Shown here one piece after another: positions 1-64,000 of a stretch of 64,000 bases of DNA. This stretch comes from a virus (taxonomy: Duplodnaviria; Heunggongvirae; Uroviricota; Caudoviricetes). Location: the IMG/VR virus record IMGVR_UViG_2687453623_000004. The stretch is one strand, 5' to 3'. The position numbers and the translations under genes are program-made. Numbering within the stretch: the stretch's first letter is position 1; every line of letters begins with the position of its first letter. The notes beneath the pieces were generated by a model that had not been told where the DNA came from, made no database searches, and saw only the letters and a list, made by a program, of their open reading frames with translations.

Positions 1-1
1 C

Positions 2-91
2 TGGTCTTATGCTCCGGGGGCAGCATACCGTCCCGACCTGGCCCGCTATCAGGGTACGCTTCAGCCACTGGCACAACAGGAACTGAGAGGA
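2..91 (+). CDS. 3' end of an upstream phage head-morphogenesis gene (partial, start outside window)
   Basis: Open frame from the window edge to TAA at 89-91, directly upstream of the RBS and start of the next gene; identity not determinable. Confidence 0.25.
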
Positions 92-96
92 TAACA

Positions 97-555
97 ATGG
101 CTTCCGATAACCTGGTCAGTATCACCATTAACGATAAGTCCCTGCGCCGGAGCCTCCGTGCGCTGGATCTTGCTGCCACAGACCTGGAGCCCGCGATGCG
201 CAAAATCGCCGGAACCCTGCTGGCGGAAACACAGTTTAACTTTCTTGATGAGGGGCGTCCGGGGTGGATGCCCTCGCTGGCAGCGGAAGAACGTGACGGG
301 CAGACACTGCAGGATACCGGGCGTCTGATGGGGTCAGTATCAACCGACCATGACGACCGGCAGGCTGTTGTGGGGACCAACGTTGTTTACGGTGCCATTC
401 ACCAGTTCGGGGGTAAAACGGGGCGTAATGAGTCTGTTGAACTTCCGGCCCGCCCGTTCCTGCCGGTGACGGGGGATGGAGAACTACAGCCTGAAGTGGT
501 AATCCCCATCCTCGATACCATTGTCCGCCATCTTGAATCAGCGGCCCGTCGCTGA
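97..555 (+). CDS. phage virion morphogenesis protein (Mu gpG-like)
   Basis: 152-aa ORF with purine-rich RBS (gagagga) upstream of the ATG; sequence recalls the Mu G family; lies just before protease/scaffold and major head genes in Mu order G-I-T. Confidence 0.65.
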   Translation: MASDNLVSITINDKSLRRSLRALDLAATDLEPAMRKIAGTLLAETQFNFLDEGRPGWMPSLAAEERDGQTLQDTGRLMGSVSTDHDDRQAVVGTNVVYGAIHQFGGKTGRNESVELPARPFLPVTGDGELQPEVVIPILDTIVRHLESAARR

Positions 556-769
556 GTTTTCTCTCTTCAGGCGGGTGATTTATCATTGCCAGCGAATGAG
601 GGGCTGTATTACCTTTATAAAGGCTTTACAGCCTCTGTTTTATAACCGCCTCCGGTTCACCGCATTGCTTTCCCTGTCCTTCTCCCCTGATGTTTTCTAA
701 AGCAGATTAAAATCGCCGGGCCTGCATTTCTCACAAACTGTCTCCGACAACATAACGCGGGACAGCAAA

Positions 770-1885
770 ATGTCAGCCATTCACATTTTTAAAGCCGGTA
801 CTCATACCGATATGCACGGCAAAAAACTGCCGTTCACGCCAGACGATCTTGCCGCCTGCGTGAAAGCCTATGACCCGTCCGTCCATGAAGCACCACTCGT
901 GATTGGTCATCCCAGAACGGAAGACCCGGCGTGGGGCTGGGTGAAAGCCCTGTCGCTCAGCGGCGTCGATCTGATGGCAGAGCCTGCCCAGCTGGACCCG
1001 CAGTTTGCTGAGATGGTCACCGACGGACGATTCAAAAAAGTGTCCGCCTCTTTCTACCTCCCGGATTCACCGTCCAATCCGAAGCCCGGCGTGCTCTACC
1101 TTCGCCATGTGGGCTTTCTCGGGGCACAGCCACCTTCCGTCAAGGGGCTGAAACAGGTGTCCTTCAGTGAGCAGGAAGAAGGTGTGGTGGAGTTCGCCGA
1201 CTGGCAGGCCATCACGAATGCCTCCCTGTGGGGAAAGCTGCGCGATTTTCTGATCGCCCGCTTCAGTCTGGACGAGGCAGAAAAAGTCCTGCCGGAATGG
1301 CAGCTCAACAGTCTGCGCGAAGAGGCGTACCGCGACACACTGTCGCAGGATGCAGCAGGTGCACAATTCAGTGAGACAGGCCCGGGGCCGTCTTCCGCAA
1401 GTAACGAGGAATCATCGATGACAAAAGAAGAGATTGAAGCCCTTCAGGAGGAGAACCGCCGCCTGAAGCAGCAGGCTGCTGATCGCGATGCGCGTGATGC
1501 ACAGGTCAGACAGGAGCAACTGCATAAGGACAATGTGGCCTTTGCAGAAAAACTGGTCGCAGAGGGCCGTCTGGCTCCCCGCGCCTCCTCCGTGGTGGTT
1601 GCCCTGCTGGATGCCGTCGCCGGTGGCGACAAGCCGGTGGAGTTTGCTGAGGGGGAAAGCCGCACACCGCTGGCCACCGCCTTTCGTTCATTGCTCTCCG
1701 ACGGGGAGCCGGTGATGAATTTCGCCGAACAGGCCACAAAAGAGCGTGTCGGCGACACGGTGAAGGTGGATGTGGCAGAGTTTGCGGAAGCCGATCCTGA
1801 GCGTCTGGCCCTGCATCAGAAAGCAGTGGCCCTGTCCAAAAAAGAAGGCATCAGCTATGAGGCTGCTGTCGCACGCTGCCTGTAA
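770..1885 (+). CDS. Mu-like prophage protease/scaffold protein (gpI-like)
   Basis: 371-aa ORF; N-terminal region typical of the Mu I protein family with a coiled-coil-like, charged C-terminal half (scaffold); immediately upstream of the major head gene. Confidence 0.65.
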   Translation: MSAIHIFKAGTHTDMHGKKLPFTPDDLAACVKAYDPSVHEAPLVIGHPRTEDPAWGWVKALSLSGVDLMAEPAQLDPQFAEMVTDGRFKKVSASFYLPDSPSNPKPGVLYLRHVGFLGAQPPSVKGLKQVSFSEQEEGVVEFADWQAITNASLWGKLRDFLIARFSLDEAEKVLPEWQLNSLREEAYRDTLSQDAAGAQFSETGPGPSSASNEESSMTKEEIEALQEENRRLKQQAADRDARDAQVRQEQLHKDNVAFAEKLVAEGRLAPRASSVVVALLDAVAGGDKPVEFAEGESRTPLATAFRSLLSDGEPVMNFAEQATKERVGDTVKVDVAEFAEADPERLALHQKAVALSKKEGISYEAAVARCL

Positions 1886-1899
1886 TTTAAGGAGAGAGC

Positions 1900-2853
1900 A
1901 TGTCTGATTACTTAAAAGGTAAACGTGTCGTTGATCCGGTACTGACCAGTATCGCCCGTGGCTATAAAAATGCCGCATTCATCGGCGAACGTATTTTCCC
2001 CGTCGTGCTGACGGACAAGGAAGGCGTGCGTGTACCGACCTTCGGGAAAACCGCCTTTGTGGAATATGACACCGAGCGTGCCGTCGGGGCGGACAGCAAT
2101 GTTCTGGTCCGTGAAAAAACAGGCACGCTGGACCTGGTGCTGGGTGAACACGATCTGGCTGCGCCGGTGGACTATCGCGAGCAGGCGGAGTCCATGTTTA
2201 ACGAAGAGAGCAAGGCCATCCGTCGCGCCACGAATGGCGTGAACCTGCGCCGTGAACTTATCGCTGCCCGTCTGGCTCAGGATGAAAAGGTCTACCGTAC
2301 CGGGCACGTCAAAAAACTGACAGCCAGTGATCGCTGGGCCGGTGGTAAGGGGGACCCCATCGGGGTGATTGAAGCCGGTATGGAAGCGGTCCGTACGGCC
2401 ACGGGGCTGCGTCCTAACCTGATGACCATGGGGGCCGGCGTGATGGCGCTGCTGAAGTTCCACCCGGCGATTCAGGCCGCCATCGGAGCCAACGAACGCA
2501 AGCGCATCACCACAGAAATCCTGCAGGACCTCTTTCAGATCGAAGAGATCGTCATCGGTGCCCCAGTCTCCCTGCCGTCCATGAAAGCGGCAATGGATAA
2601 GAACAGCGTGCCGGCGGATATCTGGGGAGACAATCTGATGCTGCACTATGTCGGCAAACCGCAGCCGGGGGCGGACAGCGCGGACGAGAACGAGCCGTCC
2701 TTCGGCTACACCCTGCGTCGTAAGGGGATGCCTGTTGCCGACAAATACGACGGAGCCGGTGGCAAGGTGAAGTACTGCCGTTATACCGATATCTACAAAG
2801 TCGCCGTGGTTGGTGGCGATGCCGGGTATCTCATTACCGGTATCAGTAAATAA
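1900..2853 (+). CDS. major head subunit (Mu gpT-like)
   Basis: 317-aa ORF with RBS aaggagaga upstream; size and position match the Mu T capsid protein. Confidence 0.7.
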   Translation: MSDYLKGKRVVDPVLTSIARGYKNAAFIGERIFPVVLTDKEGVRVPTFGKTAFVEYDTERAVGADSNVLVREKTGTLDLVLGEHDLAAPVDYREQAESMFNEESKAIRRATNGVNLRRELIAARLAQDEKVYRTGHVKKLTASDRWAGGKGDPIGVIEAGMEAVRTATGLRPNLMTMGAGVMALLKFHPAIQAAIGANERKRITTEILQDLFQIEEIVIGAPVSLPSMKAAMDKNSVPADIWGDNLMLHYVGKPQPGADSADENEPSFGYTLRRKGMPVADKYDGAGGKVKYCRYTDIYKVAVVGGDAGYLITGISK

Positions 2854-2862
2854 GGAGGCGTT

Positions 2863-3201
2863 ATGGGAACCACTCAGCAGGTCATTCTGATCACAACCGT
2901 AACGGCAGGGGCAGCACTGGCACAGCAGCGTTTTGTCGGGGCAGATAATACCCCCTGTAAAGCCGGTGCCGCAGCGCTCGGGGTTGCCGAAGTGGATGCT
3001 GTTACCGGCGACAGCACGCCGGTGAGCGTTCTGGGCATTATTGCTGTCGAGGCCGGGGCCGCTGTCAGCCGTGGTGTGGCTGTTCAGTCAGATGCTCAGG
3101 CCAGAGCCGTGCCGCAGTCCGGCGACGGTAAATCCTGTGGTATTGCACTTGATGAAGCCGGGGGTGAAGGCGACGTCATTCGTATCCTGCGCGGGGTGTG
3201 A
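2863..3201 (+). CDS. hypothetical head-associated protein (Ala/Gly/Val-rich)
   Basis: 112-aa ORF with strong RBS (taaggagg) 6 nt upstream; tightly packed between capsid gene and gp36-like gene. Confidence 0.45.
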   Translation: MGTTQQVILITTVTAGAALAQQRFVGADNTPCKAGAAALGVAEVDAVTGDSTPVSVLGIIAVEAGAAVSRGVAVQSDAQARAVPQSGDGKSCGIALDEAGGEGDVIRILRGV

Positions 3202-3202
3202 C

Positions 3203-3649
3203 ATGTACTGCACCCTGGAGGATTTGCTTGCGCAGGTGCCGGAGCGGACGCTTATCGAGCTCACCAGTGAAGAGATGGACTTCGACTCACCTGCAACAGT
3301 GAATACCCGTGTGGTGGACAGCTGTATCCGCTATGCCGACGAGCTGATTGATGCCCATCTGCGCGGACGCTATATCCTGCCACTGGCAGAGATACCGACT
3401 GTTCTGCGGGACATTGCCATCACGCTGGTCCGTTACCGGCTCTACGCCCGCCGCCCGGAAGGTGACCTCCCGGATACGGTGAAGGATGACCACAAAGAAG
3501 CGCTGCGGCAACTCAGGGAGTTACGTGATAACAGGCTCACGCTGGGGCTGCCGTCCACTCAGAAAGATGTGCCTGAGCCTGGCGAGTTTCGTGTACGCAG
3601 TCGCCCGGCCACTTTCGGCGGTCGTGACGGTTTACTGGAGAAATACTGA
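3203..3649 (+). CDS. Mu gp36-like protein (DUF1320-type)
   Basis: In-frame ATG at 3203 two bases after the previous stop (the listed 3041 start overlaps the upstream gene); 148 aa; position and size match Mu gp36 (J). Confidence 0.5.
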   Translation: MYCTLEDLLAQVPERTLIELTSEEMDFDSPATVNTRVVDSCIRYADELIDAHLRGRYILPLAEIPTVLRDIAITLVRYRLYARRPEGDLPDTVKDDHKEALRQLRELRDNRLTLGLPSTQKDVPEPGEFRVRSRPATFGGRDGLLEKY

Positions 3650-4113
3650 TGAACGTTCTGCCCGTCCTTGATGCGGTACTGGCCCGGTTACGCGAGAAGC
3701 TGCCGCAACTGCAGGTGGAGTACTTCCCGGAGAAACCGGCTGAATATCGCCTGAACCATCCGGTTGGCGCGTTGCTGTTGAGCTATGCCGGTTCGCGCTT
3801 TGACAGGCCGGATGATACCGGTGCGGTGATCCAGTCTCAGACTATCCAGCTCTGCGTCACGGTGGTCTTCCGCCAGCTCAACGGTAAAAAAGGGGCGATT
3901 AATGTCCTGGATGCTGTCCGCCGCATTCTCGGTGGCCACACCCCGCCCGGCTGCCGCCGCCGTATCTGGCTGACCCGCGAGGTGTTTATCGGTGAAGTCA
4001 GGGGGCTGTGGCAGTACGCCCTCGACTTCGCGACTGAAAGCGTCTTTATCGAAGACAGCGATTTACCGTCCGGCCCGCTGTTAACCGAAGTGAACTATGA
4101 GGAAAGCGAGTGA
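3649..4113 (+). CDS. Mu gp37-like protein (DUF1834-type)
   Basis: 154-aa ORF whose ATG overlaps the preceding stop (ATGA coupling); size and position match Mu gp37 (K). Confidence 0.5.
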   Translation: MNVLPVLDAVLARLREKLPQLQVEYFPEKPAEYRLNHPVGALLLSYAGSRFDRPDDTGAVIQSQTIQLCVTVVFRQLNGKKGAINVLDAVRRILGGHTPPGCRRRIWLTREVFIGEVRGLWQYALDFATESVFIEDSDLPSGPLLTEVNYEESE

Positions 4114-4364
4114 TGAAAGAATACCGCTATTCCGGCCCGGCCAGCGGCGTCACGCTGTCGGACGGAACCGAAATCCTGCTCTGGCCGGGGAAGACGGTTT
4201 CCCTGCCGGAGGAGCATGACTACGTGAAGGTACTGGTGGCGCTGAAACATCTGACGCCGGTACCTGAAGAGACTAAACCCGCCGGCACACCGGCTGTGCA
4301 GTCACCAAAGCGCAGAAGCAGCAGTGACAGCGAAGTGAAAACGGAGGACACCCATGGCAGCTAA
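4110..4364 (+). CDS. small hypothetical phage protein (Mu gp38 position)
   Basis: 84-aa ORF, start overlaps the upstream stop and its end overlaps the sheath gene start; typical operon packing. Confidence 0.35.
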   Translation: MMKEYRYSGPASGVTLSDGTEILLWPGKTVSLPEEHDYVKVLVALKHLTPVPEETKPAGTPAVQSPKRRSSSDSEVKTEDTHGS

Positions 4365-5781
4365 CTATCTGCATGGTCCCGAAACCATTGAGGTGGAAAA
4401 CGGTGCCCGCCCGGTTAAAACGGTGAAATCTGCCGTTATTGGCCTGATTGGTACCGCCCCGATGGGGGATGTCAATACGCTGGTACAGTGCCTGTCTGAG
4501 AAAGACGCAGCGGCATTTGGCAGCCAGTTCACCGGCTTTACCATTCCGCAGGCGCTGGATGCGATTTATGACCATGGTGCAGGCACCGTTCTGGTCATTA
4601 ACGTCCTCGACCCGGCGAAACATAAAACGGCGATCGAGGATGAGGTGGTTACCTTTGACAAATCGACAGGGCAGGCCAGACTGGCGCATCCGGTTGTCGC
4701 TAATGTGGTGGTGAAAAACAGTGAAGGCAGCACCACCCACACGGCGAACACGGACTACCGTGTTGATGCGCAGGCGGGTGTGCTCACGAACCTGGGCAAG
4801 GCTATTGAGGCCGGTGGCAGCGTGAAGGTGAGCTATGAGTACGCGGACCCGTCGAAGGTGACTGCGGCGGACATCATCGGCGGGGTGAACAGCGCCGGAA
4901 ACCGAACCGGCATGAAGCTGCTTAACGACAGCTTCAACCTGTACGGCTATTTCGCCAAAATTCTGATTGCGCCGGTGTTCTGCACCCAGAAGAGTGTCGC
5001 AGTTGAGCTTATCGCCATGGCAGAGAAGCTGGGCGCGGTAACCTACATTGATGCGCCTGTCGGTACCACCTTTGCACAGGCTCTGGCAGGTCGTGGCCCG
5101 GAAGGCACCATCAACTTCAATACCAGCTCCGACCGCGTCCGTCTGTGCTATCCGCATGTGAAGGTATATGACCCGGTGACAAACACAGAGCGTCTGGAGC
5201 CGCTCAGCCAGCGTGCAGCAGGTCTGCGTGCCAGAGTCGATCTGGACAAGGGCTACTGGTGGTCATCCTCCAATCAGGAGATTCTGGGGATCACCGGCGT
5301 GGAGCGCCAGCTGTCCGCGATGATTGATGACCCGCAGAGTGAGGTGAACCTGCTTAACGAACAGGGGATCACCACGGTATTCAGCAGTTACGGCAGCGGC
5401 CTTCGTCTGTGGGGTAACCGGACGGCAGCATGGCCAACGGTCACCCATATGCGTAACTTTGAGAACGTTCGCCGCACCGGTGATGTGATCAACGAGTCCA
5501 TTCGTTATTTCAGCCAGCAGTACATCGACATGCCGATTACTCAGGCGCTGATTGATGCACTGACGGAGTCGGTCAACGCCTACGGTCGCAAAATGACTGG
5601 TGATGGTGCGGTACTGGGCTTCCGTTGCTGGTTTGATCCGGCCCGCAATCCGGAGACGGAGCTGGCCGCCGGGCACCTGTTGCTGAGCTACAAATATACG
5701 CCACCACCGCCGCTGGAGCGACTGACGTTTGAGACTGAGATCACCTCGGAATACCTGTTAACCCTGAAAGGGGGCAACTGA
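4354..5781 (+). CDS. contractile tail sheath protein (Mu gpL-like)
   Basis: 475-aa ORF; size, position upstream of the tube gene and sequence character match myovirus sheath proteins. Confidence 0.8.
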   Translation: MAANYLHGPETIEVENGARPVKTVKSAVIGLIGTAPMGDVNTLVQCLSEKDAAAFGSQFTGFTIPQALDAIYDHGAGTVLVINVLDPAKHKTAIEDEVVTFDKSTGQARLAHPVVANVVVKNSEGSTTHTANTDYRVDAQAGVLTNLGKAIEAGGSVKVSYEYADPSKVTAADIIGGVNSAGNRTGMKLLNDSFNLYGYFAKILIAPVFCTQKSVAVELIAMAEKLGAVTYIDAPVGTTFAQALAGRGPEGTINFNTSSDRVRLCYPHVKVYDPVTNTERLEPLSQRAAGLRARVDLDKGYWWSSSNQEILGITGVERQLSAMIDDPQSEVNLLNEQGITTVFSSYGSGLRLWGNRTAAWPTVTHMRNFENVRRTGDVINESIRYFSQQYIDMPITQALIDALTESVNAYGRKMTGDGAVLGFRCWFDPARNPETELAAGHLLLSYKYTPPPPLERLTFETEITSEYLLTLKGGN

Positions 5782-6302
5782 TGTCAAAGATTGAGATAAA
5801 CCGCATCACGAATGCCAACATCTATCTGGATGGTACTAACCTGCTGGGACGGGCTGAGGAAGTTAAACTCCCCGATGTCTCCATGATTATGCAGGAACAC
5901 AAGGCGCTGGGGATGGTGGGTAAGGTGGAACTCCCGGCTGGTTTTGACAAACTGGAAGGCGAAATCAAATGGAACAGCTTTTACCGCGATGCGATGCTGT
6001 CTGCCGCGAACCCGTACAGGTCGCTGGCACTGCAGTGTCGTTCCAGCGTCCAGCGCTACAGCTCGCAGGGGCTGATTGACGAAATCCCGCTGGTCACCTT
6101 CCTGACGATTATGTTCAAGAAGAACCCGCTGGGGACGTTCAAACAGCACGAGAACGCCGAGTTCTCCAGTAGCTTCACCTGCACGTATATCAGACAGGTA
6201 CTGGATGGTGAAGAGCTGCTGCAACTGGACTATCTGGCCAACATCTTCCGGGTCGGCGGTGTTGATCAACTGACTGACTACCGTATCAATATCGGGGGCT
6301 GA
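5781..6302 (+). CDS. tail tube protein (Mu gpM-like)
   Basis: 173-aa ORF whose start overlaps the sheath stop; sheath-tube gene pair. Confidence 0.65.
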   Translation: MSKIEINRITNANIYLDGTNLLGRAEEVKLPDVSMIMQEHKALGMVGKVELPAGFDKLEGEIKWNSFYRDAMLSAANPYRSLALQCRSSVQRYSSQGLIDEIPLVTFLTIMFKKNPLGTFKQHENAEFSSSFTCTYIRQVLDGEELLQLDYLANIFRVGGVDQLTDYRINIGG

Positions 6303-6304
6303 CG

Positions 6305-6586
6305 GTGAGTGTTGAACTGACGGATAAAGGAGGACGATGTGCGGCACTGGGCATGTCAAATGGTACGTGGTTTACCCTCCTTGATATTCCGGGGGTGGAA
6401 ACCCTTTTTAATACCCGTAAAACCAATGACCCGATTGACTGCACACGTTCAAAGGCCCGCAAACTGGCGGATTTGATTGAAGCATGGGAGCCTCCCGACC
6501 ACTGGTTCTCCGGCATCGGCAAATCTGAGGGAAAGACGCTTCTCATCGCTTTCCTGCGTAACTGCAAGGGGTTTCGCACTTGCTGA
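6305..6586 (+). CDS. hypothetical protein (possibly shorter, from ATG 6353)
   Basis: 93-aa ORF beginning with GTG at 6305 (G-run 6 nt upstream) or an internal ATG at 6353; no recognisable family. Confidence 0.25.
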   Translation: MSVELTDKGGRCAALGMSNGTWFTLLDIPGVETLFNTRKTNDPIDCTRSKARKLADLIEAWEPPDHWFSGIGKSEGKTLLIAFLRNCKGFRTC

Positions 6587-6683
6587 CATCACAGGGGCTC
6601 CGGCCCCTTCTTCTTAATCTCCTTTAATATCCGTCACGCGCTTCTCCCGACATACTGCCCTGAACTTACACAGGAGCACAATC

Positions 6684-7019
6684 ATGTCACAGACCCCATC
6701 CGATACTTTTAAATTGTCTTATCCCTTCACCACTGCTGCAGGCACCAGAATTGAGCTGGTTGAACTGAAACGCCTGACGGTAAAAGACCTGAAGCAGGTG
6801 CGCAAAATCAGCAAAAACCCGGCAGACTGGGACGAACCGCTGATTGCCCGCAGTACTGGTCTTCTCCCGGAGGATCTCGACAATATGGATCTGGCTGATT
6901 ACCTGCAGTTACAGAAACGATTTCAGCTCATCACGGGGATGGGTGAGAGCAACCAGGGCGCTGACGCAGGCGCAGGGGCTGCTGGCGAGATGGTTCCGGT
7001 TTCAGCCGGGGGAGATTGA
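6684..7019 (+). CDS. tail assembly chaperone (Mu gp41 / P2 gpE analogue)
   Basis: 111-aa acidic ORF immediately upstream of the tape measure gene; RBS caggagca upstream; overlapped at its 3' end by a second frame (see frameshift product). Confidence 0.6.
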   Translation: MSQTPSDTFKLSYPFTTAAGTRIELVELKRLTVKDLKQVRKISKNPADWDEPLIARSTGLLPEDLDNMDLADYLQLQKRFQLITGMGESNQGADAGAGAAGEMVPVSAGGD

Positions 7020-7101
7020 TGCCCTCGATACTGACGATCTGGAGATGTGGCTGGAGCAGGCTGAAGAGCAAATCAAAAGCGAGTACGGCGACAAATCATA
7101 G
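6684..7101 (+). other. putative programmed-frameshift product of the tail assembly chaperone (shift to the +1 frame, equivalent to -2)
   Basis: Second frame 6844..7101 has no plausible start of its own, overlaps the last third of the chaperone gene and adds ~28 aa (…RFQPGEIDALDTDDLEMWLEQAEEQIKSEYGDKS); a G5 run at 7008-7012 lies in the overlap. Confidence 0.4.
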
Positions 7102-7176
7102 TACAGACAGCCGCCAGTAGCGGCTGTTCTGCGTTATCCCCTCACGTCTTTTCACCTTCCCCGGAGGTTAACCACT

Positions 7177-10128
7177 ATGTCGGGACAGTTTTCAGTCGGC
7201 GTTGTTATCGGCGGGATGATTGGCAGCACATTCCGTTCTGCAATGAGCGGTACCCGCCGTGCGCTTGATTCCCTGAGCGATACCTCACGCCGCCTGCAGG
7301 AACGTCAGAACGCTTTAACCCGTGCAACAGAACGTTATGGTCAACTGGGTTCTTCCCGGATGCAGCATCTCAACAGCGAGCTGCTGCGGGTAAGCCGCAC
7401 CATGGAGCAAATTGAGCGCCAGCAGCGCCGTCTGTCAGCGGCATCCGCTACCAGTGATGCGCTGAAAGCTAACCGCATGGCGCTGTATGGTCAGGGGATT
7501 GAAGCGTATGGCATGGCACAGACTGTTTATCATACGGTTTCCCCTGCCGTTCAGCAGTCCATGTCTTTTCAGGACAAAATGATTGATATGTCGATCACCG
7601 CAAAATATGACAATAAAACGCGGGATGCACTTGCCGGACAGATAAAAGGCTGGGCGCTTAAATACAATCAGTATCAGGATGAGCTGCAGGAGGCGATGGG
7701 TTCACTCATCAGCGACAATATTGATAATGTGTCAGATATCGGTTTTCTGATGCCGGATATTGCCCGCGCGGCAACGGCAACACGCACGTCTGCTCAGGAC
7801 TGGGCAAAAGTGGCCGCAGTCTGGCAAAACTCCCTGAAAGGCGCGGCCAGAGATTTTGGTGCCGTTCAGAATATTATGGCTTATGCCGGTGACCAGGGGT
7901 CATTTGAAATCCCGGATCAGGTCAAGTGGATGCAGTCCCTGGCCCCAATGATGGCGGGTATTGCCAGTGGAAAAGAGGCTGTTGCTGAAATCGGGGCCAG
8001 TCTCCAGATAGCAAAAATCGGTGCAGGTTCCACCGACGAAGCAGCCAATAATTTTAAAAACTTTCTTACCAAAATTTTTGCCCGCGATACTCAGAAACAG
8101 TTTGCTGATCTGGGTATTGATTTGCAGGGATCTATTGCGAGTTATAAAGCTGCGGGGATCTCTCCGATTGAAGGGATGTTGAGTGTTATAGAACGTTACC
8201 TCAATGCCAAAAGCCCCGAAGCGCTGGCCGGCTTCAAATCAGCCATGAAAATAAAGAATGATACGGCAAGAGATGAGGCACTTCAGGCTCTGGCGAAAAA
8301 CTTTGGTCTGGGCGATATGTTCGCGGATATGCAGGTCATGGCATTTATCCGCCCGATGCTGGCCAACATGGACAGATATCGAGAGATCCGTGCCGGTGCT
8401 CTCAGGGCTGCGGATAACGATTTGCTTGCCAGTGCTTATGATCAGCGGCTGAAATCTCCCCTTGAAGCCACTAAAACACTTATGGTCAGCAGTCGCGATC
8501 TGGCAATTACGCTGGGCGATCAATTAGCTCCATCTTTTATTTCTCTGACTCAGGACTTGCTCCCACTCATTCAGGGGACAAAACACTGGGTGGCGACTCA
8601 CCCGCAATTTGTCAGTGGGGCTTTTAAGCTCATCAGTGCGCTCCTTGCGATTAAGATAGCGACTGTTGGTCTCAAACTGGGGCTGAATCTCCTTATTTCC
8701 CCCTTTGTGAACGTCTGGAAAACTGCTGTTTTACTCCGGACCAACTGGCATCGACTGACTACCGCACTCGGAGAAGGTGGCAAATTACGCTGGCTTGTCA
8801 CTGGATTCAGCCGACTGACCAGCGGAGGACTGAAACTCAGCAAAGTTCTGGCGGGCAGCCTCGTTCGCGGTTTTATGAGCGCTGCACGTGCCGTTCTCTG
8901 GATTGGGCGAGCGCTGATGATGAATCCCATCGGTCTCGTTATCACCGCTGTCGCGGCAGCAGCTTACCTTATCTACCGCAACTGGGGGGCAGTCAGTGGC
9001 TGGTTTAAACAGCGCTGGGCTGACATTCAGGAAGCCTTTAACGGCGGTATCGCGGGAACTGGTAAGCTGCTGATTAACTGGTCGCCGGCAGGCCTGCTCT
9101 ATAAAGCCTTTGCGGCTGCGCTGAAATATTTCGGCGTTACTCTGCCGGCAAAGTTCACCGACTTCGGTGGCCATCTTATCGACGGTTTGATTAACGGTAT
9201 CAAAAACAAATGGGGGTCGCTCAAATCCAGTGTAACCGGAATGGGTGACAGCATCAGTAGCTGGTTTAAACAATGCTGGGCTGACATTCAGGAAGCCTTT
9301 AACGGCGGTATCGCGGGAACTGGTAAGCTGCTGATTAACTGGTCGCCGGCAGGTCTGCTCTATAAAGCCTTTGCAGCTGCGCTGAAATATCTTGGTGTTG
9401 ATCTGCCGGCAAAGTTTACCGACTTCGGTGGCCATCTTGTCGATGGTCTGATTAACGGTATCAAAAACAAATGGGAGTCGCTCAAATCCAGTGTAACCGG
9501 AATGGGCGACAGCATCAGTGGCTGGTTCAGCGAAAAGCTGGGCATTCATTCGCCGAGCCGCGTGTTTATGGGCTTTGGTGACAATATCGCGCAGGGGGCC
9601 GCCATTGGCCTGCAGCGGACCACTCCGCTTGCAGCTCTGGCCGGGCAGCGAATGGCCAGTGAACTGCTCCCCAGAATGCCCGTGAGCATTCAGGGGCCAG
9701 AAATACGGGATAACACTTCAGGTGTTCGCTTCAGTATGCCGTTGCCCGATATCAATGGGTTTATGTCGTCTGCTAAAAATGCGATCGGAGCCGTAATCAA
9801 TAGTTTGTCTTCCATGCCCGCTATTCCGCTCTCCACCCGGGCATCGATTTTACCAGGGCAACGTCTGGCAAATGAGATGACACCGGATGTTCCCCGTATC
9901 CCCTCGCCTGAAATCCTGGCTGCCGGATATTCAGGCCGTGGTGCAGCTGCAACCGGCGGTGGAACGTCTGGTGGTATCCAGGTCAGCTTTAATCCTCAGT
10001 TTTTCCTCAATGGCAGGGAAACCACAGCGCCTGCAGGACTGACTGGTGCCCTGAATATGAGTCTGCATGAGCTGGAAAAAATGCTGGAGCGTCTGCTGGC
10101 TCAGAAACAACGTAAGGAGTACCGCTGA
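7177..10128 (+). CDS. tail tape measure protein
   Basis: 983-aa ORF after the chaperone pair; RBS ccggaggt upstream; helical N-terminal region, hydrophobic central segments, internal tandem duplication. Confidence 0.85.
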   Translation: MSGQFSVGVVIGGMIGSTFRSAMSGTRRALDSLSDTSRRLQERQNALTRATERYGQLGSSRMQHLNSELLRVSRTMEQIERQQRRLSAASATSDALKANRMALYGQGIEAYGMAQTVYHTVSPAVQQSMSFQDKMIDMSITAKYDNKTRDALAGQIKGWALKYNQYQDELQEAMGSLISDNIDNVSDIGFLMPDIARAATATRTSAQDWAKVAAVWQNSLKGAARDFGAVQNIMAYAGDQGSFEIPDQVKWMQSLAPMMAGIASGKEAVAEIGASLQIAKIGAGSTDEAANNFKNFLTKIFARDTQKQFADLGIDLQGSIASYKAAGISPIEGMLSVIERYLNAKSPEALAGFKSAMKIKNDTARDEALQALAKNFGLGDMFADMQVMAFIRPMLANMDRYREIRAGALRAADNDLLASAYDQRLKSPLEATKTLMVSSRDLAITLGDQLAPSFISLTQDLLPLIQGTKHWVATHPQFVSGAFKLISALLAIKIATVGLKLGLNLLISPFVNVWKTAVLLRTNWHRLTTALGEGGKLRWLVTGFSRLTSGGLKLSKVLAGSLVRGFMSAARAVLWIGRALMMNPIGLVITAVAAAAYLIYRNWGAVSGWFKQRWADIQEAFNGGIAGTGKLLINWSPAGLLYKAFAAALKYFGVTLPAKFTDFGGHLIDGLINGIKNKWGSLKSSVTGMGDSISSWFKQCWADIQEAFNGGIAGTGKLLINWSPAGLLYKAFAAALKYLGVDLPAKFTDFGGHLVDGLINGIKNKWESLKSSVTGMGDSISGWFSEKLGIHSPSRVFMGFGDNIAQGAAIGLQRTTPLAALAGQRMASELLPRMPVSIQGPEIRDNTSGVRFSMPLPDINGFMSSAKNAIGAVINSLSSMPAIPLSTRASILPGQRLANEMTPDVPRIPSPEILAAGYSGRGAAATGGGTSGGIQVSFNPQFFLNGRETTAPAGLTGALNMSLHELEKMLERLLAQKQRKEYR
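8988..9530. repeat. intragenic tandem duplication (two ~261-bp units plus a partial third) inside the tape measure gene
   Basis: Unit beginning tggtttaaacagcgctgggctgacattcagg recurs 261 bp later with few substitutions; the protein shows the ~87-aa block WFKQ…GMGDSIS twice in frame. Confidence 0.85.
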
Positions 10129-11012
10129 TGTTTGCCGTACTGGGTGATATTGAGTTTGAGCTGATTACCTACTGGGACGGCTTCGAGGCCACGTTCGGCG
10201 TCGATTATGCGGAGCATGCCCGCATCGGGGGTAAGCCTGGTCTGCAGTTCGTCGGCGACAGGCTGGACGAAATCCAGATAACTCTGGTTTTCCATCAGCA
10301 TTATTGTGTACCCGATGTGGAGCTGGCGAGACTGCGAACAGCCATGAAAGCCCATCAGGCACTGGCGCTGGTCTTCGGCAACGGTGACTATCGCGGCTGG
10401 TTCGTGATCACCGATGTGACTGCAACCAGCGAGCAGACTGACAGTACCGGCAACGTGCTGGCTGTCAGTGCCACCGTGTCTCTCCGGGAATACACCGGTG
10501 ACCCGAAAAATCCTCTGCAACCACCGGCAATACGCACGAAGCTCCCGGGTGTCGGGGCGGTCTCCGGTGCCATACCTTCACCTTCAGGGGTGGCGCAGTT
10601 CATCCGCAACGGCGTCAACTATGCGAAACAGGCGCAGTCTGTACTCCAGACCACTATCAGCGCCGTTCGGGTGACACAGAAAATGAAGGATAACCCCGTT
10701 GTCGCACTGACCCGTGTGCCGGGGCTGATGAGCGGACTGGGTAATATCTCCGGGGCTCTGGGGAAAAGTGTTCCGGCGTTTAACGCACTCTCTGAATCCA
10801 TGCCCGATGCCATCAGTCTGGCCAGAACAGCCAGCGAAGCAGCCACGTATGTACAGCAGGCACAGTCTGCGCTGAGTGGTGTGGACAAAAGAAATATTGC
10901 AGGTGCTCTGGATACCGTTTCCGGGCAGCTTAACGCCGTCGGCACAGCATTCAACCGCATGTCTCCGGGATTAAGTGCAATGGCCGCCAGAATACTGACG
11001 AGGAGTGTGTGA
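10128..11012 (+). CDS. tail protein with P2 gpU-like N-terminal region (Mu gp43 position)
   Basis: 294-aa ORF with start overlapping the tape measure stop; N-terminus MFAVLGDIEFE… resembles the P2 gpU family seen at 29387..29866. Confidence 0.5.
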   Translation: MFAVLGDIEFELITYWDGFEATFGVDYAEHARIGGKPGLQFVGDRLDEIQITLVFHQHYCVPDVELARLRTAMKAHQALALVFGNGDYRGWFVITDVTATSEQTDSTGNVLAVSATVSLREYTGDPKNPLQPPAIRTKLPGVGAVSGAIPSPSGVAQFIRNGVNYAKQAQSVLQTTISAVRVTQKMKDNPVVALTRVPGLMSGLGNISGALGKSVPAFNALSESMPDAISLARTASEAATYVQQAQSALSGVDKRNIAGALDTVSGQLNAVGTAFNRMSPGLSAMAARILTRSV

Positions 11013-11224
11013 TGTTTCTTGAACATGTTACCCGTGACGGAGAGCGCTGGGATTCGCTGGCATGGCAGTACTACGGTGACCCGCTGGGCTATCCCCGGAT
11101 TATTGCCGCCAATCCGCACGTGGCCATCACGCCGGTGCTGCCCTCCGGGCTGTTGTTACTGATCCCGGTGATTGAGGCTGAAGAAGCCCGTACAGAAGAG
11201 GATATTGCCCCATGGCTGAGATAA
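11009..11224 (+). CDS. tail protein X-like (LysM-like)
   Basis: 71-aa ORF; pattern …DSLAWQYYGDP…AANPHV… parallels P2 gpX (…DAICVRYYGRT…AANPGL…) found at 47519..47722. Confidence 0.5.
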   Translation: MMFLEHVTRDGERWDSLAWQYYGDPLGYPRIIAANPHVAITPVLPSGLLLLIPVIEAEEARTEEDIAPWLR

Positions 11225-12366
11225 ACAGCACTGCGCAAGTCACATCAGCGTTAACCGGCGTCAGCGATGTGCTGACACCGGTGTTCACTCTGTGGTATCT
11301 GCAGAAAAACATCACCTCTGATATCGCGCCTTATGTCACCCGTGTGACCTGGAGCGATAACATCAAAAATGAGTCCGATACCATTGAGGTGGAGCTGGAC
11401 GACACCGATGGCCGCTGGCTGGATAAATGGTATCCGGGCAAGGGTGACACGCTGACGCTGAAAATGGGCTATCAGGGCGAGAAGCTGCTGTCCTGCGGTA
11501 CGTTCTCTATAGACGAGATCGAAGTGAGTTCGCCCGCTTCCGTTGTTTCTATCCGTGGGGTGGCCACCTCGGTTAACAGTGCCCTGCGGACTAAAACCAG
11601 TCGTGGTTTTGAGAACACCACGCTGGCAGCTGTTGCGGGGCGGATTGCCAGAAAGCACCGGCTGAAACTGGTGGGCAGCATTGAGTCCATCAGAATCGAC
11701 CGGGTGACCCAGTATGCTGAAACCGACGTGGGTTTTCTGCGCCGGCTGGCCAGCGAGTATGGTTATGCAGTGAAAGTGGTCAGTGACCAGCTGATTTTTT
11801 CTCATCTGGCCACACTGCGCAGTCAGGAGCCGGTCAGGCAGTTAAAACCGCAGGATGTGGCCCGCTTTTCCCTGCGTGACACCATCAACCGGGTCTATAA
11901 ATCTGCAAAGGTAAAACACCAGAAAAGCAGCAGTAAAAAACTGATCGTCTACGAAGCTGATGGTGGTACCCGTGAAAGCGACAAAAAGCTCAAAGGTGGT
12001 AAGGTTACCAGCGCTGACTCACTTAAAGTTAACAGCCGCGTCAGCGACCCGGACAGTGCCCGGATTAAAGCGGATTCAGCACTGGCCAGACATAACGAAT
12101 ACCAGCAGAACGGCTCCCTGACGCTGACGGGAACACCTCAACTGACAGCAGGCAACAAAATTGAACTGGTGAGTTTTGGGCAGTTATCCGGGCCATGGCT
12201 CATAACCACTGCCCGCCATGCGTTTGACCGTAACAGCGGCTACACCACAGAGCTGGAAGTGGCACGGGGGCCAGTCACAAGAGGGAAAAAACAAAAAACT
12301 CAGAAACTCACGGTTTATCACCCGGATGGCAGTACATCGACGGTGATTAAGGAGAAGAAAAAATGA
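11212..12366 (+). CDS. baseplate hub / late-control gpD-like tail protein (Mu gp44-like)
   Basis: 384-aa ORF with architecture similar to P2 gpD including a lysine-rich C-terminal region. Confidence 0.6.
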   Translation: MAEINSTAQVTSALTGVSDVLTPVFTLWYLQKNITSDIAPYVTRVTWSDNIKNESDTIEVELDDTDGRWLDKWYPGKGDTLTLKMGYQGEKLLSCGTFSIDEIEVSSPASVVSIRGVATSVNSALRTKTSRGFENTTLAAVAGRIARKHRLKLVGSIESIRIDRVTQYAETDVGFLRRLASEYGYAVKVVSDQLIFSHLATLRSQEPVRQLKPQDVARFSLRDTINRVYKSAKVKHQKSSSKKLIVYEADGGTRESDKKLKGGKVTSADSLKVNSRVSDPDSARIKADSALARHNEYQQNGSLTLTGTPQLTAGNKIELVSFGQLSGPWLITTARHAFDRNSGYTTELEVARGPVTRGKKQKTQKLTVYHPDGSTSTVIKEKKK

Positions 12367-12959
12367 CTGGTGTCACTCGTCAGGTCGGTACGGTCAGTGC
12401 CGTTGATGCCGACAGGGTTCAGGCCCGCGTTCGTCTGCCTGAATGCGATAACCTGCGCACAAACTGGCTTAACGTGCTGCAGCGCAATACCCAGGATAAC
12501 AAAGATTACTGGCTCCCTGACGTGGGGGAGCAGGTTGAGGTGCTGCTCGATGCCAACGGCGAGGATGGTGTTATTCTGGGCGCGGTGTATTCAGACGTCG
12601 ATAAACCACCGTTCAGTGACAAAAATATCCGGGGAACCCGGTTTGCTGATGGTGCAGAGTACAGCTACAACCGGAAGACGCACACTCTGATCATCCGGGG
12701 CGGCATTGAGCATATTGTCATTGAGTGTGGTGCTGATGTGGTATTGAAAACACAGAAAGCCACGATTGACGCACCGGAAACCGAACTTACCGGAGATCTG
12801 CGTGTCAGGGGTAAGCTGATTTACGAAGGAGGCATGGCGGGTTCTGGTGGTGAAGGTGTTACCGCGACCATCCATGGCAATATCGAGATTAAAGGGAATG
12901 TCCATGCCACGGGCAGTATGTTGTCTGATGGCGAAAACTCCAGCCACCACTCCCACTGA
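12363..12959 (+). CDS. baseplate spike protein (P2 gpV-like / Mu gp45-like)
   Basis: 198-aa ORF; compares with P2 V at 44162..44797 in size and spike-like C-terminal region; histidine-rich C-terminus. Confidence 0.6.
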   Translation: MTGVTRQVGTVSAVDADRVQARVRLPECDNLRTNWLNVLQRNTQDNKDYWLPDVGEQVEVLLDANGEDGVILGAVYSDVDKPPFSDKNIRGTRFADGAEYSYNRKTHTLIIRGGIEHIVIECGADVVLKTQKATIDAPETELTGDLRVRGKLIYEGGMAGSGGEGVTATIHGNIEIKGNVHATGSMLSDGENSSHHSH

Positions 12960-13013
12960 GCTTTTTAAACGCCTTTAATATCAGCGTTCCCGCACGGGGG
13001 CAATACTGCCCCC

Positions 13014-13361
13014 ATGAAAACAACCTCAGTATTCTGGCAACCAGCCCTGCAGGCTCCCGGCGAAATTGTCCGGGGGCTGGATGATATCCGGCAGGCGATT
13101 CAAATTATCCTGCGGACTCCCCGCGGCAGCGACCCGCATCGCCCGGAGTTCGGCAGCAATCTGCATCTTTATATCGACTGGCCTGTAGACCGGGCCATTC
13201 CGCATGTGGTGCGCGAATCCGTCGATGCCATCCGGCGCTGGGAGCCCCGCTGCCAGCTTATGTCAGTTAAACCCGCCGTCGACGGCGAACATCTTACGCT
13301 CCGGGTGAGCTGGAAAGGCTCAGACGGACAGACCCGGACTCAGGAGCTGCTATGGCGCTGA
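13014..13361 (+). CDS. baseplate wedge protein (gpW / gp25-like)
   Basis: 115-aa ORF, same length as P2 gpW at 43818..44165, conserved position before the J-like gene. Confidence 0.6.
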   Translation: MKTTSVFWQPALQAPGEIVRGLDDIRQAIQIILRTPRGSDPHRPEFGSNLHLYIDWPVDRAIPHVVRESVDAIRRWEPRCQLMSVKPAVDGEHLTLRVSWKGSDGQTRTQELLWR

Positions 13362-14455
13362 CAGAACCCGATTTTATTGAACGCGATGCCGACAAAATCA
13401 CGGCAGAAATGATTGCGAAGTATGAAGCGGATACCGGCAAAACGCTGTACCCGGCACAGGCAGAACGTCTGCTGATTGATCTGTGGGCCTATCGCGAAAT
13501 GCTGGTCAGGGTTGCGGTACAGGAGGCAGCAAAGCAGAATCTGGTCGCCTTTGCCCGTGAGCCGATGATTGATTACCTCGGTGAACTGGTCGGTGTATAC
13601 CGTCTTGCCGCGCAGCCTGCCACCACCACGCTCCAGTTCTCCGTAGATGAGGCACTGGCCATTGATGTGCTGATCCCGGCAGGCACCCGCGTCAGCGCTT
13701 CCGACAGCGTTATTTTTGCCACCGATACAGATGTGGTACTGAAGGCCGGATTGCTGCTGGTCAATGTCACGGCCACCTGTACCGAACCCGGTACCGCTGG
13801 TAACGGCTGGCAACCTGCGCAGGTCAGTCAGTTACTCGATGAGATTGATAACGTTAACCTGCTGGTGAGCAATCTGATGGCCAGTTCCGGCGGTTCAGAA
13901 CAGGAAGACGATGACAGGCTCCGGGAGCGTATCAGGCTGGCCCCGGAGTCATTCACCAATGCCGGAAGCCGTGGCGCATACCGCTTTCATGCCATGCAGG
14001 CCCATCCCAACATTGTCGATGTTGCTGTGCTTTCCCCGGTTCCCGGGACCGTAGATCTGTATCCGCTGCTCAGTACCGGTCTGCCGGACGGCGGTGTTCT
14101 CACGCTGGTAGAGAGTTTCTGCTCTGATGAGAAAGTCAGGCCACTCACTGATACAGTGCGGGCTAAAACACCAGTGAAGGTGGATTACACCATTGAAGCC
14201 AGGATTACGATCTATCGTGATCAGGATGCCAGGTCTGTAAAAGATGCCGCTAACAGCGCCATACAGAACTGGGTGGCATCACGTGCCGCCACGCTGGGGC
14301 GCGATATTGTCCCCAGCCAGATTATCAGTGCATTGTCCGTTTCCGGGGTGTACCAGGTTGAACTGGTGACACCGGCACTGCGGGTGGTGGCAGAAAACGA
14401 ATGGGCAAACTGTACGGCAATCACTCTTAACATGACTGGAGTGTCTGATGACTGA
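13352..14455 (+). CDS. baseplate J-like protein (Mu gp47-like)
   Basis: 367-aa ORF overlapping the W-like stop; corresponds to P2 gpJ (42905..43813) in gene order. Confidence 0.65.
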   Translation: MALTEPDFIERDADKITAEMIAKYEADTGKTLYPAQAERLLIDLWAYREMLVRVAVQEAAKQNLVAFAREPMIDYLGELVGVYRLAAQPATTTLQFSVDEALAIDVLIPAGTRVSASDSVIFATDTDVVLKAGLLLVNVTATCTEPGTAGNGWQPAQVSQLLDEIDNVNLLVSNLMASSGGSEQEDDDRLRERIRLAPESFTNAGSRGAYRFHAMQAHPNIVDVAVLSPVPGTVDLYPLLSTGLPDGGVLTLVESFCSDEKVRPLTDTVRAKTPVKVDYTIEARITIYRDQDARSVKDAANSAIQNWVASRAATLGRDIVPSQIISALSVSGVYQVELVTPALRVVAENEWANCTAITLNMTGVSDD

Positions 14456-15026
14456 GCCATTACAACTCCCGCCACCGCTTGAGGGTGATATCAGTCTCAG
14501 GACGCTGGGAAGACTGGCAGGACGGCTGGATAACATCGACCTGAGCGTACTGATGGTCTTTCTCGTCGATATCGTCGACAGTTCCGCGCTGCCATGGCTG
14601 GGCGAGCAGTTCTCACTGTCTGGCGATGGCTGGGAGCTGGCGGAATCGGACGATGTTCGCCGCATGCTTATAAAAGCAGCCATCGAACTGCACCGGTATA
14701 AAGGGACGCCGTGGTCAATCCGGGAAGTTATCCGCCGTTTTGGCTTTGGTGAAGTGGATCTGATTGAAGGCACAGGTCGTCTCAGTTACGACGGCAATCG
14801 CAGCTATAACGGACTGTTTGTTCATGGAGATGCAGCCGCCTGGGCAGTTTATCGCGTTATTCTGAAACAGCCCATTACTAACGATCAGGCCGCGATGCTG
14901 CGTCAGACGCTGGCTGCATTTGCACCGGCCCGCTGCCATCTGGCCAGCCTGGAGTATCAGTCTGTGGCCATTCGCTATAACAATACCGCCATCCATGATG
15001 GCAGTTATAACCACGGGAGCAGTTGA
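14448..15026 (+). CDS. tail protein I-like (Mu gp48-like)
   Basis: 192-aa ORF overlapping J-like stop and fibre start; position equals P2 gpI. Confidence 0.55.
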   Translation: MTEPLQLPPPLEGDISLRTLGRLAGRLDNIDLSVLMVFLVDIVDSSALPWLGEQFSLSGDGWELAESDDVRRMLIKAAIELHRYKGTPWSIREVIRRFGFGEVDLIEGTGRLSYDGNRSYNGLFVHGDAAAWAVYRVILKQPITNDQAAMLRQTLAAFAPARCHLASLEYQSVAIRYNNTAIHDGSYNHGSS

Positions 15027-16276
15027 TTATGGGAAACCTGAATGAAACAGAAAAGTGGGAAGAAAATATCTATCAACTGGAGACATCAGATCCGGTTCTG
15101 GGTGGTGCAGACGGGATATCAAATCGAGCCCCCCGGCAACTGGCAAACAGGACGAAATGGCTGAAGAAGAAAACGGAGGAAGCCGCACAGTCACTGGCTG
15201 AACACGTACGTTCCCGTAACCACCCGGACGCGACACTGACAGCTAAGGGGTTCACCCAACTGAGCAGTGCCACCAACAGCACCTCTGAAACGCTGGCCGC
15301 CACACCAAAAGCGGTCAAGGCTGCATACGACCTGGCAGCCGGCAAGGCGCCTGCCAGCCACACTCACCCGTGGAGTCAGATAACGGGAGTGCCTGCGGCT
15401 TCACTGACGGCAAAAGGCACCGTACAACTGAGCAGCGCCACGGACAGTCAATCAGAAACTGAGGCTGCCACGCCGAAGGCGGTCAAGGCTGCATACGACC
15501 TTGCAGCCGGCAAGGCGCCCGTCAGCCACACTCACCCGTGGAGTCAGATAACGGGAGTGCCTGCTGCCTCGCTGACGGCAAAAGGCACCGTACAATTGAG
15601 CAGTGCCATCAACAGCACGTCTGAAATACTGGCCGCCACACCGAAAGCGGTCAAGGCTGCATACGATCTGGCAAACGGAAAACAACCGGCAGATGCCACG
15701 CTCACTGCTCTGGCAGGACTTGCCACTGCAGCAGATCGGTTGCCTTATTTTACCGGAGCAGACCGCGCAGAGCTGGCAACCCTTACAGCTATTGGTCGCG
15801 CTATTATCGCTAAGGGCAGTATAAAAGATGTCCTCAATTACCTTGGTTTGGGGGAAGGCTCGGCGCTGCCCGTTGGTGTACCTGTTCCGTGGCCCACTGC
15901 CACACCGCCAGCAGGCTGGTTAAAGTGCGACGGGCGCGCCTTTACAAAAGAACAATATCCTGTTCTGGCCAGAGTCTACCCGACCCTCCGTCTTCCCGAT
16001 TTACGCGGTGAGTTTATCCGTGGATGGGACGACGGGCGAAAAGTGGATACAGGGCGCGATCTGCTTTCACGGCAGGATGGTACAAGTTTTTCTCATTACG
16101 CAGGTAATTTTGACATTGGGTCTGGTCATTCAATCAATAACTATGACCAAATCGTTGACAACCAACCTGGATTCTCCCGTTTTTCATTTGCAGGTCCTTC
16201 GCGAGGCGATGGGGTTAATTATGTGACCATTCGTCCCCGTAACATTGCGTTTAATTACATCGTAAGGGCGGCATAG
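15023..16276 (+). CDS. tail fibre protein (constant region fused to variable cassette 1)
   Basis: 417-aa ORF; N-terminal collar motif ([23 protein letters not shown]…PKAVKAAYD) shared with P2 H at 39747..42371; three tandem ~56-aa repeats; C-terminus ends [11 protein letters not shown]. Confidence 0.8.
   Translation: MIMGNLNETEKWEENIYQLETSDPVLGGADGISNRAPRQLANRTKWLKKKTEEAAQSLAEHVRSRNHPDATLTAKGFTQLSSATNSTSETLAATPKAVKAAYDLAAGKAPASHTHPWSQITGVPAASLTAKGTVQLSSATDSQSETEAATPKAVKAAYDLAAGKAPVSHTHPWSQITGVPAASLTAKGTVQLSSAINSTSEILAATPKAVKAAYDLANGKQPADATLTALAGLATAADRLPYFTGADRAELATLTAIGRAIIAKGSIKDVLNYLGLGEGSALPVGVPVPWPTATPPAGWLKCDGRAFTKEQYPVLARVYPTLRLPDLRGEFIRGWDDGRKVDTGRDLLSRQDGTSFSHYAGNFDIGSGHSINNYDQIVDNQPGFSRFSFAGPSRGDGVNYVTIRPRNIAFNYIVRAA
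15236..15700. repeat. three tandem ~168-bp coding repeats inside the tail fibre gene
   Basis: Protein block LTAKG(F/T)(T/V)QLSSA…[12 protein letters not shown](A/N)GK… occurs three times consecutively; DNA copies start near 15236, 15404 and 15572. Confidence 0.8.
15831..15856. other. putative invertase crossover site 1 (gix/hix-like), at the constant/variable junction of the fibre gene
   Basis: Sequence …caattaccTTGGTTTgggggaagg…; homology with the inverted copy at 17874-17899 begins exactly here; central ACCTTGGTTT resembles the AAACCAAGGT core of hix-type sites as I recall them. Confidence 0.4.
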
Positions 16277-16294
16277 AAACGTTGGTTTGGGGGA
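16269..16294. other. putative invertase crossover site 2 (direct orientation)
   Basis: …tagaaacgTTGGTTTgggggaagg… immediately after the fibre stop codon; near-reverse-complement of site 3. Confidence 0.35.
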
Positions 16295-16748
16295 AGGCTC
16301 TGCATTGCCTGTTGGTGTACCGGTTCCATGGCCCACCGCCACACCGCCAGCAGGCTGGTTACAGTGCAACGGAGCTACGTTCACCAAAGAACAATATCCT
16401 GTTCTGGTCAGAGTCTACCCGACCCTCCGTCTTCCCGATTTGCGCGGTGAGTTTATCCGTGGATGGGACGGTGGTCGCAAGGTTGATACCGGGCGTGCGC
16501 TACTTTCATTTCAGGAAGGGACTATCGTATCCGGTTTTGATGATAATGATACCGGAGATATCAGTTCGCTCGGCTCTACACAATACGGATTTGGTGACGC
16601 TTTAACCTCTAATCAACTGGGGGTCTTAAATGGCAAAAAGTGGATATTTGATGCATCCTCTAAAGGTGCACAAAGATATGACTGGTGGGCTTATGTATCA
16701 GCTCGCCCCCGCAATATCGCATTTAACTATATCGTGAGGGCGGCGTGA
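16287..16748 (+). CDS. silent alternative tail-fibre C-terminal cassette (variable cassette 2; no ATG, no RBS)
   Basis: 153-aa frame starting at TTG; encodes (L)GEGSALPVGVPVPWPTATPPAGW…[11 protein letters not shown], a paralogue of the C-terminal ~140 aa of the expressed fibre. Confidence 0.5.
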   Translation: MGEGSALPVGVPVPWPTATPPAGWLQCNGATFTKEQYPVLVRVYPTLRLPDLRGEFIRGWDGGRKVDTGRALLSFQEGTIVSGFDDNDTGDISSLGSTQYGFGDALTSNQLGVLNGKKWIFDASSKGAQRYDWWAYVSARPRNIAFNYIVRAA

Positions 16749-16754
16749 TACCGT

Positions 16755-17369
16755 TCAGCCGGCAAGCGCCAGTGGCGCTTCCGGCCAGCTGATTTCAGGT
16801 GCCTTGCTGATATCCAGTGCGTTCAGCTCGTCGATATAATCCAGCACGGCGTTCAGTTTTGCCGTTTCTTCTGGTTTCAGACTGCGACCAGCACGCAGTT
16901 TGAGGTTGATAAGATCGACGGACGCCATCGCCTGTTTCACCCGTTGCTGGCGTTGCTGTCTGGCAACCTCCAGTTCTGCGGCTCGCTGCCGTTCAGTATC
17001 GGTTACCCACGCCTCACCGTTCCAGGTATCCCATGGCGTGGCTGGCTGTTTTGTGGTGGTGTCCGCCGGGTAATCACCCGGTTGGGTAATCAGAACGGGG
17101 TTACCGTTCTCCGTGCTGTATACCGTCTCGCCGCGGTGATCAGGCACATGCTCCCACCCGTTCAGCGTGGCAGTCCGGCAAACCACGTAACCCGAAATTG
17201 CTTCCGGCGGTGCATCGGCGCACGAATGTGCCGGAGTACCCACCCCAAGGGCGAGATACTCCACAGAGGATGAGGTGTATTCCCGGGTTTCCTCGTCATA
17301 GTGATATACAGTGATATCGCCCGCTACAGTGGCGATACCGTTTTCATCCAGAACTGCAGTGTTACTCAT
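16755..17369 (-). CDS. tail fibre assembly protein (Tfa, Mu U'-like)
   Basis: 204-aa ORF; C-terminus …ELNALDISKAPEISWPEAPLALAG typical of Tfa chaperones; start overlaps the stop of inverted cassette 3. Confidence 0.75.
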   Translation of the reverse strand: MSNTAVLDENGIATVAGDITVYHYDEETREYTSSSVEYLALGVGTPAHSCADAPPEAISGYVVCRTATLNGWEHVPDHRGETVYSTENGNPVLITQPGDYPADTTTKQPATPWDTWNGEAWVTDTERQRAAELEVARQQRQQRVKQAMASVDLINLKLRAGRSLKPEETAKLNAVLDYIDELNALDISKAPEISWPEAPLALAG

Positions 17370-17851
17370 TAAACTGCCCTCACAATGTAATTAAGTGCAA
17401 TGCTACGGGGTCTGACAGTGATACCCTTCGCATACCCGCTTCTGATAGAGGTCAGAATAGTAGCCTGCATACCATTGTCTGACATTGCCACGACAGGATC
17501 GCTGAATGTTGTCCCGTCCGGCATTTTAAAGCTGCCCTCACGAAGGTCTGTAATGGAATCTTCATTGTTGAATCCCATGCCGACTATCCCCGAGGTTCCC
17601 GTAGTGTCCTGGTTATAATAATCCAGCATTGCTGTTCTTAACAGCGTTGCCCCTTGTGCGGACAGCAACTTACGTCCTGTATCAACTTTGCGCCCGTCGT
17701 CCCATCCACGGATAAACTCACCGCGTAAATCGGGAAGACGGAGGGTCGGGTAGACTCTGGCCAGAACAGGATATTGTTCTTTTGTAAAGGCGCGCCCGTC
17801 GCACTTTAACCAGCCTGCTGGCGGTGTGGCGGTGGGCCACGGAACAGGCAC
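17369..17851 (-). CDS. alternative tail-fibre C-terminal cassette 3 (inverted, promoterless; Mu Sv'-like)
   Basis: 160-aa frame on minus strand with GTG as first codon; first ~64 aa nearly identical to cassette 1; upstream frame closed by TGA just beyond the crossover site. Confidence 0.6.
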   Translation of the reverse strand: MPVPWPTATPPAGWLKCDGRAFTKEQYPVLARVYPTLRLPDLRGEFIRGWDDGRKVDTGRKLLSAQGATLLRTAMLDYYNQDTTGTSGIVGMGFNNEDSITDLREGSFKMPDGTTFSDPVVAMSDNGMQATILTSIRSGYAKGITVRPRSIALNYIVRAV

Positions 17852-17886
17852 ACCAACGGGTAGCGCCGAGCCTTCTCCTAAACCAA
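17693..17886. repeat. inverted repeat (~194 bp) matching 15844-16037
   Basis: Reverse complement of 17693-17886 is almost identical to 15844-16037; delimits an invertible segment of ~2.0 kb. Confidence 0.85.
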
Positions 17887-17899
17887 CGTTTATCTCTCA
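17874..17899. other. putative invertase crossover site 3 (inverted orientation)
   Basis: …ccttctcctAAACCAAcgtttatctc…; boundary of the inverted repeat, ~55 bp upstream of the invertase gene. Confidence 0.4.
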
Positions 17900-17952
17900 A
17901 ATCCTCCCCACATTATCTCAGTACTTTAACCACTCAAAAGGGAGTATTTTTA

Positions 17953-18525
17953 ATGCTGATTGGCTACATACGTGTGTCAACAAATGACCAAAACACAGAT
18001 TTGCAACGCAATGCATTAATGTGCGCAGGATGTGAACAGATTTTTGAGGACAAAATGAGCGGAACCAAGTCGGAACGACCAGGCCTGAAACGCGCTTTAA
18101 AGTGCCTTAAAAGAGGGGATACATTGGTGGTCTGGAAGCTGGATCGGTTGGGTAGAAGAATGAAACACCTCATTGCTCTCACAGAAGAGCTACGCGCAAA
18201 AGGTGTCAATTTTCGCAGTCTGACGGATTCAATCGATACCAGCACTCCGATGGGAAGGTTCTTTTTTCATATGATGGGTGCACTGGCAGAAATGGAGCGT
18301 GAACTGATAGTTGAGCGCACGCTGGCTGGACTGGCTGCTGCGCGAGCACAAGGAAGAGTTGGAGGACGTCGCCCGAAACTGACGAAGGAGCAGCATGAGC
18401 AGATCGCAAGATTGCTCCAGAAAGGGTATGACAGAAAGCGGCTGGCAATTATCTATGATATTGGACTGTCAACGATCTACCGCTATCACCCTGTTGGGAC
18501 TGTCATAACGCAACCTGAAATGTAA
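17953..18525 (+). CDS. serine DNA invertase, Gin/Pin/Hin family
   Basis: 190 aa from ATG 17953 with RBS aaagggag upstream; MLIGYIRVSTNDQNTDLQRNAL… and C-terminal HTH (…YDIGLSTIYRYHP) closely match recalled Gin/Pin sequences. Confidence 0.85.
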   Translation: MLIGYIRVSTNDQNTDLQRNALMCAGCEQIFEDKMSGTKSERPGLKRALKCLKRGDTLVVWKLDRLGRRMKHLIALTEELRAKGVNFRSLTDSIDTSTPMGRFFFHMMGALAEMERELIVERTLAGLAAARAQGRVGGRRPKLTKEQHEQIARLLQKGYDRKRLAIIYDIGLSTIYRYHPVGTVITQPEM

Positions 18526-18529
18526 TTCT

Positions 18530-18610
18530 TTTTCAAATAATGAAACGCCGCGTGGATGCCATTTATCGCACAAGATAGAGTGCATTTATCGCGCGGCGCA
18601 TCATTCTTCA
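18530..18610. mobile_element. Mu-like right terminus (putative transposase-binding repeats ending …TTCA)
   Basis: Two copies of CATTTATCGC(A/G)C within 40 bp, then …gcgcggcgcatcattcttca; recalled Mu right end contains CGATAAATGCG and ends …GCGCCGCTTCA; homology to phage genes stops here. Confidence 0.45.
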
Positions 18611-18780
18611 TGTGAATCATCCGTTGATTAATTATATATAAACATTATGTATCAACAAGTTACATTGATAATTAACGCTACCATTAATAAAAATACCCCA
18701 CAAGGTCCGAAAAAAAACGCCGGCAATGTGCCGACGTCTTTGAAAAGAAAGGATTGTCTATGTTATCGCCCGTTATTCAT

Positions 18781-20064
18781 TCAGCCGGGTTGACTTATCC
18801 GCGCCAATTGCTCGAAATAGTCTGGAAAAGTTTTAGCGGTACATTTTGGATCAAGAATCGTCACAGGCGTATCTGATAATGCGACCAGCGAGAAACACAT
18901 CGCCATCCGGTGATCATTATAAGTGGCGATCTCAGCAAATTTCAGTTTTTCCGGTGGCGTAATGCGAATGAAATCATGCCCCTCTTCGACTTCCGCACCG
19001 ACTTTACGCAGTTCTGTTGCCATCGCAAACAGGCGATCGGTCTCTTTAACACGCCAGTTATAGATATTGCGCAGCGTGGTGGTGCCTTTTGCAAATAACG
19101 CCGCGGTGGCAATGGTCATCGCCGCATCGGGAATATGGTTCATATCCATATCAATGGCGTTCAGTTCACCACGCGTGCAGGAAATATAATCATCGCCCCA
19201 GCAAATGGTCGCGCCCATTTTTTCCAGAACATCAGCAAAGCGAATATCACCCTGCATACTGTTGCGTCCAATGCCGGTCACTTTTACAGTGCCGCCTCTG
19301 ATTGCTGCTGCTGCCAGGAAATAAGAAGCCGAAGATGCATCGCCTTCAACCAAATAAGTGCCCGGAGACTGGTAAGACTGCCCCCCTTTTACGACAAATT
19401 GTTGATAGTGCTGATTTTCAATTTCAACACCAAACGTCTTCATCAGATTGAGGGTGATATCGATATAAGGTTTAGAAACCAGATCGCCTTTAATACGAAT
19501 CACCGTATCTTCCGGCGCAAGAGGCGCAGTCATTAACAGTGCGGTGAGGAACTGGCTGGAAACGGAGCCATCAACATCAACGTTGCCGCCAGTAAAGCCG
19601 CCCTGTAAACGCAATGGCGGATAATTTTCTTGTTCCAGGTAAGTGATCTTCGCCCCGCCCTGGCGCAGCGCATCCACCAGATGACCAATCGGGCGTTCTT
19701 TCATTCGCGGTTCACCGCTCAGTACAATATCATTGCTACCCAGGCAAAGTGCTGCCGCCAGCGGACGCATTGCCGTTCCGGCGTTACCGAGGAACAACTC
19801 CCGGGCACTTTCTGCGTGTAATGGACCACCGTTACCGATAATTTCGCAACGCGTACGATCGGCTGAAAGCGTATAGCTTACCCCTAACGCTGTTAATGCA
19901 TTCAGCATATGGCGCACGTCATCGCTATCCAGCAGATTGGTTAATACTGTTTTGCCGTGTGCTAATGCCGCCAGCAATAAAGCGCGGTTAGAAACGCTCT
20001 TGGAACCGGGCAGATTAATAGTGCCATCGACACGAGCGATGGGTTGTAACGTTAGGGATTCCAT
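18781..20064 (-). CDS. aroA: 3-phosphoshikimate 1-carboxyvinyltransferase (EPSP synthase)
   Basis: 427-aa [38 protein letters not shown]… matching E. coli AroA along its length with a few substitutions relative to my recollection of K-12. Confidence 0.95.
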
Positions 20065-20086
20065 GAACTCAACTCTCTACAACAGA

Positions 20087-20112
20087 AATAAAAACCCCAC
20101 AGGCTGGCTGTG
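20087..20112 (-). terminator. putative intrinsic terminator/attenuator between serC and aroA
   Basis: Minus strand reads ccccacagccagcctgtgggg followed by tttttattt; lies 25-45 nt after the serC stop. Confidence 0.45.
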
Positions 20113-20134
20113 GGGATTATGCAAAATTTCGACA

Positions 20135-21223
20135 TTAGCCGTGACGACGTTCGAACTCAACCATGAAGTCTGTCAGTGCTTTAACACCTTCCAGCGGCAT
20201 GGCGTTATAAATAGACGCACGCATTCCGCCGACCACTCGGTGACCTTTCAGCGCATGTAAGCCCGCAGCGAAAGACTCTTCGAGGAACAATTTATCAAGC
20301 GCGCTATCCGCCAACTGGAACGGCACGTTCATCCGCGAACGGTTAGCTTTCGCCACATCATTGCGGTAGAAATCGCTGTTATCAATCACCCCATACAGCA
20401 GTTCTGCTTTTTGCTGATTGATCTTATCCATTGCAGCCACACCGCCGTTCGCTTTCAGCCATTTGAAGACCAGGCCAGATAAGTACCAGGCAAATGTCGG
20501 CGGCGTGTTGAACATGGAATCGTTATCGTTGAGGATGGAGTAATCCAGAATCGATGGGCAGGCGATATTCGCTTTGCCCAGCAAATCTTCACGAACGATG
20601 ACGATTGTCAGGCCAGCCGGGCCGATATTTTTCTGCGCGCCAGCGTAAATTACACCATAACGGCTGACATCAATCGGACGGGAAAGAATGGTTGAAGAGA
20701 AGTCAGCGGCGACCACCACGTCTTTACCGAAGTCTGGTGTTTCATCGATAGCGATACCATCGATGGTTTCGTTCGGGCAGTAATGCATATAAGCAGCATT
20801 ATCAGAGAGTTGCCATTCACTCATTGGCTTAACTGCGCGAAGACCATCAACGGTCACTTTCGCATCAAACACATTTGGTGTGCAGTATTTTTTCGCTTCT
20901 TTGATAGCACTTGCTGCCCAGTAACCCGCATCAACATAATCTGCAGTGGTTTTATCACCAAGAATATTCAACGGTACTGCAGCAAATTGACCGCGACCAC
21001 CGCCATGGCAGAACAATACTTTGTAGTTGGAGGGGACGTTAAGAAGATCGCGAAAATCCTTCTCGGCTTCCTCTGCAACCTGAATGAACTCTTTGCCACG
21101 GTGACTCACTTCCATCACCGACGTACCAAGACCGTTCCAGTCGCGCAGTTCCTGTTGAGCCTGTTTAAGCACCTCTGCCGGTAGCATTGCCGGACCAGAA
21201 CTAAAATTGAAGATTTGAGCCAT
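20135..21223 (-). CDS. serC: phosphoserine aminotransferase
   Basis: 362-aa [49 protein letters not shown]… matching E. coli SerC; upstream of aroA as in the serC-aroA operon. Confidence 0.95.
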
Positions 21224-21421
21224 TTCCCCTCACCACGTTGCGTTGCTATTAACCCGCGGTCAATCGATTGCGACCACAGGTAATACATTATTCCAGTGGC
21301 TATCGGTTTTATCATTCAGTGACACACATCGCAATGAGTAAAACCGTTGAGGGCAAAAATGTGGCTTGCATCACACAAAAGAATCTCTCGGATTATTAGC
21401 AAAAAGCCGATGTTTTTGCTG

Positions 21422-22114
21422 TCAGGTCACCCGTTTAGCTCGACTTGCCTTCGTCCATTCTGGATTTGCACAGCGCGGACATAATTGTTTTTCCCCCGCG
21501 TTCATATGAATGATTTCACTGCAACGGATGCAGGCATAGTCCGCCGACTCCGGCACCACTTTGTAACGCTGAGTACAGTCACTGGGTAAAATAAGTAACC
21601 CCGGTTTCACCTTGTCATCTTCAAAGAAATAAACACTGATTTGCCCGTTGGTTTCGAGAATCGCCAGACGTACCTGCCCCAACTGCTCTACACCGCGCAA
21701 TCGTAGCTCCATAAAGAACTCAAATTCCGTCATGTTGGAGTTATTGAGTTTCGACCAGGCCAGCTCGCCGTCTTCAATAATGACAACCGGCTTGCCTTCC
21801 AGAAGATCTTCCAGTTTTTCACTGTGCGCCATCAACCACATTACCAGGCGGTATAACAACGCCAGAGTAATAAAGACGATAAGTACCGGGACCATCGGCA
21901 CATCATCATAAAACGCCACATCTCCCGCCGCTGAACCCAGTGTCAGAATGATTAACACTTCAAACAGCGACATCTGCCGCACACCGCGTCTTCCGGTCAT
22001 TTTGAGGAACAAAAAAACCAGTACAAAGGTATAAAGACTACGTAGTGCAACTTCGCCAAGGAAATCAAAAGGCACTTTATCAAATGCCATACGGTGGAGA
22101 TCGAACGCCTTCAT
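21422..22114 (-). CDS. ycaP: inner-membrane protein YcaP (DUF421 family)
   Basis: 230-aa ORF with hydrophobic N-terminal half and Cys-rich C-terminus; position between serC and ycaO as in E. coli. Confidence 0.8.
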   Translation of the reverse strand: MKAFDLHRMAFDKVPFDFLGEVALRSLYTFVLVFLFLKMTGRRGVRQMSLFEVLIILTLGSAAGDVAFYDDVPMVPVLIVFITLALLYRLVMWLMAHSEKLEDLLEGKPVVIIEDGELAWSKLNNSNMTEFEFFMELRLRGVEQLGQVRLAILETNGQISVYFFEDDKVKPGLLILPSDCTQRYKVVPESADYACIRCSEIIHMNAGEKQLCPRCANPEWTKASRAKRVT

Positions 22115-22243
22115 TTTTATGCTCTTATCGTGGTTTATCCGCTAAAAGCATAGCCAACAGTTCATCGGCATGGCGGCGGTGATAGCGCCTTTGAGATAAA
22201 ACCCGTATTATTGCGCGCTTTCCGTACGACTAAAGTGATTTTC

Positions 22244-24004
22244 ATGACGCAAACATTTATCCCCGGCAAAGATGCCGCTCTGGAAGATTCCATCGCTCGC
22301 TTCCAGCAAAAACTTTCAGACCTCGGTTTTCAGATTGAAGAGGCCTCCTGGCTGAATCCCGTGCCTAATGTCTGGTCTGTACATATTCGCGACAAAGAGT
22401 GCGCACTGTGTTTTACCAACGGTAAAGGCGCAACCAAAAAAGCGGCGCTGGCTTCTGCCCTCGGTGAATATTTCGAGCGTCTCTCAACCAACTACTTTTT
22501 TGCGGACTTCTGGCTGGGCGAAACCATCGCCAACGGCCCATTCGTGCATTATCCCAACGAAAAATGGTTCCCACTGACCGAAAATGACGATGTACCAGAA
22601 GGGCTGCTCGATGACCGTCTGCGCGCATTTTACGATCCGGAGAATGAACTGACCGGTAGTATGCTGATTGACCTGCAATCCGGTAACGAAGATCGTGGTA
22701 TTTGCGGTCTACCGTTTACGCGCCAGTCCGACAATCAGACCATTTATATTCCGATGAATATCATTGGTAACTTGTACGTTTCTAACGGTATGTCTGCTGG
22801 CAATACCCGTAACGAAGCACGCGTTCAGGGGTTATCCGAAGTTTTCGAACGTTACGTGAAAAACCGCATTATTGCTGAAAGCATCAGCTTGCCGGAAATC
22901 CCGGCAGACGTGCTGGCACGTTATCCAGCAGTAGTTGAAGCGATCGAAACGCTGGAAGCGGAAGGTTTCCCGATCTTCGCTTATGACGGTTCGCTTGGCG
23001 GCCAGTATCCGGTGATTTGCGTGGTACTGTTCAATCCTGCTAACGGTACCTGCTTTGCCTCATTCGGTGCGCATCCTGATTTTGGCGTTGCACTGGAACG
23101 TACCGTGACCGAGTTGCTGCAAGGTCGTGGCCTGAAAGATCTGGATGTGTTTACTCCACCAACCTTCGATGATGAAGAAGTCGCTGAACATACCAACCTC
23201 GAAACGCACTTTATCGATTCCAGCGGTTTAATCTCCTGGGACCTGTTCAAGCAGGATGCCGATTATCCGTTTGTTGACTGGAGCTTCTCCGGCACCACGG
23301 AAGAAGAGTTCGCCACGCTGATGGCTATCTTCAAAAAGGAAGATAAAGAAGTTTATATTGCCGATTACGAGCATCTGGGTGTCTACTCTTGCCGTATTAT
23401 CGTACCTGGCATGTCCGATATTTATCCGGCTGAAGATCTGTGGTTGGCGAATAACAGTATGGGCAGCCATTTACGTGAAACGATTCTGTCACTGCCCGGT
23501 AGCGAGTGGGAAAAGGAAGATTACCTGAACCTCATCGAGCAACTGGATGAAGAAGGTTTTGATGACTTTACCCGCGTGCGTGAACTGTTGGGCCTGGCGA
23601 CCGGGTCGGATAACGGCTGGTACACTCTGCGTATCGGTGAATTAAAAGCCATGCTGGCGCTGGCTGGTGGCGATCTGGAACAGGCTCTGGTCTGGACCGA
23701 ATGGACGATGGAGTTTAACTCATCAGTATTCAGCCCGGAACGCGCCAATTATTATCGCTGCCTGCAAACATTGTTATTACTGGCGCAGGAAGAAGATCGC
23801 CAGCCGCTGCAATATCTGAATGCGTTTGTTCGCATGTACGGCGCAGATGCCGTGGAAGCCGCCAGTGCAGCAATGAGCGGCGAAGCGGCGTTTTATGGCT
23901 TGCAACCAGTAGATAGCGATCTGCACGCGTTTGCTGCACATCAGTCGTTGTTGAAGGCCTACGAAAAGCTGCAACGCGCCAAAGCAGCATTCTGGGCAAA
24001 ATAA
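22244..24004 (+). CDS. ycaO: YcaO-domain protein (ribosomal protein S12 methylthiotransferase accessory factor)
   Basis: 586 aa from ATG 22244 (MTQTFIPGKDAALEDSIARFQQKLSDLGF…), matching E. coli YcaO; the listed 22211 start is an upstream TTG. Confidence 0.9.
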   Translation: MTQTFIPGKDAALEDSIARFQQKLSDLGFQIEEASWLNPVPNVWSVHIRDKECALCFTNGKGATKKAALASALGEYFERLSTNYFFADFWLGETIANGPFVHYPNEKWFPLTENDDVPEGLLDDRLRAFYDPENELTGSMLIDLQSGNEDRGICGLPFTRQSDNQTIYIPMNIIGNLYVSNGMSAGNTRNEARVQGLSEVFERYVKNRIIAESISLPEIPADVLARYPAVVEAIETLEAEGFPIFAYDGSLGGQYPVICVVLFNPANGTCFASFGAHPDFGVALERTVTELLQGRGLKDLDVFTPPTFDDEEVAEHTNLETHFIDSSGLISWDLFKQDADYPFVDWSFSGTTEEEFATLMAIFKKEDKEVYIADYEHLGVYSCRIIVPGMSDIYPAEDLWLANNSMGSHLRETILSLPGSEWEKEDYLNLIEQLDEEGFDDFTRVRELLGLATGSDNGWYTLRIGELKAMLALAGGDLEQALVWTEWTMEFNSSVFSPERANYYRCLQTLLLLAQEEDRQPLQYLNAFVRMYGADAVEAASAAMSGEAAFYGLQPVDSDLHAFAAHQSLLKAYEKLQRAKAAFWAK

Positions 24005-24055
24005 AATCAAATAGCCTACGCAATGTAGGCTTAATGATTCGTCTGAGTTATATTA

Positions 24056-24086
24056 CGGGGCGTTTTTTTAATGCCCCGCTTTACAT
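24056..24086 (+). terminator. putative terminator hairpin after ycaO
   Basis: cggggcgtttttttaatgccccg hairpin with T-run; a second perfect 7-bp stem hairpin (agcctac gcaat gtaggct) at 24013-24031. Confidence 0.3.
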
Positions 24087-24335
24087 ATATTTGCATTAAT
24101 AAAATAATTGTAATTATAAGGTTAAATATCGGTAATTCGTATTTAATAAATACGATCGATATTGTTACTTTATTCGCCAGGTGCTCCCTTTTAATTAACT
24201 GTTTTAGCGGAGGATGCGGAAAAAATTCAACTCATTTGTTAATTTTTAAAATTTATTTTTATTTGGATAATCAAATATTTACTCCGTATTTGCATAAAAA
24301 CCATGCGAGTTACGGGCCTATAAGCCAGGCGAGAT

Positions 24336-24349
24336 ATGATCTATATCAA
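24336..24349. promoter_or_regulatory. putative FNR box (TTGAT-N4-ATCAA-like) with downstream -10 in the focA-pflB promoter region
   Basis: aTGATctatATCAA at 24336-24349, then tataat at ~24357-24362, about 50 nt upstream of the focA GTG start; the operon is anaerobically FNR-activated. Confidence 0.4.
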
Positions 24350-24409
24350 TTTCTCATCTATAATGCTTTGTTAGTATCTCGTCGCCGACTTAATAAAGAG
24401 AGAGTTAGT

Positions 24410-25267
24410 GTGAAAGCTGACAACCCTTTTGATCTTTTACTTCCTGCTGCAATGGCCAAAGTGGCCGAAGAGGCAGGTGTCTATAAAGCAACGAAACATC
24501 CGCTTAAGACTTTCTATCTGGCGATTACCGCCGGTGTTTTCATCTCAATCGCATTCGTCTTCTATATCACAGCAACCACTGGCACAGGTACAATGCCCTT
24601 CGGCATGGCAAAACTGATTGGCGGCATTTGCTTCTCTCTGGGGTTGATTCTTTGTGTTGTCTGCGGAGCCGATCTCTTTACTTCCACAGTGTTGATTGTT
24701 GTTGCCAAGGCGAGTGGGCGCATCACCTGGGGTCAGTTGGCGAAAAACTGGCTAAATGTTTATTTTGGCAACCTGGTCGGCGCACTGCTGTTTGTACTTT
24801 TAATGTGGCTTTCCGGCGAGTATATGACCGCAAATGGTCAATGGGGACTAAACGTCCTACAAACCGCCGACCACAAAGTGCACCATACTTTTATTGAGGC
24901 CGTCTGTCTTGGTATCCTGGCAAACCTGATGGTATGTCTGGCAGTATGGATGAGTTATTCTGGCCGCAGCCTGATGGACAAAGCGTTCATTATGGTGCTG
25001 CCGGTCGCGATGTTTGTTGCCAGCGGTTTTGAGCACAGTATCGCAAACATGTTTATGATCCCGATGGGTATTGTAATCCGCGACTTCGCATCTCCGGAAT
25101 TCTGGACCGCTGTCGGTTCTGCACCGGAAAATTTTTCTCACCTGACCGTGATGAACTTCATCACTGATAACCTGATTCCGGTTACGATCGGTAATATTAT
25201 CGGCGGTGGTTTGTTGGTTGGGTTGACATACTGGGTCATTTACCTGCGTGAAAACGATCACCATTAA
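24410..25267 (+). CDS. focA: formate channel FocA
   Basis: 285 aa from GTG 24410 ((V)KADNPFDLLLPAAMAKVAEEAGVYKATKHPLKTFYLAITAGV…); matches E. coli FocA; the long upstream extension in the ORF track is AT-rich leader. Confidence 0.9.
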   Translation: MKADNPFDLLLPAAMAKVAEEAGVYKATKHPLKTFYLAITAGVFISIAFVFYITATTGTGTMPFGMAKLIGGICFSLGLILCVVCGADLFTSTVLIVVAKASGRITWGQLAKNWLNVYFGNLVGALLFVLLMWLSGEYMTANGQWGLNVLQTADHKVHHTFIEAVCLGILANLMVCLAVWMSYSGRSLMDKAFIMVLPVAMFVASGFEHSIANMFMIPMGIVIRDFASPEFWTAVGSAPENFSHLTVMNFITDNLIPVTIGNIIGGGLLVGLTYWVIYLRENDHH

Positions 25268-25321
25268 TGGTTGTCGAAGTACGCAGTAAATAAAAAATCC
25301 ACTTAAGAAGGTAGGTGTTAC

Positions 25322-27604
25322 ATGTCCGAGCTTAATGAAAAGTTAGCCACAGCCTGGGAAGGTTTTACCAAAGGTGACTGGCAGAATGAAGTAAACGTCC
25401 GTGACTTCATTCAGAAAAACTACACTCCGTACGAGGGTGACGAGTCCTTCCTGGCTGGCGCTACTGAAGCGACCACCACCCTGTGGGACAAAGTAATGGA
25501 AGGCGTTAAACTGGAAAACCGCACTCACGCGCCAGTTGACTTTGACACCGCTGTTGCTTCCACCATCACCTCTCACGACGCTGGTTACATCAACAAGCAG
25601 CTTGAGAAAATCGTTGGTCTGCAGACTGAAGCTCCGCTGAAACGTGCTCTTATCCCGTTCGGTGGTATCAAAATGATCGAAGGTTCCTGCAAAGCGTACA
25701 ACCGCGAACTGGACCCGATGATCAAAAAAATCTTCACTGAATACCGTAAAACTCACAACCAGGGCGTGTTCGACGTTTACACTCCGGACATCCTGCGTTG
25801 CCGTAAATCCGGTGTTCTGACCGGTCTGCCAGATGCTTATGGCCGTGGTCGTATCATCGGTGACTACCGTCGCGTTGCACTGTACGGTATCGACTACCTG
25901 ATGAAAGACAAACTTGCACAGTTCACCTCTCTGCAGGCTGATCTGGAAAACGGCGTAAACCTGGAACAGACTATCCGTCTGCGCGAAGAAATCGCTGAAC
26001 AGCACCGCGCTCTGGGTCAGATGAAAGAAATGGCTGCGAAATACGGCTACGACATCTCTGGTCCGGCTACTAACGCTCAGGAAGCTATCCAGTGGACTTA
26101 CTTCGGCTACCTGGCTGCTGTTAAGTCTCAGAACGGTGCTGCAATGTCCTTCGGTCGTACCTCCACCTTCCTGGATGTGTACATCGAACGTGACCTGAAA
26201 GCTGGCAAGATCACCGAACAAGAAGCGCAGGAAATGGTTGACCACCTGGTCATGAAACTGCGTATGGTTCGCTTCCTGCGTACTCCGGAATACGATGAAC
26301 TGTTCTCTGGCGACCCGATCTGGGCAACCGAATCTATCGGTGGTATGGGCCTCGACGGTCGTACCCTGGTTACCAAAAACAGCTTCCGTTTCCTGAACAC
26401 CCTGTACACCATGGGTCCGTCTCCGGAACCGAACATGACCATTCTGTGGTCTGAAAAACTGCCGCTGAACTTCAAGAAATTCGCCGCTAAAGTGTCCATC
26501 GACACCTCTTCTCTGCAGTATGAGAACGATGACCTGATGCGTCCGGACTTCAACAACGATGACTACGCTATTGCTTGCTGCGTAAGCCCGATGATCGTTG
26601 GTAAACAAATGCAGTTCTTCGGTGCGCGTGCAAACCTGGCGAAAACCATGCTGTACGCAATCAACGGTGGCGTTGACGAAAAACTGAAAATGCAGGTTGG
26701 TCCGAAATCTGAGCCGATCAAAGGCGATGTCCTGAACTATGATGAAGTGATGGAGCGCATGGATCACTTCATGGACTGGCTGGCTAAACAGTACATCACT
26801 GCACTGAACATCATCCACTACATGCACGACAAGTACAGCTACGAAGCCTCTCTGATGGCGCTGCACGACCGTGACGTTATCCGCACCATGGCGTGTGGTA
26901 TCGCTGGTCTGTCCGTTGCTGCTGACTCCCTGTCTGCAATCAAATATGCGAAAGTTAAACCGATTCGTGATGAAGACGGTCTGGCTATCGACTTCGAAAT
27001 CGAAGGCGAATACCCGCAGTTTGGTAACAACGATCCGCGTGTAGATGACCTGGCTGTTGACCTGGTAGAACGTTTCATGAAGAAAATTCAGAAACTGCAC
27101 ACCTACCGTGACGCTATCCCGACTCAGTCTGTTCTGACCATCACTTCTAACGTTGTGTATGGTAAGAAAACTGGTAACACCCCAGACGGTCGTCGTGCTG
27201 GCGCGCCGTTCGGACCGGGTGCTAACCCGATGCACGGTCGTGACCAGAAAGGTGCTGTAGCGTCTCTGACTTCCGTTGCTAAACTGCCGTTTGCTTACGC
27301 TAAAGATGGTATCTCCTACACCTTCTCTATCGTTCCGAACGCACTGGGTAAAGACGACGAAGTTCGTAAGACCAACCTGGCTGGTCTGATGGATGGTTAC
27401 TTCCACCACGAAGCATCCATCGAAGGTGGTCAGCACCTGAACGTTAACGTGATGAACCGTGAAATGCTGCTCGACGCGATGGAAAACCCGGAAAAATATC
27501 CGCAGCTGACCATCCGTGTATCTGGCTACGCAGTACGTTTCAACTCGCTGACTAAAGAACAGCAGCAGGACGTTATTACTCGTACCTTCACTCAATCTAT
27601 GTAA
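25322..27604 (+). CDS. pflB: pyruvate formate-lyase 1
   Basis: 760-aa [64 protein letters not shown]… to the glycyl-radical C-terminus; RBS aaggtagg upstream. Confidence 0.97.
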
Positions 27605-27645
27605 TTAGATTTGACTGAAATCGTACAGTAAAAAGCGTACAATAA

Positions 27646-27671
27646 AGGCTCCACGAAAGTGGGGCCTTTTT
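27646..27671 (+). terminator. intrinsic terminator after pflB
   Basis: ggctccac gaaa gtggggcc followed by tttttt, ~40 nt after the pflB stop. Confidence 0.6.
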
Positions 27672-27795
27672 TAGCACGAGAGCCTTTTTTGTCAGCTATC
27701 TATACTTTAAGGTGACTGCCAAAACAGACTCGACGTAGCCTTCGAGCTGCGCACCAACACGGCCTCAGATGGGCCACATCTGGAGAAACACCGCA

Positions 27796-27822
27796 ATGTC
27801 AGTTATTGGTGACATTTTTTGA
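27796..27822 (+). pseudogene. pflA: 5' remnant of pflA (PFL-activating enzyme) truncated at the prophage junction
   Basis: RBS ggag then ATG TCA GTT ATT GGT (MSVIG, the recalled PflA N-terminus), followed by GAC ATT TTT TGA instead of the continuation RIHSFES…; divergence begins at 27811. Confidence 0.55.
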
Positions 27823-27883
27823 TATCTAATCACATGAAATAAAAGGATTTATTTCTGGTCACGTCCACACATTGACCACATCG

Positions 27884-27910
27884 ACAAAAAAAGCCCCTCG
27901 ACTGAGGGGC
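27884..27910 (-). terminator. intrinsic terminator after ogr (minus strand)
   Basis: Minus strand: gcccctc agtc gaggggc followed by ttttttt, ~15 nt downstream of the ogr stop. Confidence 0.6.
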
Positions 27911-27923
27911 TTTCCATTTGTAA

Positions 27924-28142
27924 TTACATCCACATAATTTGCTGCCCTGACGGCAACGGGTGCGGCCTTACGGCGTGGACTTCTCCCGGCTTCACGATGT
28001 ATCGCTGTACCGACTCATAGGTGATGAACGTGGCGCTGCAATTCACGTTCTGACACTGGTGATAACGCTCTTTTGTCGTGTCAGTGATATAGCGGCTTGT
28101 ACGCGCATGTGCGGCATGCTGGCATAAAGGACAATGAAACAT
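27924..28142 (-). CDS. ogr: late gene transcriptional activator Ogr (zinc finger)
   Basis: 72 aa from ATG 28142: MFHCPLCQHAAHARTSRYITDTTKERYHQCQNVNCSATFITYESVQRYIVKPGEVHAVRPHPLPSGQQIMWM; Cys4 motif. Confidence 0.9.
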   Translation of the reverse strand: MFHCPLCQHAAHARTSRYITDTTKERYHQCQNVNCSATFITYESVQRYIVKPGEVHAVRPHPLPSGQQIMWM

Positions 28143-28223
28143 CGCGAGCACCTCTTCCGGTTTTGTTGACGGTGCCATTTTAGTTAATTTATCCTTACAA
28201 AACAAACAGATAAATAAAACACA

Positions 28224-29387
28224 TCACTCATCACCTTCTGTTTCGTACTCCACATCAGAAAGCCTGACCTCAAGCTCTAAGGACGTCGTGAAGCCGCTAT
28301 TATTCAGAAAATGTGTCACCTTAGTGATTGTCCAGTCCTGCTCGTCTATGACGCGCTTAAAGCCTGACACTTTGACCGGCGTTTCCGTGTAAATATCTGC
28401 CCGACCGGTAGCCAGACTGATGGAGAACTCCGCAACGCCCCGTTGCAGTTTATCCCACTTCGCCTGAGCGGCACGCATGGCCTGCGCTTTCGTGGCATAT
28501 ACCGTGGTCAGGGCAAAAACGTTGTCAGCCTCACCGGCCATGTATTCACCTTCACGCGCTTCCGGTACTTTAGGCGCTTTCTTCTGCCTGACCGGTTTCG
28601 CTTTCGGGTGCTCCAGTGCGCGCAGGTGTTTCTCTTTCTTTTTGCGTTTCAGTTTTACCTTCTGCTTTTGCGGTTTCGGGTCTTTGGTGTGTAACCACTT
28701 TGCCGTTACGCCTGTATAGGCTCCGCGGTCAGCAATCGCAAAATGATGACGGTCGCCGTCGCTGCGGGTGATGGTAATCTGCGGGATTTTTTTACCGCTG
28801 GCCGTCACCCCCTGCCCCGCTTTGAGAAACAGCAGTTTTCCCATTTTTACCGACACCTCACCGCCGTTGCGTTCAGCAAGACGGGTCAGGAATTTCGCAT
28901 CAGACTCCTGCGACTGGTCGATGTGCGGGATTTTAATTCCTGCCAGTGACGGCGCGACACTGGCTTCCAGCCTGTTACGGGAGGCTATCGCCTCAACAAT
29001 CGCACCGAGCGTGGTGTCATGCCATGAGCCTTCACGGCGGGAATTGAGCGTCCCGCGAAAATCTGCACTCCGGGCGCGGATGGTGACCACATCCGGTGCG
29101 CCCCGGTGTTCAACCTCATCAACGGTGAATTTCCCTTTGCATACCAGGGCAAAACCTTTCCAGCCGATATACACCGTCAGGACAGCGCCACGAACCGGCA
29201 GCTCGACCTGCCCGTCGGCATCGTTCAGTTCAATATCAAGCTGGTCAGCCTCAAAGCCCCGGTTATCCGTCAGGGTCATGCTCATCAGACGGTCGCTGAT
29301 ATTGCCGGTAATATCCCTGCTGTCGAGCACCAGCATGTAATCCGGCGTCAGCGTACTGCCTGCATCAAATGTCAGTGCATCCAGCAT
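28224..29387 (-). CDS. D: tail protein D (late control gene D)
   Basis: 387-aa ORF MLDALTFDAGSTLTPDYMLVLDSRDITGNISDRLMSMTLTDNRGFEADQLDIELND… matching P2 gpD. Confidence 0.9.
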   Translation of the reverse strand: MLDALTFDAGSTLTPDYMLVLDSRDITGNISDRLMSMTLTDNRGFEADQLDIELNDADGQVELPVRGAVLTVYIGWKGFALVCKGKFTVDEVEHRGAPDVVTIRARSADFRGTLNSRREGSWHDTTLGAIVEAIASRNRLEASVAPSLAGIKIPHIDQSQESDAKFLTRLAERNGGEVSVKMGKLLFLKAGQGVTASGKKIPQITITRSDGDRHHFAIADRGAYTGVTAKWLHTKDPKPQKQKVKLKRKKKEKHLRALEHPKAKPVRQKKAPKVPEAREGEYMAGEADNVFALTTVYATKAQAMRAAQAKWDKLQRGVAEFSISLATGRADIYTETPVKVSGFKRVIDEQDWTITKVTHFLNNSGFTTSLELEVRLSDVEYETEGDE

Positions 29388-29866
29388 TATCCCGCCCCCG
29401 TCATACCCGTGAATTTAGTCGCCATACTGCCAGCCTTACCGATGAGCGATTCCGCCTGTTTACCGATATCGCCATAAAGCGCGGCCAGTGATTCATCAAC
29501 GCGGGTGAGCGACAGCGTAAAATCAATTTTCCGGGGTGTGCCGTCTGCAAAGAAAATACTCCCTGTTTCACTCACCTTGCTGATGACATACATGCCGTAA
29601 ATCATGCCGGTGCCATCCAGCAACGGCCACGCCCGCCCCTCCTCTGCCATCAGCCTGAGCGTGGTCATCGTCAGCTTGCCGCCGGTCAGTTCGGGATAAA
29701 GCACACCGGCAAGCGTCATGTTTTCCTCACCCACACCGAGAAACTGGTAGGCATCCCGTTTACCGATACGGGAATTTGACGGCCAGCGATAATCTGATTC
29801 ACGCTGCATGGTCTGGTGTGGCAGCGTCTGGCGCATAAAAACAAACATACCTAACGCGAGCATCAT
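29387..29866 (-). CDS. U: tail protein U
   Basis: 159-aa ORF MMLALGMFVFMRQTLPHQTMQRESDYRWPSNSRIGKRDAYQF… matching P2 gpU. Confidence 0.9.
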   Translation of the reverse strand: MMLALGMFVFMRQTLPHQTMQRESDYRWPSNSRIGKRDAYQFLGVGEENMTLAGVLYPELTGGKLTMTTLRLMAEEGRAWPLLDGTGMIYGMYVISKVSETGSIFFADGTPRKIDFTLSLTRVDESLAALYGDIGKQAESLIGKAGSMATKFTGMTGAG

Positions 29867-29880
29867 TTTTCGTCACCTCC

Positions 29881-32327
29881 TTAACCGTCATGCATCATGC
29901 TGGCACGGGCGCGCGCTCGTTTATCCCGCTCGTATTTTTCGAGCGCATCCTGTAACTGGCGGTCGAGCTGTGTCCCCGGCGCAGTACCACCCGTCAGGCT
30001 GATGTGATATTCGTTTTTACTCTGGTCTACATAAGAGCGGCCAGCCGGTGCCGTGACCGGCTGATAAGCCTGATAACCTGCATAAGAGCTGGTCGCCGGA
30101 ATATAACCACCGCTGCCATACGTGGCGGCTTGAGTTCTGGCGGCGGTCTGGTCAAGTGTGTCTGACTCTTTGTTGATAACACCGAGTTTTTCCAGTACCC
30201 AGTCAATACCACTGCGCAGTTTGTTGAACGCATTAAGCGGCAGCATCAGCGCGTCAGCCAGTGCCTGCCCGAACATGACGCCCGTGTCACGGCAACGGTT
30301 CAGGGTGTCCTGGGTGGCTTTGACCGGGGCAATCAGGTTTTTAAACCACTGCCACGCGGCCTGTAACTTTTCACCCAGCCAGTCAAACACCGGTTTAAGT
30401 GGCGTGAACAGTTCCCCCACCGGCGTAAATGCCGCTTTCAGCCCTTCCACCACACCGCCAAAGAATGCGCTGACAGGCTCCCAGTATTTACGGATAAGCA
30501 ACGCCCCGGCGACAATGGCGGCCACCACGGCCACAACCGGCCAGCTAATCGCCCCGATGGCGGTCATAACAGCACTGCCAACCGTCGTGAAGATTGCCCC
30601 CATTGCGCCTGCTGCCGCGATGATGGCATTGATGCCGGTGATAACCGGCCAGGCTACGAGGCCAATGGCACCGATGACACCAATCAGTGCCAGTGCACCA
30701 CCGACAATGATGCCGATGGTTGACGCCAGTGATTTGTTTTTCTGGATCCAGCCGTCGAGTTTTAACACATACTTTGTGGCCGTCTGCGTGAGATTACGCA
30801 GTGCGCCTTCCTGCTGGTCAAACAGGTCAGTCCCCACCGCCTCATAAGCGGACTGAAACTCCTTAAAGTCACCGCCGAGGTTATCCTGCATGATTTTAAC
30901 CAGCTCTTCCGTTTTACCGTCCGAGGCTTTCAGCGTGGCGGTCAGCTTATCCAGTTTTCCGCTTGCTGCCGCTGCCAGTAAAACGTTCGCTGATTTCAGG
31001 GCTTCCTCACCAAAAATGGTTTTAAGGTATTCCCCCTTCTGAGACGTTCCCAGCTTGTGTTTATCAAAGCTGGCCTGAATCTCTTTCAGAATGGTGAACA
31101 ACGGACGCATATTTCCCTTTTTGTCCGAGGTTTTAACGCCAAGCTCTTTGAGTGCATCCCATGCTTTTCCAGTCGGTGCCTGTAATCGGGTGACAACGGC
31201 ACTACTACCCGTACCCGCCATTGACCCCCTGATGTTATTGTCATGCAGCACACCTGTCATGGCCGCTGCCTGCTCAAGACTTACGCCTGCCGTCCTCGCA
31301 ACCGGCCCGAGGTAAGTCAGTGCATCACTGAGTCCCTGAAAATCAGCGCCGACTTATTCATCGTTGCAGACAACACGTCGCCCACATGGCTGACATCATC
31401 ATTTGACAGTTGAAAGGATGCCTTAGTCCCCAGCAACAGTTGCGCGTTTTCTTCCATCGACCGCTGATTCGCCAGTGCCATATTCAGCGTGACCGGCGTT
31501 GCCGCCTGAATAGCCGCAGCATCTCCACCCGCTTTCGCAATGATAATCTGCGCACCGGCCGCATCATCCGCCGAGGCGGCTGTGTTGTCACCGAGCTGGC
31601 GCGCCTGTTTGCGGAGTGCGGTCATTTCGGCGGAGTCTTTTGCCACTCCGAGCACGGCCTGCAATTCTGAGTTTTTCTGCGCAAACTCATAACCGGGCAT
31701 CAGCAGCTTAACTCCGGCCATCGTTCCCGCAGCAGCAATCCCCGCACCGGCAGCGCCCACTGAGGCCATATTTCCGGCCAGTTCCTTTCCTGCCTGATAA
31801 CGCTGTTTGACTGCGTTAAGTTTTGCCTGTTGTACACTGACACGCGCCAGCGCGTCACGCTGACGGTTAAGCTGTGCGGTGGTTTCACTGATACGGTTTT
31901 TCAGTCCCTGCTCATCATGTGCAAGATTGCGGGTATTAATTCCCACAGCGGCCAGTTCTCGCTGCTGGCGTTTAACGGAATCTGTCAGGCGGTTATATTT
32001 CGCCTGTAAGTCCTCCGCCGCACGCTTTGCGGATTCCAGCACTTTCGCCTGAGCACGGGTCGGACGTTCGGTGTTTTTAAACTGTGTGGCAAGGGCTTCG
32101 GCTTCCTGTCGAGCCTTTTCAAATGCATGACCAGTCACGGCGAGCTGTGCACTGGTCTTGCGGAATCCCTCAATACGGGATGCGTGACCGTTCAGCTCGC
32201 GCAGTGATTTTTGTGTTTCCCGGATATCCCCCGACAGCGACTTGCTCGCTGTACGGATGGATTTAAACGGGCGGGATGCCTGGTCAACAGCCCTGAGCAA
32301 TACCTGTAATTTTACATTGTTACTCAT
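29881..32327 (-). pseudogene. T: tail tape measure gene T, interrupted by a frameshift (two ORFs: 31317..32327 and 29881..31353)
   Basis: N-terminal 336-aa ORF ends with TGA at 31317-31319 while the C-terminal frame is open from 31353 down; the two frames overlap by ~35 nt; combined length ~810 aa fits P2 gpT. Confidence 0.6.
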
Positions 32328-32747
32328 TCGTGTTTCCGCTTCGCCGGAGCGCCTTTTCGCGCCATGTGATGAGTTCGGTCAGGCTCATGGGATACAGTTC
32401 TGATGGCGGCCAGTGAAATATCACTGCCACATCCGCCATCAGGTCATCGACCGAGAGATTTTTCGGAAACGTTACTGCACCGAGTTCGGCGACAAAAAAC
32501 CGACCACCTTACCGGCCAGCGCCACAAGGTCAGGCAGCTCCAGCGCGGCGACCTCCTGCTCAGTCAGCATCGGTGCCGTCATGCGCGGCAGCACTTTAAT
32601 CAGTGCATCGACTTCGGAGTTCGCGACCGCAGCCAGACTGACACCGCGCAGCGTCCCGGCATTGGGTTTCATCAGCGTGACCTGTTCGATAACCTGCTCA
32701 CCACGCTTGACCGGATTGTCCAGGGTAATCACATTTTCTTTGTTCAT
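32320..32747 (-). other. E': E+E' -1 programmed frameshift product (slippery T-TTT-TTG at 32493-32499, minus strand)
   Basis: In the E frame the codons GGT TTT TTG contain the heptamer TTTTTTG; the -1 frame then stays open for ~55 codons (VAELGAVTFPKNLSVDDLMADVAVIFHWPPSELYPMSLTELITWREKALRRSGNTNE) to TAA at 32320-32322, overlapping the T start. Confidence 0.65.
32472..32747 (-). CDS. E: tail assembly chaperone E
   Basis: 91-aa ORF MNKENVITLDNPVKRGEQVIEQVTLMKPNAGTLRGVSLAAVANSEVDALIKVLPRMTAPMLTEQEVAALELPDLVALAGKVVGFLSPNSVQ. Confidence 0.85.
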   Translation of the reverse strand: MNKENVITLDNPVKRGEQVIEQVTLMKPNAGTLRGVSLAAVANSEVDALIKVLPRMTAPMLTEQEVAALELPDLVALAGKVVGFLSPNSVQ

Positions 32748-32803
32748 GGTTTTCTCACTTCTGAATCAGGGTTAACCGGTCAGCCTGGCTGACCGGATGA
32801 AAA

Positions 32804-33322
32804 TCACAGGCCGATATTGCGGCGGTGTTGCTCCAGCCGGTCGACGCCGTTCACCTTCTCAATCATGTTGATGGTGTCGATTTCGACCAGCTCCTTACCG
32901 TCCATCGTCAGCCGGAAATAGGTGCAGACCACGGAGATTTTCGACTCGGTGTCTTCTCCCTGTTTACCCTCTCCGGTGTCGATTTCTTTCTGACGTCCAC
33001 GCATGACCACTTCGACGGCCACCGTTTCGCCGGTATCGTCACGCTGGTAAGAGCCTGCAAAACGAATCGGCACGGCATCCACGCCGGTTGCGGCGTAAAG
33101 CTCCCAGATAACCGAATCCGGGAAGCCCCCGAGCGACCACTCCATTGACAGCGCATCGTCATCAAGGCCGAGGTCTACCGGTGCGCTGCCGTTCATCCCC
33201 GCACCGCGATAGTTTTCGAGCTTACGGGTCAGTTTTGGCAGCGTGACGGACTTTGCAACGCCCTGATAGCTGTAGCCGTTCAGAAAGACGTTCATTAACT
33301 TGAGTTTGCGCGGCATTGCCAT
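32804..33322 (-). CDS. FII: tail tube protein FII
   Basis: 172-aa ORF MAMPRKLKLMNVFLNGYSYQGVAKSVTLPKLTRKLENYRGAGMNGSAPVDLGLDDDALSMEW… matching P2 FII. Confidence 0.9.
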   Translation of the reverse strand: MAMPRKLKLMNVFLNGYSYQGVAKSVTLPKLTRKLENYRGAGMNGSAPVDLGLDDDALSMEWSLGGFPDSVIWELYAATGVDAVPIRFAGSYQRDDTGETVAVEVVMRGRQKEIDTGEGKQGEDTESKISVVCTYFRLTMDGKELVEIDTINMIEKVNGVDRLEQHRRNIGL

Positions 33323-33334
33323 CGGTCAGGCTCC

Positions 33335-34525
33335 TTAATTGCTGTTAACCGAGGTGACCAGATTTGCCAGGTATTTATCGGTAATACGCTGGCGCAGGGT
33401 CAGGTTTTCAAGAGGAGGCACCGGTGTATAGTCGTAGTCGATATACAGTTTTCCGGCCTTGAGGGTTTCCGCATCGTTGGATTCTTCGCTGAACCAGCAG
33501 GTCGCATCCACGATATAGCCGTTTGTTTTCAGCTCACGGAATTTGGCATTGATGCCGTCAACGATGTCGCGAATCAGCGTTGCGGTGATGGGCTTGTCCA
33601 CCGCCCACATGTGCGCCTCAGCCATCGTGTCGGCAAGCACCTGCGCGGTGCGGGTGTAGTTTTCAAAGAGGAACAGCGGGTCATCAGAGCAGGTACGGTT
33701 ACCCCAGAAGCGGAAACCGTCACGGCGAATCAGCGTTGTGACGCCTGACTCGTTAAGCAGGTCAGCATCGGTACCGGACTCCTGCAAATCCCAGAATACA
33801 GAGGCGCTGATGCCGGTAACACCGCTTACCCCGACGTTGGACAGCGTTTTATGCCAGCCCTGCTCCTGGTCGATTTTAGCACGCAGGCCCAGTGCACGAG
33901 CGGTGGCATACGCGGTGGCGGTGGTACTGGCGACCGTATCCCATGCGAGGAAATCCGGCCAGATGACCATCAGCTCACGCTGGCTGAAATTCTGGCGGTA
34001 GGCTTTCACCTCGGAAATGGTCTTACAGCCCCATGCGCTGATATACCCGAAAGCGCGCAGCTTCTGACAGACTGATGCCAGTGCGACGGCAACCTCTTTG
34101 GTGTCCAGTCCCGGCACACCAAGAATACGCGGTTTAACACCGGTTACCGACTCCGCCGCCAGCAGGGCTTTCAGTCCGGTGTACTGACCGTTTTCGTCGG
34201 TGGTGCCGATGATATTGGAAATGGTCTGCGCAAGTTTCGTTTCTTCGTCGTCGCCGGTGCCGTCTTCCACACGCACGACAACGGTGACCGGTTTTGACTG
34301 GTCGGCGATGGCCTGCAACGATGCCGCCAGCGTGCCTTTTTTACCGGCCTTTGCAATTGCGCTCTGCACATTGGTTATCAGCACCGGTTTATTGAGGGGG
34401 AAGGTTTCCGCATCCGCATCGCTGGCCGTGCAGACCATGCCGACAATGGCCGTGGATACGGTGGAAATGACGCGGGTGCCGTCGTTAATCTCCAGCACCT
34501 GCACGCCGTGATGATAGTCACTCAT
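33335..34525 (-). CDS. FI: tail sheath protein FI
   Basis: 396-aa ORF MSDYHHGVQVLEINDGTRVISTVSTAIVGMVCTASDADAETFPLNKPVLITN… matching P2 FI. Confidence 0.9.
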   Translation of the reverse strand: MSDYHHGVQVLEINDGTRVISTVSTAIVGMVCTASDADAETFPLNKPVLITNVQSAIAKAGKKGTLAASLQAIADQSKPVTVVVRVEDGTGDDEETKLAQTISNIIGTTDENGQYTGLKALLAAESVTGVKPRILGVPGLDTKEVAVALASVCQKLRAFGYISAWGCKTISEVKAYRQNFSQRELMVIWPDFLAWDTVASTTATAYATARALGLRAKIDQEQGWHKTLSNVGVSGVTGISASVFWDLQESGTDADLLNESGVTTLIRRDGFRFWGNRTCSDDPLFLFENYTRTAQVLADTMAEAHMWAVDKPITATLIRDIVDGINAKFRELKTNGYIVDATCWFSEESNDAETLKAGKLYIDYDYTPVPPLENLTLRQRITDKYLANLVTSVNSN

Positions 34526-34620
34526 CCGTTTAACTCCGTGGTTAATGGGTGCAACTATTTTCTGTTGTGCAGAGCATGAGACGCTATTTGACCTGGCTGG
34601 CCAGTGGATGAAACAACAAA
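34526..34620 (-). promoter_or_regulatory. probable Ogr-dependent late promoter region upstream of FI
   Basis: Placement inferred from P2 organisation; dyad-like TGCAC…GTGCA elements present; exact Ogr site not resolved. Confidence 0.3.
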
Positions 34621-34621
34621 T

Positions 34622-34650
34622 AAAGAAAAGGCGGGCAATCAGCCCGCCTG
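34622..34650 (-). terminator. intrinsic terminator downstream of the Z/fun-position cargo gene (minus strand)
   Basis: Minus strand: ggcaggcgggc tgatt gcccgcc followed by ttttcttta. Confidence 0.55.
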
Positions 34651-34836
34651 CCTTGATTTGTTCTCACTCAGCTTCCAACTGACAAGTTACATAATCAAAA
34701 CGCTATTAAATCTGACAGTCTGCTTTGAGCGATGAACGGACATAACGACTCACTAATGACTAATTTGCTAACCGCTTCCGACCCAAAACTGTCGGTTGCA
34801 TGATAATTAATCCAGCAAGCAAATTCATAGTCATTG

Positions 34837-35313
34837 CTATATGTTACTGGGATTATTAAAAGGGATAATACTGGCCAATCCGTCATCAACATCAAGACCA
34901 TAGGTAACCGCTATTTCTGCCAGAGAGTTACCACACTTTTGTCGCAGTTTAAAAAGGGCTCGCTCAAGTATGGATATTTGAACAGGATGATCAAGTTGGA
35001 TAAAGTGAGGGGAGCCAACGCTGTCACAGAATTCTTGGCATGCTTTTCTCATTTTCCTTAATTGTTTTGCTAAATGTGAATCGCTCGGCAAACCTTGTAG
35101 GACTTTAGTCAATTCAGATCTAATGTTGATAACACTCGAAGTGCAATGACTAGCACCCTCCATGTCGACAGGATTGAAAAGAACGCGCTTGTCCTCAAGA
35201 AAAATGACGATCTTCTTCGCTTCGTCAGTTTCTATTATTGGAGCATTCCACTGAATCCCGAATATGGGACAGCTAAGGCCAGTAATATTTTTATAGATTT
35301 GTTCAAATTTCAA
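34837..35313 (-). CDS. hypothetical protein, accessory cargo at the P2 Z/fun position (no family recognised)
   Basis: 158-aa ORF MKFEQIYKNITGLSCPIFGIQWNAPIIETDEAKKIVIFLEDKRVLFNPVDMEGASHCTSS… in a visibly AT-rich block unlike the surrounding phage genes; own terminator downstream. Confidence 0.55.
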   Translation of the reverse strand: MKFEQIYKNITGLSCPIFGIQWNAPIIETDEAKKIVIFLEDKRVLFNPVDMEGASHCTSSVINIRSELTKVLQGLPSDSHLAKQLRKMRKACQEFCDSVGSPHFIQLDHPVQISILERALFKLRQKCGNSLAEIAVTYGLDVDDGLASIIPFNNPSNI

Positions 35314-35571
35314 AAGTCACTCCTTGGATGGACTCTGAGCATATAAAACGCCATACTGATAAACGGACTCGGTTCAAGTAATCTGTTAGATAGCATAACT
35401 CGGAACCACTGTAAAAATAGTTGTTAACATACCTAAAAGTGACAGCGGAGGCAAGATTCCCTCAGCCGGAGCGATAAATTAGGCATAAGTTATACACACA
35501 TTAGTAATAATCACTAAAGATATTCTAATTTTTTATGCCGACTTAATATGATTTCCCGTCAATCAGGTTAG

Positions 35572-35597
35572 CGTCCGCTCCTGGCACAAAGCGGACG
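35572..35597. repeat. hairpin-containing ~26-bp element, copy 1 (cgtccgctcctggcac aaa gcggacg)
   Basis: Perfect 7-bp stem CGTCCGC/GCGGACG; the first 16 nt recur exactly at 36495-36510. Confidence 0.6.
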
Positions 35598-35753
35598 AGG
35601 TAACTGAGCTAAAGGTCCGCTGTGAGCGAAAAGTGGACATTAGAGTTACAAAAGTAAGTTTAAATCATCCAAAATATTACAATATCCTTATCTATCTGAT
35701 ATTGTTATGATAAAAAGTTCCTGAATATAATCGATAGTAGGTGGTTATTTTCC

Positions 35754-36131
35754 ATGAAATCAATTTTAGAGGTTTTTACTCAAGGAAATACTAAAGAAAA
35801 ACTGGCTGTTATCGCTGATCTCACAACCATTGCGGGAATATCGATAGCAACTATTATTGCTGGTTTGTTAACCCTAGTTGCAAAAACAGATAAACTAGAT
35901 GTTGGAAATCTGTTTGGAGTTGTCATAATATCTCTGCTCGGATTGGCTGGTGTTTGCTGTTTTATGGCCCTATTTATTTGGGTTATAACCCAAATGTCTA
36001 AACCATGGGGAACACCTCGGGGGATTCAGTCCTTAGTTAAGTGTGCTATTTCCCTTATCTTTATCTGTATTTTTTTGCTGGCTGTCTTTACATTTTATGA
36101 GGTTATTTCTTCGATGAGAATACTCTATTGA
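35754..36131 (+). CDS. small multi-pass membrane protein, accessory cargo (no family recognised)
   Basis: 125-aa ORF with RBS ggtgg upstream; three or four hydrophobic helices (…IAGISIATIIAGLLTLVA…, …GVVIISLLGLAGVCCFMALFIWVI…, …AISLIFICIFLLAVFTFY…). Confidence 0.55.
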   Translation: MKSILEVFTQGNTKEKLAVIADLTTIAGISIATIIAGLLTLVAKTDKLDVGNLFGVVIISLLGLAGVCCFMALFIWVITQMSKPWGTPRGIQSLVKCAISLIFICIFLLAVFTFYEVISSMRILY

Positions 36132-36494
36132 ATATAAAATCAGCTCTCATAACTTAAAAGAGGCCTTCTATAAGGTCTCTTTTAATTGAATTACCATCCT
36201 ATTAATCCAGAGAATCTTTATCATCACAAAATAACAAACATTGGAGATAATTAATAAACTAATCATCCTCAAGATCATCTTTATCTTTACAAAGCGAGTG
36301 TCAGTATTCATCCTAACATCAAGTGCAGAATGGAGTATTTTATGTATCTTCATGCCGCTTGCACGCTTTATCTCGTTTTTTGTAGGTGGTGTACTATCTC
36401 TAAATGACCATTTATATGGTGTAAGACTACTGACTTTAGAGGGCTATGATCTACATAGTTCTTCTAACCATTATTCTCCAAATAAACTTTACAA

Positions 36495-36520
36495 CGTCCG
36501 CTCCTGGCACGGAACGGACA
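36495..36520. repeat. hairpin-containing ~26-bp element, copy 2 (cgtccgctcctggcac ggaa cggac)
   Basis: Direct repeat of copy 1; together they bracket the membrane-protein gene (~0.9 kb). Confidence 0.6.
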
Positions 36521-36580
36521 GCCTGATTAGGTTTTACTCTGTGCCATAGATGAGTAATCTCATACCAGAGCTAATACGAT

Positions 36581-37105
36581 TTATTGCGGCATTTCTGGCC
36601 ATTCTATATCCGGAGCATTTTCCGGCTGAACGCGATTCAGTAGCACACGGTATTTTTTCCAGTGTGTCAGGCTTAACTTTTCTTCCTCGGTAGCCATATC
36701 TAAATCGACAGCATCCTGCAGAGTGCCAATAATTTCACCGGCATATGCAATCTGCTCTTTCTTCTGAGACTCCGCCGCTCTGACAAGTGCATCATGCTCT
36801 GCATTCTCATCATTCACCCACGCATTTCCGTTCCATTTCTGATAATCCCCATCCGGGGAAATGGCTGTCACGTCTGGAGGTAATGCACCAAGTTCAGAAA
36901 TATAAATGGCTGCTCCCGTTTTCGTTTCGTAGACAGTCTTTCCGCGATGATCTTCCATCAACTCCCATTTCATTTCATCTGCATTGAAAACGGCTGCATA
37001 ACCAGCAGGAATATCAGGTGGTGCAATATCTGTACTGTTTGCAGGCAGACCTGTATGCGGCGGAATATATGCATCACTTTCGCCAATAAACTCATTGGTT
37101 GCGTA
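36581..37105 (-). pseudogene. G: tail fibre assembly gene G, 3' fragment (175 codons, no start codon), separated from its 5' end by an IS element
   Basis: Frame open from TAA at 37106-37108 down to the stop at 36581; encodes …[57 protein letters not shown]…DIEWPEMPQ, the conserved Tfa body. Confidence 0.8.
37093..37099. repeat. 7-bp target-site duplication (CATTGGT), copy flanking the lower-coordinate IS end
   Basis: cattggt immediately precedes the IS terminus tgcgtatt… at 37100; identical heptamer follows the other terminus at 39681-39687. Confidence 0.7.
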
Positions 37106-37184
37106 TTACCGTGAAGGAGATCGGTGAGTAACATCGATGGAGATCGGTTCGTGTCACTTTCACAGAACCGTTTTTAAATTACCT

Positions 37185-37934
37185 TCACTGATCTCCTTCG
37201 GTCAACGGAGATTGTATTTTCCGCATTGATTCTCCTTTAAGTTCGATCTTGATACTGCCATGAACCAGTCGATCTAGGATGGCATCCGCATGTGTGGAGT
37301 CTCCGATCATTTTGTACCAGTTTTCCACCGGCAACTGGCTCACTACGATGATTGAGCCTCGTTGGTACATCAGATCCACTATTTCCAGCAGGTCGCTACG
37401 CTGTTCTGATGAGAGAGGTTCCAGCCCCCAGTCATCCAGAAGCAGCAGATCGCTATTATTCAGCCTGGTCAAAAGTTTGCTGTATCTTCCATCAGCATGC
37501 CCCTGATAGCACTGTTCCATCAGCGCTTTAAGGCGATAATAGTAGACCTTGTATCCCTGTCGGCAGGCATTATGACCAAGTGCACATGCCAGGAACGTTT
37601 TACCGCTGCCGGTGGCCCCGGTCAGTAAAATATTTTGTTTCAGGGTTAACCAGTTTCCCTGACTGAGTGAACGGATGAGGGCCCTGTCCAGCCCTCTATT
37701 GTTACGATAATCCAGCTTTGATAACTCAGCATTAAGTCTGAACCGTGCATGTTTGATCAGACGCTCTGCCTTCCTGTTTTCACGGCAGGTTAGTTCTTCT
37801 GCTGTCAGTAATGACAGGCGTTCTTCGAAGCCCAGCTCCTGGTATGTGCCCGGTTGAGCAAGTTGCTTTTTAAGCGCATCACGGAAGCCGGTGAGTTTAA
37901 GTGCGGTCAGTTGTTCGTAAAGATGATTCATCAT
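37185..37934 (-). CDS. istB: IS21-family transposition helper ATPase IstB
   Basis: 249-aa ORF with Walker A motif (LLTGATGSGKTFLACALG) and Walker B-like LLLLDDWG. Confidence 0.9.
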   Translation of the reverse strand: MMNHLYEQLTALKLTGFRDALKKQLAQPGTYQELGFEERLSLLTAEELTCRENRKAERLIKHARFRLNAELSKLDYRNNRGLDRALIRSLSQGNWLTLKQNILLTGATGSGKTFLACALGHNACRQGYKVYYYRLKALMEQCYQGHADGRYSKLLTRLNNSDLLLLDDWGLEPLSSEQRSDLLEIVDLMYQRGSIIVVSQLPVENWYKMIGDSTHADAILDRLVHGSIKIELKGESMRKIQSPLTEGDQ

Positions 37935-37945
37935 TGGATCCCGTA

Positions 37946-39487
37946 TCAGTGGTAATACTCACTGCCGCGTACGTTTTCGTGTTCCATCGTGGATAACAGA
38001 TCTGGTTTTGGATCCTGAACAGGTTGTTTATCCAGACCTTTTTCCAGGATCGATTTAATACCTGACAGACGCCATACCTTTGTTTTCAGAGCTCTTGCAC
38101 ATGCTGCATTAAGTCTGGCTTTACTGTATTTTTTATGAAGGTTCAGGAGTCCAAGGCAGAAGCGATAGCTTTGTTCCGGATGTGGACGAGAGTTCAGTAT
38201 ATGAAGCACATAACTATGAGTTTCACTGCCTATGTGCCCCGCCCATTCCAGAAGACGCTCTGGCGTCCAGGTGGCATGCTGTCGATGAGCTTCAGGCATG
38301 TGCTCGTTGCGGGTACTGTAGCCATAAGTACGCTTGCGCGGGTGCACAGCAACCTCCTGCCCCTGATTGAAGAGTCTTACCAGTTCTCCGGAGATCCATG
38401 CTTCCAGTTGCTGGCCTAACAGCGAACATGGAACCGAGTAGTAATGTTTGTCGATTTCCACGTGGTAATCGGCATGAACTCTGACTTTCTTCACCAGGGT
38501 GTAACTGTAACTGGCTTCAGGAAGAGGCTTCAGTGCGGGTTTATCAAGCTGGATGAAGAGTTCTGCACGTGAATAACCCAACTTCTGCATTATTTTGTTA
38601 TTCAGTCTTTCCAGCAACTCCCGAATGCGCTGATTAAGCGATGCAAGGCTGTAGAAGATCTCATGCCTGATTCGGGCCATGATCCAGCGTTCAACAACCT
38701 GAACGCCAACTTCAGCTTTGGCTTTATCTTTCGGTTTACGTGGCCGCGCAGGCAAAACTGCGACATTATAATGCTCAAGCATCTGCTGGTAGGTAGGGTT
38801 AACGTCAGGATCATACTTACATGCCCTGGATGTGGCGCTTTTCAGATTGTCCGGAACAACAAGTTCAGGAACGCCACCCAACCACTGGAAGCAGCGAACA
38901 TGACTCATCACCCAGTCTTCAAGCTGCTGAGACCAGGTGGCCTCTGCCCATGTGTAACTTGATGCCCCGAGAACAGCTACGATGACCTGAGCAGTTCTTA
39001 TTTCTCCGGTCTCAGGGTCGGTAACGCCAACGGTAGGTCCACAGTAATCAACGAAAAGTTTTTCGCCAGCTTTATGTACCTGACGCATTGATGGTGAAGT
39101 GGTTTTGAGCCATTCACGGTACATCCGGCAGTAATGGTTATAGCTGTAAAAACCGCCTGGATTACGCTCACAGTATTCTTCCCAGAGTAGCTGCAGCGTC
39201 ACGCATTTATTACGCAGTTCCCGGTGTACTGTAGCCCAGTCAGGCAGAGAGTGCTTCTTCATCTTAACCTGGGTCTGAAGGAACGCATGTTTTAGTTTTG
39301 TATCATCCCATCCTGTAGGTAAGGGCCACTGCTTTATGCCAAGTTGAGCCGCCCGATTAGCATATCTGGATACAACGGAAGGGGAGATTGCAAGACTACG
39401 ACCAATTTGTCGATGGCTGAGTCCAACACCGTATTTAAGCCTAAGAATTTCTTTAAGTTTTCTCATAGAAATTGGAACTGTTGGCAT
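37946..39487 (-). CDS. istA: IS21-family transposase IstA
   Basis: 513-aa ORF with N-terminal HTH (…LSHRQIGRSLAISPSVVSRY…) and DDE-type catalytic core; followed 12 nt later by istB. Confidence 0.9.
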   Translation of the reverse strand: MPTVPISMRKLKEILRLKYGVGLSHRQIGRSLAISPSVVSRYANRAAQLGIKQWPLPTGWDDTKLKHAFLQTQVKMKKHSLPDWATVHRELRNKCVTLQLLWEEYCERNPGGFYSYNHYCRMYREWLKTTSPSMRQVHKAGEKLFVDYCGPTVGVTDPETGEIRTAQVIVAVLGASSYTWAEATWSQQLEDWVMSHVRCFQWLGGVPELVVPDNLKSATSRACKYDPDVNPTYQQMLEHYNVAVLPARPRKPKDKAKAEVGVQVVERWIMARIRHEIFYSLASLNQRIRELLERLNNKIMQKLGYSRAELFIQLDKPALKPLPEASYSYTLVKKVRVHADYHVEIDKHYYSVPCSLLGQQLEAWISGELVRLFNQGQEVAVHPRKRTYGYSTRNEHMPEAHRQHATWTPERLLEWAGHIGSETHSYVLHILNSRPHPEQSYRFCLGLLNLHKKYSKARLNAACARALKTKVWRLSGIKSILEKGLDKQPVQDPKPDLLSTMEHENVRGSEYYH

Positions 39488-39680
39488 AGGTATCCTTTAC
39501 CGGAATGGCAAAAGATACAGATCAACACACCTGTGAAGTTCCAATAACATTGATGGAGATCACTGAATAACAAAATGAGTCAAAAGTGATCTCCATCGAT
39601 GTTATTCAGCGATCTGTTCAAATGTTATTACCCGATCTCGATGGAAGTTATTGAGTGATCTCCTTTCATGAAAATACGCA

Positions 39681-39747
39681 CATTGGTTCCATCAAGTAAA
39701 TTGAAAACGCGGATAGTTTGTGCTTCTGCACTCATTCTGAAAGCCAT
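39681..39747 (-). pseudogene. G: tail fibre assembly gene G, 5' fragment (first 22 codons)
   Basis: ATG at 39747-39745 overlapping the H stop; encodes [22 protein letters not shown], then runs into the IS terminus; joining it to the 3' fragment across the IS restores …[15 protein letters not shown]…. Confidence 0.75.
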
Positions 39748-42371
39748 TATGCAAGCCTCACAATATAGTTAAATGCGATGTTTTTGACGGTGTTTTCTGT
39801 ATTACCTGTAGCATTAACGGTAATAGAGTGCCCGTGTGAGCCAATAGCAACCGTGTGTGAATGTGCACCAATACCAACCGTATGATTATGTGCACCAATA
39901 TCTACCGTGTGGGCATGATTCCCGGCAGCTCCTGATGTGCCATTAAACGATGGGTTGTCAAAGCCTGTTTTACCGGTTTCACCATTAGTATTGGCATTCC
40001 CTCTGTAAATGGTATGTGTATGGTTACCAGTGGTATTAGTGGTTTTTGTTCCGTAGTTAAACGTACTGACTGTCTTCGTCCCGTAATCAAACGAACTGGT
40101 TGTTTTCGTTCCCAAATCCGTATTTGACGCACTGGCACTGTGAGTATGCGATTTAATCCCGTCCTGTTCCTGTGACAATACGGCACGCCCACTGGCGGGT
40201 TTGCCCTTGATTGTCCAGCCGCGCATATCAGGAATAACACCAGAAGGATAGGCTATAGCCAGTTTCGGATATGCTGCCTTATCAAACGTCTGCCCCTGCA
40301 TGATTGCATAGCCTGCAGGTGGTGTATCTGATGGCCACGGCAGCGGAACACCAGGCGGAAACGCTTCAATATTTGCCGAGCCGTCAAATTTTACGCCGTT
40401 AATTGTCCTTGCCGTTTTCAGCTTTGTTGCTGTAGCCGCATTGCCGGACAGTTCACCAGAAAGGCCTGCACTGAATGTCTGTTTTGCCTCCCATGTCTGG
40501 GCTTCGTCGATAATTGGTAGCCGACGAATATTGAAGCTACGCTCCCCAGGATTGCCATATAAGCGGACTGTAAAAAAACGATAGTTGGTTTTGTTTGAAG
40601 TGCTGCGCCATACCTGCATTGAACGGGCGACACCTCCGCCTTCACTGGGGCCAACAGTGATATTTATCAGGTTAGTATCAATGACGCCCCATTCCATCCC
40701 ATCGGGAATATTGGTCATATCTGAAAGCCTGACAGTTATCATGCTGCCCGGTATAAAGTCGTAGGTCTGCCAGTCCAGACTGGATAACCTGTCGGTAACA
40801 CCGCCGACACCTAATTTAGTGAGTAATGATTTTGAGTTGTATACTTCCGCCCATTCCCCCCAGTCAGTTTCACCGCTGGCGCGGGTTCGCTGAAATGTCC
40901 GGTTTTTATAGGCATCCGTTGCTGAAACAGTCGTATATGTCTGGATATACGATTCAATATCACAACGTTTTTTCACCTCAACTATTGAGCCAACAGCAAG
41001 ATCTTTAGAGTCGGTGACAGGTGCATTTGTGGCCTGTTTCGTGACGCTATAAATACCAGGCTTTAAAAGGTCATCAAGATCCCCTGAATAAGTCCATCCC
41101 GTGGACTGATACCCAACAGCAATCCAGTCCTCCCATTGTGGATTTTCTGCATCCCATGAGGCTGTCAGTCCGCGAATGTACATAGTCCCACTACGGGTGG
41201 TATAACGTTGCATCCTCCCATACAGACCGCCTTCAAAGACTTCCAGAATACCCTGTCCAAAACTCCCTTCCTCCGGGAAATGACGGTCAAATGAGGCTAT
41301 TGATGTACTGCTATTGCGCCATATTCCCAGGTGTTCCGCACCACCTAAAGAATTCAGGTCAATTGACGTGCTTAATGGGCGAGTCCCGCTTGTAATAGCT
41401 CTCCATGCACTCCATACAGGACTGACAGGGTTCCATTCTGCATCAAGCATCCGAATGTAAATATTACCGGTTCGGGTGGTGTAGCGTTGTGTGCAGTGAA
41501 AGCGACCAGCATTGAATACTTCCAGAACCCCATTGCCTTTATCTTCAGGGTAACCAGACTCTGGTTTTGCAGTGGATTGTGACGGACATGACCACGTTCC
41601 AAGATATTTTTCTTCTGGGCCATAGGAATCAAGATTGTCAGTGGTTGGAATCATTCCATTGTGTTTCATAAACGTCAGGCTGGTAACGCCAATATTGTCC
41701 AGAAAAGCGCCCTTATCTGGAATATCGCCACCGTTCTGGTCTTTCTGCAGACGTTTCTCAGCATTGTCATAGGCTGCTTTTACTGCCTTTGGCGTTGCTG
41801 CCAGCTTTTCACTGGTGCTGTTTGTTGCACTGCTTAACTGAGTAAAACCTTTTTCTGTCAGCGTGGCGTCAGGATGGCGGCGGGACTGCTCATGCTCTGC
41901 GATTTTGTCATCGACGTAATCCTGCGTCGCCATCACTGTGCTGGCATCAATACTCAGCTCAACAGACGCCACGTTACTGACAATAATGACCATGCGGCAG
42001 GTCTGCGCACGCCCGGAGCCTTCAGCCAGTTCAGGCTTATAGCTTTCTGCCATGTTAGCGACCGCAATCAGTGTTCCGGCATCATCATACAGACCAAGTT
42101 CACGCATCCAGAAGCCGCCCACTTCTGGCGGTACAACCAGTTCAGCCACGATATAGTTTTTATTCTTGTTATCCACGCTGACTTTATTCAGAGCGTGACG
42201 CCAGACCTCATGCACCAGTTTCGTCTGACCGGCATCCGGCACCGGCAATTTGCCATTACCGTCACCCACGGCCATTGCAGACAGGTTTACTTTTTTCCCG
42301 CCGGGGACAGTGGCGGCTGCCAGCTTTGCGGCTCCGGCAGTAGTGATAACGGTTTTAAATTTCGTGCTCAT
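39747..42371 (-). CDS. H: tail fibre protein H
   Basis: 874-aa [66 protein letters not shown]… (P2 H-like N-terminus) with His-rich C-terminal repeats ending [11 protein letters not shown]. Confidence 0.9.
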
Positions 42372-42381
42372 TGTTTCTCAC

Positions 42382-42912
42382 TTATCCGGGATAAACAGTA
42401 ATAACATCACCATCACAGACCACACCGCCTGTATACAGATAGCCGGGAATGTCCTGGATAATGTTCAGACCGATAAGGTGGCGACTTGCGGGTTTGGCAT
42501 CGGCAATCAGCCGTTCCATTTCCAGATACATCTCCTCCGTGATGCCGCTTTCCAGTACGCCGATATCAAGGCGGAAGGTTCCTGGCGGGTCGTTTGTCTC
42601 CCACCATTCCTTTACGTTAATGAGATAGCCGAGCGGCTCCACCACACGCCGGATTGCGCCGACAGTGCCTTTATGACAATGAATGAAATAGGCATCGCGG
42701 ATAACGGCGCGTTTTGTCGCTTCCGGCCACTTTTCATCCCAGCGGTCAACCGAAAATGACCACGCCAGCCACGGCAGTAGATTTGCCGGGCAGGTGTCCG
42801 GGTTCCACAGCTCACGAATACTGACCGGCGTTTTTTCAATTTCCGCACAGGCTTTTGCGGCGGCGACTTCAAGCGGTGATGAGCCAGTCGGCAGCAGTCG
42901 CGAATCACTCAT
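42382..42912 (-). CDS. I: baseplate/tail protein I
   Basis: 176-aa ORF matching P2 gpI. Confidence 0.85.
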   Translation of the reverse strand: MSDSRLLPTGSSPLEVAAAKACAEIEKTPVSIRELWNPDTCPANLLPWLAWSFSVDRWDEKWPEATKRAVIRDAYFIHCHKGTVGAIRRVVEPLGYLINVKEWWETNDPPGTFRLDIGVLESGITEEMYLEMERLIADAKPASRHLIGLNIIQDIPGYLYTGGVVCDGDVITVYPG

Positions 42913-43813
42913 CCGAGCCTCCGGTCACGACGCTGTATTCGGTGCAGAAAGACGCCTGCGTACTGTTGAGCACAATGTCGGCCAGTGGTGCGGCCAGCTC
43001 GACACGCTGCACGCCTTCCACATGCAAAGCGGCATAAATGGCAGACAGACGGATGTCGCGCCCCAGCCGGTGCTGTGCCGTGATGTACGCTTCCAGTTTT
43101 TTCACGGCAGCAGCGCGGATGGGTTCGCTTTCGGGACCAGGGTAAAGGTAAAGCGTGGCGTTTATCTGGTATTCAACAATGGCGGCAGACTGCACGGTCA
43201 CGCGGTCGGCCACCGGCCTGACGTCCTCGCCATTAAGGGCGTTACGCACCACCGCCAGCAGGTCTTCGGATGCCACACCGTTATTTTCACGTGACAGCAC
43301 AGAGATGGTGACGCAGGCCGGAGACGGACTGGTGACAGAGATATCCGCGACACGCCCATCGGCACTGCGACCATGATACTGATAGGCTCCCACCGACCCG
43401 GCGACGCTTAAACCTTCAAACGCCTGCTGAATACGCAGACGATAATCGGTGTCAGACTCCATCACTGCCGGTGTCGGCGGGATGGTCGAATCATCTGCCG
43501 GGGTGATAGTCAGGCGCGTGGTGTTGTAATTGGCACCAATCACATCAAGGTCATTACCGGCTGCACAGGCCAGCATCACCGCCCGTGCAGCCTCATTCAC
43601 ACGCTGACGCCAGATAAGCTCACGATAAGCATTTTCCTCCAGCAGTTTGACGAGAGGCTCAGATTCCAGCGTCAGGGTACGGGCGACCGCCTCCTGCTGG
43701 TCTTCCGGGTAAAGGGAAATCAGTGTCGCCTTGCGTTCAGCGAGAATGGTTTCAAAGTCCAGCTCCTCGACCACATCCGGTGCGGGTAGCTGGTTCAGGT
43801 CGATAATCGGCAT
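42905..43813 (-). CDS. J: baseplate assembly protein J
   Basis: 302-aa ORF matching P2 gpJ. Confidence 0.9.
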   Translation of the reverse strand: MPIIDLNQLPAPDVVEELDFETILAERKATLISLYPEDQQEAVARTLTLESEPLVKLLEENAYRELIWRQRVNEAARAVMLACAAGNDLDVIGANYNTTRLTITPADDSTIPPTPAVMESDTDYRLRIQQAFEGLSVAGSVGAYQYHGRSADGRVADISVTSPSPACVTISVLSRENNGVASEDLLAVVRNALNGEDVRPVADRVTVQSAAIVEYQINATLYLYPGPESEPIRAAAVKKLEAYITAQHRLGRDIRLSAIYAALHVEGVQRVELAAPLADIVLNSTQASFCTEYSVVTGGSDE

Positions 43814-43817
43814 GGTT

Positions 43818-44165
43818 TCAACTCACAGGGATGGTTAACGAAAGTGGCTGGCCGGTGTCGTTGTGCTGGCCGGTTAACGTGACCGTCATTCGCCCGTCAA
43901 AACTGCGCGCCGTAGTGACGGATGACAGGGTGACGCGGGGTTCCCATTTCAGCACGGCCATGTAACAGGCGACCTTAATCTGCAACTCAAGCGCCGGGGT
44001 CTGCGGCTGGTCAATCATTGACGCCAGCAACGAGCCGTAATCACGACGCATCACCCGTGAGCCGACCGGTGTGCGCAGGATATCGCCGATACTCTGGCTG
44101 ATATGCTCAAGGTCAGTGACAGTCAGGCCATCACTGCGATTCATTCCGAGATAACGCGCTGTCAT
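43818..44165 (-). CDS. W: baseplate wedge protein W
   Basis: 115-aa ORF matching P2 gpW. Confidence 0.9.
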   Translation of the reverse strand: MTARYLGMNRSDGLTVTDLEHISQSIGDILRTPVGSRVMRRDYGSLLASMIDQPQTPALELQIKVACYMAVLKWEPRVTLSSVTTARSFDGRMTVTLTGQHNDTGQPLSLTIPVS

Positions 44166-44797
44166 AGAGGACTCCCGGTTGTGCCGCCGCTGTCGCCGGG
44201 GTGTTTATGGGTATGCAGTACCTTACCGTTTGATGAGAGTTCACCGCCGGTGTGTTCAATGTTGCCGCGCATCGTCCCGCCCTTCTGCACTTTCAGCGTG
44301 CCGGTAATCAGCCTGTTGGTGCAGACCACCTCCGGTGTGTCCAGGGTGATGCGGGTTGATGCTTTCACCATGACCACCGGCACCGTGGCAGTAACAGAAT
44401 CAGAAGCCGTCACGCTGGCCGTTTTAATTCCGCTTACCGTGAGTGCACTGGTTTCGGGTTCATACTCAATCACCGCCCCGTCAGGGAAACGGATATGCAG
44501 GGCATCAGCCGACGCAGACGGCGCGGGGTTATCGCCGGAATAAATCCCCGGCAGAACAAACGCCGTGTCAAGTTCACCACCCACGGCCAGAATCAGCACC
44601 TGTTCCCCCACGGAAGGTGCCCACCATGTGCGCGAACGTCCTGCGCGATGGGTCAGCCACTGAAGCCAGTCGGTGCACATGCCGCCGGTCTGCACACGGC
44701 AGCGACCGGCGTTAAGGTCGGTTTCGACGATAATGCCGGTGCGGATCATGTTGCGCAGTGCGCGCGCGAGTTCCTGAATATTTGCGAGAGTGTTCAT
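44162..44797 (-). CDS. V: baseplate spike protein V
   Basis: 211-aa ORF MNTLANIQELARALRNMIRTGIIVETDLNAGRCRVQTGGMCTDW… matching P2 gpV. Confidence 0.9.
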   Translation of the reverse strand: MNTLANIQELARALRNMIRTGIIVETDLNAGRCRVQTGGMCTDWLQWLTHRAGRSRTWWAPSVGEQVLILAVGGELDTAFVLPGIYSGDNPAPSASADALHIRFPDGAVIEYEPETSALTVSGIKTASVTASDSVTATVPVVMVKASTRITLDTPEVVCTNRLITGTLKVQKGGTMRGNIEHTGGELSSNGKVLHTHKHPGDSGGTTGSPL

Positions 44798-44863
44798 AAC
44801 GGGAAGGATGCCGCCGGGTCATACCGGCGGCAATGTGACGATGAGGTGTCGGGAATGGCACAA
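44798..44863 (-). promoter_or_regulatory. probable late promoter region upstream of V
   Basis: Position inferred from P2 operon structure; motif not resolved. Confidence 0.25.
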
Positions 44864-45316
44864 CTAACGGTCGAGGTGAGCCAGAATAATCTCTTCAATC
44901 ATCTGCACATCCTCACCGGTAAAGCCGAGCAGAGGACGCGCCGGATAATCAATTTTCTTACCGTCTTTCCGGGTTTCTTCCGACAGACCGAACTGATGCA
45001 CACTGGCGATTTTCGGCGACTTCCCGCCGTAAAATTCCATTGATGCCTGTTCCGGGCTGGCGCGGATATGCAAAAAACGACTGGTGATAAGTTTCGCAAA
45101 CATTTTTCGCTTAACACGACCGGTCTTTTTTCTGGCGCTCTGCTGCTGGCGTGGCGCGTAGGGTGTGCCGTCCGGGGCTTTCTGTGCCATCACCCGACGC
45201 TGCTGACTCTGCCGCAGACGCTTCGCCAGCTCTGCACTCAGCCGCCGACGCCCTGACGGTGACAGCGACTCAATCAGTCCGGTCAGCCGGTCTTCAAAAC
45301 GCTTAAACTCATTCAT
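44864..45316 (-). CDS. S: tail completion protein S
   Basis: 150-aa ORF MNEFKRFEDRLTGLIESLSPSGRRRLSAELAKRLRQSQQRRV… matching P2 gpS. Confidence 0.9.
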   Translation of the reverse strand: MNEFKRFEDRLTGLIESLSPSGRRRLSAELAKRLRQSQQRRVMAQKAPDGTPYAPRQQQSARKKTGRVKRKMFAKLITSRFLHIRASPEQASMEFYGGKSPKIASVHQFGLSEETRKDGKKIDYPARPLLGFTGEDVQMIEEIILAHLDR

Positions 45317-45779
45317 CCCACTTGCTCACCAGTTCGCCATTGATATAAAGCTCCATCGGGCGGGTGACCGGCTCCGGCGGCGGGGGTTCCGGGATATTCT
45401 TCACATGCAGTGCGCCGTCCACCTCACTGACCAGCGTTCGCTCGGTCAGCATCAGGCTGATGCTGATATCAAAACTGCTGTCATTGTTGATGTCTGCATA
45501 AAACGTGAAGCCCTTTTTCTGGCCTGCGTCGGTGGTCATGATGTCGGGCTGATTTTCCCGCAGCCACGCCAGCACCGGCACGATGAGCAGGTCAAAATCA
45601 CCGGTAAAGTCGGTCACAATGACATTGAGCGTGTAACGCTTTTCGAATGACAGCGACGTCGCCAGTGTGGAGGCAATACTCCCGTTATCCACGAATATCC
45701 GCAGCATATCGGGGTTAGTTTTCAGCACCGTGACGGCATCAGTCAGCGCCCTGCGCAGGCTGTCGGGTTTGAGCATCAT
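45309..45779 (-). CDS. R: tail completion protein R
   Basis: 156-aa ORF matching P2 gpR. Confidence 0.85.
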   Translation of the reverse strand: MMLKPDSLRRALTDAVTVLKTNPDMLRIFVDNGSIASTLATSLSFEKRYTLNVIVTDFTGDFDLLIVPVLAWLRENQPDIMTTDAGQKKGFTFYADINNDSSFDISISLMLTERTLVSEVDGALHVKNIPEPPPPEPVTRPMELYINGELVSKWDE

Positions 45780-46029
45780 TTTCGTCCTGACAGTGTTTAA
45801 TCATTTTTATCTGGCTGGCACACCGTGCCAGCGCGTTCTCAAGCTGCCGGATATCGGCACTTAAATCGCCGTTCGTCTGCGGGTCACTGCCCGGCATCGG
45901 GCAAAGGCTCACTTTCGGGCAGGCGTTGGGGACAATCACTGGCGTCAGTGCAGGCGGGGCGCTGGTGCAACCGGCGCACAGCATCAGGCAGGTCAGCACC
46001 GTACCAGTGGCGAAAATCTTCGTTTTCAT
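45739..46029 (-). CDS. lysC: outer-membrane lipoprotein spanin LysC (Rz1-like), embedded out of frame in lysB
   Basis: 96 aa from ATG 46029: MKTKIFATGTVLTCLMLCAGC… with lipobox L-C-A-G-C; the longer listed ORF start is an upstream extension. Confidence 0.7.
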   Translation of the reverse strand: MKTKIFATGTVLTCLMLCAGCTSAPPALTPVIVPNACPKVSLCPMPGSDPQTNGDLSADIRQLENALARCASQIKMIKHCQDENDAQTRQPAQGAD

Positions 46030-46309
46030 TGAGTAACCTCGTAATGGTTTTCTCGCGCTGTGCTTCACGCTTCGCGGCGTTCTCCAGTTCCTGACGCAGT
46101 ACCACCTGCGCCAGCTCGTTTTTGTCTGCCCTGGAGAGGGCAACATGAAGCTGATTTTTCAGCATGGAGATAGTCGCCTGCTGTTCACTGGCGACGTTGT
46201 TCGCCCTGTCCAGTGAGGCGCGCAGTCTGGCGTTTTTATGCTTCGCCAGAAACAGCCCCGCCACCGCCAGCGATAACAACACGACCAGCACAATCATCAG
46301 CTTTGACAT
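45884..46309 (-). CDS. lysB: inner-membrane spanin LysB (Rz-like)
   Basis: 141-aa ORF with N-terminal TM helix (MSKLMIVLVVLLSLAVAGLFLA) and coiled-coil body. Confidence 0.8.
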   Translation of the reverse strand: MSKLMIVLVVLLSLAVAGLFLAKHKNARLRASLDRANNVASEQQATISMLKNQLHVALSRADKNELAQVVLRQELENAAKREAQREKTITRLLNENEDFRHWYGADLPDAVRRLHQRPACTDASDCPQRLPESEPLPDAGQ

Positions 46310-46722
46310 AATTCTCGCCCCTCAAGACGCTGACGACAGGCTTTACGTATCAGCCGGAAAAACACCGACGCCACAAGGTAAATCAGCGCAGTAAAAATCC
46401 ACCCGGCAGCGACCAGCGAGATAAACGTCGCCACCATCACCACCAGAGCCGCCGCCCGTCTGCGCCACGGCACCGGCTGCAAAAACAGCGACGTGACAAT
46501 CTTCACGGCCAGCGATTCAGGCGGCAGCTCCCGCCCGTAGCGTTCCAGCACATACTCAGTGGCATACACGCCGACACCACCGGCAACCACACAGATAACC
46601 GTCGCCAGAATCGCCCAGGTAGCGACAAAACTGACGGCCACGCTCTGCGGGTAAATCAGGGACAGTGCCAGCATCAGCGCCAGCGACACGTTCAGCATCA
46701 GTGAAAGGGATAATTTCTTCAT
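46297..46722 (-). CDS. lysA: lysis timing membrane protein LysA
   Basis: 141-aa hydrophobic ORF between K and lysB, as in P2. Confidence 0.8.
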   Translation of the reverse strand: MKKLSLSLMLNVSLALMLALSLIYPQSVAVSFVATWAILATVICVVAGGVGVYATEYVLERYGRELPPESLAVKIVTSLFLQPVPWRRRAAALVVMVATFISLVAAGWIFTALIYLVASVFFRLIRKACRQRLEGRELCQS

Positions 46723-46736
46723 GGTGTTTACTCCGT

Positions 46737-47234
46737 TTAAGCCGGTACGCCGCCAGCGGTACGCCAGACGGTGACCAGTTTTTCCAGTGAATGCTCACGC
46801 TGACCGTAACCGGCACCCGGCAGGGACGCCCAGATATTGCGACAGCGTGAAATGGCGCGCTCAATGCGTCCCGCCCGGATGTCATCCAGTGCACCGCGTT
46901 CGCGGATCAACTGAATGGCGAGTCTGTCCTGTGACAACGAACTGAAATCCGGCAGGGCAAGCTGTTTGCGGTAGTGCGGCCAGAACAGATAAAGCTGCTG
47001 ATAGCGACCGGAGGCCGTGGATTTTTCACCGCGACGGTTAAACACCTTCGCCGGTCGGCCATGTGCGAACGGGTGGTCACTGTAGTCGGTGAAAATTTCC
47101 GGCTTTCCGTCCAGTCCGGTGACTATCACGTCATAGCCCCGGTTTTTCGTCAGCGGATGGTTCGCCGTCCCTTCGGACACGGCCAGCATGTCGAGAAAGG
47201 CGGCGATATTCTGATGCGTGTTAATTACCGGCAT
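46737..47234 (-). CDS. K: endolysin K (lysozyme)
   Basis: 165-aa ORF MPVINTHQNIAAFLDMLAVSEGTANHPLTKNRGYDVIVTG… matching P2 gpK. Confidence 0.9.
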   Translation of the reverse strand: MPVINTHQNIAAFLDMLAVSEGTANHPLTKNRGYDVIVTGLDGKPEIFTDYSDHPFAHGRPAKVFNRRGEKSTASGRYQQLYLFWPHYRKQLALPDFSSLSQDRLAIQLIRERGALDDIRAGRIERAISRCRNIWASLPGAGYGQREHSLEKLVTVWRTAGGVPA

Positions 47235-47515
47235 TACTGTTTCCCCCTGCCCTTAAAGCGGCGCTGAATGGCAATCTCAATCACCTGATAACCGGCGATA
47301 CCCAGCATGGAGCCGATGCCGCACACCGCAGGCAGTGACAGGTCAGGAAACTGCACCAGAACAACACCGGCAACCATCGAGACAAAACCACCGAGCAACA
47401 TGCGCCCGATAAACAGACGCGGGGTGATGGGTTCACCACCGGCAAGCACCTTGCCGACAACAATCAGCACCCCAATCATGAAAAGCGACAGGACGCTTTT
47501 TTCTTCTGCTGTCAT
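47234..47515 (-). CDS. Y: holin Y
   Basis: 93-aa ORF with hydrophobic helices and charged C-terminus, matching P2 gpY. Confidence 0.85.
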   Translation of the reverse strand: MTAEEKSVLSLFMIGVLIVVGKVLAGGEPITPRLFIGRMLLGGFVSMVAGVVLVQFPDLSLPAVCGIGSMLGIAGYQVIEIAIQRRFKGRGKQ

Positions 47516-47518
47516 GCG

Positions 47519-47722
47519 TTACTCCCACAGATTGACAGTTTCAGCCACGGGCGCGGTCTGAACGTCGGGCAGTTCGACGGCGGTGCCGTGTGGCAGCACC
47601 GCACCCAGTTCAGCCAGTCCCGGATTTGCGGCGAGCACGGCTTCAACCACGCCCTCAGTGCGCCCGTAATACCGGACACAAATGGCGTCGAGCGTGTCGC
47701 CCTGTAGCGCAAAGGTCTTCAT
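47519..47722 (-). CDS. X: tail protein X
   Basis: 67 aa from ATG 47722: MKTFALQGDTLDAICVRYYGRTEGVVEAVLAANPGLAELGAVLPHGTAVELPDVQTAPVAETVNLWE. Confidence 0.85.
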   Translation of the reverse strand: MKTFALQGDTLDAICVRYYGRTEGVVEAVLAANPGLAELGAVLPHGTAVELPDVQTAPVAETVNLWE

Positions 47723-48231
47723 CAGATTTGACTCACGATGCAGCGCGGCTTGTCCTGGATACGCGCCACCGCCCAGCGCATATCCCGCCACAGTTCATCA
47801 ATGGTGCTGTCAATGCTGTCGGCCTTCTTGTCGCCTTTCGCACTGGCATCCACGCCGCGATAACGCTCATAAAGCGACGCGGTCGCCATCGCACACACGG
47901 CGCGCTCGTAGTAAAAAACTTTGATGCTTTCACCGTCGATGTCGTCCGCCGGGACGTCCGCCAGACGCGTAAAACCGGCAGCAATTTTCTGTTCGCGGTA
48001 CTCGTACAGCTCCGCATTCGTTTCAGCCATGCCTGACTTGATGGCCTCACGCAGACGGGCGGGGGCGACGGTCTGCTCAAGGCGCATACGTTCCCGGACG
48101 CGCTTCGGGTCGATATCGGGAAAAAAGAACGTGTTTTTAATCACCGGCTCGTCGCCTGCCGGTTGCGGGATGACCACCGTACCCTCACCGGATACAGGAG
48201 CCTCCTTTCGCGGAATAATCAGCGTCATCAT
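47722..48231 (-). CDS. L: head completion/stabilisation protein L
   Basis: 169 aa from ATG 48231 (MMTLIIPRKEAPVSGEGTVVIPQ…); the listed 48291 start is an upstream extension. Confidence 0.85.
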   Translation of the reverse strand: MMTLIIPRKEAPVSGEGTVVIPQPAGDEPVIKNTFFFPDIDPKRVRERMRLEQTVAPARLREAIKSGMAETNAELYEYREQKIAAGFTRLADVPADDIDGESIKVFYYERAVCAMATASLYERYRGVDASAKGDKKADSIDSTIDELWRDMRWAVARIQDKPRCIVSQI

Positions 48232-48330
48232 GACTACCTCTGAAAAGTCGGGCGGTGGACGCCGGTGCAGTGTCAGGTGATTCACCGTCACTGACCGGCG
48301 TGCCGCCCTGGCGCGGGGCGCATTCGGTTG

Positions 48331-49074
48331 TTAACTGGCTTTCTTTTTCGGGCGTCCACGTTTTGCCGGGGTCACGCTCCGGGTCTTACGCGGGGCGCGG
48401 GTGACCGCTTTTGGCTGCGGCTCCGGCTTCGGTTTCAGCTCCCGCTCCAGTCGTTCAATCTCTTTTTTGACGCCTGCCTGACAGTCGAGCTGTGTCGCAC
48501 GTTGCAGGTGCGCCAGCGCACCTCCGGCATCACCAGCGTCACGCAGAAACAGACCGGTGATTTTGTGCAGCTTTGCGCGCACTTCATCAGGCATGTCAGC
48601 CGTGGCGGTCAGTTCGAGGGTGTCCGTCAGCAGGCGGGTGTCCACAGACTCACCGGCAGCGTGAGCGCGCATGGCCGCAAGTGCCACCTCCTCGGTGAAC
48701 ATGTACGGCGGGGTGCGGCGGTGTTTACCCGGCATGGTCAGACCGTACTTCAGGGCATAACGGGCAATCTCCAGCGCACCGGCAATATCGCCGGTATCCA
48801 GACGCCACAGCATGACCGTCATCAGAATGTCATCCTGTGCACCTTTGCCCTGCTCCAGCACGCCGTTCACCCACGGCAACCAGAACGGCAGCAGTTCGCG
48901 CTTTTTCGCGGCCTTCAGCTCTTTTGAATAAATCGCTTTCAGTGTGCGCTGGTCTGCGGCCAGCTTGACCAGCATCTGCTCATAGACAGTTGCATGTCGC
49001 AGCGGGGCGGCTTCCCGCTGCGCGGTCATCGCTGCCGAGACCCGCATCATGTGGCGCTGTGCGGGACTCGTCAT
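48331..49074 (-). CDS. M: terminase small (endonuclease) subunit M
   Basis: 247-aa ORF matching P2 gpM. Confidence 0.85.
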   Translation of the reverse strand: MTSPAQRHMMRVSAAMTAQREAAPLRHATVYEQMLVKLAADQRTLKAIYSKELKAAKKRELLPFWLPWVNGVLEQGKGAQDDILMTVMLWRLDTGDIAGALEIARYALKYGLTMPGKHRRTPPYMFTEEVALAAMRAHAAGESVDTRLLTDTLELTATADMPDEVRAKLHKITGLFLRDAGDAGGALAHLQRATQLDCQAGVKKEIERLERELKPKPEPQPKAVTRAPRKTRSVTPAKRGRPKKKAS

Positions 49075-49077
49075 CGG

Positions 49078-50151
49078 TTACGCTCCCGGCTCTGCGGTCG
49101 CCTTAGCCGGTGTGGAGAAATCACCGACCTTAATTTTTTCCACCAGACAACCGGCGGCGTAGTCTTCCACCACGTAATCAATGTTCATTGACTCGTAGTT
49201 CTCCACGCGGTCGAGTTTCGGGTTTTCCACAATCACGCGGCGATGGCTGTCATCCATGTAGTAGATGGACAGGTTTTCCAGCTTCGTGATGAGCATCGCA
49301 TCCGCCGGGAAATACGGGACGCGTACCGCCGGCAGGTTACCGATGCGTTTCTGGCTGATGATGACGTCAGCGGCCAGCATTTCGCTGTTGTCCTGCTCCT
49401 TGTTAACGATGGGGAAATACTTGTCCGCCAGTAGCTGACGTCCCACAATCACCACAAGGTCAGGGTCTTCCTGATACCACGGTTCAATCAGGTTGTTGGT
49501 CGCATCCATCACCAGTGCATCAAGGCTGGCATAATCGCCGCCCTTACCCACGCGGATAACCTCAGAGGTGGTGCGCCCTTCCTCGTCAGTGACCTTGCTC
49601 ATCACGCGCGCCGGGGCTTCATTGCGGTATTTCTGCAACCAGCCGACCGCCACATCCTGCAACATCGGATTGCTGCTGCGGTCAGAAGTTTCGGCACGCT
49701 TCACGCCGTTAAAACCGGCCATGATTAAATCAAGGGACTGGCGTTTGATAATGGCGTTACGGACACGGAGCTGGAAATCCTGATAACGCGCCCACAGGTC
49801 AAGCGTTTTGTAGCGGATATAAAAATCGAAGTTAATCTGGTCGCATTCGTACTTGTTTGACACCAGCTTCGAGAAGTCCTTTGGCTGACGCTCGGTGCCA
49901 CCGGCGGTGTCGGTGGTGCTGGCGATGGAGCCGGTGACACCGATACCAATTTTTTCCCCTTTCATTTCGCTGACCGGCACAATATTGATGCGGGTCAGAA
50001 AATCAGAGGACTCCTGCATGGTGTTCATCAGGGTCTGGGTGACCGACGGTTCAACGGTGAACTTTTTCGACACATCACCGGCGTCGATGCCGTTCAGTTC
50101 GGCAACACGGGACAGGTAGGCATTAAATTTAAAGCGGGTTTCCTGGCGCAT
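49078..50151 (-). CDS. N: major capsid protein N
   Basis: 357-aa ORF MRQETRFKFNAYLSRVAELNGIDAGDVSKKFTVEPSVTQTLMNTMQESSDFLTRINIVPV… matching P2 gpN. Confidence 0.9.
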   Translation of the reverse strand: MRQETRFKFNAYLSRVAELNGIDAGDVSKKFTVEPSVTQTLMNTMQESSDFLTRINIVPVSEMKGEKIGIGVTGSIASTTDTAGGTERQPKDFSKLVSNKYECDQINFDFYIRYKTLDLWARYQDFQLRVRNAIIKRQSLDLIMAGFNGVKRAETSDRSSNPMLQDVAVGWLQKYRNEAPARVMSKVTDEEGRTTSEVIRVGKGGDYASLDALVMDATNNLIEPWYQEDPDLVVIVGRQLLADKYFPIVNKEQDNSEMLAADVIISQKRIGNLPAVRVPYFPADAMLITKLENLSIYYMDDSHRRVIVENPKLDRVENYESMNIDYVVEDYAAGCLVEKIKVGDFSTPAKATAEPGA

Positions 50152-50209
50152 ATTTTTTCCTGAAATTAAGGGTTAATCGTGAAGGTTTTCCCGGACTGAC
50201 TGACGCCGG

Positions 50210-51064
50210 TCAGCAGTTCGTCATCAGGGCGTCACCGCCACCGCCGGTGGCTTTGCTGCGGCGCTGCTGGGTCAGACTTTCGGTGCTGTCGAGACTGTTT
50301 TTCAGGCGGGTGAATGCCTGGCTGGTTTCATCCGCCCTGTCAGTCACTTCCTGCTTAAGTGCAGAAAAGGCGGTTTCCATCTCTGCGAGGCGCTGCTCAG
50401 TGGCGCTCAGTTTTTCCTGCACATGTTCAGCGACAGCGGTCACCGCTTCATGCACGTCATTCAGACGGGCGTCATCGCTGGCCTGTTTGCGGCCAAAAAT
50501 GGATTTCACCTTTTCGGTCAGGGCGGTGAACACGGTTTCAGGCAGGTCTTCAAATTCCAGCTCAACAGGCGTTGCCACTGAAATCAGATTTTCAGGGCTT
50601 AATTTGAAGCGGTTCAGGGGGTTGTGTTTTGCCGTGCGGCAGAATTCCAGGTATTCCGTGCCGAGGCTTGCCGGGTCATCGGTGACGGCCAGCCCCACCA
50701 GATAACATTTGCCGGTGTTGGCAAAGTTCGGCTGAATTTCCATTGAGGTGTAGACCTTCTGCGCGGCCTTGTTCATCGCGATAAGGTCATCGGTCGGGGT
50801 GATTTTCGCAAACAGCGCCCATTTGCCTTTCAGCGCCGAATCATCGTCAATCTTTTCGGCCTTCAGTTCGGCCACATCGCCATAACGCTTAAAAATACCG
50901 TCAGGCAGGATGCCGCGCAGATGTTCCAGGTTAATGCGGCAACCATAGACTCGCGGGTCAAAGGTTTCGGCCATTTCCTGAATATCCTGCGCACTGATGA
51001 CACGCCCGTCACAGGTGTCACCCTCAACGCCGATACGAAAGAATTTTGAGACTTTTTTTGCCAT
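50210..51064 (-). CDS. O: capsid scaffolding protein O
   Basis: 284 aa from ATG 51064 (MAKKVSKFFRIGVEGDTCDGRVISAQDIQEMAETFDPRVYGCRINLEHLRG…). Confidence 0.9.
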   Translation of the reverse strand: MAKKVSKFFRIGVEGDTCDGRVISAQDIQEMAETFDPRVYGCRINLEHLRGILPDGIFKRYGDVAELKAEKIDDDSALKGKWALFAKITPTDDLIAMNKAAQKVYTSMEIQPNFANTGKCYLVGLAVTDDPASLGTEYLEFCRTAKHNPLNRFKLSPENLISVATPVELEFEDLPETVFTALTEKVKSIFGRKQASDDARLNDVHEAVTAVAEHVQEKLSATEQRLAEMETAFSALKQEVTDRADETSQAFTRLKNSLDSTESLTQQRRSKATGGGGDALMTNC

Positions 51065-51237
51065 TGTCAGGAGTCCTGAATAGTGATTAGAGGAGTCACA
51101 TGTCGGCATCAGTTTCCCGACGATACGCATCCTCCGCCATCAGTCCCGGATGGCTTATCACTGACACAACAGCACCTTAGCGAATCGCGGGGCGCGACTC
51201 AGTAGCCTTGCCGTGTATTCATCACGGCGAGGTATTC
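51065..51237. promoter_or_regulatory. divergent late promoter region between O and P
   Basis: Intergenic region between divergent capsid and terminase/portal operons; contains inverted repeat gccgtg-tattca-tcacggc at ~51199-51220. Confidence 0.35.
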
Positions 51238-53010
51238 ATGACCATCACCACAGACACCACTCTTTTACACGACCCGCGTCGTCAGGCGGCGCTGCTGTAC
51301 TGGCAGGGGTTTTCCGTGCCGCAGATTGCCGCCATGTTGCAGATGAAACGCCCGACGGTGCAGAGCTGGAAACAGCGCGACGGCTGGGACAGCGTTGCCC
51401 CCATCAGCCGTGTCGAAATGAGTCTGGAAGCGCGGCTGACCCAGCTCATCATCAAACCGCAGAAAACCGGCGGTGACTTCAAGGAAATTGACCTGCTGGG
51501 ACGTCAGATTGAACGACTGGCACGGGTCAACCGTTACAGTCAGACCGGCAACGAGGCAGACCTTAATCCGAACGTCGCTAACCGCAACAAAGGCGGGCGG
51601 CGCAAACCGAAAAAGAATTTTTTCAGTGACGAGGCCATCGAAAAGCTGGAGCAGATTTTCTTTGAGCAGTCTTTCGACTATCAGTTGCACTGGTATCGCG
51701 CCGGGCTTGAGCACCGCATCCGCGATATCCTGAAATCCCGCCAGATTGGCGCAACGTTTTATTTTTCCCGCGAGGCGCTGCTGCGCGCCCTGAAAACCGG
51801 TCATAACCAGATTTTTCTGTCGGCCAGTAAAACGCAGGCGTATGTGTTCCGCGAATACATCATCGCCTTTGCCCGTCTGGTTGACGTTGACCTGACCGGT
51901 GACCCGATTGTCCTGGGCAATAACGGCGCAAAACTGATTTTTCTCGGCACCAACTCCAACACCGCGCAGAGCCATAACGGCGACCTGTACGTCGACGAGA
52001 TTTTCTGGATCCCGAATTTTCAGGTACTGCGTAAGGTGGCATCAGGTATGGCCTCACAGAGCCACCTGCGCTCGACCTATTTCTCCACCCCGTCCACGCT
52101 GGCGCACGACGCCTACCCGTTCTGGTCGGGTGAACTGTTCAACCGGGGACGCGCCAGCGCCGCCGAACGCGTGGAAATCGACGTCAGTCATAACGCCCTT
52201 GCCGGAGGTCTTCTCTGTGCGGACGGCCAGTGGCGGCAGATTGTCACCATTGAGGACGCGCTGAAAGGCGGCTGCACGCTGTTCGACATTGAGCAGCTCA
52301 AACGCGAAAACAGCGCCGACGATTTTAAAAACCTGTTCATGTGTGAATTTGTTGACGACAAGGCGTCGGTGTTCCCGTTCGAGGAGCTGCAACGCTGCAT
52401 GGTCGACACTCTGGAAGAATGGGAAGACTACGCGCCGTTTGCCGCAAATCCGTTCGGCTCCCGCCCGGTATGGATTGGTTACGACCCGTCACACCGTGGC
52501 GACAGCGCCGGATGCGTGGTGCTGGCACCGCCGGTGGTGGCCGGTGGCAAATTCAGGATACTTGAGCGTCACCAGTGGAAAGGCATGGACTTTGCCACCC
52601 AGGCTGAATCCATCCGCAAACTCACCGAAAAATACAACGTCGAATACATCGGTATTGATGCCACCGGCCTTGGTGTCGGCGTGTTCCAGCTCGTGCGCTC
52701 GTTCTATCCCGCCGCGCGCGACATCCGCTACACGCCGGAAATGAAAACCGCAATGGTGCTCAAGGCAAAAGACGTCATCCGCCGTGGCTGTCTGGAATAT
52801 GACGTCAGCGCCACCGACATCACCAGCTCGTTTATGGCTATCCGCAAGACCATGACCAGCAGCGGACGCAGCGCCACCTATGAGGCCAGCCGCAGCGAGG
52901 AAGCCAGCCACGCCGACCTCGCCTGGGCGACCATGCACGCTCTGTTAAATGAGCCACTCACCGCCGGTATCAGCACTCCGCTGACATCCACCATTCTGGA
53001 GTTTTACTGA
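51238..53010 (+). CDS. P: terminase large (ATPase) subunit P
   Basis: 590 aa from ATG 51238 (MTITTDTTLLHDPRRQAALLYWQGFSVPQIAAMLQMKRPTVQSWKQRDGWD…). Confidence 0.9.
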   Translation: MTITTDTTLLHDPRRQAALLYWQGFSVPQIAAMLQMKRPTVQSWKQRDGWDSVAPISRVEMSLEARLTQLIIKPQKTGGDFKEIDLLGRQIERLARVNRYSQTGNEADLNPNVANRNKGGRRKPKKNFFSDEAIEKLEQIFFEQSFDYQLHWYRAGLEHRIRDILKSRQIGATFYFSREALLRALKTGHNQIFLSASKTQAYVFREYIIAFARLVDVDLTGDPIVLGNNGAKLIFLGTNSNTAQSHNGDLYVDEIFWIPNFQVLRKVASGMASQSHLRSTYFSTPSTLAHDAYPFWSGELFNRGRASAAERVEIDVSHNALAGGLLCADGQWRQIVTIEDALKGGCTLFDIEQLKRENSADDFKNLFMCEFVDDKASVFPFEELQRCMVDTLEEWEDYAPFAANPFGSRPVWIGYDPSHRGDSAGCVVLAPPVVAGGKFRILERHQWKGMDFATQAESIRKLTEKYNVEYIGIDATGLGVGVFQLVRSFYPAARDIRYTPEMKTAMVLKAKDVIRRGCLEYDVSATDITSSFMAIRKTMTSSGRSATYEASRSEEASHADLAWATMHALLNEPLTAGISTPLTSTILEFY

Positions 53011-54044
53011 TGAGCAAGAAAAAAGGGAAAACACCGCAACCTGCGGCAAAAAAAATGACCGCCAGCGCCCCGAAAATGGAGGCATTCACCTTTGGTGATC
53101 CGGTGCCGGTACTCGACCGCCGTGACATTCTGGATTATGTCGAATGTATCAGTAACGGCAGATGGTATGAACCCCCGGTCAGCTTTACCGGTCTGGCAAA
53201 AAGCCTGCGTGCTGCCGTGCATCACAGCTCACCGATTTACGTCAAACGTAATATTCTGGCTTCAACGTTTATCCCGCACCCGTGGCTTTCCCAGCAGGAT
53301 TTCAGCCGCTTTGTGCTGGATTTTCTGGTGTTCGGTAATGCGTTTCTGGAAAAGCGTTACAGCACTACCGGTAAGGTCATCAGACTGGAAACCTCACCGG
53401 CAAAATATACCCGCCGTGGCGTGGAGGAGGATGTTTACTGGTGGGTGCCGTCCTTCAACGAGCCGGCACCTTTCGCGCCCGGCTCCGTGTTTCATCTGCT
53501 GGAGCCGGATATTAATCAGGAGCTGTACGGCCTGCCGGAATATCTCAGCGGCCTTAACTCTGCCTGGCTGAATGAGTCGGCCACGCTGTTCCGCCGCAAG
53601 TATTACGAAAACGGCGCACATGCCGGATACATCATGTACGTCACCGATGCCGTGCAGGATCGCAACGATATCGAAATGCTTCGCGAAAACATGGTGAAGT
53701 CGAAAGGCCGCAACAACTTTAAAAACCTGTTTCTCTATGCCCCACAGGGAAAAGCCGACGGCATTAAAATTATCCCGCTCAGTGAAGTGGCGACGAAGGA
53801 CGATTTTTTTAATATCAAAAAAGCCAGCGCCGCTGACCTGCTGGACGCGCACCGCATCCCCTTTCAGTTGATGGGCGGCAAGCCGGAGAACGTCGGGTCG
53901 CTGGGTGATATTGAGAAAGTGGCTAAGGTCTTTGTCCGCAATGAGCTTATCCCGCTACAGGACAGGATCCGCGAGATAAACGGCTGGCTCGGTCAGGAGG
54001 TCATCCGCTTTAAAAACTACTCACTGGACACTGACAACGGCTGA
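53010..54044 (+). CDS. Q: portal (capsid vertex) protein Q
   Basis: 344-aa ORF MSKKKGKTPQPAAKKMTASAPKMEAFTFGDPVPVLDRRDILDYVECISNGRWYEPPVSFTG… matching P2 gpQ; ATGA coupling with P. Confidence 0.9.
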   Translation: MSKKKGKTPQPAAKKMTASAPKMEAFTFGDPVPVLDRRDILDYVECISNGRWYEPPVSFTGLAKSLRAAVHHSSPIYVKRNILASTFIPHPWLSQQDFSRFVLDFLVFGNAFLEKRYSTTGKVIRLETSPAKYTRRGVEEDVYWWVPSFNEPAPFAPGSVFHLLEPDINQELYGLPEYLSGLNSAWLNESATLFRRKYYENGAHAGYIMYVTDAVQDRNDIEMLRENMVKSKGRNNFKNLFLYAPQGKADGIKIIPLSEVATKDDFFNIKKASAADLLDAHRIPFQLMGGKPENVGSLGDIEKVAKVFVRNELIPLQDRIREINGWLGQEVIRFKNYSLDTDNG

Positions 54045-54213
54045 ACATCGCCGCCTGCGGGCGGCTTTTTTACATCCCGTCATCACGCCCTCACACGCTC
54101 ACCACCGCACAAAACACCCCGCAGACACACCAACGCCCCGGCGCACAATCTAAACGCCATCACGACGCGCTCAGACGCTGAAAAAATAAAATCAGCACCA
54201 CCGCCAGCGCGCA

Positions 54214-54232
54214 GTGCTTTCCCCGCCTCGCC
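54214..54232. other. cos: cos cohesive-end sequence (P2-type 19-mer)
   Basis: gtgctttccccgcctcgcc is the reverse complement of GGCGAGGCGGGGAAAGCAC, which I recall as the P2 19-nt cohesive end; ~170 bp beyond Q. Confidence 0.7.
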
Positions 54233-54336
54233 CGCCCGCTTCATGGGGCGGTTTTAATGCAGATGTATGAATCCGTCAAAACCATGCCGACACTGACGGC
54301 ACTCGAATATGAAAATAACGAATGAGGCATGCAAAC

Positions 54337-54363
54337 TAATGCATCTAATGCATCTAATGCATG
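54337..54363. repeat. three tandem copies of a 9-mer (TAATGCATC/TAATGCATC/TAATGCATG)
   Basis: Directly visible in the sequence, just 3' (minus strand) of the 139-aa cargo gene. Confidence 0.8.
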
Positions 54364-54369
54364 CAAGAT

Positions 54370-54789
54370 TTAATCATGCTCTAAAGGAGGAATATCAATG
54401 TCACTTAGTTGCAGAACCTTGCGGTAAGCCTCAAAAATTATTTGATGTATATTTTTTAAGTCAGCAAGCATTCTCTGCCTTCCTTCTGGAGTGAATTTAC
54501 CATCAGCATGTTTGCGATAAAACTCATGTGCCAAGTAGTTTCTGGCTTTAAGAGCATCTGACACATGCTCCAGTGTATCAGCATCCCCCACCATCCTTGA
54601 CTTCAGTGCGTAATTCAGTTTACCCAGCGTGTACTTATCCATTTCTAGAAACTGTTTTTTCAACGACGCTATATCCCCCCCTTGCTTCATATCATACTCA
54701 GTGAGGGCATTTATTAATTCAGTCTCCAATAATTGGGCAGCTTCCGATGCATAACCAAACTTCCAATACACAGTATCAAGCGTCACCAT
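54370..54789 (-). CDS. hypothetical protein, tin/old-position cargo (no family recognised)
   Basis: 139-aa ORF MVTLDTVYWKFGYASEAAQLLETELINALTEYDMKQGGDIASLKKQFLEMDKYTLGKLNYALKSRM… with RBS ggagaa ~8 nt upstream; AT-rich context. Confidence 0.5.
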   Translation of the reverse strand: MVTLDTVYWKFGYASEAAQLLETELINALTEYDMKQGGDIASLKKQFLEMDKYTLGKLNYALKSRMVGDADTLEHVSDALKARNYLAHEFYRKHADGKFTPEGRQRMLADLKNIHQIIFEAYRKVLQLSDIDIPPLEHD

Positions 54790-55192
54790 ATAACCTATTC
54801 TCCAGATAACAAACTCTATCCGAGATTAAGCCATAATACACAAATAAGTCTAACGCATCGCTGCACTCATTGTTCCCCCCCGCTAACACTAGAAACAAGT
54901 TTCACGGCTAGCGGCGTTCTCTATCATCTGTGTGATGACGGAGCCATTCTGGATGGACTGATATCGTTAAGCAACCCGTAATTCTCCCGGACTAATTGCC
55001 CTCCAACCAACGCATCAAGCATCAGATTTTCGTGCTTCATTATCTGCTGCCGACTGTGAACAAAAGCCATCAGTTTGATACTTTCAGTTGTATTAACTCA
55101 GACACCAACTGATAGGTTACATATCCAGTATTCAATCAGATCTGACAGTTAAGAGGGACGATAACATGACAACCACCGTAACTATTTGAAAG

Positions 55193-55969
55193 CTATTTAA
55201 TACGTATGAAATCTAAAGAGTATTTAATTGATGATTTCGTTGATTGAAACCATTTCAAATGCGACCACTCTGGGCCTGACAATAGAGTCAGTAGCGTTTT
55301 TTTATCTCTTTCCTTCATTCTTAACCCAAAAGCTATAGAATTGACCGCTAAAGGTTCAAATTTCCTTGCTCCAAAATTCTCCACAATCAATCGGCGCTCC
55401 CTTTCATATTTCCAACTTGTGTACTTTGTCGTTAAAATAGAAAGTAAAATATCCCCGCAAATATTATCAAACCCGTTAAGGCATTCATTATCCTCAAAAT
55501 AATGAATACGTTTAACAATATCATCAAAGGGATAATTATCCTGATATTCCACATCTGCTTCCAAAAAAGAAACCCCAGCTTTCTTCAAATACTCCTCTTT
55601 AAAGCCAATGCAAATACCTTTATGTTCATCGGCATAATGTGACCACATCAATTGATTTTTCCTCGCTTTACTAAAGGAACAAATTCCGACTTGCTGCAAT
55701 GACTGTTTAAGATATCTCTCATATTTAATTCTCATATCAAGAGGCAGTGGATAATGTTTCCAAACAGCATCAAGCACATTTGAAAATGAAGAATTTGCTT
55801 CAAAAGGATCATTAAGAGTATCTGGTTTTGCAAACCATAACTCACGATTCAATAACAGCTTCAGATTGTTTTTATCAAACTTACGATACTTAAATAAAAT
55901 TCCTGGCTTTGTTATGTGTATCACATCCTCTCCTGTTAATTCACAATTCTTATTAAAAACAACAAACAC
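55193..55969 (-). CDS. hypothetical protein, possibly DUF2971-like (start may be GTG at 55924)
   Basis: 258-aa frame; segment …ILFKYRKFDKNNLKLLLNRELWFAKPDTLNDPFE… resembles the N-terminal signature I associate with DUF2971; first codon is GTG, and an alternative GTG at 55924 has a better RBS (ggagagg). Confidence 0.45.
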   Translation of the reverse strand: MFVVFNKNCELTGEDVIHITKPGILFKYRKFDKNNLKLLLNRELWFAKPDTLNDPFEANSSFSNVLDAVWKHYPLPLDMRIKYERYLKQSLQQVGICSFSKARKNQLMWSHYADEHKGICIGFKEEYLKKAGVSFLEADVEYQDNYPFDDIVKRIHYFEDNECLNGFDNICGDILLSILTTKYTSWKYERERRLIVENFGARKFEPLAVNSIAFGLRMKERDKKTLLTLLSGPEWSHLKWFQSTKSSIKYSLDFIRIK

Positions 55970-56041
55970 TAAAAAAAATCATGAAAGGGGTGCATTAAAA
56001 ACACCCCTTAAGATCATTAAAACAGCATTAAATGCCGTTCG

Positions 56042-56548
56042 CTATAACTTTTCCTCCAATTCTTTTTCGTTTATTACTGTATACAACCTATTTATAAACG
56101 AGACATTTCTCCAAATAAGAACAATAACGCATGACAGTTGAGTCAGTAATATACTCAAGATATATACACAACTCACACCTTTAATAAGGTGACGATTGTT
56201 CGCATAGAAATCCGTACCGCGGAGAACAGCATTAAATGCGTAAAAAGCAATAATAAAAATTAATACAGTAGCGGACATAATGATAATAAGAATCATACCT
56301 TCTATGCGCTTCGCTTCACTTTTGCTTGCTAAAAAATCCACTTTTTCAGATTTCATCAAACCAGCGATTGCATTTGGATAGAGATAAGCTAGCCAAATAC
56401 CAGCAATTGCAAAAATCATCGCGGACGTATTTTGCAAAACACCAAGAAGATCAACAACATATGAATATTTGACGCTTTCTGAAATGCTAAAACCGCCAAC
56501 AAGCAGAACGAAGGCCATGAGAATCCCAATAAGGATCTTTATTATCAC
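56042..56548 (-). CDS. four-helix integral membrane protein (candidate effector), translationally coupled to the upstream gene
   Basis: 168-aa ORF starting with GTG 2 nt after the upstream TGA, with RBS ggagga inside the upstream gene's last codons; four hydrophobic segments. Confidence 0.6.
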   Translation of the reverse strand: MIIKILIGILMAFVLLVGGFSISESVKYSYVVDLLGVLQNTSAMIFAIAGIWLAYLYPNAIAGLMKSEKVDFLASKSEAKRIEGMILIIIMSATVLIFIIAFYAFNAVLRGTDFYANNRHLIKGVSCVYILSILLTQLSCVIVLIWRNVSFINRLYTVINEKELEEKL

Positions 56549-56549
56549 A

Positions 56550-57710
56550 TCATCCTCCTATAGCGACCTCATTGTTATTTCCCGAAGGTATAACTTGAGT
56601 TTTATCAATCTCATAACCATCGAGACCACTTACGAGTTCTTTTCGTTTATCATTAATTAACTCTGCCAATTTCTCAGCCGAGATATGTGCGTTATCATTT
56701 ACAGTATAAGTAGCATTCAAATAATCACGCATAACATATTCATCTAACCACTTAGTCTGCCCATTCTTACCATCCTGTTTGAAGCCGATATTGTTCCAAG
56801 AAGAGCCGAAAGCATAATCCTCTTCATAAAAATCGAAAAGTTCGTCAATTTGCTTTTCAGTTGGTCTTTCTTCAATAATTAACTCTATCTGTCGTTCTTT
56901 ATGAGTCTTAGGTACTTCATCACGTAATACAGGAAATTTATCAAAAGCCTTTACCCACCAAGCTCTTTTATCTGGAACTTTAGCTCCAATTGTATCTCTT
57001 ATTACAATATGTGTTATAGAGTCACGAATCTTCTTTATATTTATACGCCCAGCTTTTTTCATATACTGCTGCGCTTCAAATAAAAATCTTACTCGTGAAC
57101 TTCCGTCATCACTTTCAAATGTAACAACACTAAACTTTATGTCTTTCCCACCTGGATTTGGTCTGCATACTTCTGCAATTTTACGCCCGGGATATGGCAT
57201 TCTGAAATTAGCATAATCTCTAATATAGCGACTAAAAAGATAAGTGTCTGAGTTTGAGTGAGGGAAACGAATTGCAGCAAATTTATTGAACTCAGGGATG
57301 TACCAGTAATAACATGGCTTACCCCAAATATATTTAACCCCATCAGTCATATCATCCGAAAGCATCTTAACGTCACTAGATGATGAATTTACCTGTGAAT
57401 CTGGCGCAACCCCCTGAAGATTACCATTGCCATCAAGTTCTGATTTCCAAAGCACAAAAAAATAATCGCCTGTCTTTTCATCTTTATGCACACCTCGACA
57501 ATAAACCTTTTTCCGCAGTCTAGAGTCATCAACCAATGGTAGGGTTTCTTCAAAAGAACGAGAACAAACCCAGTTGGACAGGGAGTCTAATATATTTACA
57601 ATATCCGTGCTTTTTTGAACTTCATCCTTAAGATTGTAAAAACCAGCTTTCGTTACATCAAAAAATGTTAAGCGCCCTGCTTCTTCAGCCATGATACTAC
57701 CTTGCAACAT
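56550..57710 (-). CDS. hypothetical soluble protein (~380 aa), first gene of a two-gene cargo operon (no family recognised)
   Basis: 386-aa ORF (likely start at the second ATG, 57692, which has an upstream aagg) MLQGSIMAEEAGRLTFFDVTKAGFYNLKDEVQKSTDIVNILDSLSNWV…; ~390-bp AT-rich upstream intergenic region. Confidence 0.6.
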   Translation of the reverse strand: MLQGSIMAEEAGRLTFFDVTKAGFYNLKDEVQKSTDIVNILDSLSNWVCSRSFEETLPLVDDSRLRKKVYCRGVHKDEKTGDYFFVLWKSELDGNGNLQGVAPDSQVNSSSSDVKMLSDDMTDGVKYIWGKPCYYWYIPEFNKFAAIRFPHSNSDTYLFSRYIRDYANFRMPYPGRKIAEVCRPNPGGKDIKFSVVTFESDDGSSRVRFLFEAQQYMKKAGRINIKKIRDSITHIVIRDTIGAKVPDKRAWWVKAFDKFPVLRDEVPKTHKERQIELIIEERPTEKQIDELFDFYEEDYAFGSSWNNIGFKQDGKNGQTKWLDEYVMRDYLNATYTVNDNAHISAEKLAELINDKRKELVSGLDGYEIDKTQVIPSGNNNEVAIGG

Positions 57711-58105
57711 GTTTAAAATGACTACATTCTATACTTAGCAAGCAAAAGTGCTCACTGGTAATTTAAACAGCAGAAAACAACTGTTTATGCATGCAGTATC
57801 ATAACAAAGTTCCACGTCACAGCGAAAGATAAGCAAACTTAGGCATCTTAATTACATTAGAATCCAACTTAACTTAGATTTCCCTGCTCCATTTTCCCAC
57901 ACATCACATGCTTGTGGGAATGCAGAAGCATAAGACCAGCCATAACTCTTAGGTAGCTGACGTTGGTCAAAATAACCACGTTAAGCTTTGCCCTCAGGCA
58001 TATATGCATACAACTCTCAGAGCGGTTTACGGTTCCCATTCCATACTATAATCTTGGAATCAATCGATGATCTGATTAATCTCAGTAGTATATTCATGTC
58101 AATCA

Positions 58106-60385
58106 TCATTGATAATATGTTGAGAGTCCCGGCCATTCGTCAGCGACCGGATACATGAATTTTTTCCCGTCATAATTTACTGTTGCCCCACGCGCCAGCG
58201 CCTCAAGCTCCCATCGCTGCGGCCTGATACCGTTCTGAGCAAGGTCAACGCGGATACGGGTAATTTGCAATCGTTCCGACCGGCTCAGTCTGGCCGATGG
58301 TGCAATTTCATGTGGTTTTAACGTGCTTCCGTTTCTTTGCTGGCGGTTTGGTCTTCTCAGTCCGTGTTTTAATGCCCCCCTGAGCGCCCTCACGACCTCC
58401 GGGTCACTCCATTCGATGACACCGTCATCAACCAGATTAAGCACTGCTGAGGCGTGTTCAGAAGGCGTGGGAGCCGGTGACGAAGTATCACCACCGGTGA
58501 GCTTTCCACAGTTATTGACAGGACTCCGAGGCGCGGCGATGCCGCTTTTTAAAGTCAAAGGCTCAACGACCGGAACTTTCGGTACAATGCGCCAGTCCGT
58601 CGTTCTGGTGATATGAATATGACGCGCGCCGAGATGCGGCGCGTAAATGCCGACCACTCTCTCGACTTCTTCCTCGTACTCGTTAACGTCATCCGACGGG
58701 CTACGGGCGACCCTGACAGTCTGACAATCGCGCGGGACATTTGCCCCACCCTGCGCGCTGATATACAACGCAAAATCACCACTGTCTGCGGCGGCGCGTG
58801 CAGCCTCGACGCGCTCGTCAAACTCATCAGCAATGCTGACGCCGCGAGGCAATTTGCGTAGTTCACGGTAAGCCCCCATTGTCGGCAGGCCAACCGTTTT
58901 AAATTGCGGAATGCGCCACGTTGACGCCCATGCGGTAACAGCCGCGGCAGTATCTTTCAGCGGTCTGCCGGTATCGTTATCGAGCTGCCCATCCAGTGCA
59001 TAGCCGTCGATATTTTTTGAGATGTATTTCGCGATATACCCCGCAGCACCGCCCCGATTAAGATGTTTTGCCTGAAAACGGTTTCGCGCGGCACCTCTTT
59101 CGTCGCCATCCTCTTTGAGCGCATAGCGACGCATGATTTCGATAATCTGGTTACGCTGGCGTGGATTACAAAAAAGCATCATATGCCAGTGTGGCGTTCC
59201 GTCATGGTGTGGCTCGACGACACGCAAACCGTAGGCCTGTAAATCATTATCCTTGAATGCCGTGCGCATCAGGCTCCAGATACGGCAGAGATAACGCTGC
59301 GCATCCTTTGGATTAAATGCCTCATCGTTCCAGCCGTGATTAAGCTGAACGGTTTTACTTTCGCCTTTTCCGACCTGACGTGTCGGGTGATACTTTGACG
59401 GTGCGGTCAGCGTGATAAACATCCCCACATCACCCTCTGCGGCGGCGTAACGCTCAATACCGGCGATGGTGTTCATCAGCTCCATCCGGCGAATTTCTGG
59501 ATTAGAAATACTGCCCATCACCTTACTGATAAGGTCGATGCGCTCGCCGGTTTCCCTGTTTTCAAGGTCACACGATTTAAGAAATTCCAGATTTGCCTGG
59601 CGGCGTGCACGCACATCACGAATGGCGTGTTTACTGGCATAAGGTGAGCGGTCTTTATTAACCTCCCCGACAGCTATCAGTAACGCTTCATGCCAGCGCA
59701 TACGCTGTCCTTTAAGCTGATGAGTCCACCACTCATCATTAAACAGACGGGCAATGGCAGAATATGCCTGCCTCGTGGTCATCTGTCCTTTACGGTATTT
59801 TTTCCAGTAGAGCGGGGAAATATTGAAAGCACGTGCAGCGCCAGCAACATGACCATACAGATGCGCCTGCGCCTCATCCGTAAACAGCGATTCTTTTTCG
59901 CCATGTGCATCAACCCATGCATCGCAGAGTTCCTCATACATCATGAAAAGCTGCGATGAAATACGGGCGGCAAACTTTTTCAGCTCCTTGTCATTCATCC
60001 CCGGCAGACGCGCATAATGGTCACGCTCTGTCAGAAACAGCAACGACGCGTCGGTGTTCATTTCATGGCGCTGATTAACGCGCTCAATGCGCGGCCATAA
60101 ACGACGCTGAAAAGTGGATGTGAGGAAATAAAACCCGTGCACCGGGCTTTTAGTGCGCCGGATGTAGTCGTAGCGTGAAGTAAACAGCGAGCGCAAAAAA
60201 TAAGGCAGGCGGTTAATCGTGGATAAAACACCTTGCACCTGACGCATCTCGTCACGTGTAAGGGGTCTTTCGCGCCCGACAGCCTCGCGTGGCGCGTTCC
60301 ATGCATAAGCACCGGTAAACGTCTTACCGGTGCCTGCGGCAAATGCTGACGGAGGGACAAAACGCCCGGAGGCTTTAACGGCCAT
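58106..60385 (-). CDS. A: replication initiation protein A (rolling-circle nickase)
   Basis: ~760 aa from ATG 60385 (MAVKASGRFVPPSAFAAGTGKTFTGAYAWNAPREAVGRERPLTRDEMRQVQGVLSTINRLPYF…), matching P2 gpA. Confidence 0.9.
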   Translation of the reverse strand: MAVKASGRFVPPSAFAAGTGKTFTGAYAWNAPREAVGRERPLTRDEMRQVQGVLSTINRLPYFLRSLFTSRYDYIRRTKSPVHGFYFLTSTFQRRLWPRIERVNQRHEMNTDASLLFLTERDHYARLPGMNDKELKKFAARISSQLFMMYEELCDAWVDAHGEKESLFTDEAQAHLYGHVAGAARAFNISPLYWKKYRKGQMTTRQAYSAIARLFNDEWWTHQLKGQRMRWHEALLIAVGEVNKDRSPYASKHAIRDVRARRQANLEFLKSCDLENRETGERIDLISKVMGSISNPEIRRMELMNTIAGIERYAAAEGDVGMFITLTAPSKYHPTRQVGKGESKTVQLNHGWNDEAFNPKDAQRYLCRIWSLMRTAFKDNDLQAYGLRVVEPHHDGTPHWHMMLFCNPRQRNQIIEIMRRYALKEDGDERGAARNRFQAKHLNRGGAAGYIAKYISKNIDGYALDGQLDNDTGRPLKDTAAAVTAWASTWRIPQFKTVGLPTMGAYRELRKLPRGVSIADEFDERVEAARAAADSGDFALYISAQGGANVPRDCQTVRVARSPSDDVNEYEEEVERVVGIYAPHLGARHIHITRTTDWRIVPKVPVVEPLTLKSGIAAPRSPVNNCGKLTGGDTSSPAPTPSEHASAVLNLVDDGVIEWSDPEVVRALRGALKHGLRRPNRQQRNGSTLKPHEIAPSARLSRSERLQITRIRVDLAQNGIRPQRWELEALARGATVNYDGKKFMYPVADEWPGLSTYYQ

Positions 60386-60650
60386 ATGAGCCCAAAGCCT
60401 CTGAACAACGCTTGCTGAGTTGCTCAACCTGCGCGTTTAAATCAGCAAAAGACTTTGCGCTTCCGGTCAGAATATCGTGATGCATCAGGCCGGAAACGAG
60501 CTGGCTTAATTTCGGGTAATAACCAACCACCGCCAACCATTCCTGACCGGCGTTTTTACCGCTTTCCGCTCTCTTTTTCTCGTGGAGAATAAACTGAAAG
60601 CTGTCACTGGTAACGACATAACGTTCGCCAATTTCAATACGAATACTCAT
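60375..60650 (-). CDS. hypothetical protein (P2 orf83 position)
   Basis: 91-aa ORF in the early operon, overlapping the start of A. Confidence 0.5.
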   Translation of the reverse strand: MSIRIEIGERYVVTSDSFQFILHEKKRAESGKNAGQEWLAVVGYYPKLSQLVSGLMHHDILTGSAKSFADLNAQVEQLSKRCSEALGSYGR

Positions 60651-60871
60651 GACGTTCTCCGGTAATGTTTGTTTTTTGCTTCAAAGACTGACTGACAGGA
60701 AACACAACGCGTGGCTGACGGATAAGCCGCACGACGGGCAGCAGGTATTGGCACATCACACTCTTCGCAAACCAGCGCAGAAGCACCGCAATGTTTTACC
60801 CTCGCCGCGTTAATCTGGCGCTCCAGTAATTCAGCCTGTTGTTCCTGAATGAAATCTACGTTGTCCGGCAT
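60647..60871 (-). CDS. TraR/DksA-family C4 zinc-finger protein (P2 orf82 position)
   Basis: 74-aa ORF with CGASALVCEECDVPIP…TRCVSCQ four-cysteine motif. Confidence 0.65.
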   Translation of the reverse strand: MPDNVDFIQEQQAELLERQINAARVKHCGASALVCEECDVPIPAARRAAYPSATRCVSCQSVFEAKNKHYRRTS

Positions 60872-61176
60872 TACCAGTTCCTTTTGTCGTTCAGTTTCTT
60901 AAATTCATCAGCGCAATAGCTGGCGATTTCTGTCGTTAATTTTGTCAGCTCATCCACGGATGAAATTTGCTTGTGAAATACAGCGCGTTTAACAAGTAAA
61001 TTGACCACATCAGACAGGAGGTTTAATTCACTCTGATAAATCGCGATAACAGATTCAGTTATGTCGCACTTCTCTTTATCAAGACCAAGTTGAATAAGAG
61101 ACAAATCACCATTTTTCATAACGGCGATTTTTAAGGCGTTATTCGGTAATACAACCGAACGAGAACAGGACATCAA
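60871..61176 (-). CDS. hypothetical protein (P2 orf81 position)
   Basis: 101-aa ORF, stop/start overlaps with neighbours. Confidence 0.45.
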
Positions 61177-61397
61177 AGCACCTCCCTGCGAGACAATCCG
61201 ATATTGTGAAATTTTTCCGACTCCTGACTGAGCAGCTCGACTATCTCCACGCGGGATAACTCCGCCTTTGTGATGTGGCGAATCATGGCGTCAAGATGAG
61301 AAGAAAAGCGCGTCGCTGCATCGGCCTGTGCTTCGGTTCTGGCCTGTTGCAGCAGTAATGCGTATTTACCGCACTGATTTTCAGAAACTGTATGCAT
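61173..61397 (-). CDS. hypothetical protein (P2 orf80 position)
   Basis: 74-aa ORF in the early operon. Confidence 0.45.
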
Positions 61398-61460
61398 GAC
61401 TTTCTCCAGGCAAAAAGAAGCCCCGCACGATTAAGTGCGTTAAAAACTCTGGTTAATTAC

Positions 61461-61961
61461 TTAATGCAGATATTGCTCTGGTTTTACCGACGTCAGAATT
61501 GTCGGTGCATACTCAAACAGGCTGAATAATTCACGTAATGCACGGAATAAAGCATCACGCCAGTAACATGATTCTTCATTAATTCGCCAGTATGGCTGGT
61601 TGAATTCTTTTTCAGTCAATCCGGCATGCATAAATAAAGTACGACGCTGACTGACTGTTAAAAAACTAATATATGCATACTCACTTGCACCGACCTGACG
61701 GCGTTTTGAGAATGCCCCACGCAATTCATCAATTGCACATACCAGTCGTTCACGTTCGACGTCGTTCATTTCTTCAAAACGCATCGTTGCGTGACGCTGT
61801 TTTAACTGTGCATGGAAGCAAACCGTTAGCCGTTCGCGTTCCATCATCTGATTATAATAATCACATGTCTCCTGCCAGCGAGGGACGGCCAGATGCTTAC
61901 CAATTATCCGGCGCATAGCTGCTGGCTGTTTTTCGACAAGATTAAGTGTCATCACTGTCAT
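61461..61961 (-). CDS. B: replication protein B
   Basis: 166-aa ORF MTVMTLNLVEKQPAAMRRIIGKHLAVPRWQETCDYYNQMMERERLTVCFHAQLKQRHATMRF…; size and sequence match P2 gpB. Confidence 0.8.
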   Translation of the reverse strand: MTVMTLNLVEKQPAAMRRIIGKHLAVPRWQETCDYYNQMMERERLTVCFHAQLKQRHATMRFEEMNDVERERLVCAIDELRGAFSKRRQVGASEYAYISFLTVSQRRTLFMHAGLTEKEFNQPYWRINEESCYWRDALFRALRELFSLFEYAPTILTSVKPEQYLH

Positions 61962-62215
61962 TTCCAGACCCTCCGGCTTTTCAGAAAGGTCAGAGCCCTC
62001 TTTAACGGACTCTGTTTTTTGGTGCGGATAATGATTCCCTTACGCCCCTTACCGTGGGTGATGGTGAAGTCAATCGCCCTGGGGCTTTCGTTACGCAATA
62101 ACTGAGCAATACAACGAGGCTCATTCATCCTTTCCACCTTAAGCCGCACGGCCATGTCTTGATTTGCTATAACTAATGCGATTTTTCCAGTCGTGCCATT
62201 CTGATGGAGCTTCAT
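61958..62215 (-). CDS. hypothetical protein (P2 orf78 position; start uncertain)
   Basis: 85-aa ORF; its 5' end overlaps the 3' end of the cox-like gene in another frame, so the true start is probably an internal ATG. Confidence 0.35.
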   Translation of the reverse strand: MKLHQNGTTGKIALVIANQDMAVRLKVERMNEPRCIAQLLRNESPRAIDFTITHGKGRKGIIIRTKKQSPLKRALTFLKSRRVWK

Positions 62216-62495
62216 CGACTAGCTGTGCTGCGTACTTGTCCCACTCACGACGATTAATCCATAACTCAGCATGACCTCCCGGCTTTAATGGGTCTGCCAT
62301 GTAAAAGGCAGGCAGCTTGCCTGCTTTCGCCATTTCAGCTACAGCGCGAGGCGTCTTACCGATGTAAAGAGCAAAACCCTCTTTCGAGAGTAGATCCGAC
62401 GGTGCGGCAGCGAGCTTGATGTCACATTTTTTACTTTTTGTGAGATCAGATACTTTTTCTCCAACATCGTTATTCATTTCTGATCCAATACTCAT
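62139..62495 (-). CDS. Cox-like excisionase/early regulator (HTH)
   Basis: 118 aa from ATG 62495 (RBS gaggat 6 nt upstream); contains HTH-like …FALYIGKTPRAVAEMAKAGKLP…; divergent from the C repressor gene. Confidence 0.55.
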   Translation of the reverse strand: MSIGSEMNNDVGEKVSDLTKSKKCDIKLAAAPSDLLSKEGFALYIGKTPRAVAEMAKAGKLPAFYMADPLKPGGHAELWINRREWDKYAAQLVDEAPSEWHDWKNRISYSKSRHGRAA

Positions 62496-62599
62496 TTTGA
62501 TATCCTCAACTTTGGTGCCATTCAACCAGAGCTATTTGAAGCCGCTCTGCGTTGTTCTGGCTTGTCGCATGCAACATAAATTACGAGATACGACAATTC
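62496..62599. promoter_or_regulatory. immunity switch region (divergent early and repressor promoters, operators expected)
   Basis: 104-bp intergenic region between divergent cox-like and C genes; placement by analogy with P2 Pe/Pc. Confidence 0.4.
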
Positions 62600-62911
62600 A
62601 TGTCAAATACACAAATCACATCTCAAGCAGAGAAACTCGCACTTATTAGGGAGTCAGAAAGGATGACAAGGAAGCAAGTCGCTGAATTAACTGGGATTAA
62701 CTACAACACCTATGCTGGATATGAGCAGGGAAAAGTAAAGATGTCTTTTGACGCAGGTATGAAATTTTTCAAGCCAGAAAGATTTCGCAAGTACCGTGAC
62801 TGGTTCATGTTTGATGAAACTGATCCCGCTGGCGGACAAATAGCCCCGGCGCTCGCGCACATTGGGCAAGACTCAACAACCTTGCACCACTCAGACCAAA
62901 AGACTGGCTGA
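62600..62911 (+). CDS. C: immunity repressor C
   Basis: 103 aa from ATG 62600 (MSNTQITSQAEKLALIRESERMTRKQVAELTGINYNTYAGYEQGK…GQIAPALAH…), paralleling recalled P2 C. Confidence 0.7.
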   Translation: MSNTQITSQAEKLALIRESERMTRKQVAELTGINYNTYAGYEQGKVKMSFDAGMKFFKPERFRKYRDWFMFDETDPAGGQIAPALAHIGQDSTTLHHSDQKTG

Positions 62912-63004
62912 CGATTTATTCAGCATATGTGTGCAGTAAATGTACGAAAGAAAATTGCATTAATTTTCAAGTAGTAGAAGTAAACAGCGTCATCGGAGGG
63001 CTTT

Positions 63005-64000
63005 ATGTCTATTAAAAAGCTCGATGATGGTCGTTATGAAGTGGACGTCAGACCGCAGGGTGCAGATGGAAAACGTATCAGGCGGAAATTTAAAACTAAA
63101 GGTGAAGCTCAAGCATTCGAACGTCATGTACTGGTTAACTACCACAACAAAGAGTGGTTGGAGAAACCAGCCGACCGCCGAACTCTTACAGAGTTGTTAG
63201 GCAGATGGTGGATATATCACGGAAAATCACATGAGCGTGGAGATATTGAACGGGGGCGTTTAACGACAATAATCGCCAAATTTGCAGAAATGGGAGTGTC
63301 CAGAGCTGACCAGCTAACAAAGAAAACGATAACTGATTATCGCGTTGTAATGATGAACGATGGTCTGAAACCAGCCAGCGTAAATCGACATCTGGCAATA
63401 ATGAGCGGGATGTTCACCAAGTTAATTGACGCCGGTGAATACCACTCTCACAACCCGTTCCGTGAGATTAAACGGTTACGTGAAGCTGTTACGGAAATGG
63501 CTTTTTTGTCCAGTGAAGAGATTACGCGGCTGTTATCCATGCTTGATGGTGATGAATTAAATGCAACTCTGGTCTGCCTTTCTACAGGTGGACGGTGGAG
63601 TGAAGTATCTAATTTAAAAGCTGAACACATCATTAACCAGATGGTTACGTTTATGAAAACTAAAAACGGAAAACGCAGGACAATTCCCGTTTCGCAGGAC
63701 CTGATTAAACGGATCAAGACCAAAAATTCAGGCAGGCTTTTTAATGCCAGTTACTACAAAGTGCGTAACGCTCTCAGGGAAGTAAAACCCGATTTACCTG
63801 ACGGACAAGCAGTACATGTTTTGAGGCATACATTTGCCACACATTTTATAATGAATGGAGGTAACATAATCACATTGCAGCGCATCCTGGGTCATTCTAA
63901 CATTCAGCAAACTATGACCTACGCACACTTTGCACCGGATTTCTTACAAGATGCTGTGACTCTTAACCCGGTGTCAGGAATGTCCATAATGCGTCCATAA
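63005..64000 (+). CDS. int: tyrosine integrase (P2 Int-like)
   Basis: 331-aa ORF MSIKKLDDGRYEVDVRPQGADGKRIRRKFKTKGEAQAFERHVLVNYHNKEWL… with catalytic region …HVLRHTFATHFIMNGGNIITLQRILGHSNIQQTMTYAHF…; stop codon is the last three bases of the window. Confidence 0.9.
   Translation: MSIKKLDDGRYEVDVRPQGADGKRIRRKFKTKGEAQAFERHVLVNYHNKEWLEKPADRRTLTELLGRWWIYHGKSHERGDIERGRLTTIIAKFAEMGVSRADQLTKKTITDYRVVMMNDGLKPASVNRHLAIMSGMFTKLIDAGEYHSHNPFREIKRLREAVTEMAFLSSEEITRLLSMLDGDELNATLVCLSTGGRWSEVSNLKAEHIINQMVTFMKTKNGKRRTIPVSQDLIKRIKTKNSGRLFNASYYKVRNALREVKPDLPDGQAVHVLRHTFATHFIMNGGNIITLQRILGHSNIQQTMTYAHFAPDFLQDAVTLNPVSGMSIMRP

Follow-up and report, generated by a model that had tools for sequence, protein, structure and literature searches.

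Locus and features of the insertion

The stretch of DNA analysed (the window, 64,000 nucleotides in length) carries a P2-like prophage of the Peduovirus type, with a gene order as in phage Wphi, inserted in pflA, at its 5′ end, in a sub-lineage of E. coli ST131. The 19-nt P2 cos sequence was matched exactly at 54214–54232. A tail-fibre assembly gene (tfa) occupies the position of gene G, the last in the late operon V-W-J-I-H-G, and is split by a complete insertion sequence whose genes are co-directional with the H–tfa operon. The features of the locus are the following:

36581..37099, minus strand: tfa 3′ fragment, codons 21–192 including the duplicated copy; RefSeq pseudogene, "missing N-terminus"
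37093..37099: target-site duplication, left copy, CATTGGT
37100..39680, minus strand: ISEc12 (IS21 family), 2581 bp, complete; 100% identity to RefSeq-annotated ISEc12 copies; IRR side at 37100, IRL side (upstream of istA) at 39680
37100..37166: IRR-side terminus of ISEc12 with repeated GGAGATC(G/A), presumed IstA binding repeats (repeat families D1, I1, I2, I19)
37185..37934, minus strand: istB, AAA+ helper ATPase, 249 aa, intact (Pfam IstB_IS21, E = 2e-67; NCBIfam NF038214)
37946..39487, minus strand: istA, IS21-family DDE transposase, 513 aa, intact (Pfam rve and Mu-transpos_C_2; NCBIfam NF033546)
39543..39680: IRL-side terminus with several copies of GGAGATC(G/A) (repeat families D1, D2, I1–I7, I19)
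39681..39687: target-site duplication, right copy, CATTGGT
39682..39747, minus strand: tfa 5′ fragment, codons 1–22; RefSeq pseudogene, "missing C-terminus"
39747..42371, minus strand: tail-fibre gene H, 874 aa, intact, directly upstream of tfa; same length as H of Peduovirus P24A7b

The element is an insertion sequence of the IS21 family, specifically ISEc12. A shared IS name requires a nucleotide identity of at least 95%, and the name ISEc12 rests here on copies so named by RefSeq/PGAP. This single copy within the window showed no mismatches to the copies at three other sites (loci L005, L006 and L007/L008); ISEc12 is a common, multi-copy element in E. coli, found at a median of three places per genome having any. 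The element starts with TGCGTATT and finishes with AATACGCA, with TG…CA ends; TGCGTATT was read at both ends and GGAGATC(G/A) repeats are present in both, in agreement with the imperfect terminal inverted repeats and multiple internal motifs of the family. Its two genes form a same-strand pair, istA (HTH and DDE) followed by istB, with 11 nt between the istA stop and the istB start. IstA scored 310 bits on NF033546 (cut-off 160) and IstB 270 bits on NF038214 (cut-off 200), the latter with Walker A (GATGSGKT) and Walker B (LLLLDDWG) motifs. On identical DNA, istA is annotated in RefSeq as WP_001298859.1, and the istB start is placed there one codon later. The gene pair and its order, the protein families, the terminal structure and the short duplication were all those of the IS21 family, without any important difference. 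The initial annotation, which had placed an IS21-family element with TG…CA ends and intact istA and istB at 37100–39680, was thus correct in all its sequence statements. Since istA and istB are standard intact alleles, this copy is plausibly still mobile, as its open reading frames and its identity to duplication-flanked copies at many sites suggest.

The tfa gene is interrupted after codon 22, past the first base of codon 23, and is therefore not a continuous, translatable gene but a pseudogene. The joined flanks yielded an ORF of 192 aa, in agreement with the continuous Tfa frame first proposed; the frame is restored by excision of 37100–39687 or 37093–39680 (2588 bp), whereas the interval suggested earlier, 37100–39686, is one base short and breaks it. 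Restored Tfa matched Pfam PF02413 (Caudo_TAP, E = 3e-40) over residues 72–192, a region wholly within the 3′ fragment, and aligned without gaps across the junction to Tfa of Peduovirus P24A7b (97%) and, over its full length, to lambda Tfa (65%). Identity to Wphi gpG was 31%, which points to a lambda-type module in a P2-type genome; the name "gene G" given at first thus holds for the position of the gene, but not for the type of protein. Also in keeping with the Tfa family, tfa lies directly downstream of the 874-aa H, its ATG overlapping the H stop codon (TAATG), an arrangement shared with P2 H–G and lambda stf–tfa. The sequenced P2-like phage P24A7b has an H of equal length and its Tfa in the same arrangement, that is, an intact module without the IS.

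As anticipated, tfa is cut off from its start codon by the insertion. Reading of the 5′ piece continues into the IS, where 22 Tfa residues and 17 IS-encoded residues are followed by a stop, giving a peptide of 39 aa. In the 3′ piece, a stop codon lies in frame three codons ahead of the duplicated copy, and no in-frame restart was found before Met63 (36973), the earliest possible start codon. The insertion is thus predicted to knock out tfa, with probable loss of Tfa function. As tfa is the last gene of the operon, no essential phage gene is exposed downstream to polarity.

Target duplication, empty site and distribution

The 7-bp duplication claimed for both sides of the element was found intact as CATTGGT, a match that by chance would be expected at that exact position with a probability of 4^-7 (about 6e-5). 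Each flank continues with a T, so that a duplication of 8 bp is formally possible; 7 bp is favoured because the TGCGTATT termini are then symmetrical. According to the ISfinder description, IS21-family elements generate direct target duplications of 4–8 bp, and the lengths found for ISEc12 (7 bp in tfa, 5–7 bp at other sites) fall in that range. Insertion sites of ISEc12 were sampled from complete genomes of E. coli. Among the ten sites, the duplication was of 5 bp in six, of 6 bp in one and of 7 bp in two (tfa and one other), and one site had none; 7 bp is thus not the usual length for ISEc12, and 5 bp was the commonest in the sample. Other E. coli insertions of the element with duplications affect ypfH, Ag43, traC and further genes. 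A pattern scan for the IS end, with one genome per species, gave a single match, located at a contig end. In several of the ISEc12 sites a CTC motif was observed 6–9 nt from the IRR end, and AAACTCATT was common to both sites with 7-bp duplications.

The distribution of the insertion was surveyed in 5426 complete E. coli genomes. Each 200-bp junction was present at 100% identity in five complete-genome records, the same number for both sides, and the 400-bp joined flank was found uninterrupted, also at 100% identity, in nine complete genomes. The flanks are therefore contiguous in intact homologues, and mis-assembly, named at the outset as a possible objection, is rejected because the junctions are common to five complete-genome records. 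The prophage of strain SaT040, 99.98% identical apart from the insertion, has the two flanks joined directly, with CATTGGT present once. Strain CU568-3 likewise has an empty site. The insertion is not private to one strain, its carriers having been obtained in Sweden (human blood), from yak and from other human sources. That it is evolutionarily young is supported by the identity of the IS to copies elsewhere and by the perfect duplication; the description of the insertion as "recent" can be kept in this sense, but it is already shared by isolates of these several origins. Both tfa fragments and the IS are already annotated in RefSeq; the paper describing strain CCUG 73778 contains no discussion of prophages or IS elements.

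The tape-measure gene and the probable order of the lesions

A second lesion was located in the same prophage, in the tape-measure gene:

29881..32327, minus strand: gene T, frameshifted by a 1-bp deletion near 31347/31348 (GGCGGCTG to GGCGCTG)

T shares about 97% identity with its P2 and Wphi counterparts and measures 2447 bp, against 2448 bp in phage homologues (deletion at alignment column 981); a premature stop follows at 31317–31319, after 336 aa of about 815 codons. The deletion is not in a homopolymer and occurs in independent assemblies, RefSeq marks T as "frameshifted" in both SaT040 and CCUG 73778, and no slippery site able to restore the frame was seen by eye in the sequence around the deletion. 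T function was probably lost. All prophage genes other than T and tfa are annotated as intact by RefSeq on identical DNA, and the cargo genes are open, as the initial annotation had held; they include the candidate defence genes PDC-S31, PDC-M18 and DUF6650. With T frameshifted and tfa interrupted, the prophage does not have a complete intact set of essential morphogenesis genes.

The T frameshift allele was detected in 17 of the 5426 genomes, compared with five for the insertion. Both loci were checked in SaT040, which carries the T allele with an uninterrupted tfa; both lesions were directly seen in LS4, AH21H052 and CCUG 73778 only. Since the T allele is also present in a genome with intact tfa, the tail defect of the prophage most likely predates the IS, and parsimony, with the five genomes nested in the 17, likewise makes it most likely that the T deletion preceded the insertion.

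Interpretation and comparison with known systems

On these grounds, ISEc12 in tfa very probably represents a second, lineage-restricted lesion in an already T-defective, decaying P2-like prophage whose candidate defence cargo is open. A standard, apparently active copy of ISEc12 would have transposed into tfa, and a staggered cut would have produced the 7-bp duplication. The gene would have been lost in this way, its 5′ piece giving only the fusion peptide and its 3′ piece at most a 130-aa product without a start signal. The prophage would by then, most likely, have been unable to build tails owing to the older 1-bp deletion in T.

The IS is co-directional with the late operon and immediately follows H, so that transcripts started at the P2 late promoter could extend into istA–istB. 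Read-through of this kind might boost transposition of ISEc12 upon activation of the late genes, triggered for example by Ogr or by a satellite/helper interaction, and so couple IS activity to phage gene expression; we regard this as unlikely. A lesser reading, suggested by the CTC motif and the shared AAACTCATT, is that ISEc12 may have an unrecognised target preference; its cut stagger is also flexible, at 5–7 bp.

The initial annotation had presented the insertion as the event that made an otherwise functional prophage non-infective. The clear disruption of tfa, the essential role of the tail-fibre assembly gene G in P2 and the intact annotation of the phage genes apart from T and tfa are in its favour, but T ends after residue 336 (of about 815) through a 1-bp deletion outside any homopolymer, which occurs in independent assemblies, an empty-site genome among them; this proposal is largely refuted and was considered quite improbable.

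The insertion might instead be tolerated or compensated, either by Tfa supplied in trans from another prophage or by the 130-aa C-terminal ORF expressed through IS-derived or read-through transcription. The Caudo_TAP region is whole within the 3′ fragment, related tfa genes are numerous in E. coli (3472 records with the best place at 80–90% identity) and cross-complementation is known, lambda Tfa being able to substitute for T4 gp38. If another lambdoid prophage of this genome encoded a related Tfa, that protein could in principle act in trans, and the loss of tfa alone need not then abolish fibre assembly. Against this, no promoter-like site directed into the 3′ fragment was found in the IS end searched, the first start codon is Met63, with no obvious Shine-Dalgarno ahead of it (by eye), and the window contains just one further tfa, at 32% identity. 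This second tfa belongs to a neighbouring Mu-like prophage, and complementation by its product was judged unlikely at that identity. Compensation was thus considered very improbable, and for infectivity the question is moot because T is broken. Finally, although multi-copy elements such as ISEc12 are a classic source of mis-joins, placement of the IS in tfa by repeat collapse or mis-joining has a negligible probability, given that both junctions are identical in records from different laboratories and that a perfect duplication of a sequence present once in the empty site is the hallmark of genuine transposition.

The closest parallel to ISEc12 as a second lesion in tfa is its insertion in tssM of E. 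coli ST131 clade C/H30 (PMC10711316), which involves the same IS in apparently the same ST131 background. In both cases one insertion interrupts a gene for a structural component of a machine resembling a contractile tail, and both were detected by junction versus empty-site indicator sequences (PMC10711316). The tssM insertion, however, has a 5-bp duplication, ACTGC, compared with 7 bp in tfa, and has reached fixation in clade C (about 99.8% of genomes), whereas the one in tfa was present in five of the 5426 complete genomes. The tssM insertion also disables a system that is complete in other respects (PMC10711316), while that in tfa lies in an already damaged prophage. Insertions of this one element differ in duplication length (5 to 7 bp), and the tfa site adds a further data point.

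The insertion may be considered as ordinary prophage decay, of little significance beyond correct annotation. Its two IS–tfa junction sequences could be used as lineage markers for the small clade of carriers. For E. coli ST131 it also gives a clean, datable case of prophage decay in steps, with a frameshift in T probably followed by an IS in tfa, and agrees with the general view that virion genes erode whereas prophage cargo of use to the host is kept.

The inserted element and its target duplication

The sequence interrupting the tail-fibre assembly gene (tfa) of the P2-like prophage was identified as ISEc12, a known insertion sequence, with the following features:

37100-39680: ISEc12, 2581 bp, starting with TGCGTATT and ending with AATACGCA
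39487-37946, minus strand: istA ORF, 513 aa
37934-37185, minus strand: istB ORF, 249 aa, beginning 11 nt after the 513-aa ORF
37093-37099 and 39681-39687: CATTGGT, directly outside each end of the element

The 513-aa ORF matched the Pfam rve and Mu-transposase C-terminal domains and scored 310 bits against the NCBIfam equivalog 'IS21 family transposase' (cut-off 160 bits). The 249-aa ORF matched Pfam IstB_IS21 (E = 2e-67), scored 270 bits against NCBIfam 'IS21-like element helper ATPase IstB' (cut-off 200 bits), and its product showed Walker A (GATGSGKT) and Walker B (LLLLDDWG) motifs. Both ORFs were open, and the IS21-family element with intact istA and istB and flanking CATTGGT copies, described in the initial annotation, was thus recovered. 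Several copies of GGAGATC(G/A) were present at each of the two ends; multi-repeat termini are the typical architecture of IS21 relatives.

ISEc12, annotated as such, was detected by megablast in 1908 of 5426 complete E. coli genomes, mostly at ≥99% identity, and the window copy, the only one in the window, had no mismatches with copies at three unrelated sites. Its alleles are the commonest IstA (WP_001298859.1) and IstB (WP_001016257.1), and ISEc12 occurs with fresh duplications in many genes of different strains (ypfH, an Ag43 gene, traC, and others), which makes it plausible that this copy is still mobile.

ISEc12 does not usually produce duplications as long as 7 bp. Among ten sampled sites, duplications were of 5 bp at six, 6 bp at one, and 7 bp at two (the window site and locus L006), with none at the remaining one; the tssM insertion of ST131 clade C also has a 5-bp duplication (PMC10711316). 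The stagger is therefore variable, inside the usual range of the family, and the tfa-ISEc12 junction shows nothing irregular. Comparison of window 37075-37099 with loci L004-L008 and L014-L019 showed CTC at 6-9 nt from the IRR end in several targets and AAACTCATT common to both 7-bp sites, which may reflect a target preference. The copy in strain DP033 (L018) had no duplication at its flanks, which suggests rearrangement between copies and not simple insertion.

The interrupted tail-fibre assembly gene

Removal of 37100-39687 restored a continuous frame encoding a 192-aa protein with a Caudo_TAP domain, as predicted in the initial annotation; the excision proposed there, 37100-39686, ends one base too early and leaves the gene out of frame. 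The restored protein aligned gap-free across the junction with the intact Tfa of Peduovirus P24A7b (97% identity) and of phage lambda (65%), whereas its identity to gpG of Wphi, a relative of P2, was only 31%. A Tfa of lambda type thus occupies the place of G in a genome of P2 type. The H gene directly before it is intact (874 aa), and the stop codon of H overlaps the tfa ATG.

The 5' fragment encodes 22 Tfa residues and 17 IS-derived residues before a stop. Upstream of the 3' fragment, an in-frame stop lies three codons ahead of the duplicated copy, and the first ATG, GTG or TTG of this fragment is Met63, so that its product would have at most 130 aa. No promoter-like site directed into the 3' fragment was found at the ISEc12 end. 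As judged from these reading frames, tfa function is lost. Judging by P2 gene order, no gene of the operon follows tfa, and polarity on essential phage genes is therefore not expected.

The 400-bp joined flank was uninterrupted, at 100% identity, in nine complete genomes. In E. coli SaT040 the whole prophage was 99.98% identical and the flanks abut with a single CATTGGT. Each 200-bp IS-tfa junction was found in five records (for the left junction LS4, with two records, CCUG 73778, REF1 and AH21H052). Mis-assembly at the IS boundaries was therefore ruled out, and the insertion is lineage-restricted but not confined to a single isolate. In RefSeq, ISEc12 is flanked here by two partial pseudogenes, the tfa fragments. 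Both the IS and this kind of target are known, and public records already carry the annotation.

The P2-type prophage, its cargo and its neighbour

The prophage is a P2-type element of ~36.3 kb with the IS and ~33.7 kb without it: its genes follow the P2 order from ogr to int, its core genes are ~97% identical to those of P2 and Wphi, and it contains an exact match to the P2 cos sequence.

27798-27810 and ~64091-64103: 13-bp integration core GTCAGTTATTGGT, the second copy just past the window end (7932-7944 of locus L009)
54214-54232: P2 cos sequence
34837-35313: DUF6650 protein, adjoining tfa, candidate defence match
55193-55969: PDC-S31 (DUF2971), PADLOC candidate defence match
56042-57710: PDC-M18B and PDC-M18A, PADLOC candidate defence matches
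15840-16068 and 16277-16507, inverted copy 17661-17891: repeats of 229-231 nt in the Mu-like prophage

Integration took place in the first codons (5' end) of pflA. The native pflA ATG remains on the ogr side, and the RefSeq start is a phage-supplied ATG, adding ~19 N-terminal residues. The variable-region cargo genes are all open, in accordance with the earlier description of the cargo as intact. Between tfa and the sheath gene (34837-36131), the DUF6650 gene is accompanied by a 125-aa ORF that matched no family. The window prophage and that of SaT040 differ at very few positions; at one of these, 35494 in the intergenic part of the cargo, an (AC)n run has one unit fewer in the window than in SaT040. 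At the SaT040 equivalent of window 40856 there is a C6-to-C5 homopolymer change, read by RefSeq as a frameshift in tail-fibre gene H; this may be an error in the sequence or another lesion that arose independently.

The end of the neighbouring Mu-like prophage (15840-18525) is an invertible tail-fibre segment with alternative Collar-domain fibre tips, a Tfa gene and a serine recombinase (Resolvase and HTH_7), in flipped orientation with respect to the CCUG 73778 assembly.

The tape-measure gene and the probable order of lesions

All phage genes other than T and tfa are annotated intact on identical DNA. The tape-measure gene T has lost one base (GGCGGCTG to GGCGCTG) at column 981 of the alignment with Wphi T, outside any homopolymer:

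29881-32327: gene T, 2447 bp (2448 bp in phage homologues)
near 31347/31348: deletion site
31317-31319: resulting stop

T stops after 336 residues, and the remaining 459 codons lie in another frame. The identical allele is present in SaT040, where tfa is intact, and in CCUG 73778, which carries the IS, and RefSeq labels it 'frameshifted' in both. A 41-nt probe in which every 28-mer spans the lesion detected the allele in 17 of the 5426 genomes, compared with five for the IS; among genomes with this allele and an intact tfa, SaT040 is the one checked at both loci.

In the simplest history, T would have been lost first and ISEc12 would have arrived later in a subset of the T-lesion genomes; thus, by the time of the IS insertion, the prophage could very probably no longer make tails. 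The observation in the initial annotation is confirmed and its interpretation is partly supported: tfa is dead as far as its sequence indicates, but the proposal that the IS made the prophage non-infective is not supported, given the T frameshift in 17 genomes, including the tfa-intact SaT040. The ISEc12 insertion is a second lesion in a decaying prophage.

What the first reader, a model, noticed from the sequence alone, without database searches (positions are those of the whole stretch)
54233..58105. AT-rich, non-P2 cargo block occupying the P2 tin/old accessory position between cos and gene A
In P2 this interval (between replication gene A and cos) holds tin and old. Here it is replaced by ~3.9 kb of visibly AT-rich DNA with four minus-strand genes (139 aa; ~250 aa DUF2971-like; 168-aa four-helix membrane protein; ~380-aa soluble protein). 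None resembles Tin or Old. The equivalent position in P2-like prophages is a reported hotspot where diverse anti-phage systems are exchanged (established knowledge), so this block is the strongest candidate in the window for a defence system, possibly one not yet described.
Basis: partly seen in the sequence, partly recalled or inferred. Interest (0 to 1): 0.85.

Follow-up and report, generated by a model that had tools for sequence, protein, structure and literature searches.

The report
Rex-like pair plus DUF2971 prophage cargo
The AT-rich block next to the cos site of this P2-like prophage is real, but it is a mosaic of already catalogued pieces: a lambda-Rex-like sensor and membrane-protein pair, a predicted ADP-ribosyltransferase, and two small genes shared with phage PSP3. 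All are plausible anti-phage genes, and none has been shown to work in E. coli.

Summary
Window 54233-58105 lies between the P2 cos site (54214-54232) and gene A, has 32-44% GC against 53-60% in the flanks, and carries the four minus-strand genes described.

It is not one undescribed system. It splits into modules.

- **g1 and a small ORF.** g1 (139 aa) and a truncated 48-aa ORF are homologs of phage PSP3 gp38 and gp37. Their homologs occur in other P2-like prophages with different cargo.
- **A 2.7-kb mobile cassette (55178-57878).** It also occurs in a Klebsiella lambdoid prophage and in an IS1-flanked E. coli island.
  - g4+g3 match PADLOC candidate PDC-M18. They are homologs of the "RexA + 4TM" pair that Rousset et al. 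2022 cloned from a P4 satellite; it gave no protection against eight phages.
  - g2 is a DUF2971 protein (PADLOC PDC-S31), a predicted ADP-ribosyltransferase with its Tyr and ExE motifs intact.

The exact four-gene arrangement is already listed in Rousset Table S5A.

My best reading is a Rex-type abortive-infection pair with an independent DUF2971 toxin beside it. Defence function is inferred, not shown. Interest is modest.

The parts
54214..54232 (.). P2-type cos core (gtgctttccccgcctcgcc, the reverse complement of GGCGAGGCGGGGAAAGCAC). It marks the left edge of the hotspot.
   Evidence: Read directly. The same motif is in the cos-proximal fragments cloned by Rousset et al.. The terminator-like hairpin 54232-54251 abuts it.
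54370..54789 (-). g1: a 139-aa all-helical protein, homolog of PSP3 gp38 (phrog_12893). It is a separate module, not part of the mobile cassette. Function unknown. The invariant RNxLxH motif (R83, N84, H88) makes a HEPN-like RNase a lead only.
   Evidence: - ORF. PHROG match 6e-84.
- 81% nucleotide identity to PSP3 gp38.
- Homologs sit next to an HNH gene in UPEC85, and next to Tum plus an unrelated 243-aa gene in Salmonella.
- Invariant residues. AF2 model pLDDT 92.
- No Pfam or PDB sequence match.
54924..55070 (-). A 48-aa ORF, an N-terminally truncated homolog of the 68-69-aa PSP3 gp37-type protein. It is not annotated in RefSeq. Together with g1 it forms the shared gp38/gp37 module.
   Evidence: - ORF.
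- 51% identity to SMS-3-5 WP_000554771 (E 2e-14) and 50% to the Salmonella 69-aa protein.
- The DNA alignment shows the 5' end is missing.
- Window 54867-55093 matches at 60-80% identity in 384 other E. coli complete genomes.
55178..57878 (-). A mobile three-gene cassette (g4-g3-g2 with about 170 bp of its own upstream DNA). It is found as one contiguous homologous stretch in three unrelated genomic contexts.
   Evidence: - A single blastn HSP of 86% over 55178-57878 to the E. coli NH-21 IS1-flanked island, and one of 79% over 55186-57801 to the Klebsiella lambdoid prophage.
- Contexts are shown.
55193..55969 (-). g2: a DUF2971 protein (258 aa from the first start codon; RefSeq starts at 55924, giving 243 aa). 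It is PADLOC candidate PDC-S31, a predicted ADP-ribosyltransferase-like toxin with Tyr112 and the E189-x-E191 motif.
   Evidence: - Pfam PF11185, 9e-11 and 43.4 bits.
- PDC-S31, 5e-47.
- Invariant N53, D54, P55, M108, W109, Y112, H116, K182, W186, E189, E191 and R193 across five phage DUF2971 proteins of 25-31% identity.
- The ART assignment of the family comes from PMC12522546 and from Aristaios in PMC11381338.
55985..56009 (-). A terminator-like hairpin between g3 and g2 (9-bp stem, 5 G-C pairs). It is a likely boundary between the g4-g3 transcript and g2.
   Evidence: Consensus scan. This is a pattern match only; function was not tested.
56042..56548 (-). g3: a 168-aa protein with four hydrophobic segments (PADLOC PDC-M18B). 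It is the proposed membrane effector, analogous in topology to lambda RexB but not detectably homologous to it.
   Evidence: - PDC-M18B, 9.5e-20.
- Hydropathy segments at about 1-27, 31-49, 79-112 and 121-152. F46, G50, W52, Y57, P58, S92 and F151 are invariant, and Q137 and N148 nearly so, in 24 homologs.
- It lies downstream of g4 on the same strand in 24 of 24 distinct loci; the gap is -8 to +29 nt in 21 of them and -50 to -74 nt in three where the longest-ORF start was taken.
- 28% identity to the pFR81 4TM protein (E 2e-21).
- No match to the PADLOC RexB model or to a RexB profile.
56550..57710 (-). g4: a soluble protein of 386 aa (380 aa from the probable start at 57692), PADLOC PDC-M18A. 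It has a RexA/RdgC-like fold and is the proposed cytoplasmic sensor.
   Evidence: - PDC-M18A, 9.7e-41.
- AF2 model pLDDT 77.8, pTM 0.72.
- 36% identity to pFR81 'RexA' (E 2e-60).
- 594 clusters at 50% identity match the family profile at E<=1e-3.
- Against: Foldseek found nothing, Pfam RexA does not match, and hhalign against RexA gives probability below 1%.
57711..58105 (-). An AT-rich non-coding region upstream of g4, presumed to hold the promoter. Its proximal part (down to 57878) travels with the cassette. The distal 227 bp occur only in the 18 genomes that carry this block.
   Evidence: Homology limits. Uniqueness of 57879-58105. Promoter-like matches are no more frequent than in shuffles and are not used as evidence.

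Best explanation
The block is a mosaic of three independent accessory modules that have accumulated at the cos-proximal hotspot of a P2-like prophage.

**(1) Rex-type pair, g4-g3.** This is a two-gene operon. By analogy with lambda RexAB and the P. putida RexAB-type system, g4 (RexA/RdgC-like fold, probably a DNA-binding dimer) senses an infecting phage. The likely signal is a replication or recombination DNA-protein intermediate, or a specific phage protein. g4 then activates the four-helix inner-membrane protein g3. g3 depolarises or permeabilises the membrane and arrests the infected cell before the phage completes its cycle.

**(2) g2.** This is a separately transcribed DUF2971 protein, an ADP-ribosyltransferase-like toxin. 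It probably acts as a single-gene abortive-infection module like the lactococcal Aristaios.

**(3) g1 and the truncated small ORF.** These are the PSP3 gp38/gp37-type genes that many P2-like phages carry next to cos. Their function is unknown.

**What is shown:** the anatomy, the family matches, the fold match, the strict A-to-B synteny, and the modularity.

**What is inferred:** that the modules defend against phage, and every mechanistic step.
For: **The pair**
- PADLOC PDC-M18A and PDC-M18B matches.
- g3 has four hydrophobic segments with conserved polar residues.
- In 24 of 24 distinct loci, at 28-93% identity and across Gamma-, Beta- and Zetaproteobacteria and a Planctomycetota MAG, the g3 homolog lies immediately downstream on the same strand; the gap is -8 to +29 nt in 21 of them.
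- Most of the loci whose gene content I inspected are prophage moron sites. These include the P2 hotspot, the P4 hotspot, a lambdoid replication-to-Q region, the Q-to-holin gap, and sites within or beside the tail genes. Sequenced phages also carry the pair.
- Rousset et al. independently annotated the P4 homolog as RexA.

**g2**
- It passes Pfam DUF2971 and matches PDC-S31.
- Tyr and ExE are conserved.
- Stand-alone DUF2971 genes occur as single inserts in other phages.
- A DUF2971 protein, Aristaios, gives an abortive-infection phenotype.
- A terminator-like hairpin separates g2 from g3.

**Modularity**
Against: - No experiment supports defence for this sequence family in E. coli. The P4-borne homolog pFR81 is listed in Rousset Table S2B among systems that were tested but not validated. 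The panel was lambda, T4, P1, 186cIts, CLB_P2, LF82_P8, AL505_P2 and T7.
- The RexA link is structural only.
  - Foldseek against the PDB found nothing at E<=0.001.
  - Pfam RexA does not match g4, pFR81 or any of 31 family members.
  - hhalign against RexA alignments gives probability below 1%.
  - g3 shows no similarity to RexB.
- The g4 model is of only moderate confidence: pLDDT 77.8, and below 70 across most of residues 241-330 (six of those nine 10-residue blocks).
- g2's fold was not modelled here. The ART assignment rests on two papers and on motif conservation.
- g2 travels with the pair in all three of the closest contexts, which fits a functional link about as well as independence.
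Confidence: 0.6

Rival explanations
1. g4, g3 and g2 form one integrated three-component system. The Rex-like sensor would control both a membrane effector and an ADP-ribosyltransferase effector, or DUF2971 would modulate the pair. This is essentially the first reader's 'one new system' reading without g1.
For: - The three genes are one contiguous homologous stretch in three unrelated mobile contexts: a P2-like prophage, a Klebsiella lambdoid prophage and an IS1-flanked island. The proteins have diverged to 77-93% identity and remain linked.
- In complete E. coli genomes, megablast found the g2 gene only together with g3-g4.
Against: - In 21 of 24 distinct loci the pair has no DUF2971 neighbour, including at 71% identity in Yersinia.
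- The P4 version has two genes.
- DUF2971 genes stand alone in other phages, and PADLOC models them as a single-gene candidate.
- A terminator-like hairpin lies between g3 and g2.
Confidence: 0.13
2. The genes are prophage accessory genes with a role other than defence. The Rex-like pair could tune the prophage's own lysis-lysogeny decision or host physiology, as lambda RexA also does. DUF2971 could act on host or competitor targets, as an effector or an addiction toxin.
For: - The homologous P4 pair gave no protection against eight phages.
- Lambda RexA acts independently of RexB on the bistable switch (abstract of PMC11077077).
- About 18% of DUF2971 proteins are predicted to be secreted effectors.
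- About a quarter of P2 hotspot loci carry non-defence cargo such as partition systems.
Against: - Every Rex-like pair characterised so far excludes some phage (discussion of PMC12894663).
- The pair is consistently inserted at moron sites of many unrelated phage types, not next to a repressor.
- Small phage panels under-detect defence, as the authors themselves state. Lambda Rex itself is invisible with wild-type T4 (established knowledge).
- The only tested DUF2971 protein is anti-phage.
Confidence: 0.2
3. All four genes, including g1, form one undescribed four-gene defence system specific to this hotspot.
For: - All four genes are on the same strand within one AT-rich block.
- The exact g1 protein was always found with the cassette in the 26 contigs read.
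Against: - g1 homologs (77-81% identity) sit next to entirely different cargo in UPEC85, PSP3 and Salmonella.
- The cassette occurs without g1 in Klebsiella and in E. coli NH-21.
- About 400 bp, containing a decayed gp37-type ORF, separate g1 from g2.
- The components are already catalogued.
Confidence: 0.03

Closest known systems
Lambda RexA/RexB and the other characterised Rex-like pairs (P. putida RexABpp; mycobacteriophage Sbash gp30/gp31 and CarolAnn gp44/gp43)
   Same: - A prophage-borne two-gene operon with the soluble protein first and a 4-TM membrane protein immediately after it.
   Different: - No detectable sequence similarity to RexA (PF15969) or RexB.
- g4 is about 100 residues longer than RexA (380-386 aa against 279).
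- The pair is not next to the prophage repressor.
- No exclusion phenotype is known.
- Whether the P. putida pair belongs to the same sequence family could not be tested.
PADLOC candidate PDC-M18, equal to Rousset et al. 2022 P4-hotspot system 4, cloned as pFR81 'RexA + 4TM'
   Same: - Direct sequence-family membership: PDC-M18A 1e-40 and PDC-M18B 1e-19.
- 36% and 28% identity to the pFR81 proteins.
- Same gene order, and the same kind of cos-adjacent hotspot.
   Different: - Here the pair sits in the helper phage (P2-like) rather than the satellite.
- It has diverged substantially from pFR81.
- It is fused into a cassette with a DUF2971 gene.
- pFR81 showed no protection against eight phages.
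Aristaios (Lactococcus plasmid DUF2971 abortive-infection protein), PADLOC PDC-S31, and DarT-type DNA ADP-ribosyltransferases
   Same: - DUF2971 domain above the Pfam threshold, and PDC-S31 models matched.
- Conserved Tyr and ExE, as described for the family.
- A single gene with no adjacent antitoxin-like gene.
   Different: - Aristaios is 316 aa and comes from a Gram-positive plasmid; the relationship is at domain level only and was not measured here.
- Unlike DarTG, there is no macrodomain (DarG) partner in the block.
- The target (DNA or protein) and the activity are unknown.
P2 old and tin
   Same: The same genomic position, between cos and gene A, in a P2-like phage.
   Different: No match to any PADLOC model other than PDC-S31, PDC-M18 and one weak CARF_TM model at E<=1; Old and Tin were not compared directly. 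Different domain content.
PSP3 gp38 and gp37
   Same: - g1 shares 81% nucleotide identity with gp38.
- The 48-aa ORF aligns with gp37-type proteins.
- The order next to cos is the same.
   Different: - The gp37-type ORF has lost its first 18-19 codons here.
- PSP3 carries tumA/tumB between these genes and A, where this window has the cassette.

Membership tests
Rex-type (lambda RexAB-like) abortive-infection pair | Cytoplasmic component with the two-domain RexA fold (structural relative of RdgC) | tested here: met
Rex-type (lambda RexAB-like) abortive-infection pair | Sequence membership of the RexA family (Pfam PF15969) | tested here: not met
   No hit at E<=1 for g4, at E<=10 for pFR81, or for any of 31 family members. 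Lambda RexA scores 1e-97 as a positive control. hhalign probability is below 1%.
Rex-type (lambda RexAB-like) abortive-infection pair | Partner is a small inner-membrane protein with four transmembrane helices, encoded directly downstream | tested here: met
   Four hydrophobic segments. Downstream on the same strand in 24 of 24 loci; the gap is -8 to +29 nt in 21 of them.
Rex-type (lambda RexAB-like) abortive-infection pair | Partner is homologous to RexB | tested here: not met
   The PADLOC RexB model does not match g3, although it does match the pFR86 RexB-like protein. hhalign probability is about 0.1-0.3%.
Rex-type (lambda RexAB-like) abortive-infection pair | Excludes phage by sensor-triggered membrane depolarisation or growth arrest, with both genes required | not testable with these tools
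   This needs plaque assays, A over-expression with and without B, and membrane-potential dyes. The only experimental datum on a homolog is negative (pFR81).
PADLOC PDC-M18 (two-gene defence candidate) | Both the A and the B profile are matched by adjacent genes | tested here: met
   PDLC04494 at 9.7e-41 over residues 7-361, and PDLC04500 at 9.5e-20 over residues 1-145. The genes are 1 nt apart.
DUF2971 / PADLOC PDC-S31 / Aristaios-type ADP-ribosyltransferase-like protein | DUF2971 domain above Pfam's gathering score | tested here: met
   43.4 bits against a cut-off of 22. PDC-S31 at 5.4e-47.
DUF2971 / PADLOC PDC-S31 / Aristaios-type ADP-ribosyltransferase-like protein | Conserved motif II Tyr and motif III ExE of the modified H-Y-E catalytic core | tested here: met
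   Y112, E189 and E191 are invariant in an alignment with five phage DUF2971 proteins of 25-31% identity. The motif definition is from PMC12522546.
DUF2971 / PADLOC PDC-S31 / Aristaios-type ADP-ribosyltransferase-like protein | ART fold, NAD+-dependent ADP-ribosylation, and an anti-phage phenotype | not tested
   The structure-prediction quota went to g4 and g1. No PDB sequence match. Activity needs biochemistry.
DarTG toxin-antitoxin | Adjacent macrodomain antitoxin (DarG) | tested here: not met
   No macrodomain or other Pfam domain in the neighbouring genes, and no DarTG match in PADLOC.
P2 Old / Tin exclusion genes | Sequence similarity to Old (OLD-family nuclease/ATPase) or Tin | tested here: not met
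   The four proteins match no PADLOC model other than PDC-S31, PDC-M18 and one weak CARF_TM model at E<=1, and no ATPase or nuclease Pfam domain. They were not compared directly with the P2 Old and Tin sequences.
HEPN ribonuclease (considered for g1) | Rx4-6H motif | tested here: met
   R83-N84-x-L86-x-H88 is invariant in 19 homologs down to 34% identity.
HEPN ribonuclease (considered for g1) | HEPN four-helix fold or profile match | tested here: inconclusive

The most novel reading that the evidence does not exclude
The 2.7-kb cassette is a single three-component immune module. A RexA-fold sensor would be wired to two different effectors, a membrane pore (g3) and a DUF2971 ADP-ribosyltransferase (g2). 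The perfect 16-nt complementarity between the g4 leader or promoter region and the interior of g3 would then be part of a mechanism that sets the critical A:B stoichiometry.
Probability: 0.12. Interest if true: 0.6.

Novelty: new member of a known kind. Interest (0 to 1): 0.35.

Why it matters
**Scale.** Only five Rex-like systems have been characterised (PMC12894663). The g4 family has about 600 clusters at 50% identity. It is spread over many phage types and several phyla, and always carries the same 4-TM partner. If this family really is Rex-type, it would be a very large set of Rex-like exclusion systems compared with the five characterised so far.

**Clinical lineage.** One member sits in a prophage whose hotspot block is identical in 18 complete E. 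coli genomes. They include human clinical isolates, one of them typed O25:H4.

**Defence cargo.** It would also add an E. coli DUF2971 toxin to the list of defence cargo.

**The open question.** What triggers these systems, given that a homolog was silent against eight standard phages? Lambda Rex shows the same behaviour: it is only seen with T4 rII mutants.

**Limits.** None of this is a new kind of system, and the locus itself is already catalogued.

Tried and rejected
**The RexA link for g4**
- phmmer and hmmsearch of g4 and its family against PDB sequences found nothing relevant.
- hhalign of the A family against lambda RexA alone, against a four-member RexA alignment, and against that alignment plus pFR86, gave probability below 1%. 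The same region (RexA 41-114 against g4 67-154) aligned each time.
- I did the same for g3 against RexB and found nothing.
- Pfam RexA does not match pFR81 by hmmscan, so Rousset's 'RexA' label must come from a more sensitive profile method.
- pFR86 'RexAB-like' from Rousset is not homologous to this pair.

**Extending the family and the P. putida question**
- Searching again with a wider alignment (A3) did not extend the named homologs.
- A3 was too divergent for the genome scan, so A1 was used instead.
- I could not obtain the PP_5643/PP_5644 sequences. Whether the validated P. putida system belongs to PDC-M18 stays open.

**g1 as a HEPN protein**

**Other checks**
- Rfam found nothing in 53900-58400.
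- Promoter-like matches are not enriched over shuffles, so I place no promoter.
- The 243-aa gene next to the Salmonella g1 homolog is unrelated to g2, despite having the same length as g2's RefSeq form.

Full report
**1. The observation**

The window between the portal gene (ends at 54044) and replication gene A (ends at 58106, minus strand) holds the 19-nt P2 cos core at 54214-54232. After it come four minus-strand ORFs of 139, 258, 168 and 386 aa. GC is 0.32-0.44 across the block, against 0.53-0.60 in the packaging genes and 0.50-0.58 in gene A.

The same 3,873 bp are 100% identical in 18 of 5,426 complete E. coli genomes, always on the chromosome. In strain CD306 the RefSeq annotation shows the expected P2-like order: portal, hypothetical, DUF2971, hypothetical, hypothetical, replication endonuclease. 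The description is therefore correct.

**2. What the proteins match**

| Gene | Pfam | PADLOC-DB | PHROGs |
|---|---|---|---|
| g1 (139 aa) | none | none | phrog_12893, unknown function |
| g2 (258 aa) | DUF2971, 43.4 bits (cut-off 22) | PDC-S31, 5e-47 | phrog_1762, unknown function |
| g3 (168 aa) | nothing above threshold | PDC-M18B, 1e-19 | phrog_37654, unknown function |
| g4 (386 aa) | none | PDC-M18A, 1e-40 | phrog_24371, unknown function |

- PDC-S31 is a single-gene defence candidate; PDC-M18 is a two-gene candidate.
- Apart from these and one weak CARF_TM match, nothing else in PADLOC-DB is matched at E<=1. I did not compare the proteins directly with P2 Old and Tin.
- NCBIfam gives nothing useful.

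**3. The locus is already catalogued**

- The four RefSeq accessions (WP_001576644, WP_001576647, WP_001576649, WP_125093550) appear together in Table S5A of Rousset et al. 2022 (PMC9122126). There they are one of the gene arrangements of the P2 hotspot, labelled 'hypothetical + DUF2971 + hypothetical + hypothetical'.
- The Domainator paper equates PDC-M18 with P4-hotspot system 4 of that study.
- Rousset's Table S2B lists plasmid pFR81, 'RexA + 4TM', from a P4-like satellite of E. coli IAI75. Its two proteins are 36% identical to g4 (E 2e-60) and 28% identical to g3 (E 2e-21).
- Table S2B holds the systems that were cloned and tested but not validated. The panel was lambda, T4, P1, 186cIts, CLB_P2, LF82_P8, AL505_P2 and T7.
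- The authors note that their small panel under-estimates defence.

**4. Is g4 really RexA-like?**

Sequence methods available here say no.
- Pfam RexA matches lambda RexA at 1e-97. It does not match g4, pFR81 or any of 31 family members.
- PDB sequence searches are empty.
- hhalign against RexA alignments stays below 1% probability, although it repeatedly pairs the same beta-rich region.

Structure says yes.
- An AlphaFold2 model built on 21 homologs has pLDDT 77.8 and pTM 0.72.
- RdgC is exactly the relative reported for RexA itself (PMC11077077).
- Foldseek missed this.

I therefore treat g4-g3 as 'Rex-type by fold and architecture, but not a sequence-family member of lambda RexAB'.

**5. 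The pair is a conserved unit**

- A profile of the g4 family finds 594 clusters (50% identity) at E<=1e-3 among 1.84 billion representatives.
- I collected 24 distinct loci with a complete g4 homolog, at 28-93% identity. They come from Enterobacterales, Pseudoalteromonas, Pseudomonas, Burkholderiales, Mariprofundus and a Planctomycetota MAG.
- In every one of them a g3 homolog lies directly downstream on the same strand. The gap is -8 to +29 nt in 21 loci; in the other three the longest-ORF start gave an overlap of 50-74 nt.
- g3 has four hydrophobic segments. F46, G50, W52, Y57, P58, S92 and F151 are invariant, and Q137 and N148 nearly so. Conserved polar positions of this kind would be compatible with a channel-like protein (inference).
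- Most of the loci I inspected are prophage moron sites:
  - the P2 and P4 cos hotspots;
  - the region between the replication genes and the late-gene antiterminator of a Klebsiella lambdoid prophage;
  - the Q-to-holin gap (Xenorhabdus and a metagenome);
  - sites within or just after the tail genes (Proteus, Yersinia).
- Sequenced phages of Providencia, Vibrio, Burkholderia and Pseudomonas also carry the pair.

**6. g2 (DUF2971)**

- The family has been proposed as an H-Y-E-type ADP-ribosyltransferase related to DarT and AbiGi. Motif I His is poorly conserved, motif II Tyr is strict, and motif III is ExE (PMC12522546).
- The lactococcal DUF2971 protein Aristaios is an experimentally supported abortive-infection system (PMC11381338).
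- I aligned g2 with five phage DUF2971 proteins of 25-31% identity. Y112, E189 and E191 are invariant, as are the NDP and W-x2-E-x-E-x-R contexts.
- Those phage genes are single inserts, for example between morphogenesis and baseplate genes of a Pseudomonas P2-like phage.
- No macrodomain partner is present.
- I did not model g2's fold.

**7. Modularity**

DNA comparison splits the block.
- 53900-54866 (portal end, cos and g1) is shared at 84% with a P2-like prophage of UPEC85. That prophage has an HNH gene where the cassette is here.
- 55178-57878 is a single 86% HSP with an IS1-flanked island of E. coli NH-21.
- 55186-57801 is a single 79% HSP with the Klebsiella lambdoid prophage.

So g4-g3-g2 move as a 2.7-kb cassette, with about 170 bp of their own upstream DNA.

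- g1 is 81% identical in DNA to PSP3 gp38.
- In the 400-bp 'gap' there is a 48-aa ORF (54924-55070). It is an N-terminally truncated homolog of the 68-69-aa PSP3 gp37-type protein.
- In Salmonella the g1 and gp37 homologs flank cos with Tum and an unrelated 243-aa gene as cargo.
- At greater distance the pair never has a DUF2971 neighbour; that is the case in 21 of 24 loci.
- A terminator-like hairpin lies between g3 and g2.

The simplest reading is a Rex-type pair and an independent DUF2971 gene that have become a small co-travelling 'defence islet', placed beside the resident gp38/gp37 genes. Linkage in the three closest contexts keeps a functional connection possible (rival 1).

**8. g1**

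- The AF2 model is confident (pLDDT 92) and all-helical.
- Nineteen homologs, down to 34% identity, keep an R-N-x-L-x-H motif and an acidic N-terminal helix. This resembles the HEPN Rx4-6H signature.
- No profile method supports HEPN.

I leave it as a lead.

**9. Mechanism**

The steps below are inferred, except where I say otherwise. The model follows lambda Rex and RexABpp.
- g4 dimers bind DNA non-specifically and detect a phage-specific DNA-protein intermediate or protein.
- Activated g4 engages g3.
- g3 compromises membrane potential or integrity, and the infected cell stops growing.
- The A:B ratio is expected to be critical, as it is in both characterised systems.
- g2 would independently ADP-ribosylate a nucleic-acid or protein target once triggered.

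What is shown here: fold, topology, synteny, catalytic-motif conservation, and phage-borne distribution.

What is not shown: any phenotype.

**10. Verdict**

This is defence-candidate cargo at the known hotspot, but it is neither a single unit nor undescribed. I file it as a new member of known kinds: a Rex-type pair (PDC-M18) and a DUF2971 protein (PDC-S31). Interest is modest at 0.35. That interest lies mainly in the size of this uncharacterised Rex-type family, and in the unanswered question of what triggers it.

Noticed in passing
window 56317-56332 and 57735-57750: A perfect 16-nt inverted repeat (CACTTTTGCTTGCTAA / TTAGCAAGCAAAAGTG). One arm is inside g3. The other lies 25-58 nt upstream of the g4 start, depending on which start codon is used. 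Only 1 of 300 dinucleotide shuffles of the region reaches 16 nt. In the NH-21 cassette 15 of 16 positions still pair, two of them as wobble pairs; in the Klebsiella cassette 14 of 16 pair. There is no compensatory change. It could be a long-range RNA pairing or a duplicated protein-binding site that affects g4:g3 stoichiometry, or it could be chance.
   Followed up: partly
window 54924-55070 (minus strand): An unannotated 48-aa ORF. It is a truncated homolog of the 68-69-aa PSP3 gp37-type protein found in several hundred E. coli P2-like prophages. The first 18-19 codons and the upstream sequence are missing here.
   Followed up: yes
window 54245-54261 and 55991-56007: The hairpin flanking cos (GGGGCGGTTTTAATGCA) is 88% complementary to the terminator-like hairpin between g3 and g2. 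This might be a vestige of an earlier cos-adjacent position of the g4-g3 pair, as in P4 satellites, or it might be chance. Seven other inverted pairs of similar quality exist in the region.
   Followed up: no
window 54336-54362: Three tandem copies of CTAATGCAT, between the cos region and the stop codon of g1.
   Followed up: no
L008-L011 (Pseudoalteromonas and marine metagenomes), locus coordinates e.g. L008 4118-5962: A conserved 614-aa ORF with no Pfam domain lies directly upstream of the g4/g3 homologs in all four loci, while the surrounding genes (NERD, HNH) vary. It may be a lineage-specific third component.
   Followed up: no
L036 and L041 (Xenorhabdus thuongxuanensis): The only g4 homolog without a g3 partner. 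It is a truncated gene (residues 7-222), and its C-terminal part is on a separate 555-bp contig. This is probably a disrupted gene or an assembly break.
   Followed up: no
window 57879-58105: The 227 bp between the cassette's upstream limit and the end of gene A match nothing else in 5,426 complete E. coli genomes apart from the 18 carriers of this block. The origin of this junction DNA is unknown.
   Followed up: partly

Follow-up and report, generated by a model that had tools for sequence, protein, structure and literature searches.

The cosB site of phage lambda consists of the repeats R3-I1-R2-R1, which are bound by the small terminase gpNu1, plus an IHF site. The cos site of P2 and of its satellite P4 is described as a '55-bp core' in three papers that cite Ziermann & Calendar 1990 (PMC5694545, PMC3931495, PMC9594776). 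The cos region is reported to be all that P2 and P4 have in common, since the P2 terminase packages P4 (PMC9122126, PMC9594776). PMC9594776 also reports that P2 cosmids with longer cos flanks are transduced more than 1000-fold better than those with a short version. The record of phage phiCTX (NC_003278) marks repeats R4, R5 and R6 and IHF sites in its cos region.

The stretch of DNA analysed here (the window, 64,000 nucleotides) holds a P2-like prophage which is essentially identical to that of E. coli SaT040, and the same prophage region matches 16 further complete genomes over 761 compared bases. The cos site lies at the same locus as in P2 and P4. The 19-nt cohesive end GGCGAGGCGGGGAAAGCAC, which is also annotated as cosR in P2 (NC_001895), is present as an exact match, and the adjoining right-arm core, with its TGCAT box at -29, aligns with those of P2, 186, P4 and PSP3 (Table 1).

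On the minus strand beyond cos, the order of genes is the 139-aa ORF, DUF2971/PDC-S31, PDC-M18B, PDC-M18A and then the replication gene A. The position of this cargo block is that of the known cos-adjacent hotspot between gpA and gpQ (PMC9122126). The tandem repeat which is the subject of this study is 104 bp away from the cohesive end (54214-54232); counted from the TAA stop of the 139-aa ORF (54370-54372), the first ORF stop on the far side, it lies 8-35 nt further downstream. The initial annotation, which had placed it between cos and the cargo, is thus correct. Its description of the site as the boundary between backbone and cargo also holds, except that the tract itself is part of the backbone rather than of the cargo: among the conserved elements of the cos region it is the outermost.

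Table 1. Features of the cos region and of its surroundings in the window. Box positions (negative numbers) are distances from the start of the cohesive end.
Feature	Position	Strand	Remarks
Terminase ATPase	51208-53010	+	runs toward cos
Portal protein (P2 gpQ homologue)	53010..54044	+	on the opposite side of cos from the tract, runs toward cos
19-nt P2 cohesive end, cos cleavage region	54214..54232	-	GGCGAGGCGGGGAAAGCAC on the minus strand, exact match
GC-rich inverted repeat	54232-54251		core plus base 54232
Right-arm part of the conserved P2/P4 cos core	54233..54268	-	...CATCTGCATTAAAACCGCCCCATGAAGCGGGC
41-aa ORF overlapping the tract	54241-54366	-	coding candidate
Core TGCAT box	54257-54261	-	-29
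Degenerate copy GCCGTCAGTGTCGGCATGG of the semi-conserved middle element (~GCCAGnnCTGGCGCGG)	54282..54300	-	from information-content profiles and the window sequence
61-aa ORF overlapping the tract	54309-54494	+	coding candidate
Distal TGCAT-box array	54329..54365	-	five boxes
TGCAT box	54329-33	-	-101
TGCAT box	54339-43	-	-111
TGCAT box	54348-52	-	-120
TGCAT box	54357-61	-	-129
TGCAT box	54361-65	-	-133
Tandem 9-mer x3	54336..54362	-	unit CTAATGCAT on +, ATGCATTAG on -; copy-number-variable part, 2-4 units among relatives
139-aa ORF, PSP3 gp38 homologue	54370..54789	-	phrog_12893 (PHROGs), family of unknown function
PDC-S31 (DUF2971) candidate defence gene	55193-55969	-	PADLOC
PDC-M18B candidate defence gene	56042-56548	-	PADLOC
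PDC-M18A candidate defence gene	56550-57710	-	PADLOC

The 139-aa product shares 76% identity with gp38 of Salmonella phage PSP3. It has no match in Pfam, NCBIfam or PADLOC, it falls only in a PHROGs family of unknown function, and it is called a hypothetical protein in the annotation of identical genomes. A gp38-like gene abuts the TGCAT array in P2-like prophages of E. coli, Salmonella, Enterobacter, Lelliottia, Kosakonia, Citrobacter and Klebsiella, and the genes upstream of it differ among those prophages. The gp38-like gene behaves as a semi-conserved right-end gene, unlike free cargo.

Two other observations concern the surroundings of cos. Between the PDC-M18B-like and DUF2971 genes, a hairpin at 55986-56007 (AAGGGGTG-CATTAAAAA-CACCCCTT) is followed by a T run on the minus strand; it was considered as an inverted remnant of the cos core and rejected, since it is a terminator-type hairpin between two cargo genes. 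On the portal side, several relatives (loci L014/L018, L032-L036, L039, L046-L050) carry extra genes directly after the conserved TGCGCGC which follows the cohesive end, for example those of a GmrSD-like 592-aa protein, a 528-aa protein, or a pair of 273 and 239 aa. This makes a second insertion point, which flanks cos on the side opposite the hotspot.

The tandem repeat consists of three exact copies of CTAATGCAT at 54336-54362, as read directly from the window sequence. Tandem Repeats Finder returns these perfect head-to-tail units as the single array between 52000 and 57000 (period 9, 3.0 copies, 100% matches, no indels, score 54). The threefold 9-mer of the initial annotation is therefore real, but its frame (TAATGCATC, 54337-54363) is one base off, so that the third copy ends with a G (54363) and not with a C. 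In the 64-kb window the 9-mer is found three times, every time in the array, compared to 0.66 expected occurrences, and the only match of the two-unit 18-mer in the window is the array itself, when shuffles expect 0.01. A chance origin of the tandem array is excluded.

The sequence of the minus strand, read toward cos, is TTGCATGCATTAG ATGCATTAG ATGCATTAG TTTGCATGCC. The tandem units correspond to TGCAT boxes at -111, -120 and -129, and further boxes of the same strand lie at -101 and -133. The array is the sole place in the window where at least three TGCAT boxes occur on one strand within 40 bp. All gp38-like lineages keep the pattern GCATTAG-nTGCATnnn-TnTGCATG at this place despite their diverged non-coding flanks.

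The comparison of copy number across related prophages, which the initial annotation had proposed, shows that loci encoding the identical 139-aa protein carry two, three or four units. The window has three units, as do 17 complete E. coli genomes and two further loci, one of which (L175) is identical to the window over 10.8 kb. The other (L007, GCA_045039615.1) is near-identical except for three single-base gaps; no portal gene is called in it, which reflects either a frameshifted portal or an assembly error. Four units are found in a single isolate (L006), which differs from the window by one 9-bp gap and 0 mismatches over 6420 bp. A sister lineage which is 1.3-1.5% diverged (L008, the metagenome contig L009 and the IMG/VR contig L176) has two units. 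Thus, whole-unit differences exist between otherwise near-identical sequences, and the suggestion that the tract is prone to slippage is borne out, all the more as the four-unit isolate shows no other change. The underlying boxes belong to the conserved backbone.

More distant relatives have the two-unit form only. Two imperfect units are present in PSP3, in Salmonella prophages and next to a homologue with 89% protein identity (L010), and the form is degenerate in the K_EC180 type and in Lelliottia, Kosakonia, Citrobacter and Klebsiella. The metagenome scan returned one locus only, the two-unit contig L009, and the GTDB genome contigs gave no match, either for the gp38-like ORF in a protein-based scan or in an exact-pattern scan. 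This distribution of units indicates that two units are ancestral, that the lineage of the window gained one and that one isolate gained another. Independently, a 10-bp box unit (TTGCATTAAG) of the same array was duplicated in tandem in another lineage, where one locus (L060) has four boxes and its relatives (L071/L089/L135/L154) have three; the comparison is between IMG/VR contigs of ~11 kb, and the two contigs compared are 92.8% identical overall. The existence of loci with two, three and four units and of this separate duplication shows that extra boxes are tolerated. Their rarity among ~100 arms fits a near-neutral or slightly disfavoured polymorphism.

The tandem tract resembles VNTRs which change by replication slippage, among them bacterial contingency loci, in its perfect head-to-tail units and in the gain or loss of whole units among otherwise identical sequences. 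It differs from them in that it has only 2-4 units and lies outside any ORF or promoter spacer, and therefore no on/off switching of a gene is expected. Indeed, no promoter-like site was found over the tract, the ORFs that overlap it are not conserved, and no minus-strand terminator was found between the stop of the 139-aa ORF and cos. A search of Rfam with a permissive threshold (54000-54900) gave no match. The tract itself is an ordinary VNTR, a minor polymorphism, and not a contingency locus.

The boxes which the tract contains have a much wider distribution. The cos regions of 120 loci were gathered from IMG/VR by their cohesive-end sequence. The whole set of arms comes from exact matches to two cohesive-end sequences, and the arms are therefore phylogenetically related. 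Among 102 unique right arms of the enteric type, an exact TGCAT is counted 61, 85 and 90 times in the 10-bp bins which start at -130, -120 and -110, and 97 times in the core bin at -30, compared to a background of ~1.6 per bin. The distal box closest to cos is at -101 in 64 of 98 arms. The most common spacing between boxes is 10 bp (82 cases), followed by 13 (26) and 9 (11). Overall, ~100 unique P2-like and P4-like right arms have TGCAT boxes around -101, -111 and -120/-124, regardless of the cargo, and the boxes of the window agree with these positions.

Boxes 3, 2 and 1 are present in 82%, 77% and 59% of the 74 unique P2-like arms (those linked to a portal gene) and in 100%, 100% and 95% of the 20 unique P4-like arms (linked to psu/delta). 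About 20-40% of the P2-like arms lack an exact match at some box, but usually have a degenerate version of it. The distance and the orientation of the boxes are thus fixed in helper phages and in P4 satellites, independently of the neighbouring genes. P2, 186, P4, PSP3 and the Ralstonia phage phiRSA1 also carry TGCAT boxes. In P2, the array (TGCATTCAAGGGTGCATGAGATTGCATTAAGG) adjoins and overlaps the promoter region of old, immediately ahead of where the old-tin transcripts have been mapped to start; in 186 it follows the terminator t95b, and in P4 (CATGCATCGATAAGGTGCATGGCTTTGCATGCG) it follows psu.

The boxes keep ~1 bit of information at each position and a constant distance from the cut site. 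The 60-70 bp spacer between the boxes and the core has near-zero information, except for the semi-conserved element GCCAGnnCTGGCGCGG around -65 to -50. The boxes are found on the right arm only: the left arm, on the portal side, is at background counts and is conserved over ~7 bp past the cohesive end. The middle element is partly palindromic in enteric-type arms (~GCCAGnnCTGGCGCGG) and in phiCTX-type arms (~GCCCAGnnCTGGGCCGC), at ~-65 to -50 in both, and does not co-vary with the boxes.

The phiCTX-type arms (81 unique arms with the cohesive end GGCGTGGCGGGGGGAC) lack TGCAT. Their box is GCAGG or GCAGA: GCAG[GA] is found in the distal bins at -110 and -100 in 78 and 68 arms, and in the core bins at -40 and -30 in 74 and 63 arms. 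The geometry is common to both groups, with two distal boxes 10 bp apart (~-109 and -99) and two core boxes. The Ralstonia phage phiRSA1 has TGCAT at -129, -110 and -100, in addition to a core box. Since the phiCTX GenBank record annotates R4-R6 across cos, related boxes may have been described before. In Haemophilus phage HP1, a third motif, CACGGAAA, is found at -109, -45 and -15 from the end of the record (right end, L178), which suggests, in a single genome, the same proximal-plus-distal layout with another motif.

The joint change of the distal and the core boxes would be expected if one sequence-specific protein read both and its specificity had evolved with them, and it suggests such a protein, most likely the terminase. 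A protein-binding site was among the readings of the initial annotation, and it receives indirect support from the fixed distances of the boxes from cos in ~100 unique arms and from their co-variation with the core in phiCTX-type phages.

Our preferred reading, to which we give a probability of about 60%, is that slippage has expanded one 9-bp unit within a conserved TGCAT array, and that this array is the distal part of the P2/P4-family cos region and likely a recognition subsite for packaging. The ancestral state would consist of two 9-mer units plus a terminal TTTGCATG, with boxes at ~-101, -111 and -120, as kept in PSP3 and in the 1.3-1.5% diverged sister lineage. The lineage of the window would have gained one unit, whose box lies at -129 on the array's far side, and the four-unit isolate a second extra one. 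The packaging machinery would most likely use the array as a recognition subsite; the best candidate for its reader is gpM, the small subunit of the terminase, which would also read the same box of the cos core (-29/-37). The spacing of the extra units is 9 bp, compared to the 10 bp typical of the array, and an extra unit is probably neutral or only mildly modulating. The repeat, its variation in copy number, the conserved positions of the boxes in P2-like and P4-like elements and the co-variation of distal and core boxes are observed, whereas the binding of a protein, its identity as terminase and the neutrality of the extra units are inferred.

A motif which is found at a fixed distance from the cut site in P2 and in P4, which share cos, is most simply a packaging signal. 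The more than 1000-fold effect of longer cos flanks in P2 cosmids gives indirect support to a role in packaging. The array lies at -101 to -133, outside the 55-bp core as it is outlined in PMC5694545, PMC3931495 and PMC9594776.

The array may work like the repeated terminase-recognition sites of lambda cosB. In both cases copies of a short motif are spread over ~100-130 bp on a single side of the nicking site (the right arm, for the boxes described here), and the presumed reader of the array would be the DNA-recognition subunit of the terminase. The array is nevertheless not a member of the lambda cosB arrangement, because it has no IHF site, its motif and spacing are different (pentamers spaced by 9-13 bp, instead of 16-bp R elements) and it is on the arm opposite the portal and terminase genes. 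Indeed, the IHF consensus WATCAANNNNTTR has no match at a consistent position in 100 unique arms.

Other explanations account for part of these observations. The boxes could bind a factor which is not involved in packaging, such as a nucleoid or transcription factor of the host, or a regulator of the phage which insulates cos from transcription or controls the adjacent hotspot genes, and extra units would then tune its binding. The overlap of the P2 array with the old promoter region makes other roles of the array possible; the array of the window begins 8 nt after the last ORF on the cargo side, and a box spacing of 9-10 bp is typical of many DNA-binding proteins. We consider this unlikely. 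The neighbours of the array and their orientation change completely from arm to arm (the old promoter in P2, t95b in 186, the end of psu in P4, the gp38 stop in the window), yet the array stays at a set distance from the cut site, which makes a regulator of adjacent genes improbable. That TGCAT gives way to GCAGG in step with the core box in different host groups would not be explained by a host factor either, unless this factor also bound the core, and no IHF consensus is present. It is quite improbable that the tract is a neutral VNTR in a non-functional spacer, where the TGCAT boxes would be kept by common descent alone. The copy number does drift between 2 and 4 without any linked change, no ORF or promoter contains the tract, neither an Rfam match nor a terminator was found there, and boxes have degenerated in some arms. 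However, common descent does not account for a spacer that has diverged to near-zero information next to boxes that keep theirs at a fixed distance, for boxes common to P4 satellites, which are otherwise without homology to P2 (PMC9122126), or for distal boxes that shift together with the core boxes in phiCTX-type phages.

The initial annotation had also considered a recombination scar. A scar or a cargo-exchange site at the P2 defence hotspot, in the form of a microhomology junction or the target of a recombinase, would fit with the array being the last conserved element before the variable region, with the homology to a P2-like phage carrying cdt, which stops inside the array (window ~54342), and with the fact that the hotspot is known to abut cos (PMC9122126). 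This explanation is very unlikely and is not supported: neither the 9-mer nor the array has a copy at the other border of the cargo or elsewhere in the window, and no related direct or inverted repeat is found at the border of gene A. The boxes do not depend on the cargo, keep a constant distance from the cut site and lie next to unrelated genes in P2, 186 and P4, like an element of cos rather than junction debris, and units are gained or lost without any change of cargo. Finally, the repeat could be coding, as (Leu-Met-His)x3 in the plus-strand ORF, as part of the minus-strand ORF, or as three Met-His-stop mini-ORFs. A 9-nt unit preserves the reading frame and both ORFs exist mechanically, but this is hardly credible and the three versions were rejected for lack of conservation. 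The plus-strand ORF is antisense to the gp38-like gene and the K_EC180 sequence has a stop in the same frame, the minus-strand ORF is truncated in PSP3, the ATG codons of the mini-ORFs are not preceded by an SD-like sequence, and the annotation of identical RefSeq genomes includes none of these ORFs.

A more ambitious form of the packaging explanation, which we hold only tentatively and regard as doubtful, is that the array is a hitherto undescribed second recognition subsite of P2/P4 cos, that the terminase subunit which reads the core box reads the array too, and that the array co-evolves with the specificity of the terminase across Peduoviridae. TGCAT would be the version of enteric phages and GCAGG/GCAGA that of phiCTX-type phages, and the array would mark the inner border of the defence hotspot. 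If so, the gain or loss of box units may tune the efficiency of packaging or the competition between helper and satellite for the terminase.

The repeat is a small polymorphism, and this ST131-associated prophage lineage can be typed simply by its variation from 2 to 4 units. The repeat is of value because it draws attention to a conserved element beyond the textbook 55-bp cos core, a distal element common to both P2-like helper phages and P4-like satellites. Should the boxes be a terminase recognition subsite, the need of P2/P4 cosmids for long cos flanks in efficient transduction would be explained, the specificity of packaging between phage groups would follow a sequence rule, and the exact start of the cos-adjacent defence hotspot would be defined.

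Follow-up and report, generated by a model that had tools for sequence, protein, structure and literature searches.

A DUF2971 gene with a predicted DarT-like ADP-ribosyltransferase fold beside a PDC-M18 gene pair in the cargo of a P2-like Escherichia coli prophage

Introduction

The viral DNA record IMGVR_UViG_2687453623_000004 (Caudoviricetes) was analysed over a stretch of 64,000 nucleotides, called the window here. In the window, a gene for a DUF2971 protein and a gene for a 139-aa protein follow a coupled gene pair that encodes a 380-aa protein and a membrane protein. The question is whether these four genes belong to one system or are independent cargo, and what the encoded proteins may do. 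In this study, the position of the genes, their relatives and neighbourhoods, the predicted structures of the proteins, and the spacer between the last two genes were investigated. The best joint explanation, which we consider reasonably probable, is that the segment consists of three separable modules: the pair, which corresponds to PDC-M18 of PADLOC, the DUF2971 gene, and the 139-aa gene.

Results

Position of the Locus in the Prophage

The four genes make up the variable cargo of a P2-like E. coli prophage, at 54.2–58.1 kb of the window. The P2 structural genes, replication gene A, and cos were all found in the window, and the cargo was bounded by gene A (58106–60427) on one side and by cos (54214–54232) and portal gene Q on the other. 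The P2-type 19-nt cohesive end lies on the minus strand and matched GGCGAGGCGGGGAAAGCAC exactly, with 0 chance matches expected. This site is the end of the phage genome and bounds the cargo hotspot distally. The Q transcript has terminator-like hairpins at 54050–54065 and 54232–54251. The GC content was 32–43% in the cargo versus 50–58% in the backbone.

The A-to-Q interval was defined as a defence hotspot by Rousset et al. in 2022 (PMC9122126). The segment lies between gpA and cos/gpQ, and its content varies between otherwise similar prophages, as is characteristic of cargo in P2-like hotspots. In phage P2 the same position is occupied by old and tin, whose proteins are unrelated to those of the window cargo. 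The locus was already catalogued as a candidate in 2022: Table S5A of Rousset et al. lists exactly these four window proteins, and Table S5B splits them, with the pair as system 48 (82 loci) and the DUF2971 protein as system 71 (60 loci) (PMC9122126). Table S2 of that study, which gives the systems assayed for defence, contains neither system 48 nor system 71. The pair and the DUF2971 gene (together called the trio below) were also compared with the validated system of "three hypothetical proteins" from the same work. This identity was rejected, since the window DUF2971 and M18A sequences are absent from the table of tested systems.

The Upstream Gene Pair

The upstream gene of the pair, PDC-M18A (56550–57692, minus strand), encodes a protein of 380 aa that has no Pfam domain and matched its PADLOC model with an E-value of 9.7e-41. 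The downstream gene, PDC-M18B (56042–56518, minus strand; PADLOC E-value 9.5e-20), encodes a membrane protein with 3–4 predicted transmembrane helices. The M18A protein with an adjacent M18B membrane protein, the arrangement that defines PDC-M18, is thus present in the window. The two genes are separated by 1 nt in the longest open reading frames and by 31 nt with the RefSeq starts. Nearly all of about 100 loci had a transmembrane partner after M18A, at a spacing of −52 to +29 nt (mostly −7 to +16). PDC-M18 has been described as a two-gene cassette in P4 hotspots (PMC11754643). The 380-aa M18A protein and its translationally coupled partner with 3–4 transmembrane helices most likely work as a unit of their own.

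The DUF2971 Gene and Its Product

An open reading frame at 55193–55969 on the minus strand, 258 aa from its first GTG, was present where the sequence-only reading had placed it, and the peptides quoted there occur in its translation. The distance of 72 nt given between this gene and the stop of the membrane-protein gene (56042) is true for the longest frame. The favoured start is GTG 55924, which is used in RefSeq and agrees with about 100 homologues of 239–243 aa. It gives a gene of 243 aa (55193–55924) and widens the gap to 117 nt. Reading of the sequence placed AGGAGAGG, a strong Shine-Dalgarno sequence, four bases upstream of GTG 55924. In view of the homologue lengths and of this ribosome binding site, GTG 55969 was rejected as the start.

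The Pfam scan bore out the proposed DUF2971 assignment. PF11185 scored 43.4 bits against a gathering cut-off of 22, and the profile was covered over positions 1–89 of 89. The RefSeq name of the protein is likewise DUF2971 domain-containing, and 210 homologous clusters were obtained. Most of the protein was also matched by the PADLOC model PDLC04990 of PDC-S31 (E-value 5.4e-47), and four more PDC-S31 models matched. PDC-S31 is a single-gene phage defence candidate that PADLOC derives from defence-island context only. A search for the name "PDC-S31" returned no paper in the literature searched.

The description of DUF2971 as a family of unknown function is outdated. The family has been predicted to consist of DarT-like ADP-ribosyltransferases (PMC12522546), and it includes the anti-phage protein Aristaios (PMC11381338). 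The predicted structure of the window protein showed the core fold of ADP-ribosyltransferases. An ExE motif (E174, E176) was invariant in homologues, as were R14, S85, H96, and Y97. The ExE motif and the tyrosine agree with the residues published for the family, with residues 90–98 modelled at pLDDT <50; the loop with the invariant WSHYADEH residues is a low-confidence region of the model. A search of PDB sequences with the DUF2971 profile found no relative and no sequence-level link to solved ADP-ribosyltransferases. The window protein is only 9–13% identical to DarT of DarTG, an ssDNA thymidine ADP-ribosyltransferase, and differs from it by large helical inserts. No DarG macrodomain was found in any neighbouring open reading frame, the neighbours being PDC-M18B and the remnant of a small gene. 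Membership in DarTG was rejected because a macrodomain partner is missing.

Aristaios, a validated abortive-infection protein with a DUF2971 domain, acts as a single gene and impairs transcription of the phage (PMC11381338, PMC13064643). It is encoded on the Lactococcus plasmid pUCCL641 (Grafakou et al. 2024, PMC11381338), has 316 aa compared with 243 aa here, and comes from a different phylum. Both are single genes with a DUF2971 domain, a predicted ADP-ribosyltransferase fold (by AlphaFold for Aristaios), and carriage on a mobile element. Aristaios is anti-phage by experiment, whereas the window gene is a candidate that is likened to it through the shared Pfam family and fold. Unlike Aristaios, the window gene is linked to a PDC-M18 pair. 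Stand-alone occurrence was seen for relatives at ≤67% identity, while the window lineage was always linked to PDC-M18. The DUF2971 protein would be silent in the lysogen. When another phage infects, it would ADP-ribosylate a nucleic acid or a gene-expression component at the expense of NAD+, and phage development would be blocked.

The 139-aa Gene

The 139-aa open reading frame was confirmed at 54370–54789 on the minus strand. It has its own ribosome binding site, as proposed, which is part of a conserved leader at 54790–54877. The protein is all-helical and carries a near-invariant RNxLxH motif (R83, N84, H88). Its family is large: the profile collected 1900 clusters at E ≤ 0.001 (about 1900 at 50% identity). 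A described homologue is gp38 of phage PSP3, which is 76% identical and has the same cos-adjacent position; PSP3 carries tumA/tumB upstream where the window has the trio. The gene was found in 30 of 5426 E. coli genomes, and in complete E. coli genomes 17 copies were accompanied by the trio and 13 were not. Its partners were the trio, an HNH protein, gp37 only, or none, and it was the sole cargo gene in one locus (L213). In the P2-like phages examined, it was always the last gene before cos. The 139-aa protein was rejected as an antitoxin or partner of the DUF2971 protein, since each gene occurs without the other.

The R, N, and H of the motif did not vary among 18 homologues, and in a set of 40 diverse homologues their conservation was at least 90%. 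The stretch R83-N84-Y-L-A-H88 conforms to the Rx4-6H motif of HEPN proteins, and the family includes one member with a tandem duplication and another that is fused to a HepT-like HEPN domain. The 139-aa protein had no match in Pfam, NCBIfam, or PADLOC; the 18 family members, all scanned against Pfam at E ≤ 10, gave noise only. PDB profile searches with two alignments of the family gave chance matches only, Foldseek against the PDB returned nothing below an E-value of 0.1, and hhalign of the family alignment with the HepT-like C-terminus of the fusion protein (P0235) found no similarity. Compared with the minimal HEPN RNases (HepT of HepT-MntA, AF0298-type), the 139-aa protein had no sequence or profile match to any HEPN family, and its structural matches were no better than those of generic helix bundles. 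Unlike HepT-MntA, the gene has no MNT-type antitoxin gene as a neighbour. Based on the motif and the fused and duplicated relatives, we hypothesize that the 139-aa protein is a HEPN-like RNase. It would act as a dimer and serve an exclusion function.

The Spacer between the Two Genes

The spacer (54790–55192) is 403 nt long, in agreement with the length of about 400 bp noted before. The sequence-only reading had pointed to an inverted repeat in it and had suggested a promoter or small RNA. The repeat CCGCTA/TAGCGG does exist (54880–54885 and 54909–54914). Taken alone it is unremarkable, being one of 7 short inverted repeats in the 403 nt. A promoter is probable in the leader of the 139-aa gene (54790–54877, minus strand), which also holds the ribosome binding site and is nearly identical to the gp37–gp38 intergenic region of PSP3. 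Megablast matches to other prophages with the 139-aa gene reach position 54866 of the window. A small RNA was not supported, and a search of Rfam with window positions 54000–58200 at E ≤ 1 gave no match.

The repeat is part of a stem-loop (54878–54916, minus strand) that directly follows the stop of a small open reading frame. This stem-loop is a degenerate version of a hairpin that is conserved among P2-like phages and showed compensatory changes in 5 of 10 predicted pairs among 12 sequences. The folding energy was −18.1 kcal/mol in the window versus −37.8 kcal/mol (z −5.4) in strain 98205, and the z-score of the window repeat was −2.1 on the minus strand and −0.5 on the plus strand. A canonical intrinsic terminator was rejected, as neither strand has a U-tract and the terminator scan did not call the repeat. 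Because the U-tract is missing, a terminator role of the stem-loop is conjecture. The stem-loop on the 3' side of the small gene is probably the end or an insulator of the early operon.

The small frame (54924–55070, minus strand) has 48 codons and is a 5'-truncated copy of a conserved small gene of 67–69 aa, the PSP3 orf37 family. In the usual arrangement this gene comes after A-DUF3850, at the proximal hotspot border. The region showed about 76% nucleotide identity to about 385 E. coli genomes, and dN/dS was about 0.5 for the window copy versus 0.04–0.36 among intact copies. The frame, hairpin, and leader of the spacer correspond to gp37 and the gp37–gp38 intergenic region of PSP3; the window homologue of gp37 is 5'-truncated and degenerating. 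The 48-codon copy is probably a decaying remnant. Between this remnant and the trio lies a junction (55071–55192) in which no feature was identified. Homology to other hotspots ends near 55093, and homology to the trio of NH-21 begins at 55199. The spacer would thus be a recombination scar composed of the truncated small gene, its 3' stem-loop, and the leader of the 139-aa gene.

Discussion

The sequence-only reading had left open whether the genes are components of one system or separate cargo. Independent modules are better supported, and for the 139-aa gene this is clear. Conservation of the neighbourhood was found in part: the trio is stably linked in this sublineage, but the DUF2971 gene is self-standing in nearly all relatives. 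In 80 genome loci with DUF2971 homologues, no M18A, M18B, or 139-aa gene was found nearby, and the neighbours of orthologues at 47–66% identity were unrelated to one another. Conversely, M18A at ≤71% identity was found in about 100 loci that retain the transmembrane partner but have no DUF2971, with the one exception of a remote copy 1.7 kb away. A single three-gene system, with M18A as sensor, M18B as membrane component, and the DUF2971 protein as second effector or as a toxin regulated by the pair, is unlikely given that the pair and the DUF2971 gene each occur alone over most of their diversity. Still, the window lineage of DUF2971 and the pair co-occurred in 18 of 18 cases in complete E. 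coli genomes, another, distant co-occurrence of M18 and DUF2971 was found (L141), and four variants of the trio diverged in parallel (identities of 100/93/93/91% for M18A, 100/88/76/78% for M18B, and 100/83/77/75% for DUF2971). At least six contexts of the trio were found, including the P2 hotspot, a lambdoid prophage, IS1-flanked, primase-adjacent, Mrr-adjacent, fimbrial-adjacent, and integrase-adjacent sites. This persistence stands out, as the content of hotspots otherwise turns over fast (PMC13586616), and the co-divergence could mean functional coupling and not mere linkage. Against one system, the gap between M18B and DUF2971 is 117 nt versus 1 nt (31 nt with RefSeq starts) within the pair, and it holds an intrinsic-terminator-like hairpin of 9 pairs with a T-run (55972–56009, minus strand) that is kept, with sequence changes, in 4 of 4 trio variants. 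Aristaios acts as a single gene, and PADLOC and Table S5B of Rousset et al., which are independent curations, both separate the pair from DUF2971. The pair and the DUF2971 gene are therefore most likely two self-sufficient modules travelling together. The DUF2971 protein would not be a required part of the pair, and the two would have been linked here long enough to move jointly between mobile elements. That the DUF2971 protein is not anti-phage but some other ADP-ribosylating toxin, such as an effector aimed at the host or at other bacteria, as has been suggested for Legionella members, or the product of a selfish addiction gene of the mobile element, is improbable. About 18% of DUF2971 proteins were predicted as effectors in a Legionella survey, and plasmids often carry paralogues (571 records). 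In a distant clade, translational coupling to tnsA of Tn7-like transposons points to roles in mobile-element biology. The window protein, however, has no signal peptide or transmembrane segment by crude hydropathy, its gene adjoins another defence candidate in an established defence hotspot, it strongly matches a PADLOC candidate built on defence-island enrichment, and the sole tested member of the family is anti-phage.

The 139-aa protein may alternatively be a non-enzyme, either a regulatory or structural accessory of the phage (for cos or late gene control) or an anti-defence protein, with only a coincidental resemblance of RNxLxH to HEPN. The cos-adjacent position, fixed in every P2-like phage examined, and a HEPN family that is undetectable by sequence fit such a role, which we consider doubtful but worth keeping in view. 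The gene is carried by only 30 of the 5426 E. coli genomes though P2-like hotspots are very common, and it is therefore accessory cargo and not backbone. Relatives at about 40% identity lie apart from any cos on a plasmid-like or ICE-like contig, beside the defence genes GmrSD, type I HsdR, and VapC. The conserved residues are polar and of catalytic type (R, N, H, E, Q, K), and the tandem duplicate and the HepT fusion fit the dimer logic of HEPN proteins. For the spacer, it is very improbable that it encodes a functional small RNA or small protein by which the adjacent genes are controlled. The 48-codon frame is still open, with an in-frame deletion of 1 codon, the hairpin is conserved with compensatory changes, and intact homologues are under purifying selection. 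The window copy, on the other hand, lacks the first 17–20 codons and shows relaxed constraint, with the raised dN/dS given above and an amino-acid identity of only 50–56%; its hairpin is much weaker than those of relatives, and Rfam gave no match. Since the element also accompanies many unrelated cargo genes, it has no specific tie to these neighbours. Besides the preferred reading of three separable modules, two bolder readings may be considered, and it is possible, at somewhat less than even chances, that at least one of them is true. Either the trio is integrated, with an antitoxin-less DarT-like enzyme restrained or triggered by the sensor and membrane pair, or the 139-aa protein founds an undescribed and very widespread family of minimal HEPN-like RNases, which would serve P2-like phages as an exclusion gene beside cos. 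With an integrated trio, it would be understandable that the three genes stayed joined while their proteins diverged by about 25% and the mobile-element context changed at least six times.

At the proximal edge of the P2 hotspot, the conserved small gene with its hairpin may indicate a site of cargo exchange, a process whose mechanism was termed unresolved in PMC13586616. The family of the 139-aa protein is large and unnamed, and a demonstrated activity would annotate many public proteins. Should the DUF2971 protein prove protective in E. coli, the validated cases, so far only Aristaios of Lactococcus, would extend to Enterobacteria, and a tractable model of antitoxin-free defence by ADP-ribosyltransferases would be at hand. 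The trio, by persisting, provides a natural case in which to ask whether adjacent defence modules cooperate or are no more than linked.

Prophage Setting of the Cargo

The capsid scaffold, major capsid, and small terminase genes (48.3–51.1 kb, minus strand; ORF calls and RefSeq annotation of identical DNA), the large terminase gene P (51208–53010, plus strand), the portal gene Q (53010–54044, plus strand), and the 773-aa replication endonuclease gene A (58106–60427, minus strand) are of the P2 family. The 19-nt P2 cohesive end was matched exactly at 54214–54232. From these flanking genes and the exact cos, the cos-to-A interval is the cos-proximal locus that holds old and tin in phage P2. The old/tin locus of P2-like phages is a hotspot for anti-phage cargo (Rousset et al. 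2022, PMC9122126). The GC content was 32–38% in the three upstream genes and 41–43% in the spacer and 139-aa gene, against 50–58% in the phage backbone; the cargo is foreign in base composition. Of 5426 complete E. coli genomes, 17 carried the entire 4.06-kb cargo at 100% identity. Table S5A of Rousset et al. already lists the locus (WP_001576644, WP_001576647, WP_001576649, and WP_125093550). The DUF2971 and M18A sequences of the window were absent from the table of tested systems of Rousset et al. 2022, and the 139-aa sequence did not occur in the supplementary files searched.

Identification of the DUF2971 Protein

The two ORFs described by the sequence-only reading, the DUF2971 gene (55193–55969) and the 139-aa gene (54370–54789), were both present on the minus strand. 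The DUF2971 ORF had 258 codons counted from the first GTG. The start at GTG 55924 (243 aa) was favoured by RefSeq and by about 100 homologues of 239–243 aa, and direct reading of the sequence placed AGGAGAGG four bases upstream of it. The suggested family was confirmed by the Pfam scan (PF11185, 43.4 bits against a threshold of 22). PADLOC assigned the protein to PDC-S31 (E 5.4e-47), a single-gene defence candidate.

An alignment of 27 homologues (243-aa numbering) showed invariant K12, R14, W30, N38, D39, F41, G80, and S85; the block N90–H101 (NQLMWxHYxDxH); Y127 and Q128; and the C-terminal motif K167...W171-x-Y173-E174-x-E176-x-R178. In a published survey (PMC12522546), DUF2971 is grouped within the ADP-ribosyltransferase superfamily, close to DarT and AbiGi, and is described as having a conserved Tyr together with an ExE motif; judged from the alignment, the invariant residues agree with that description. 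The data were also consistent with Aristaios, a DUF2971 protein of 316 aa that is encoded on a Lactococcus plasmid and is a validated single-gene abortive-infection-type system (PMC11381338); it reportedly impairs phage transcription (PMC13064643). The PDB held no sequence-level relative. DarTG was rejected as an identity because no macrodomain gene was found near the DUF2971 gene.

Paralogues with 25–35% identity were annotated on 571 plasmid records, many of about 100–115 kb, from Klebsiella, Enterobacter, Escherichia, or Salmonella. At four related loci (L011, 7995–13090; L012; L013; L014), a DUF2971/PDC-S31 homologue 31–36% identical to the window protein lay directly upstream of tnsA, with an overlap of about 10 nt, in a Tn7-like tnsA-tnsB-tnsC(TniB)-tniQ operon. 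The hosts were Pseudoalteromonas luteoviolacea, Colwellia psychrerythraea, and a Rheinheimera MAG; the arrangement was kept across these three genera.

Relation Between the DUF2971 Gene and the PDC-M18 Pair

The upstream pair, M18A (56550–57692) and the membrane protein M18B (56042–56518), both on the minus strand, was identified by PADLOC as PDC-M18 (E 9.7e-41 and 9.5e-20, respectively). Collection of 112 related loci showed a widespread pair with a very constant architecture: the distance from the M18A stop to the M18B start was −52 to +29 nt, mostly −7 to +16, and M18B had 3–5 TM helices. M18A matched no Pfam domain; its invariant residues included W, Y, H, and E, as in the YYW and ITH motifs.

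The DUF2971 gene had been proposed to be either part of the same system as the pair or independent cargo. Functional cooperation would fit the linkage found in E. coli, where this DUF2971 lineage and the pair co-occurred in 18 of 18 cases in complete genomes. The trio of pair and DUF2971 gene existed as four sequence variants that diverged in parallel (identities for variants 1–4: M18A, 100, 93, 93, and 91%; M18B, 100, 88, 76, and 78%; DUF2971, 100, 83, 77, and 75%). These variants occupied at least six settings. Besides the P2 hotspot, they were found in strain NH-21 on an island flanked by IS1, in a lambdoid prophage within its replication region, on an island adjoining an integrase, and in neighbourhoods with a D5-type primase, an Mrr nuclease, or fimbrial genes. 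Neither gpA nor gpQ was found near the trio in any non-P2 setting.

Other observations favour independence. When each species was represented by a single genome, M18A, M18B, and the 139-aa gene were found within 8 kb of DUF2971 homologues at 0 of 80 loci, and seven orthologues with 47–66% identity had mutually unrelated neighbours. Conversely, about 100 metagenomic or viral loci with M18A of at most 71% identity nearly always had the TM partner and, except for one (L141), no DUF2971 gene. P4 satellite hotspots carry PDC-M18 as a two-gene cassette (PMC11754643), and Table S5B of Rousset et al. separates the pair (system 48, 82 loci) from the exact DUF2971 protein (system 71, 60 loci). Between M18B and DUF2971, at 55972–56009, lay a terminator-like hairpin followed by a T-run; all four trio variants kept it, although its sequence had changed. 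Cooperation of the pair and the DUF2971 gene is thus unlikely; they are most likely two self-sufficient modules that became joined, within one sublineage, as a small mobile block.

L141 (4950–8664) is a second, independent co-occurrence, with an M18A homologue (29% identity), a TM partner, and, 1.7 kb downstream, a remote DUF2971 ORF (E 6.6e-13). In Table S5B of Rousset et al. 2022, row 71, which holds this DUF2971 sequence, is labelled 'Peptidase_M78/HTH_31/HTH_3'; the label does not suit the protein, probably because rows were shifted in the table as published or in its stored text.

Spacer and Proposed History

The 403-nt spacer (54790–55192) and its CCGCTA/TAGCGG repeat (54880–54885/54909–54914) were present as described. 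Positions 54850–55093 were about 76% identical to a segment of roughly 385 E. coli genomes that encodes a 67–69-aa hypothetical protein. This small gene, the counterpart of orf37 of Salmonella phage PSP3, comes after A-DUF3850 (or DinI) at the proximal hotspot border. The window copy retained only a 48-codon ORF (54924–55070), without the first 17–20 codons. The dN/dS of intact copies was 0.04–0.36, indicating purifying selection; that of the window copy against intact copies was about 0.5, with 50–56% amino-acid identity. On these values the window copy is probably a decaying remnant. Positions 55094–55198 matched neither partner and look like a recombination junction.

The inverted repeat lay directly 3′ of the 48-codon ORF stop. 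The stem-loop containing it was conserved in 12 phage or prophage sequences, where 5 of 10 pairs showed compensatory changes, and folded best as minus-strand RNA (window, −18.1 kcal/mol; PSP3, −22.8; strain 98205, −37.8, z −5.4). A canonical terminator was rejected because there was no U-tract; the stem-loop may be an early-operon end, an insulator, or a processing site. A promoter or small RNA had been suspected in the spacer. The 88 nt from the hairpin to the 139-aa start were almost identical to PSP3 and presumably carry the promoter and RBS of the 139-aa gene. The small RNA found no support in Rfam, which gave no match in the spacer region.

The small gene (PSP3 orf37 family) with its strong 3′ stem-loop occurred at the A-proximal P2 hotspot edge in about 400 E. 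coli genomes, next to many different cargo genes (for example L084, 5072–5278; L085, 4071–4226; L218–L223; window, 54924–55070). The truncated copies of the window and of strain JJ2434 had almost identical starting points, as would be expected if recombination recurs at this junction. The 51-aa JJ2434 remnant is named 'meiotically up-regulated 80 protein' in RefSeq, which looks like a misannotation.

The ancestral order would have been A, DUF3850 or Tum, small gene, hairpin, 139-aa gene, and cos, as presumed from PSP3 and E. coli 06-3462, which show it. The low-GC trio would then have inserted downstream of A, and DUF3850 and the small-gene 5′ end would have been lost.

Characterization of the 139-aa Gene

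The 139-aa protein matched no Pfam, NCBIfam, or PADLOC model; its sole family match was phrog_12893, of unknown function. It was 76% identical to PSP3 gp38, whose gene (orf38) is the last before the right end of the PSP3 genome. Among 30 occurrences in complete E. coli genomes, 17 were with the trio, 12 adjoined a 443-aa HNH protein, and one had only DUF3850 and a small gene upstream. The gene was again always the final one before cos and Q in viral contigs, and in L213 it was the sole cargo gene. Relatives with about 40% identity were located elsewhere than cos; for one of them the contig was plasmid-like or ICE-like, and the neighbours were GmrSD, a type I HsdR, and VapC. From these varied contexts, the 139-aa gene is an independent module and no component of the DUF2971 or M18 systems.

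The 443-aa protein, with a C-terminal HNH_2 domain, was encoded 91 nt upstream of the 139-aa gene (L002, 6312–8154; L209; L210). In several viral contigs, as in 12 complete E. coli genomes, the two were the only cargo genes; they may form a two-gene unit.

A profile search returned 1900 clusters at E ≤ 0.001; the family is therefore large, and it is unnamed. Residues Q19, E22, T54, G56, R83, N84, L86, H88, F90, G103, M107, and L111 were at least 90% conserved in 40 diverse members. The HEPN superfamily has a motif of the form Rx4-6H, and we take R83-N-x-L-x-H88 to fit this form. The structure model, predicted with high confidence (pLDDT 93), was all-helical. P0327 (331 aa) is a tandem-duplicated member with two RNxLAH motifs, and P0235 (279 aa) is fused to a C-terminal HepT-like HEPN domain (PF01934, 25.1 bits against a cut-off of 23.5). 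Foldseek with the model gave nothing significant, and no route by sequence or profile comparison linked the family to HEPN. A HEPN-like RNase is the best single hypothesis, a candidate to which we give slightly less than an even chance.

The DUF2971 gene adds a candidate to an established kind of defence, that of PDC-S31/Aristaios-like proteins with a predicted ADP-ribosyltransferase fold. Two points are less ordinary: the trio has long stayed linked, and the 139-aa family is large and uncharacterised.
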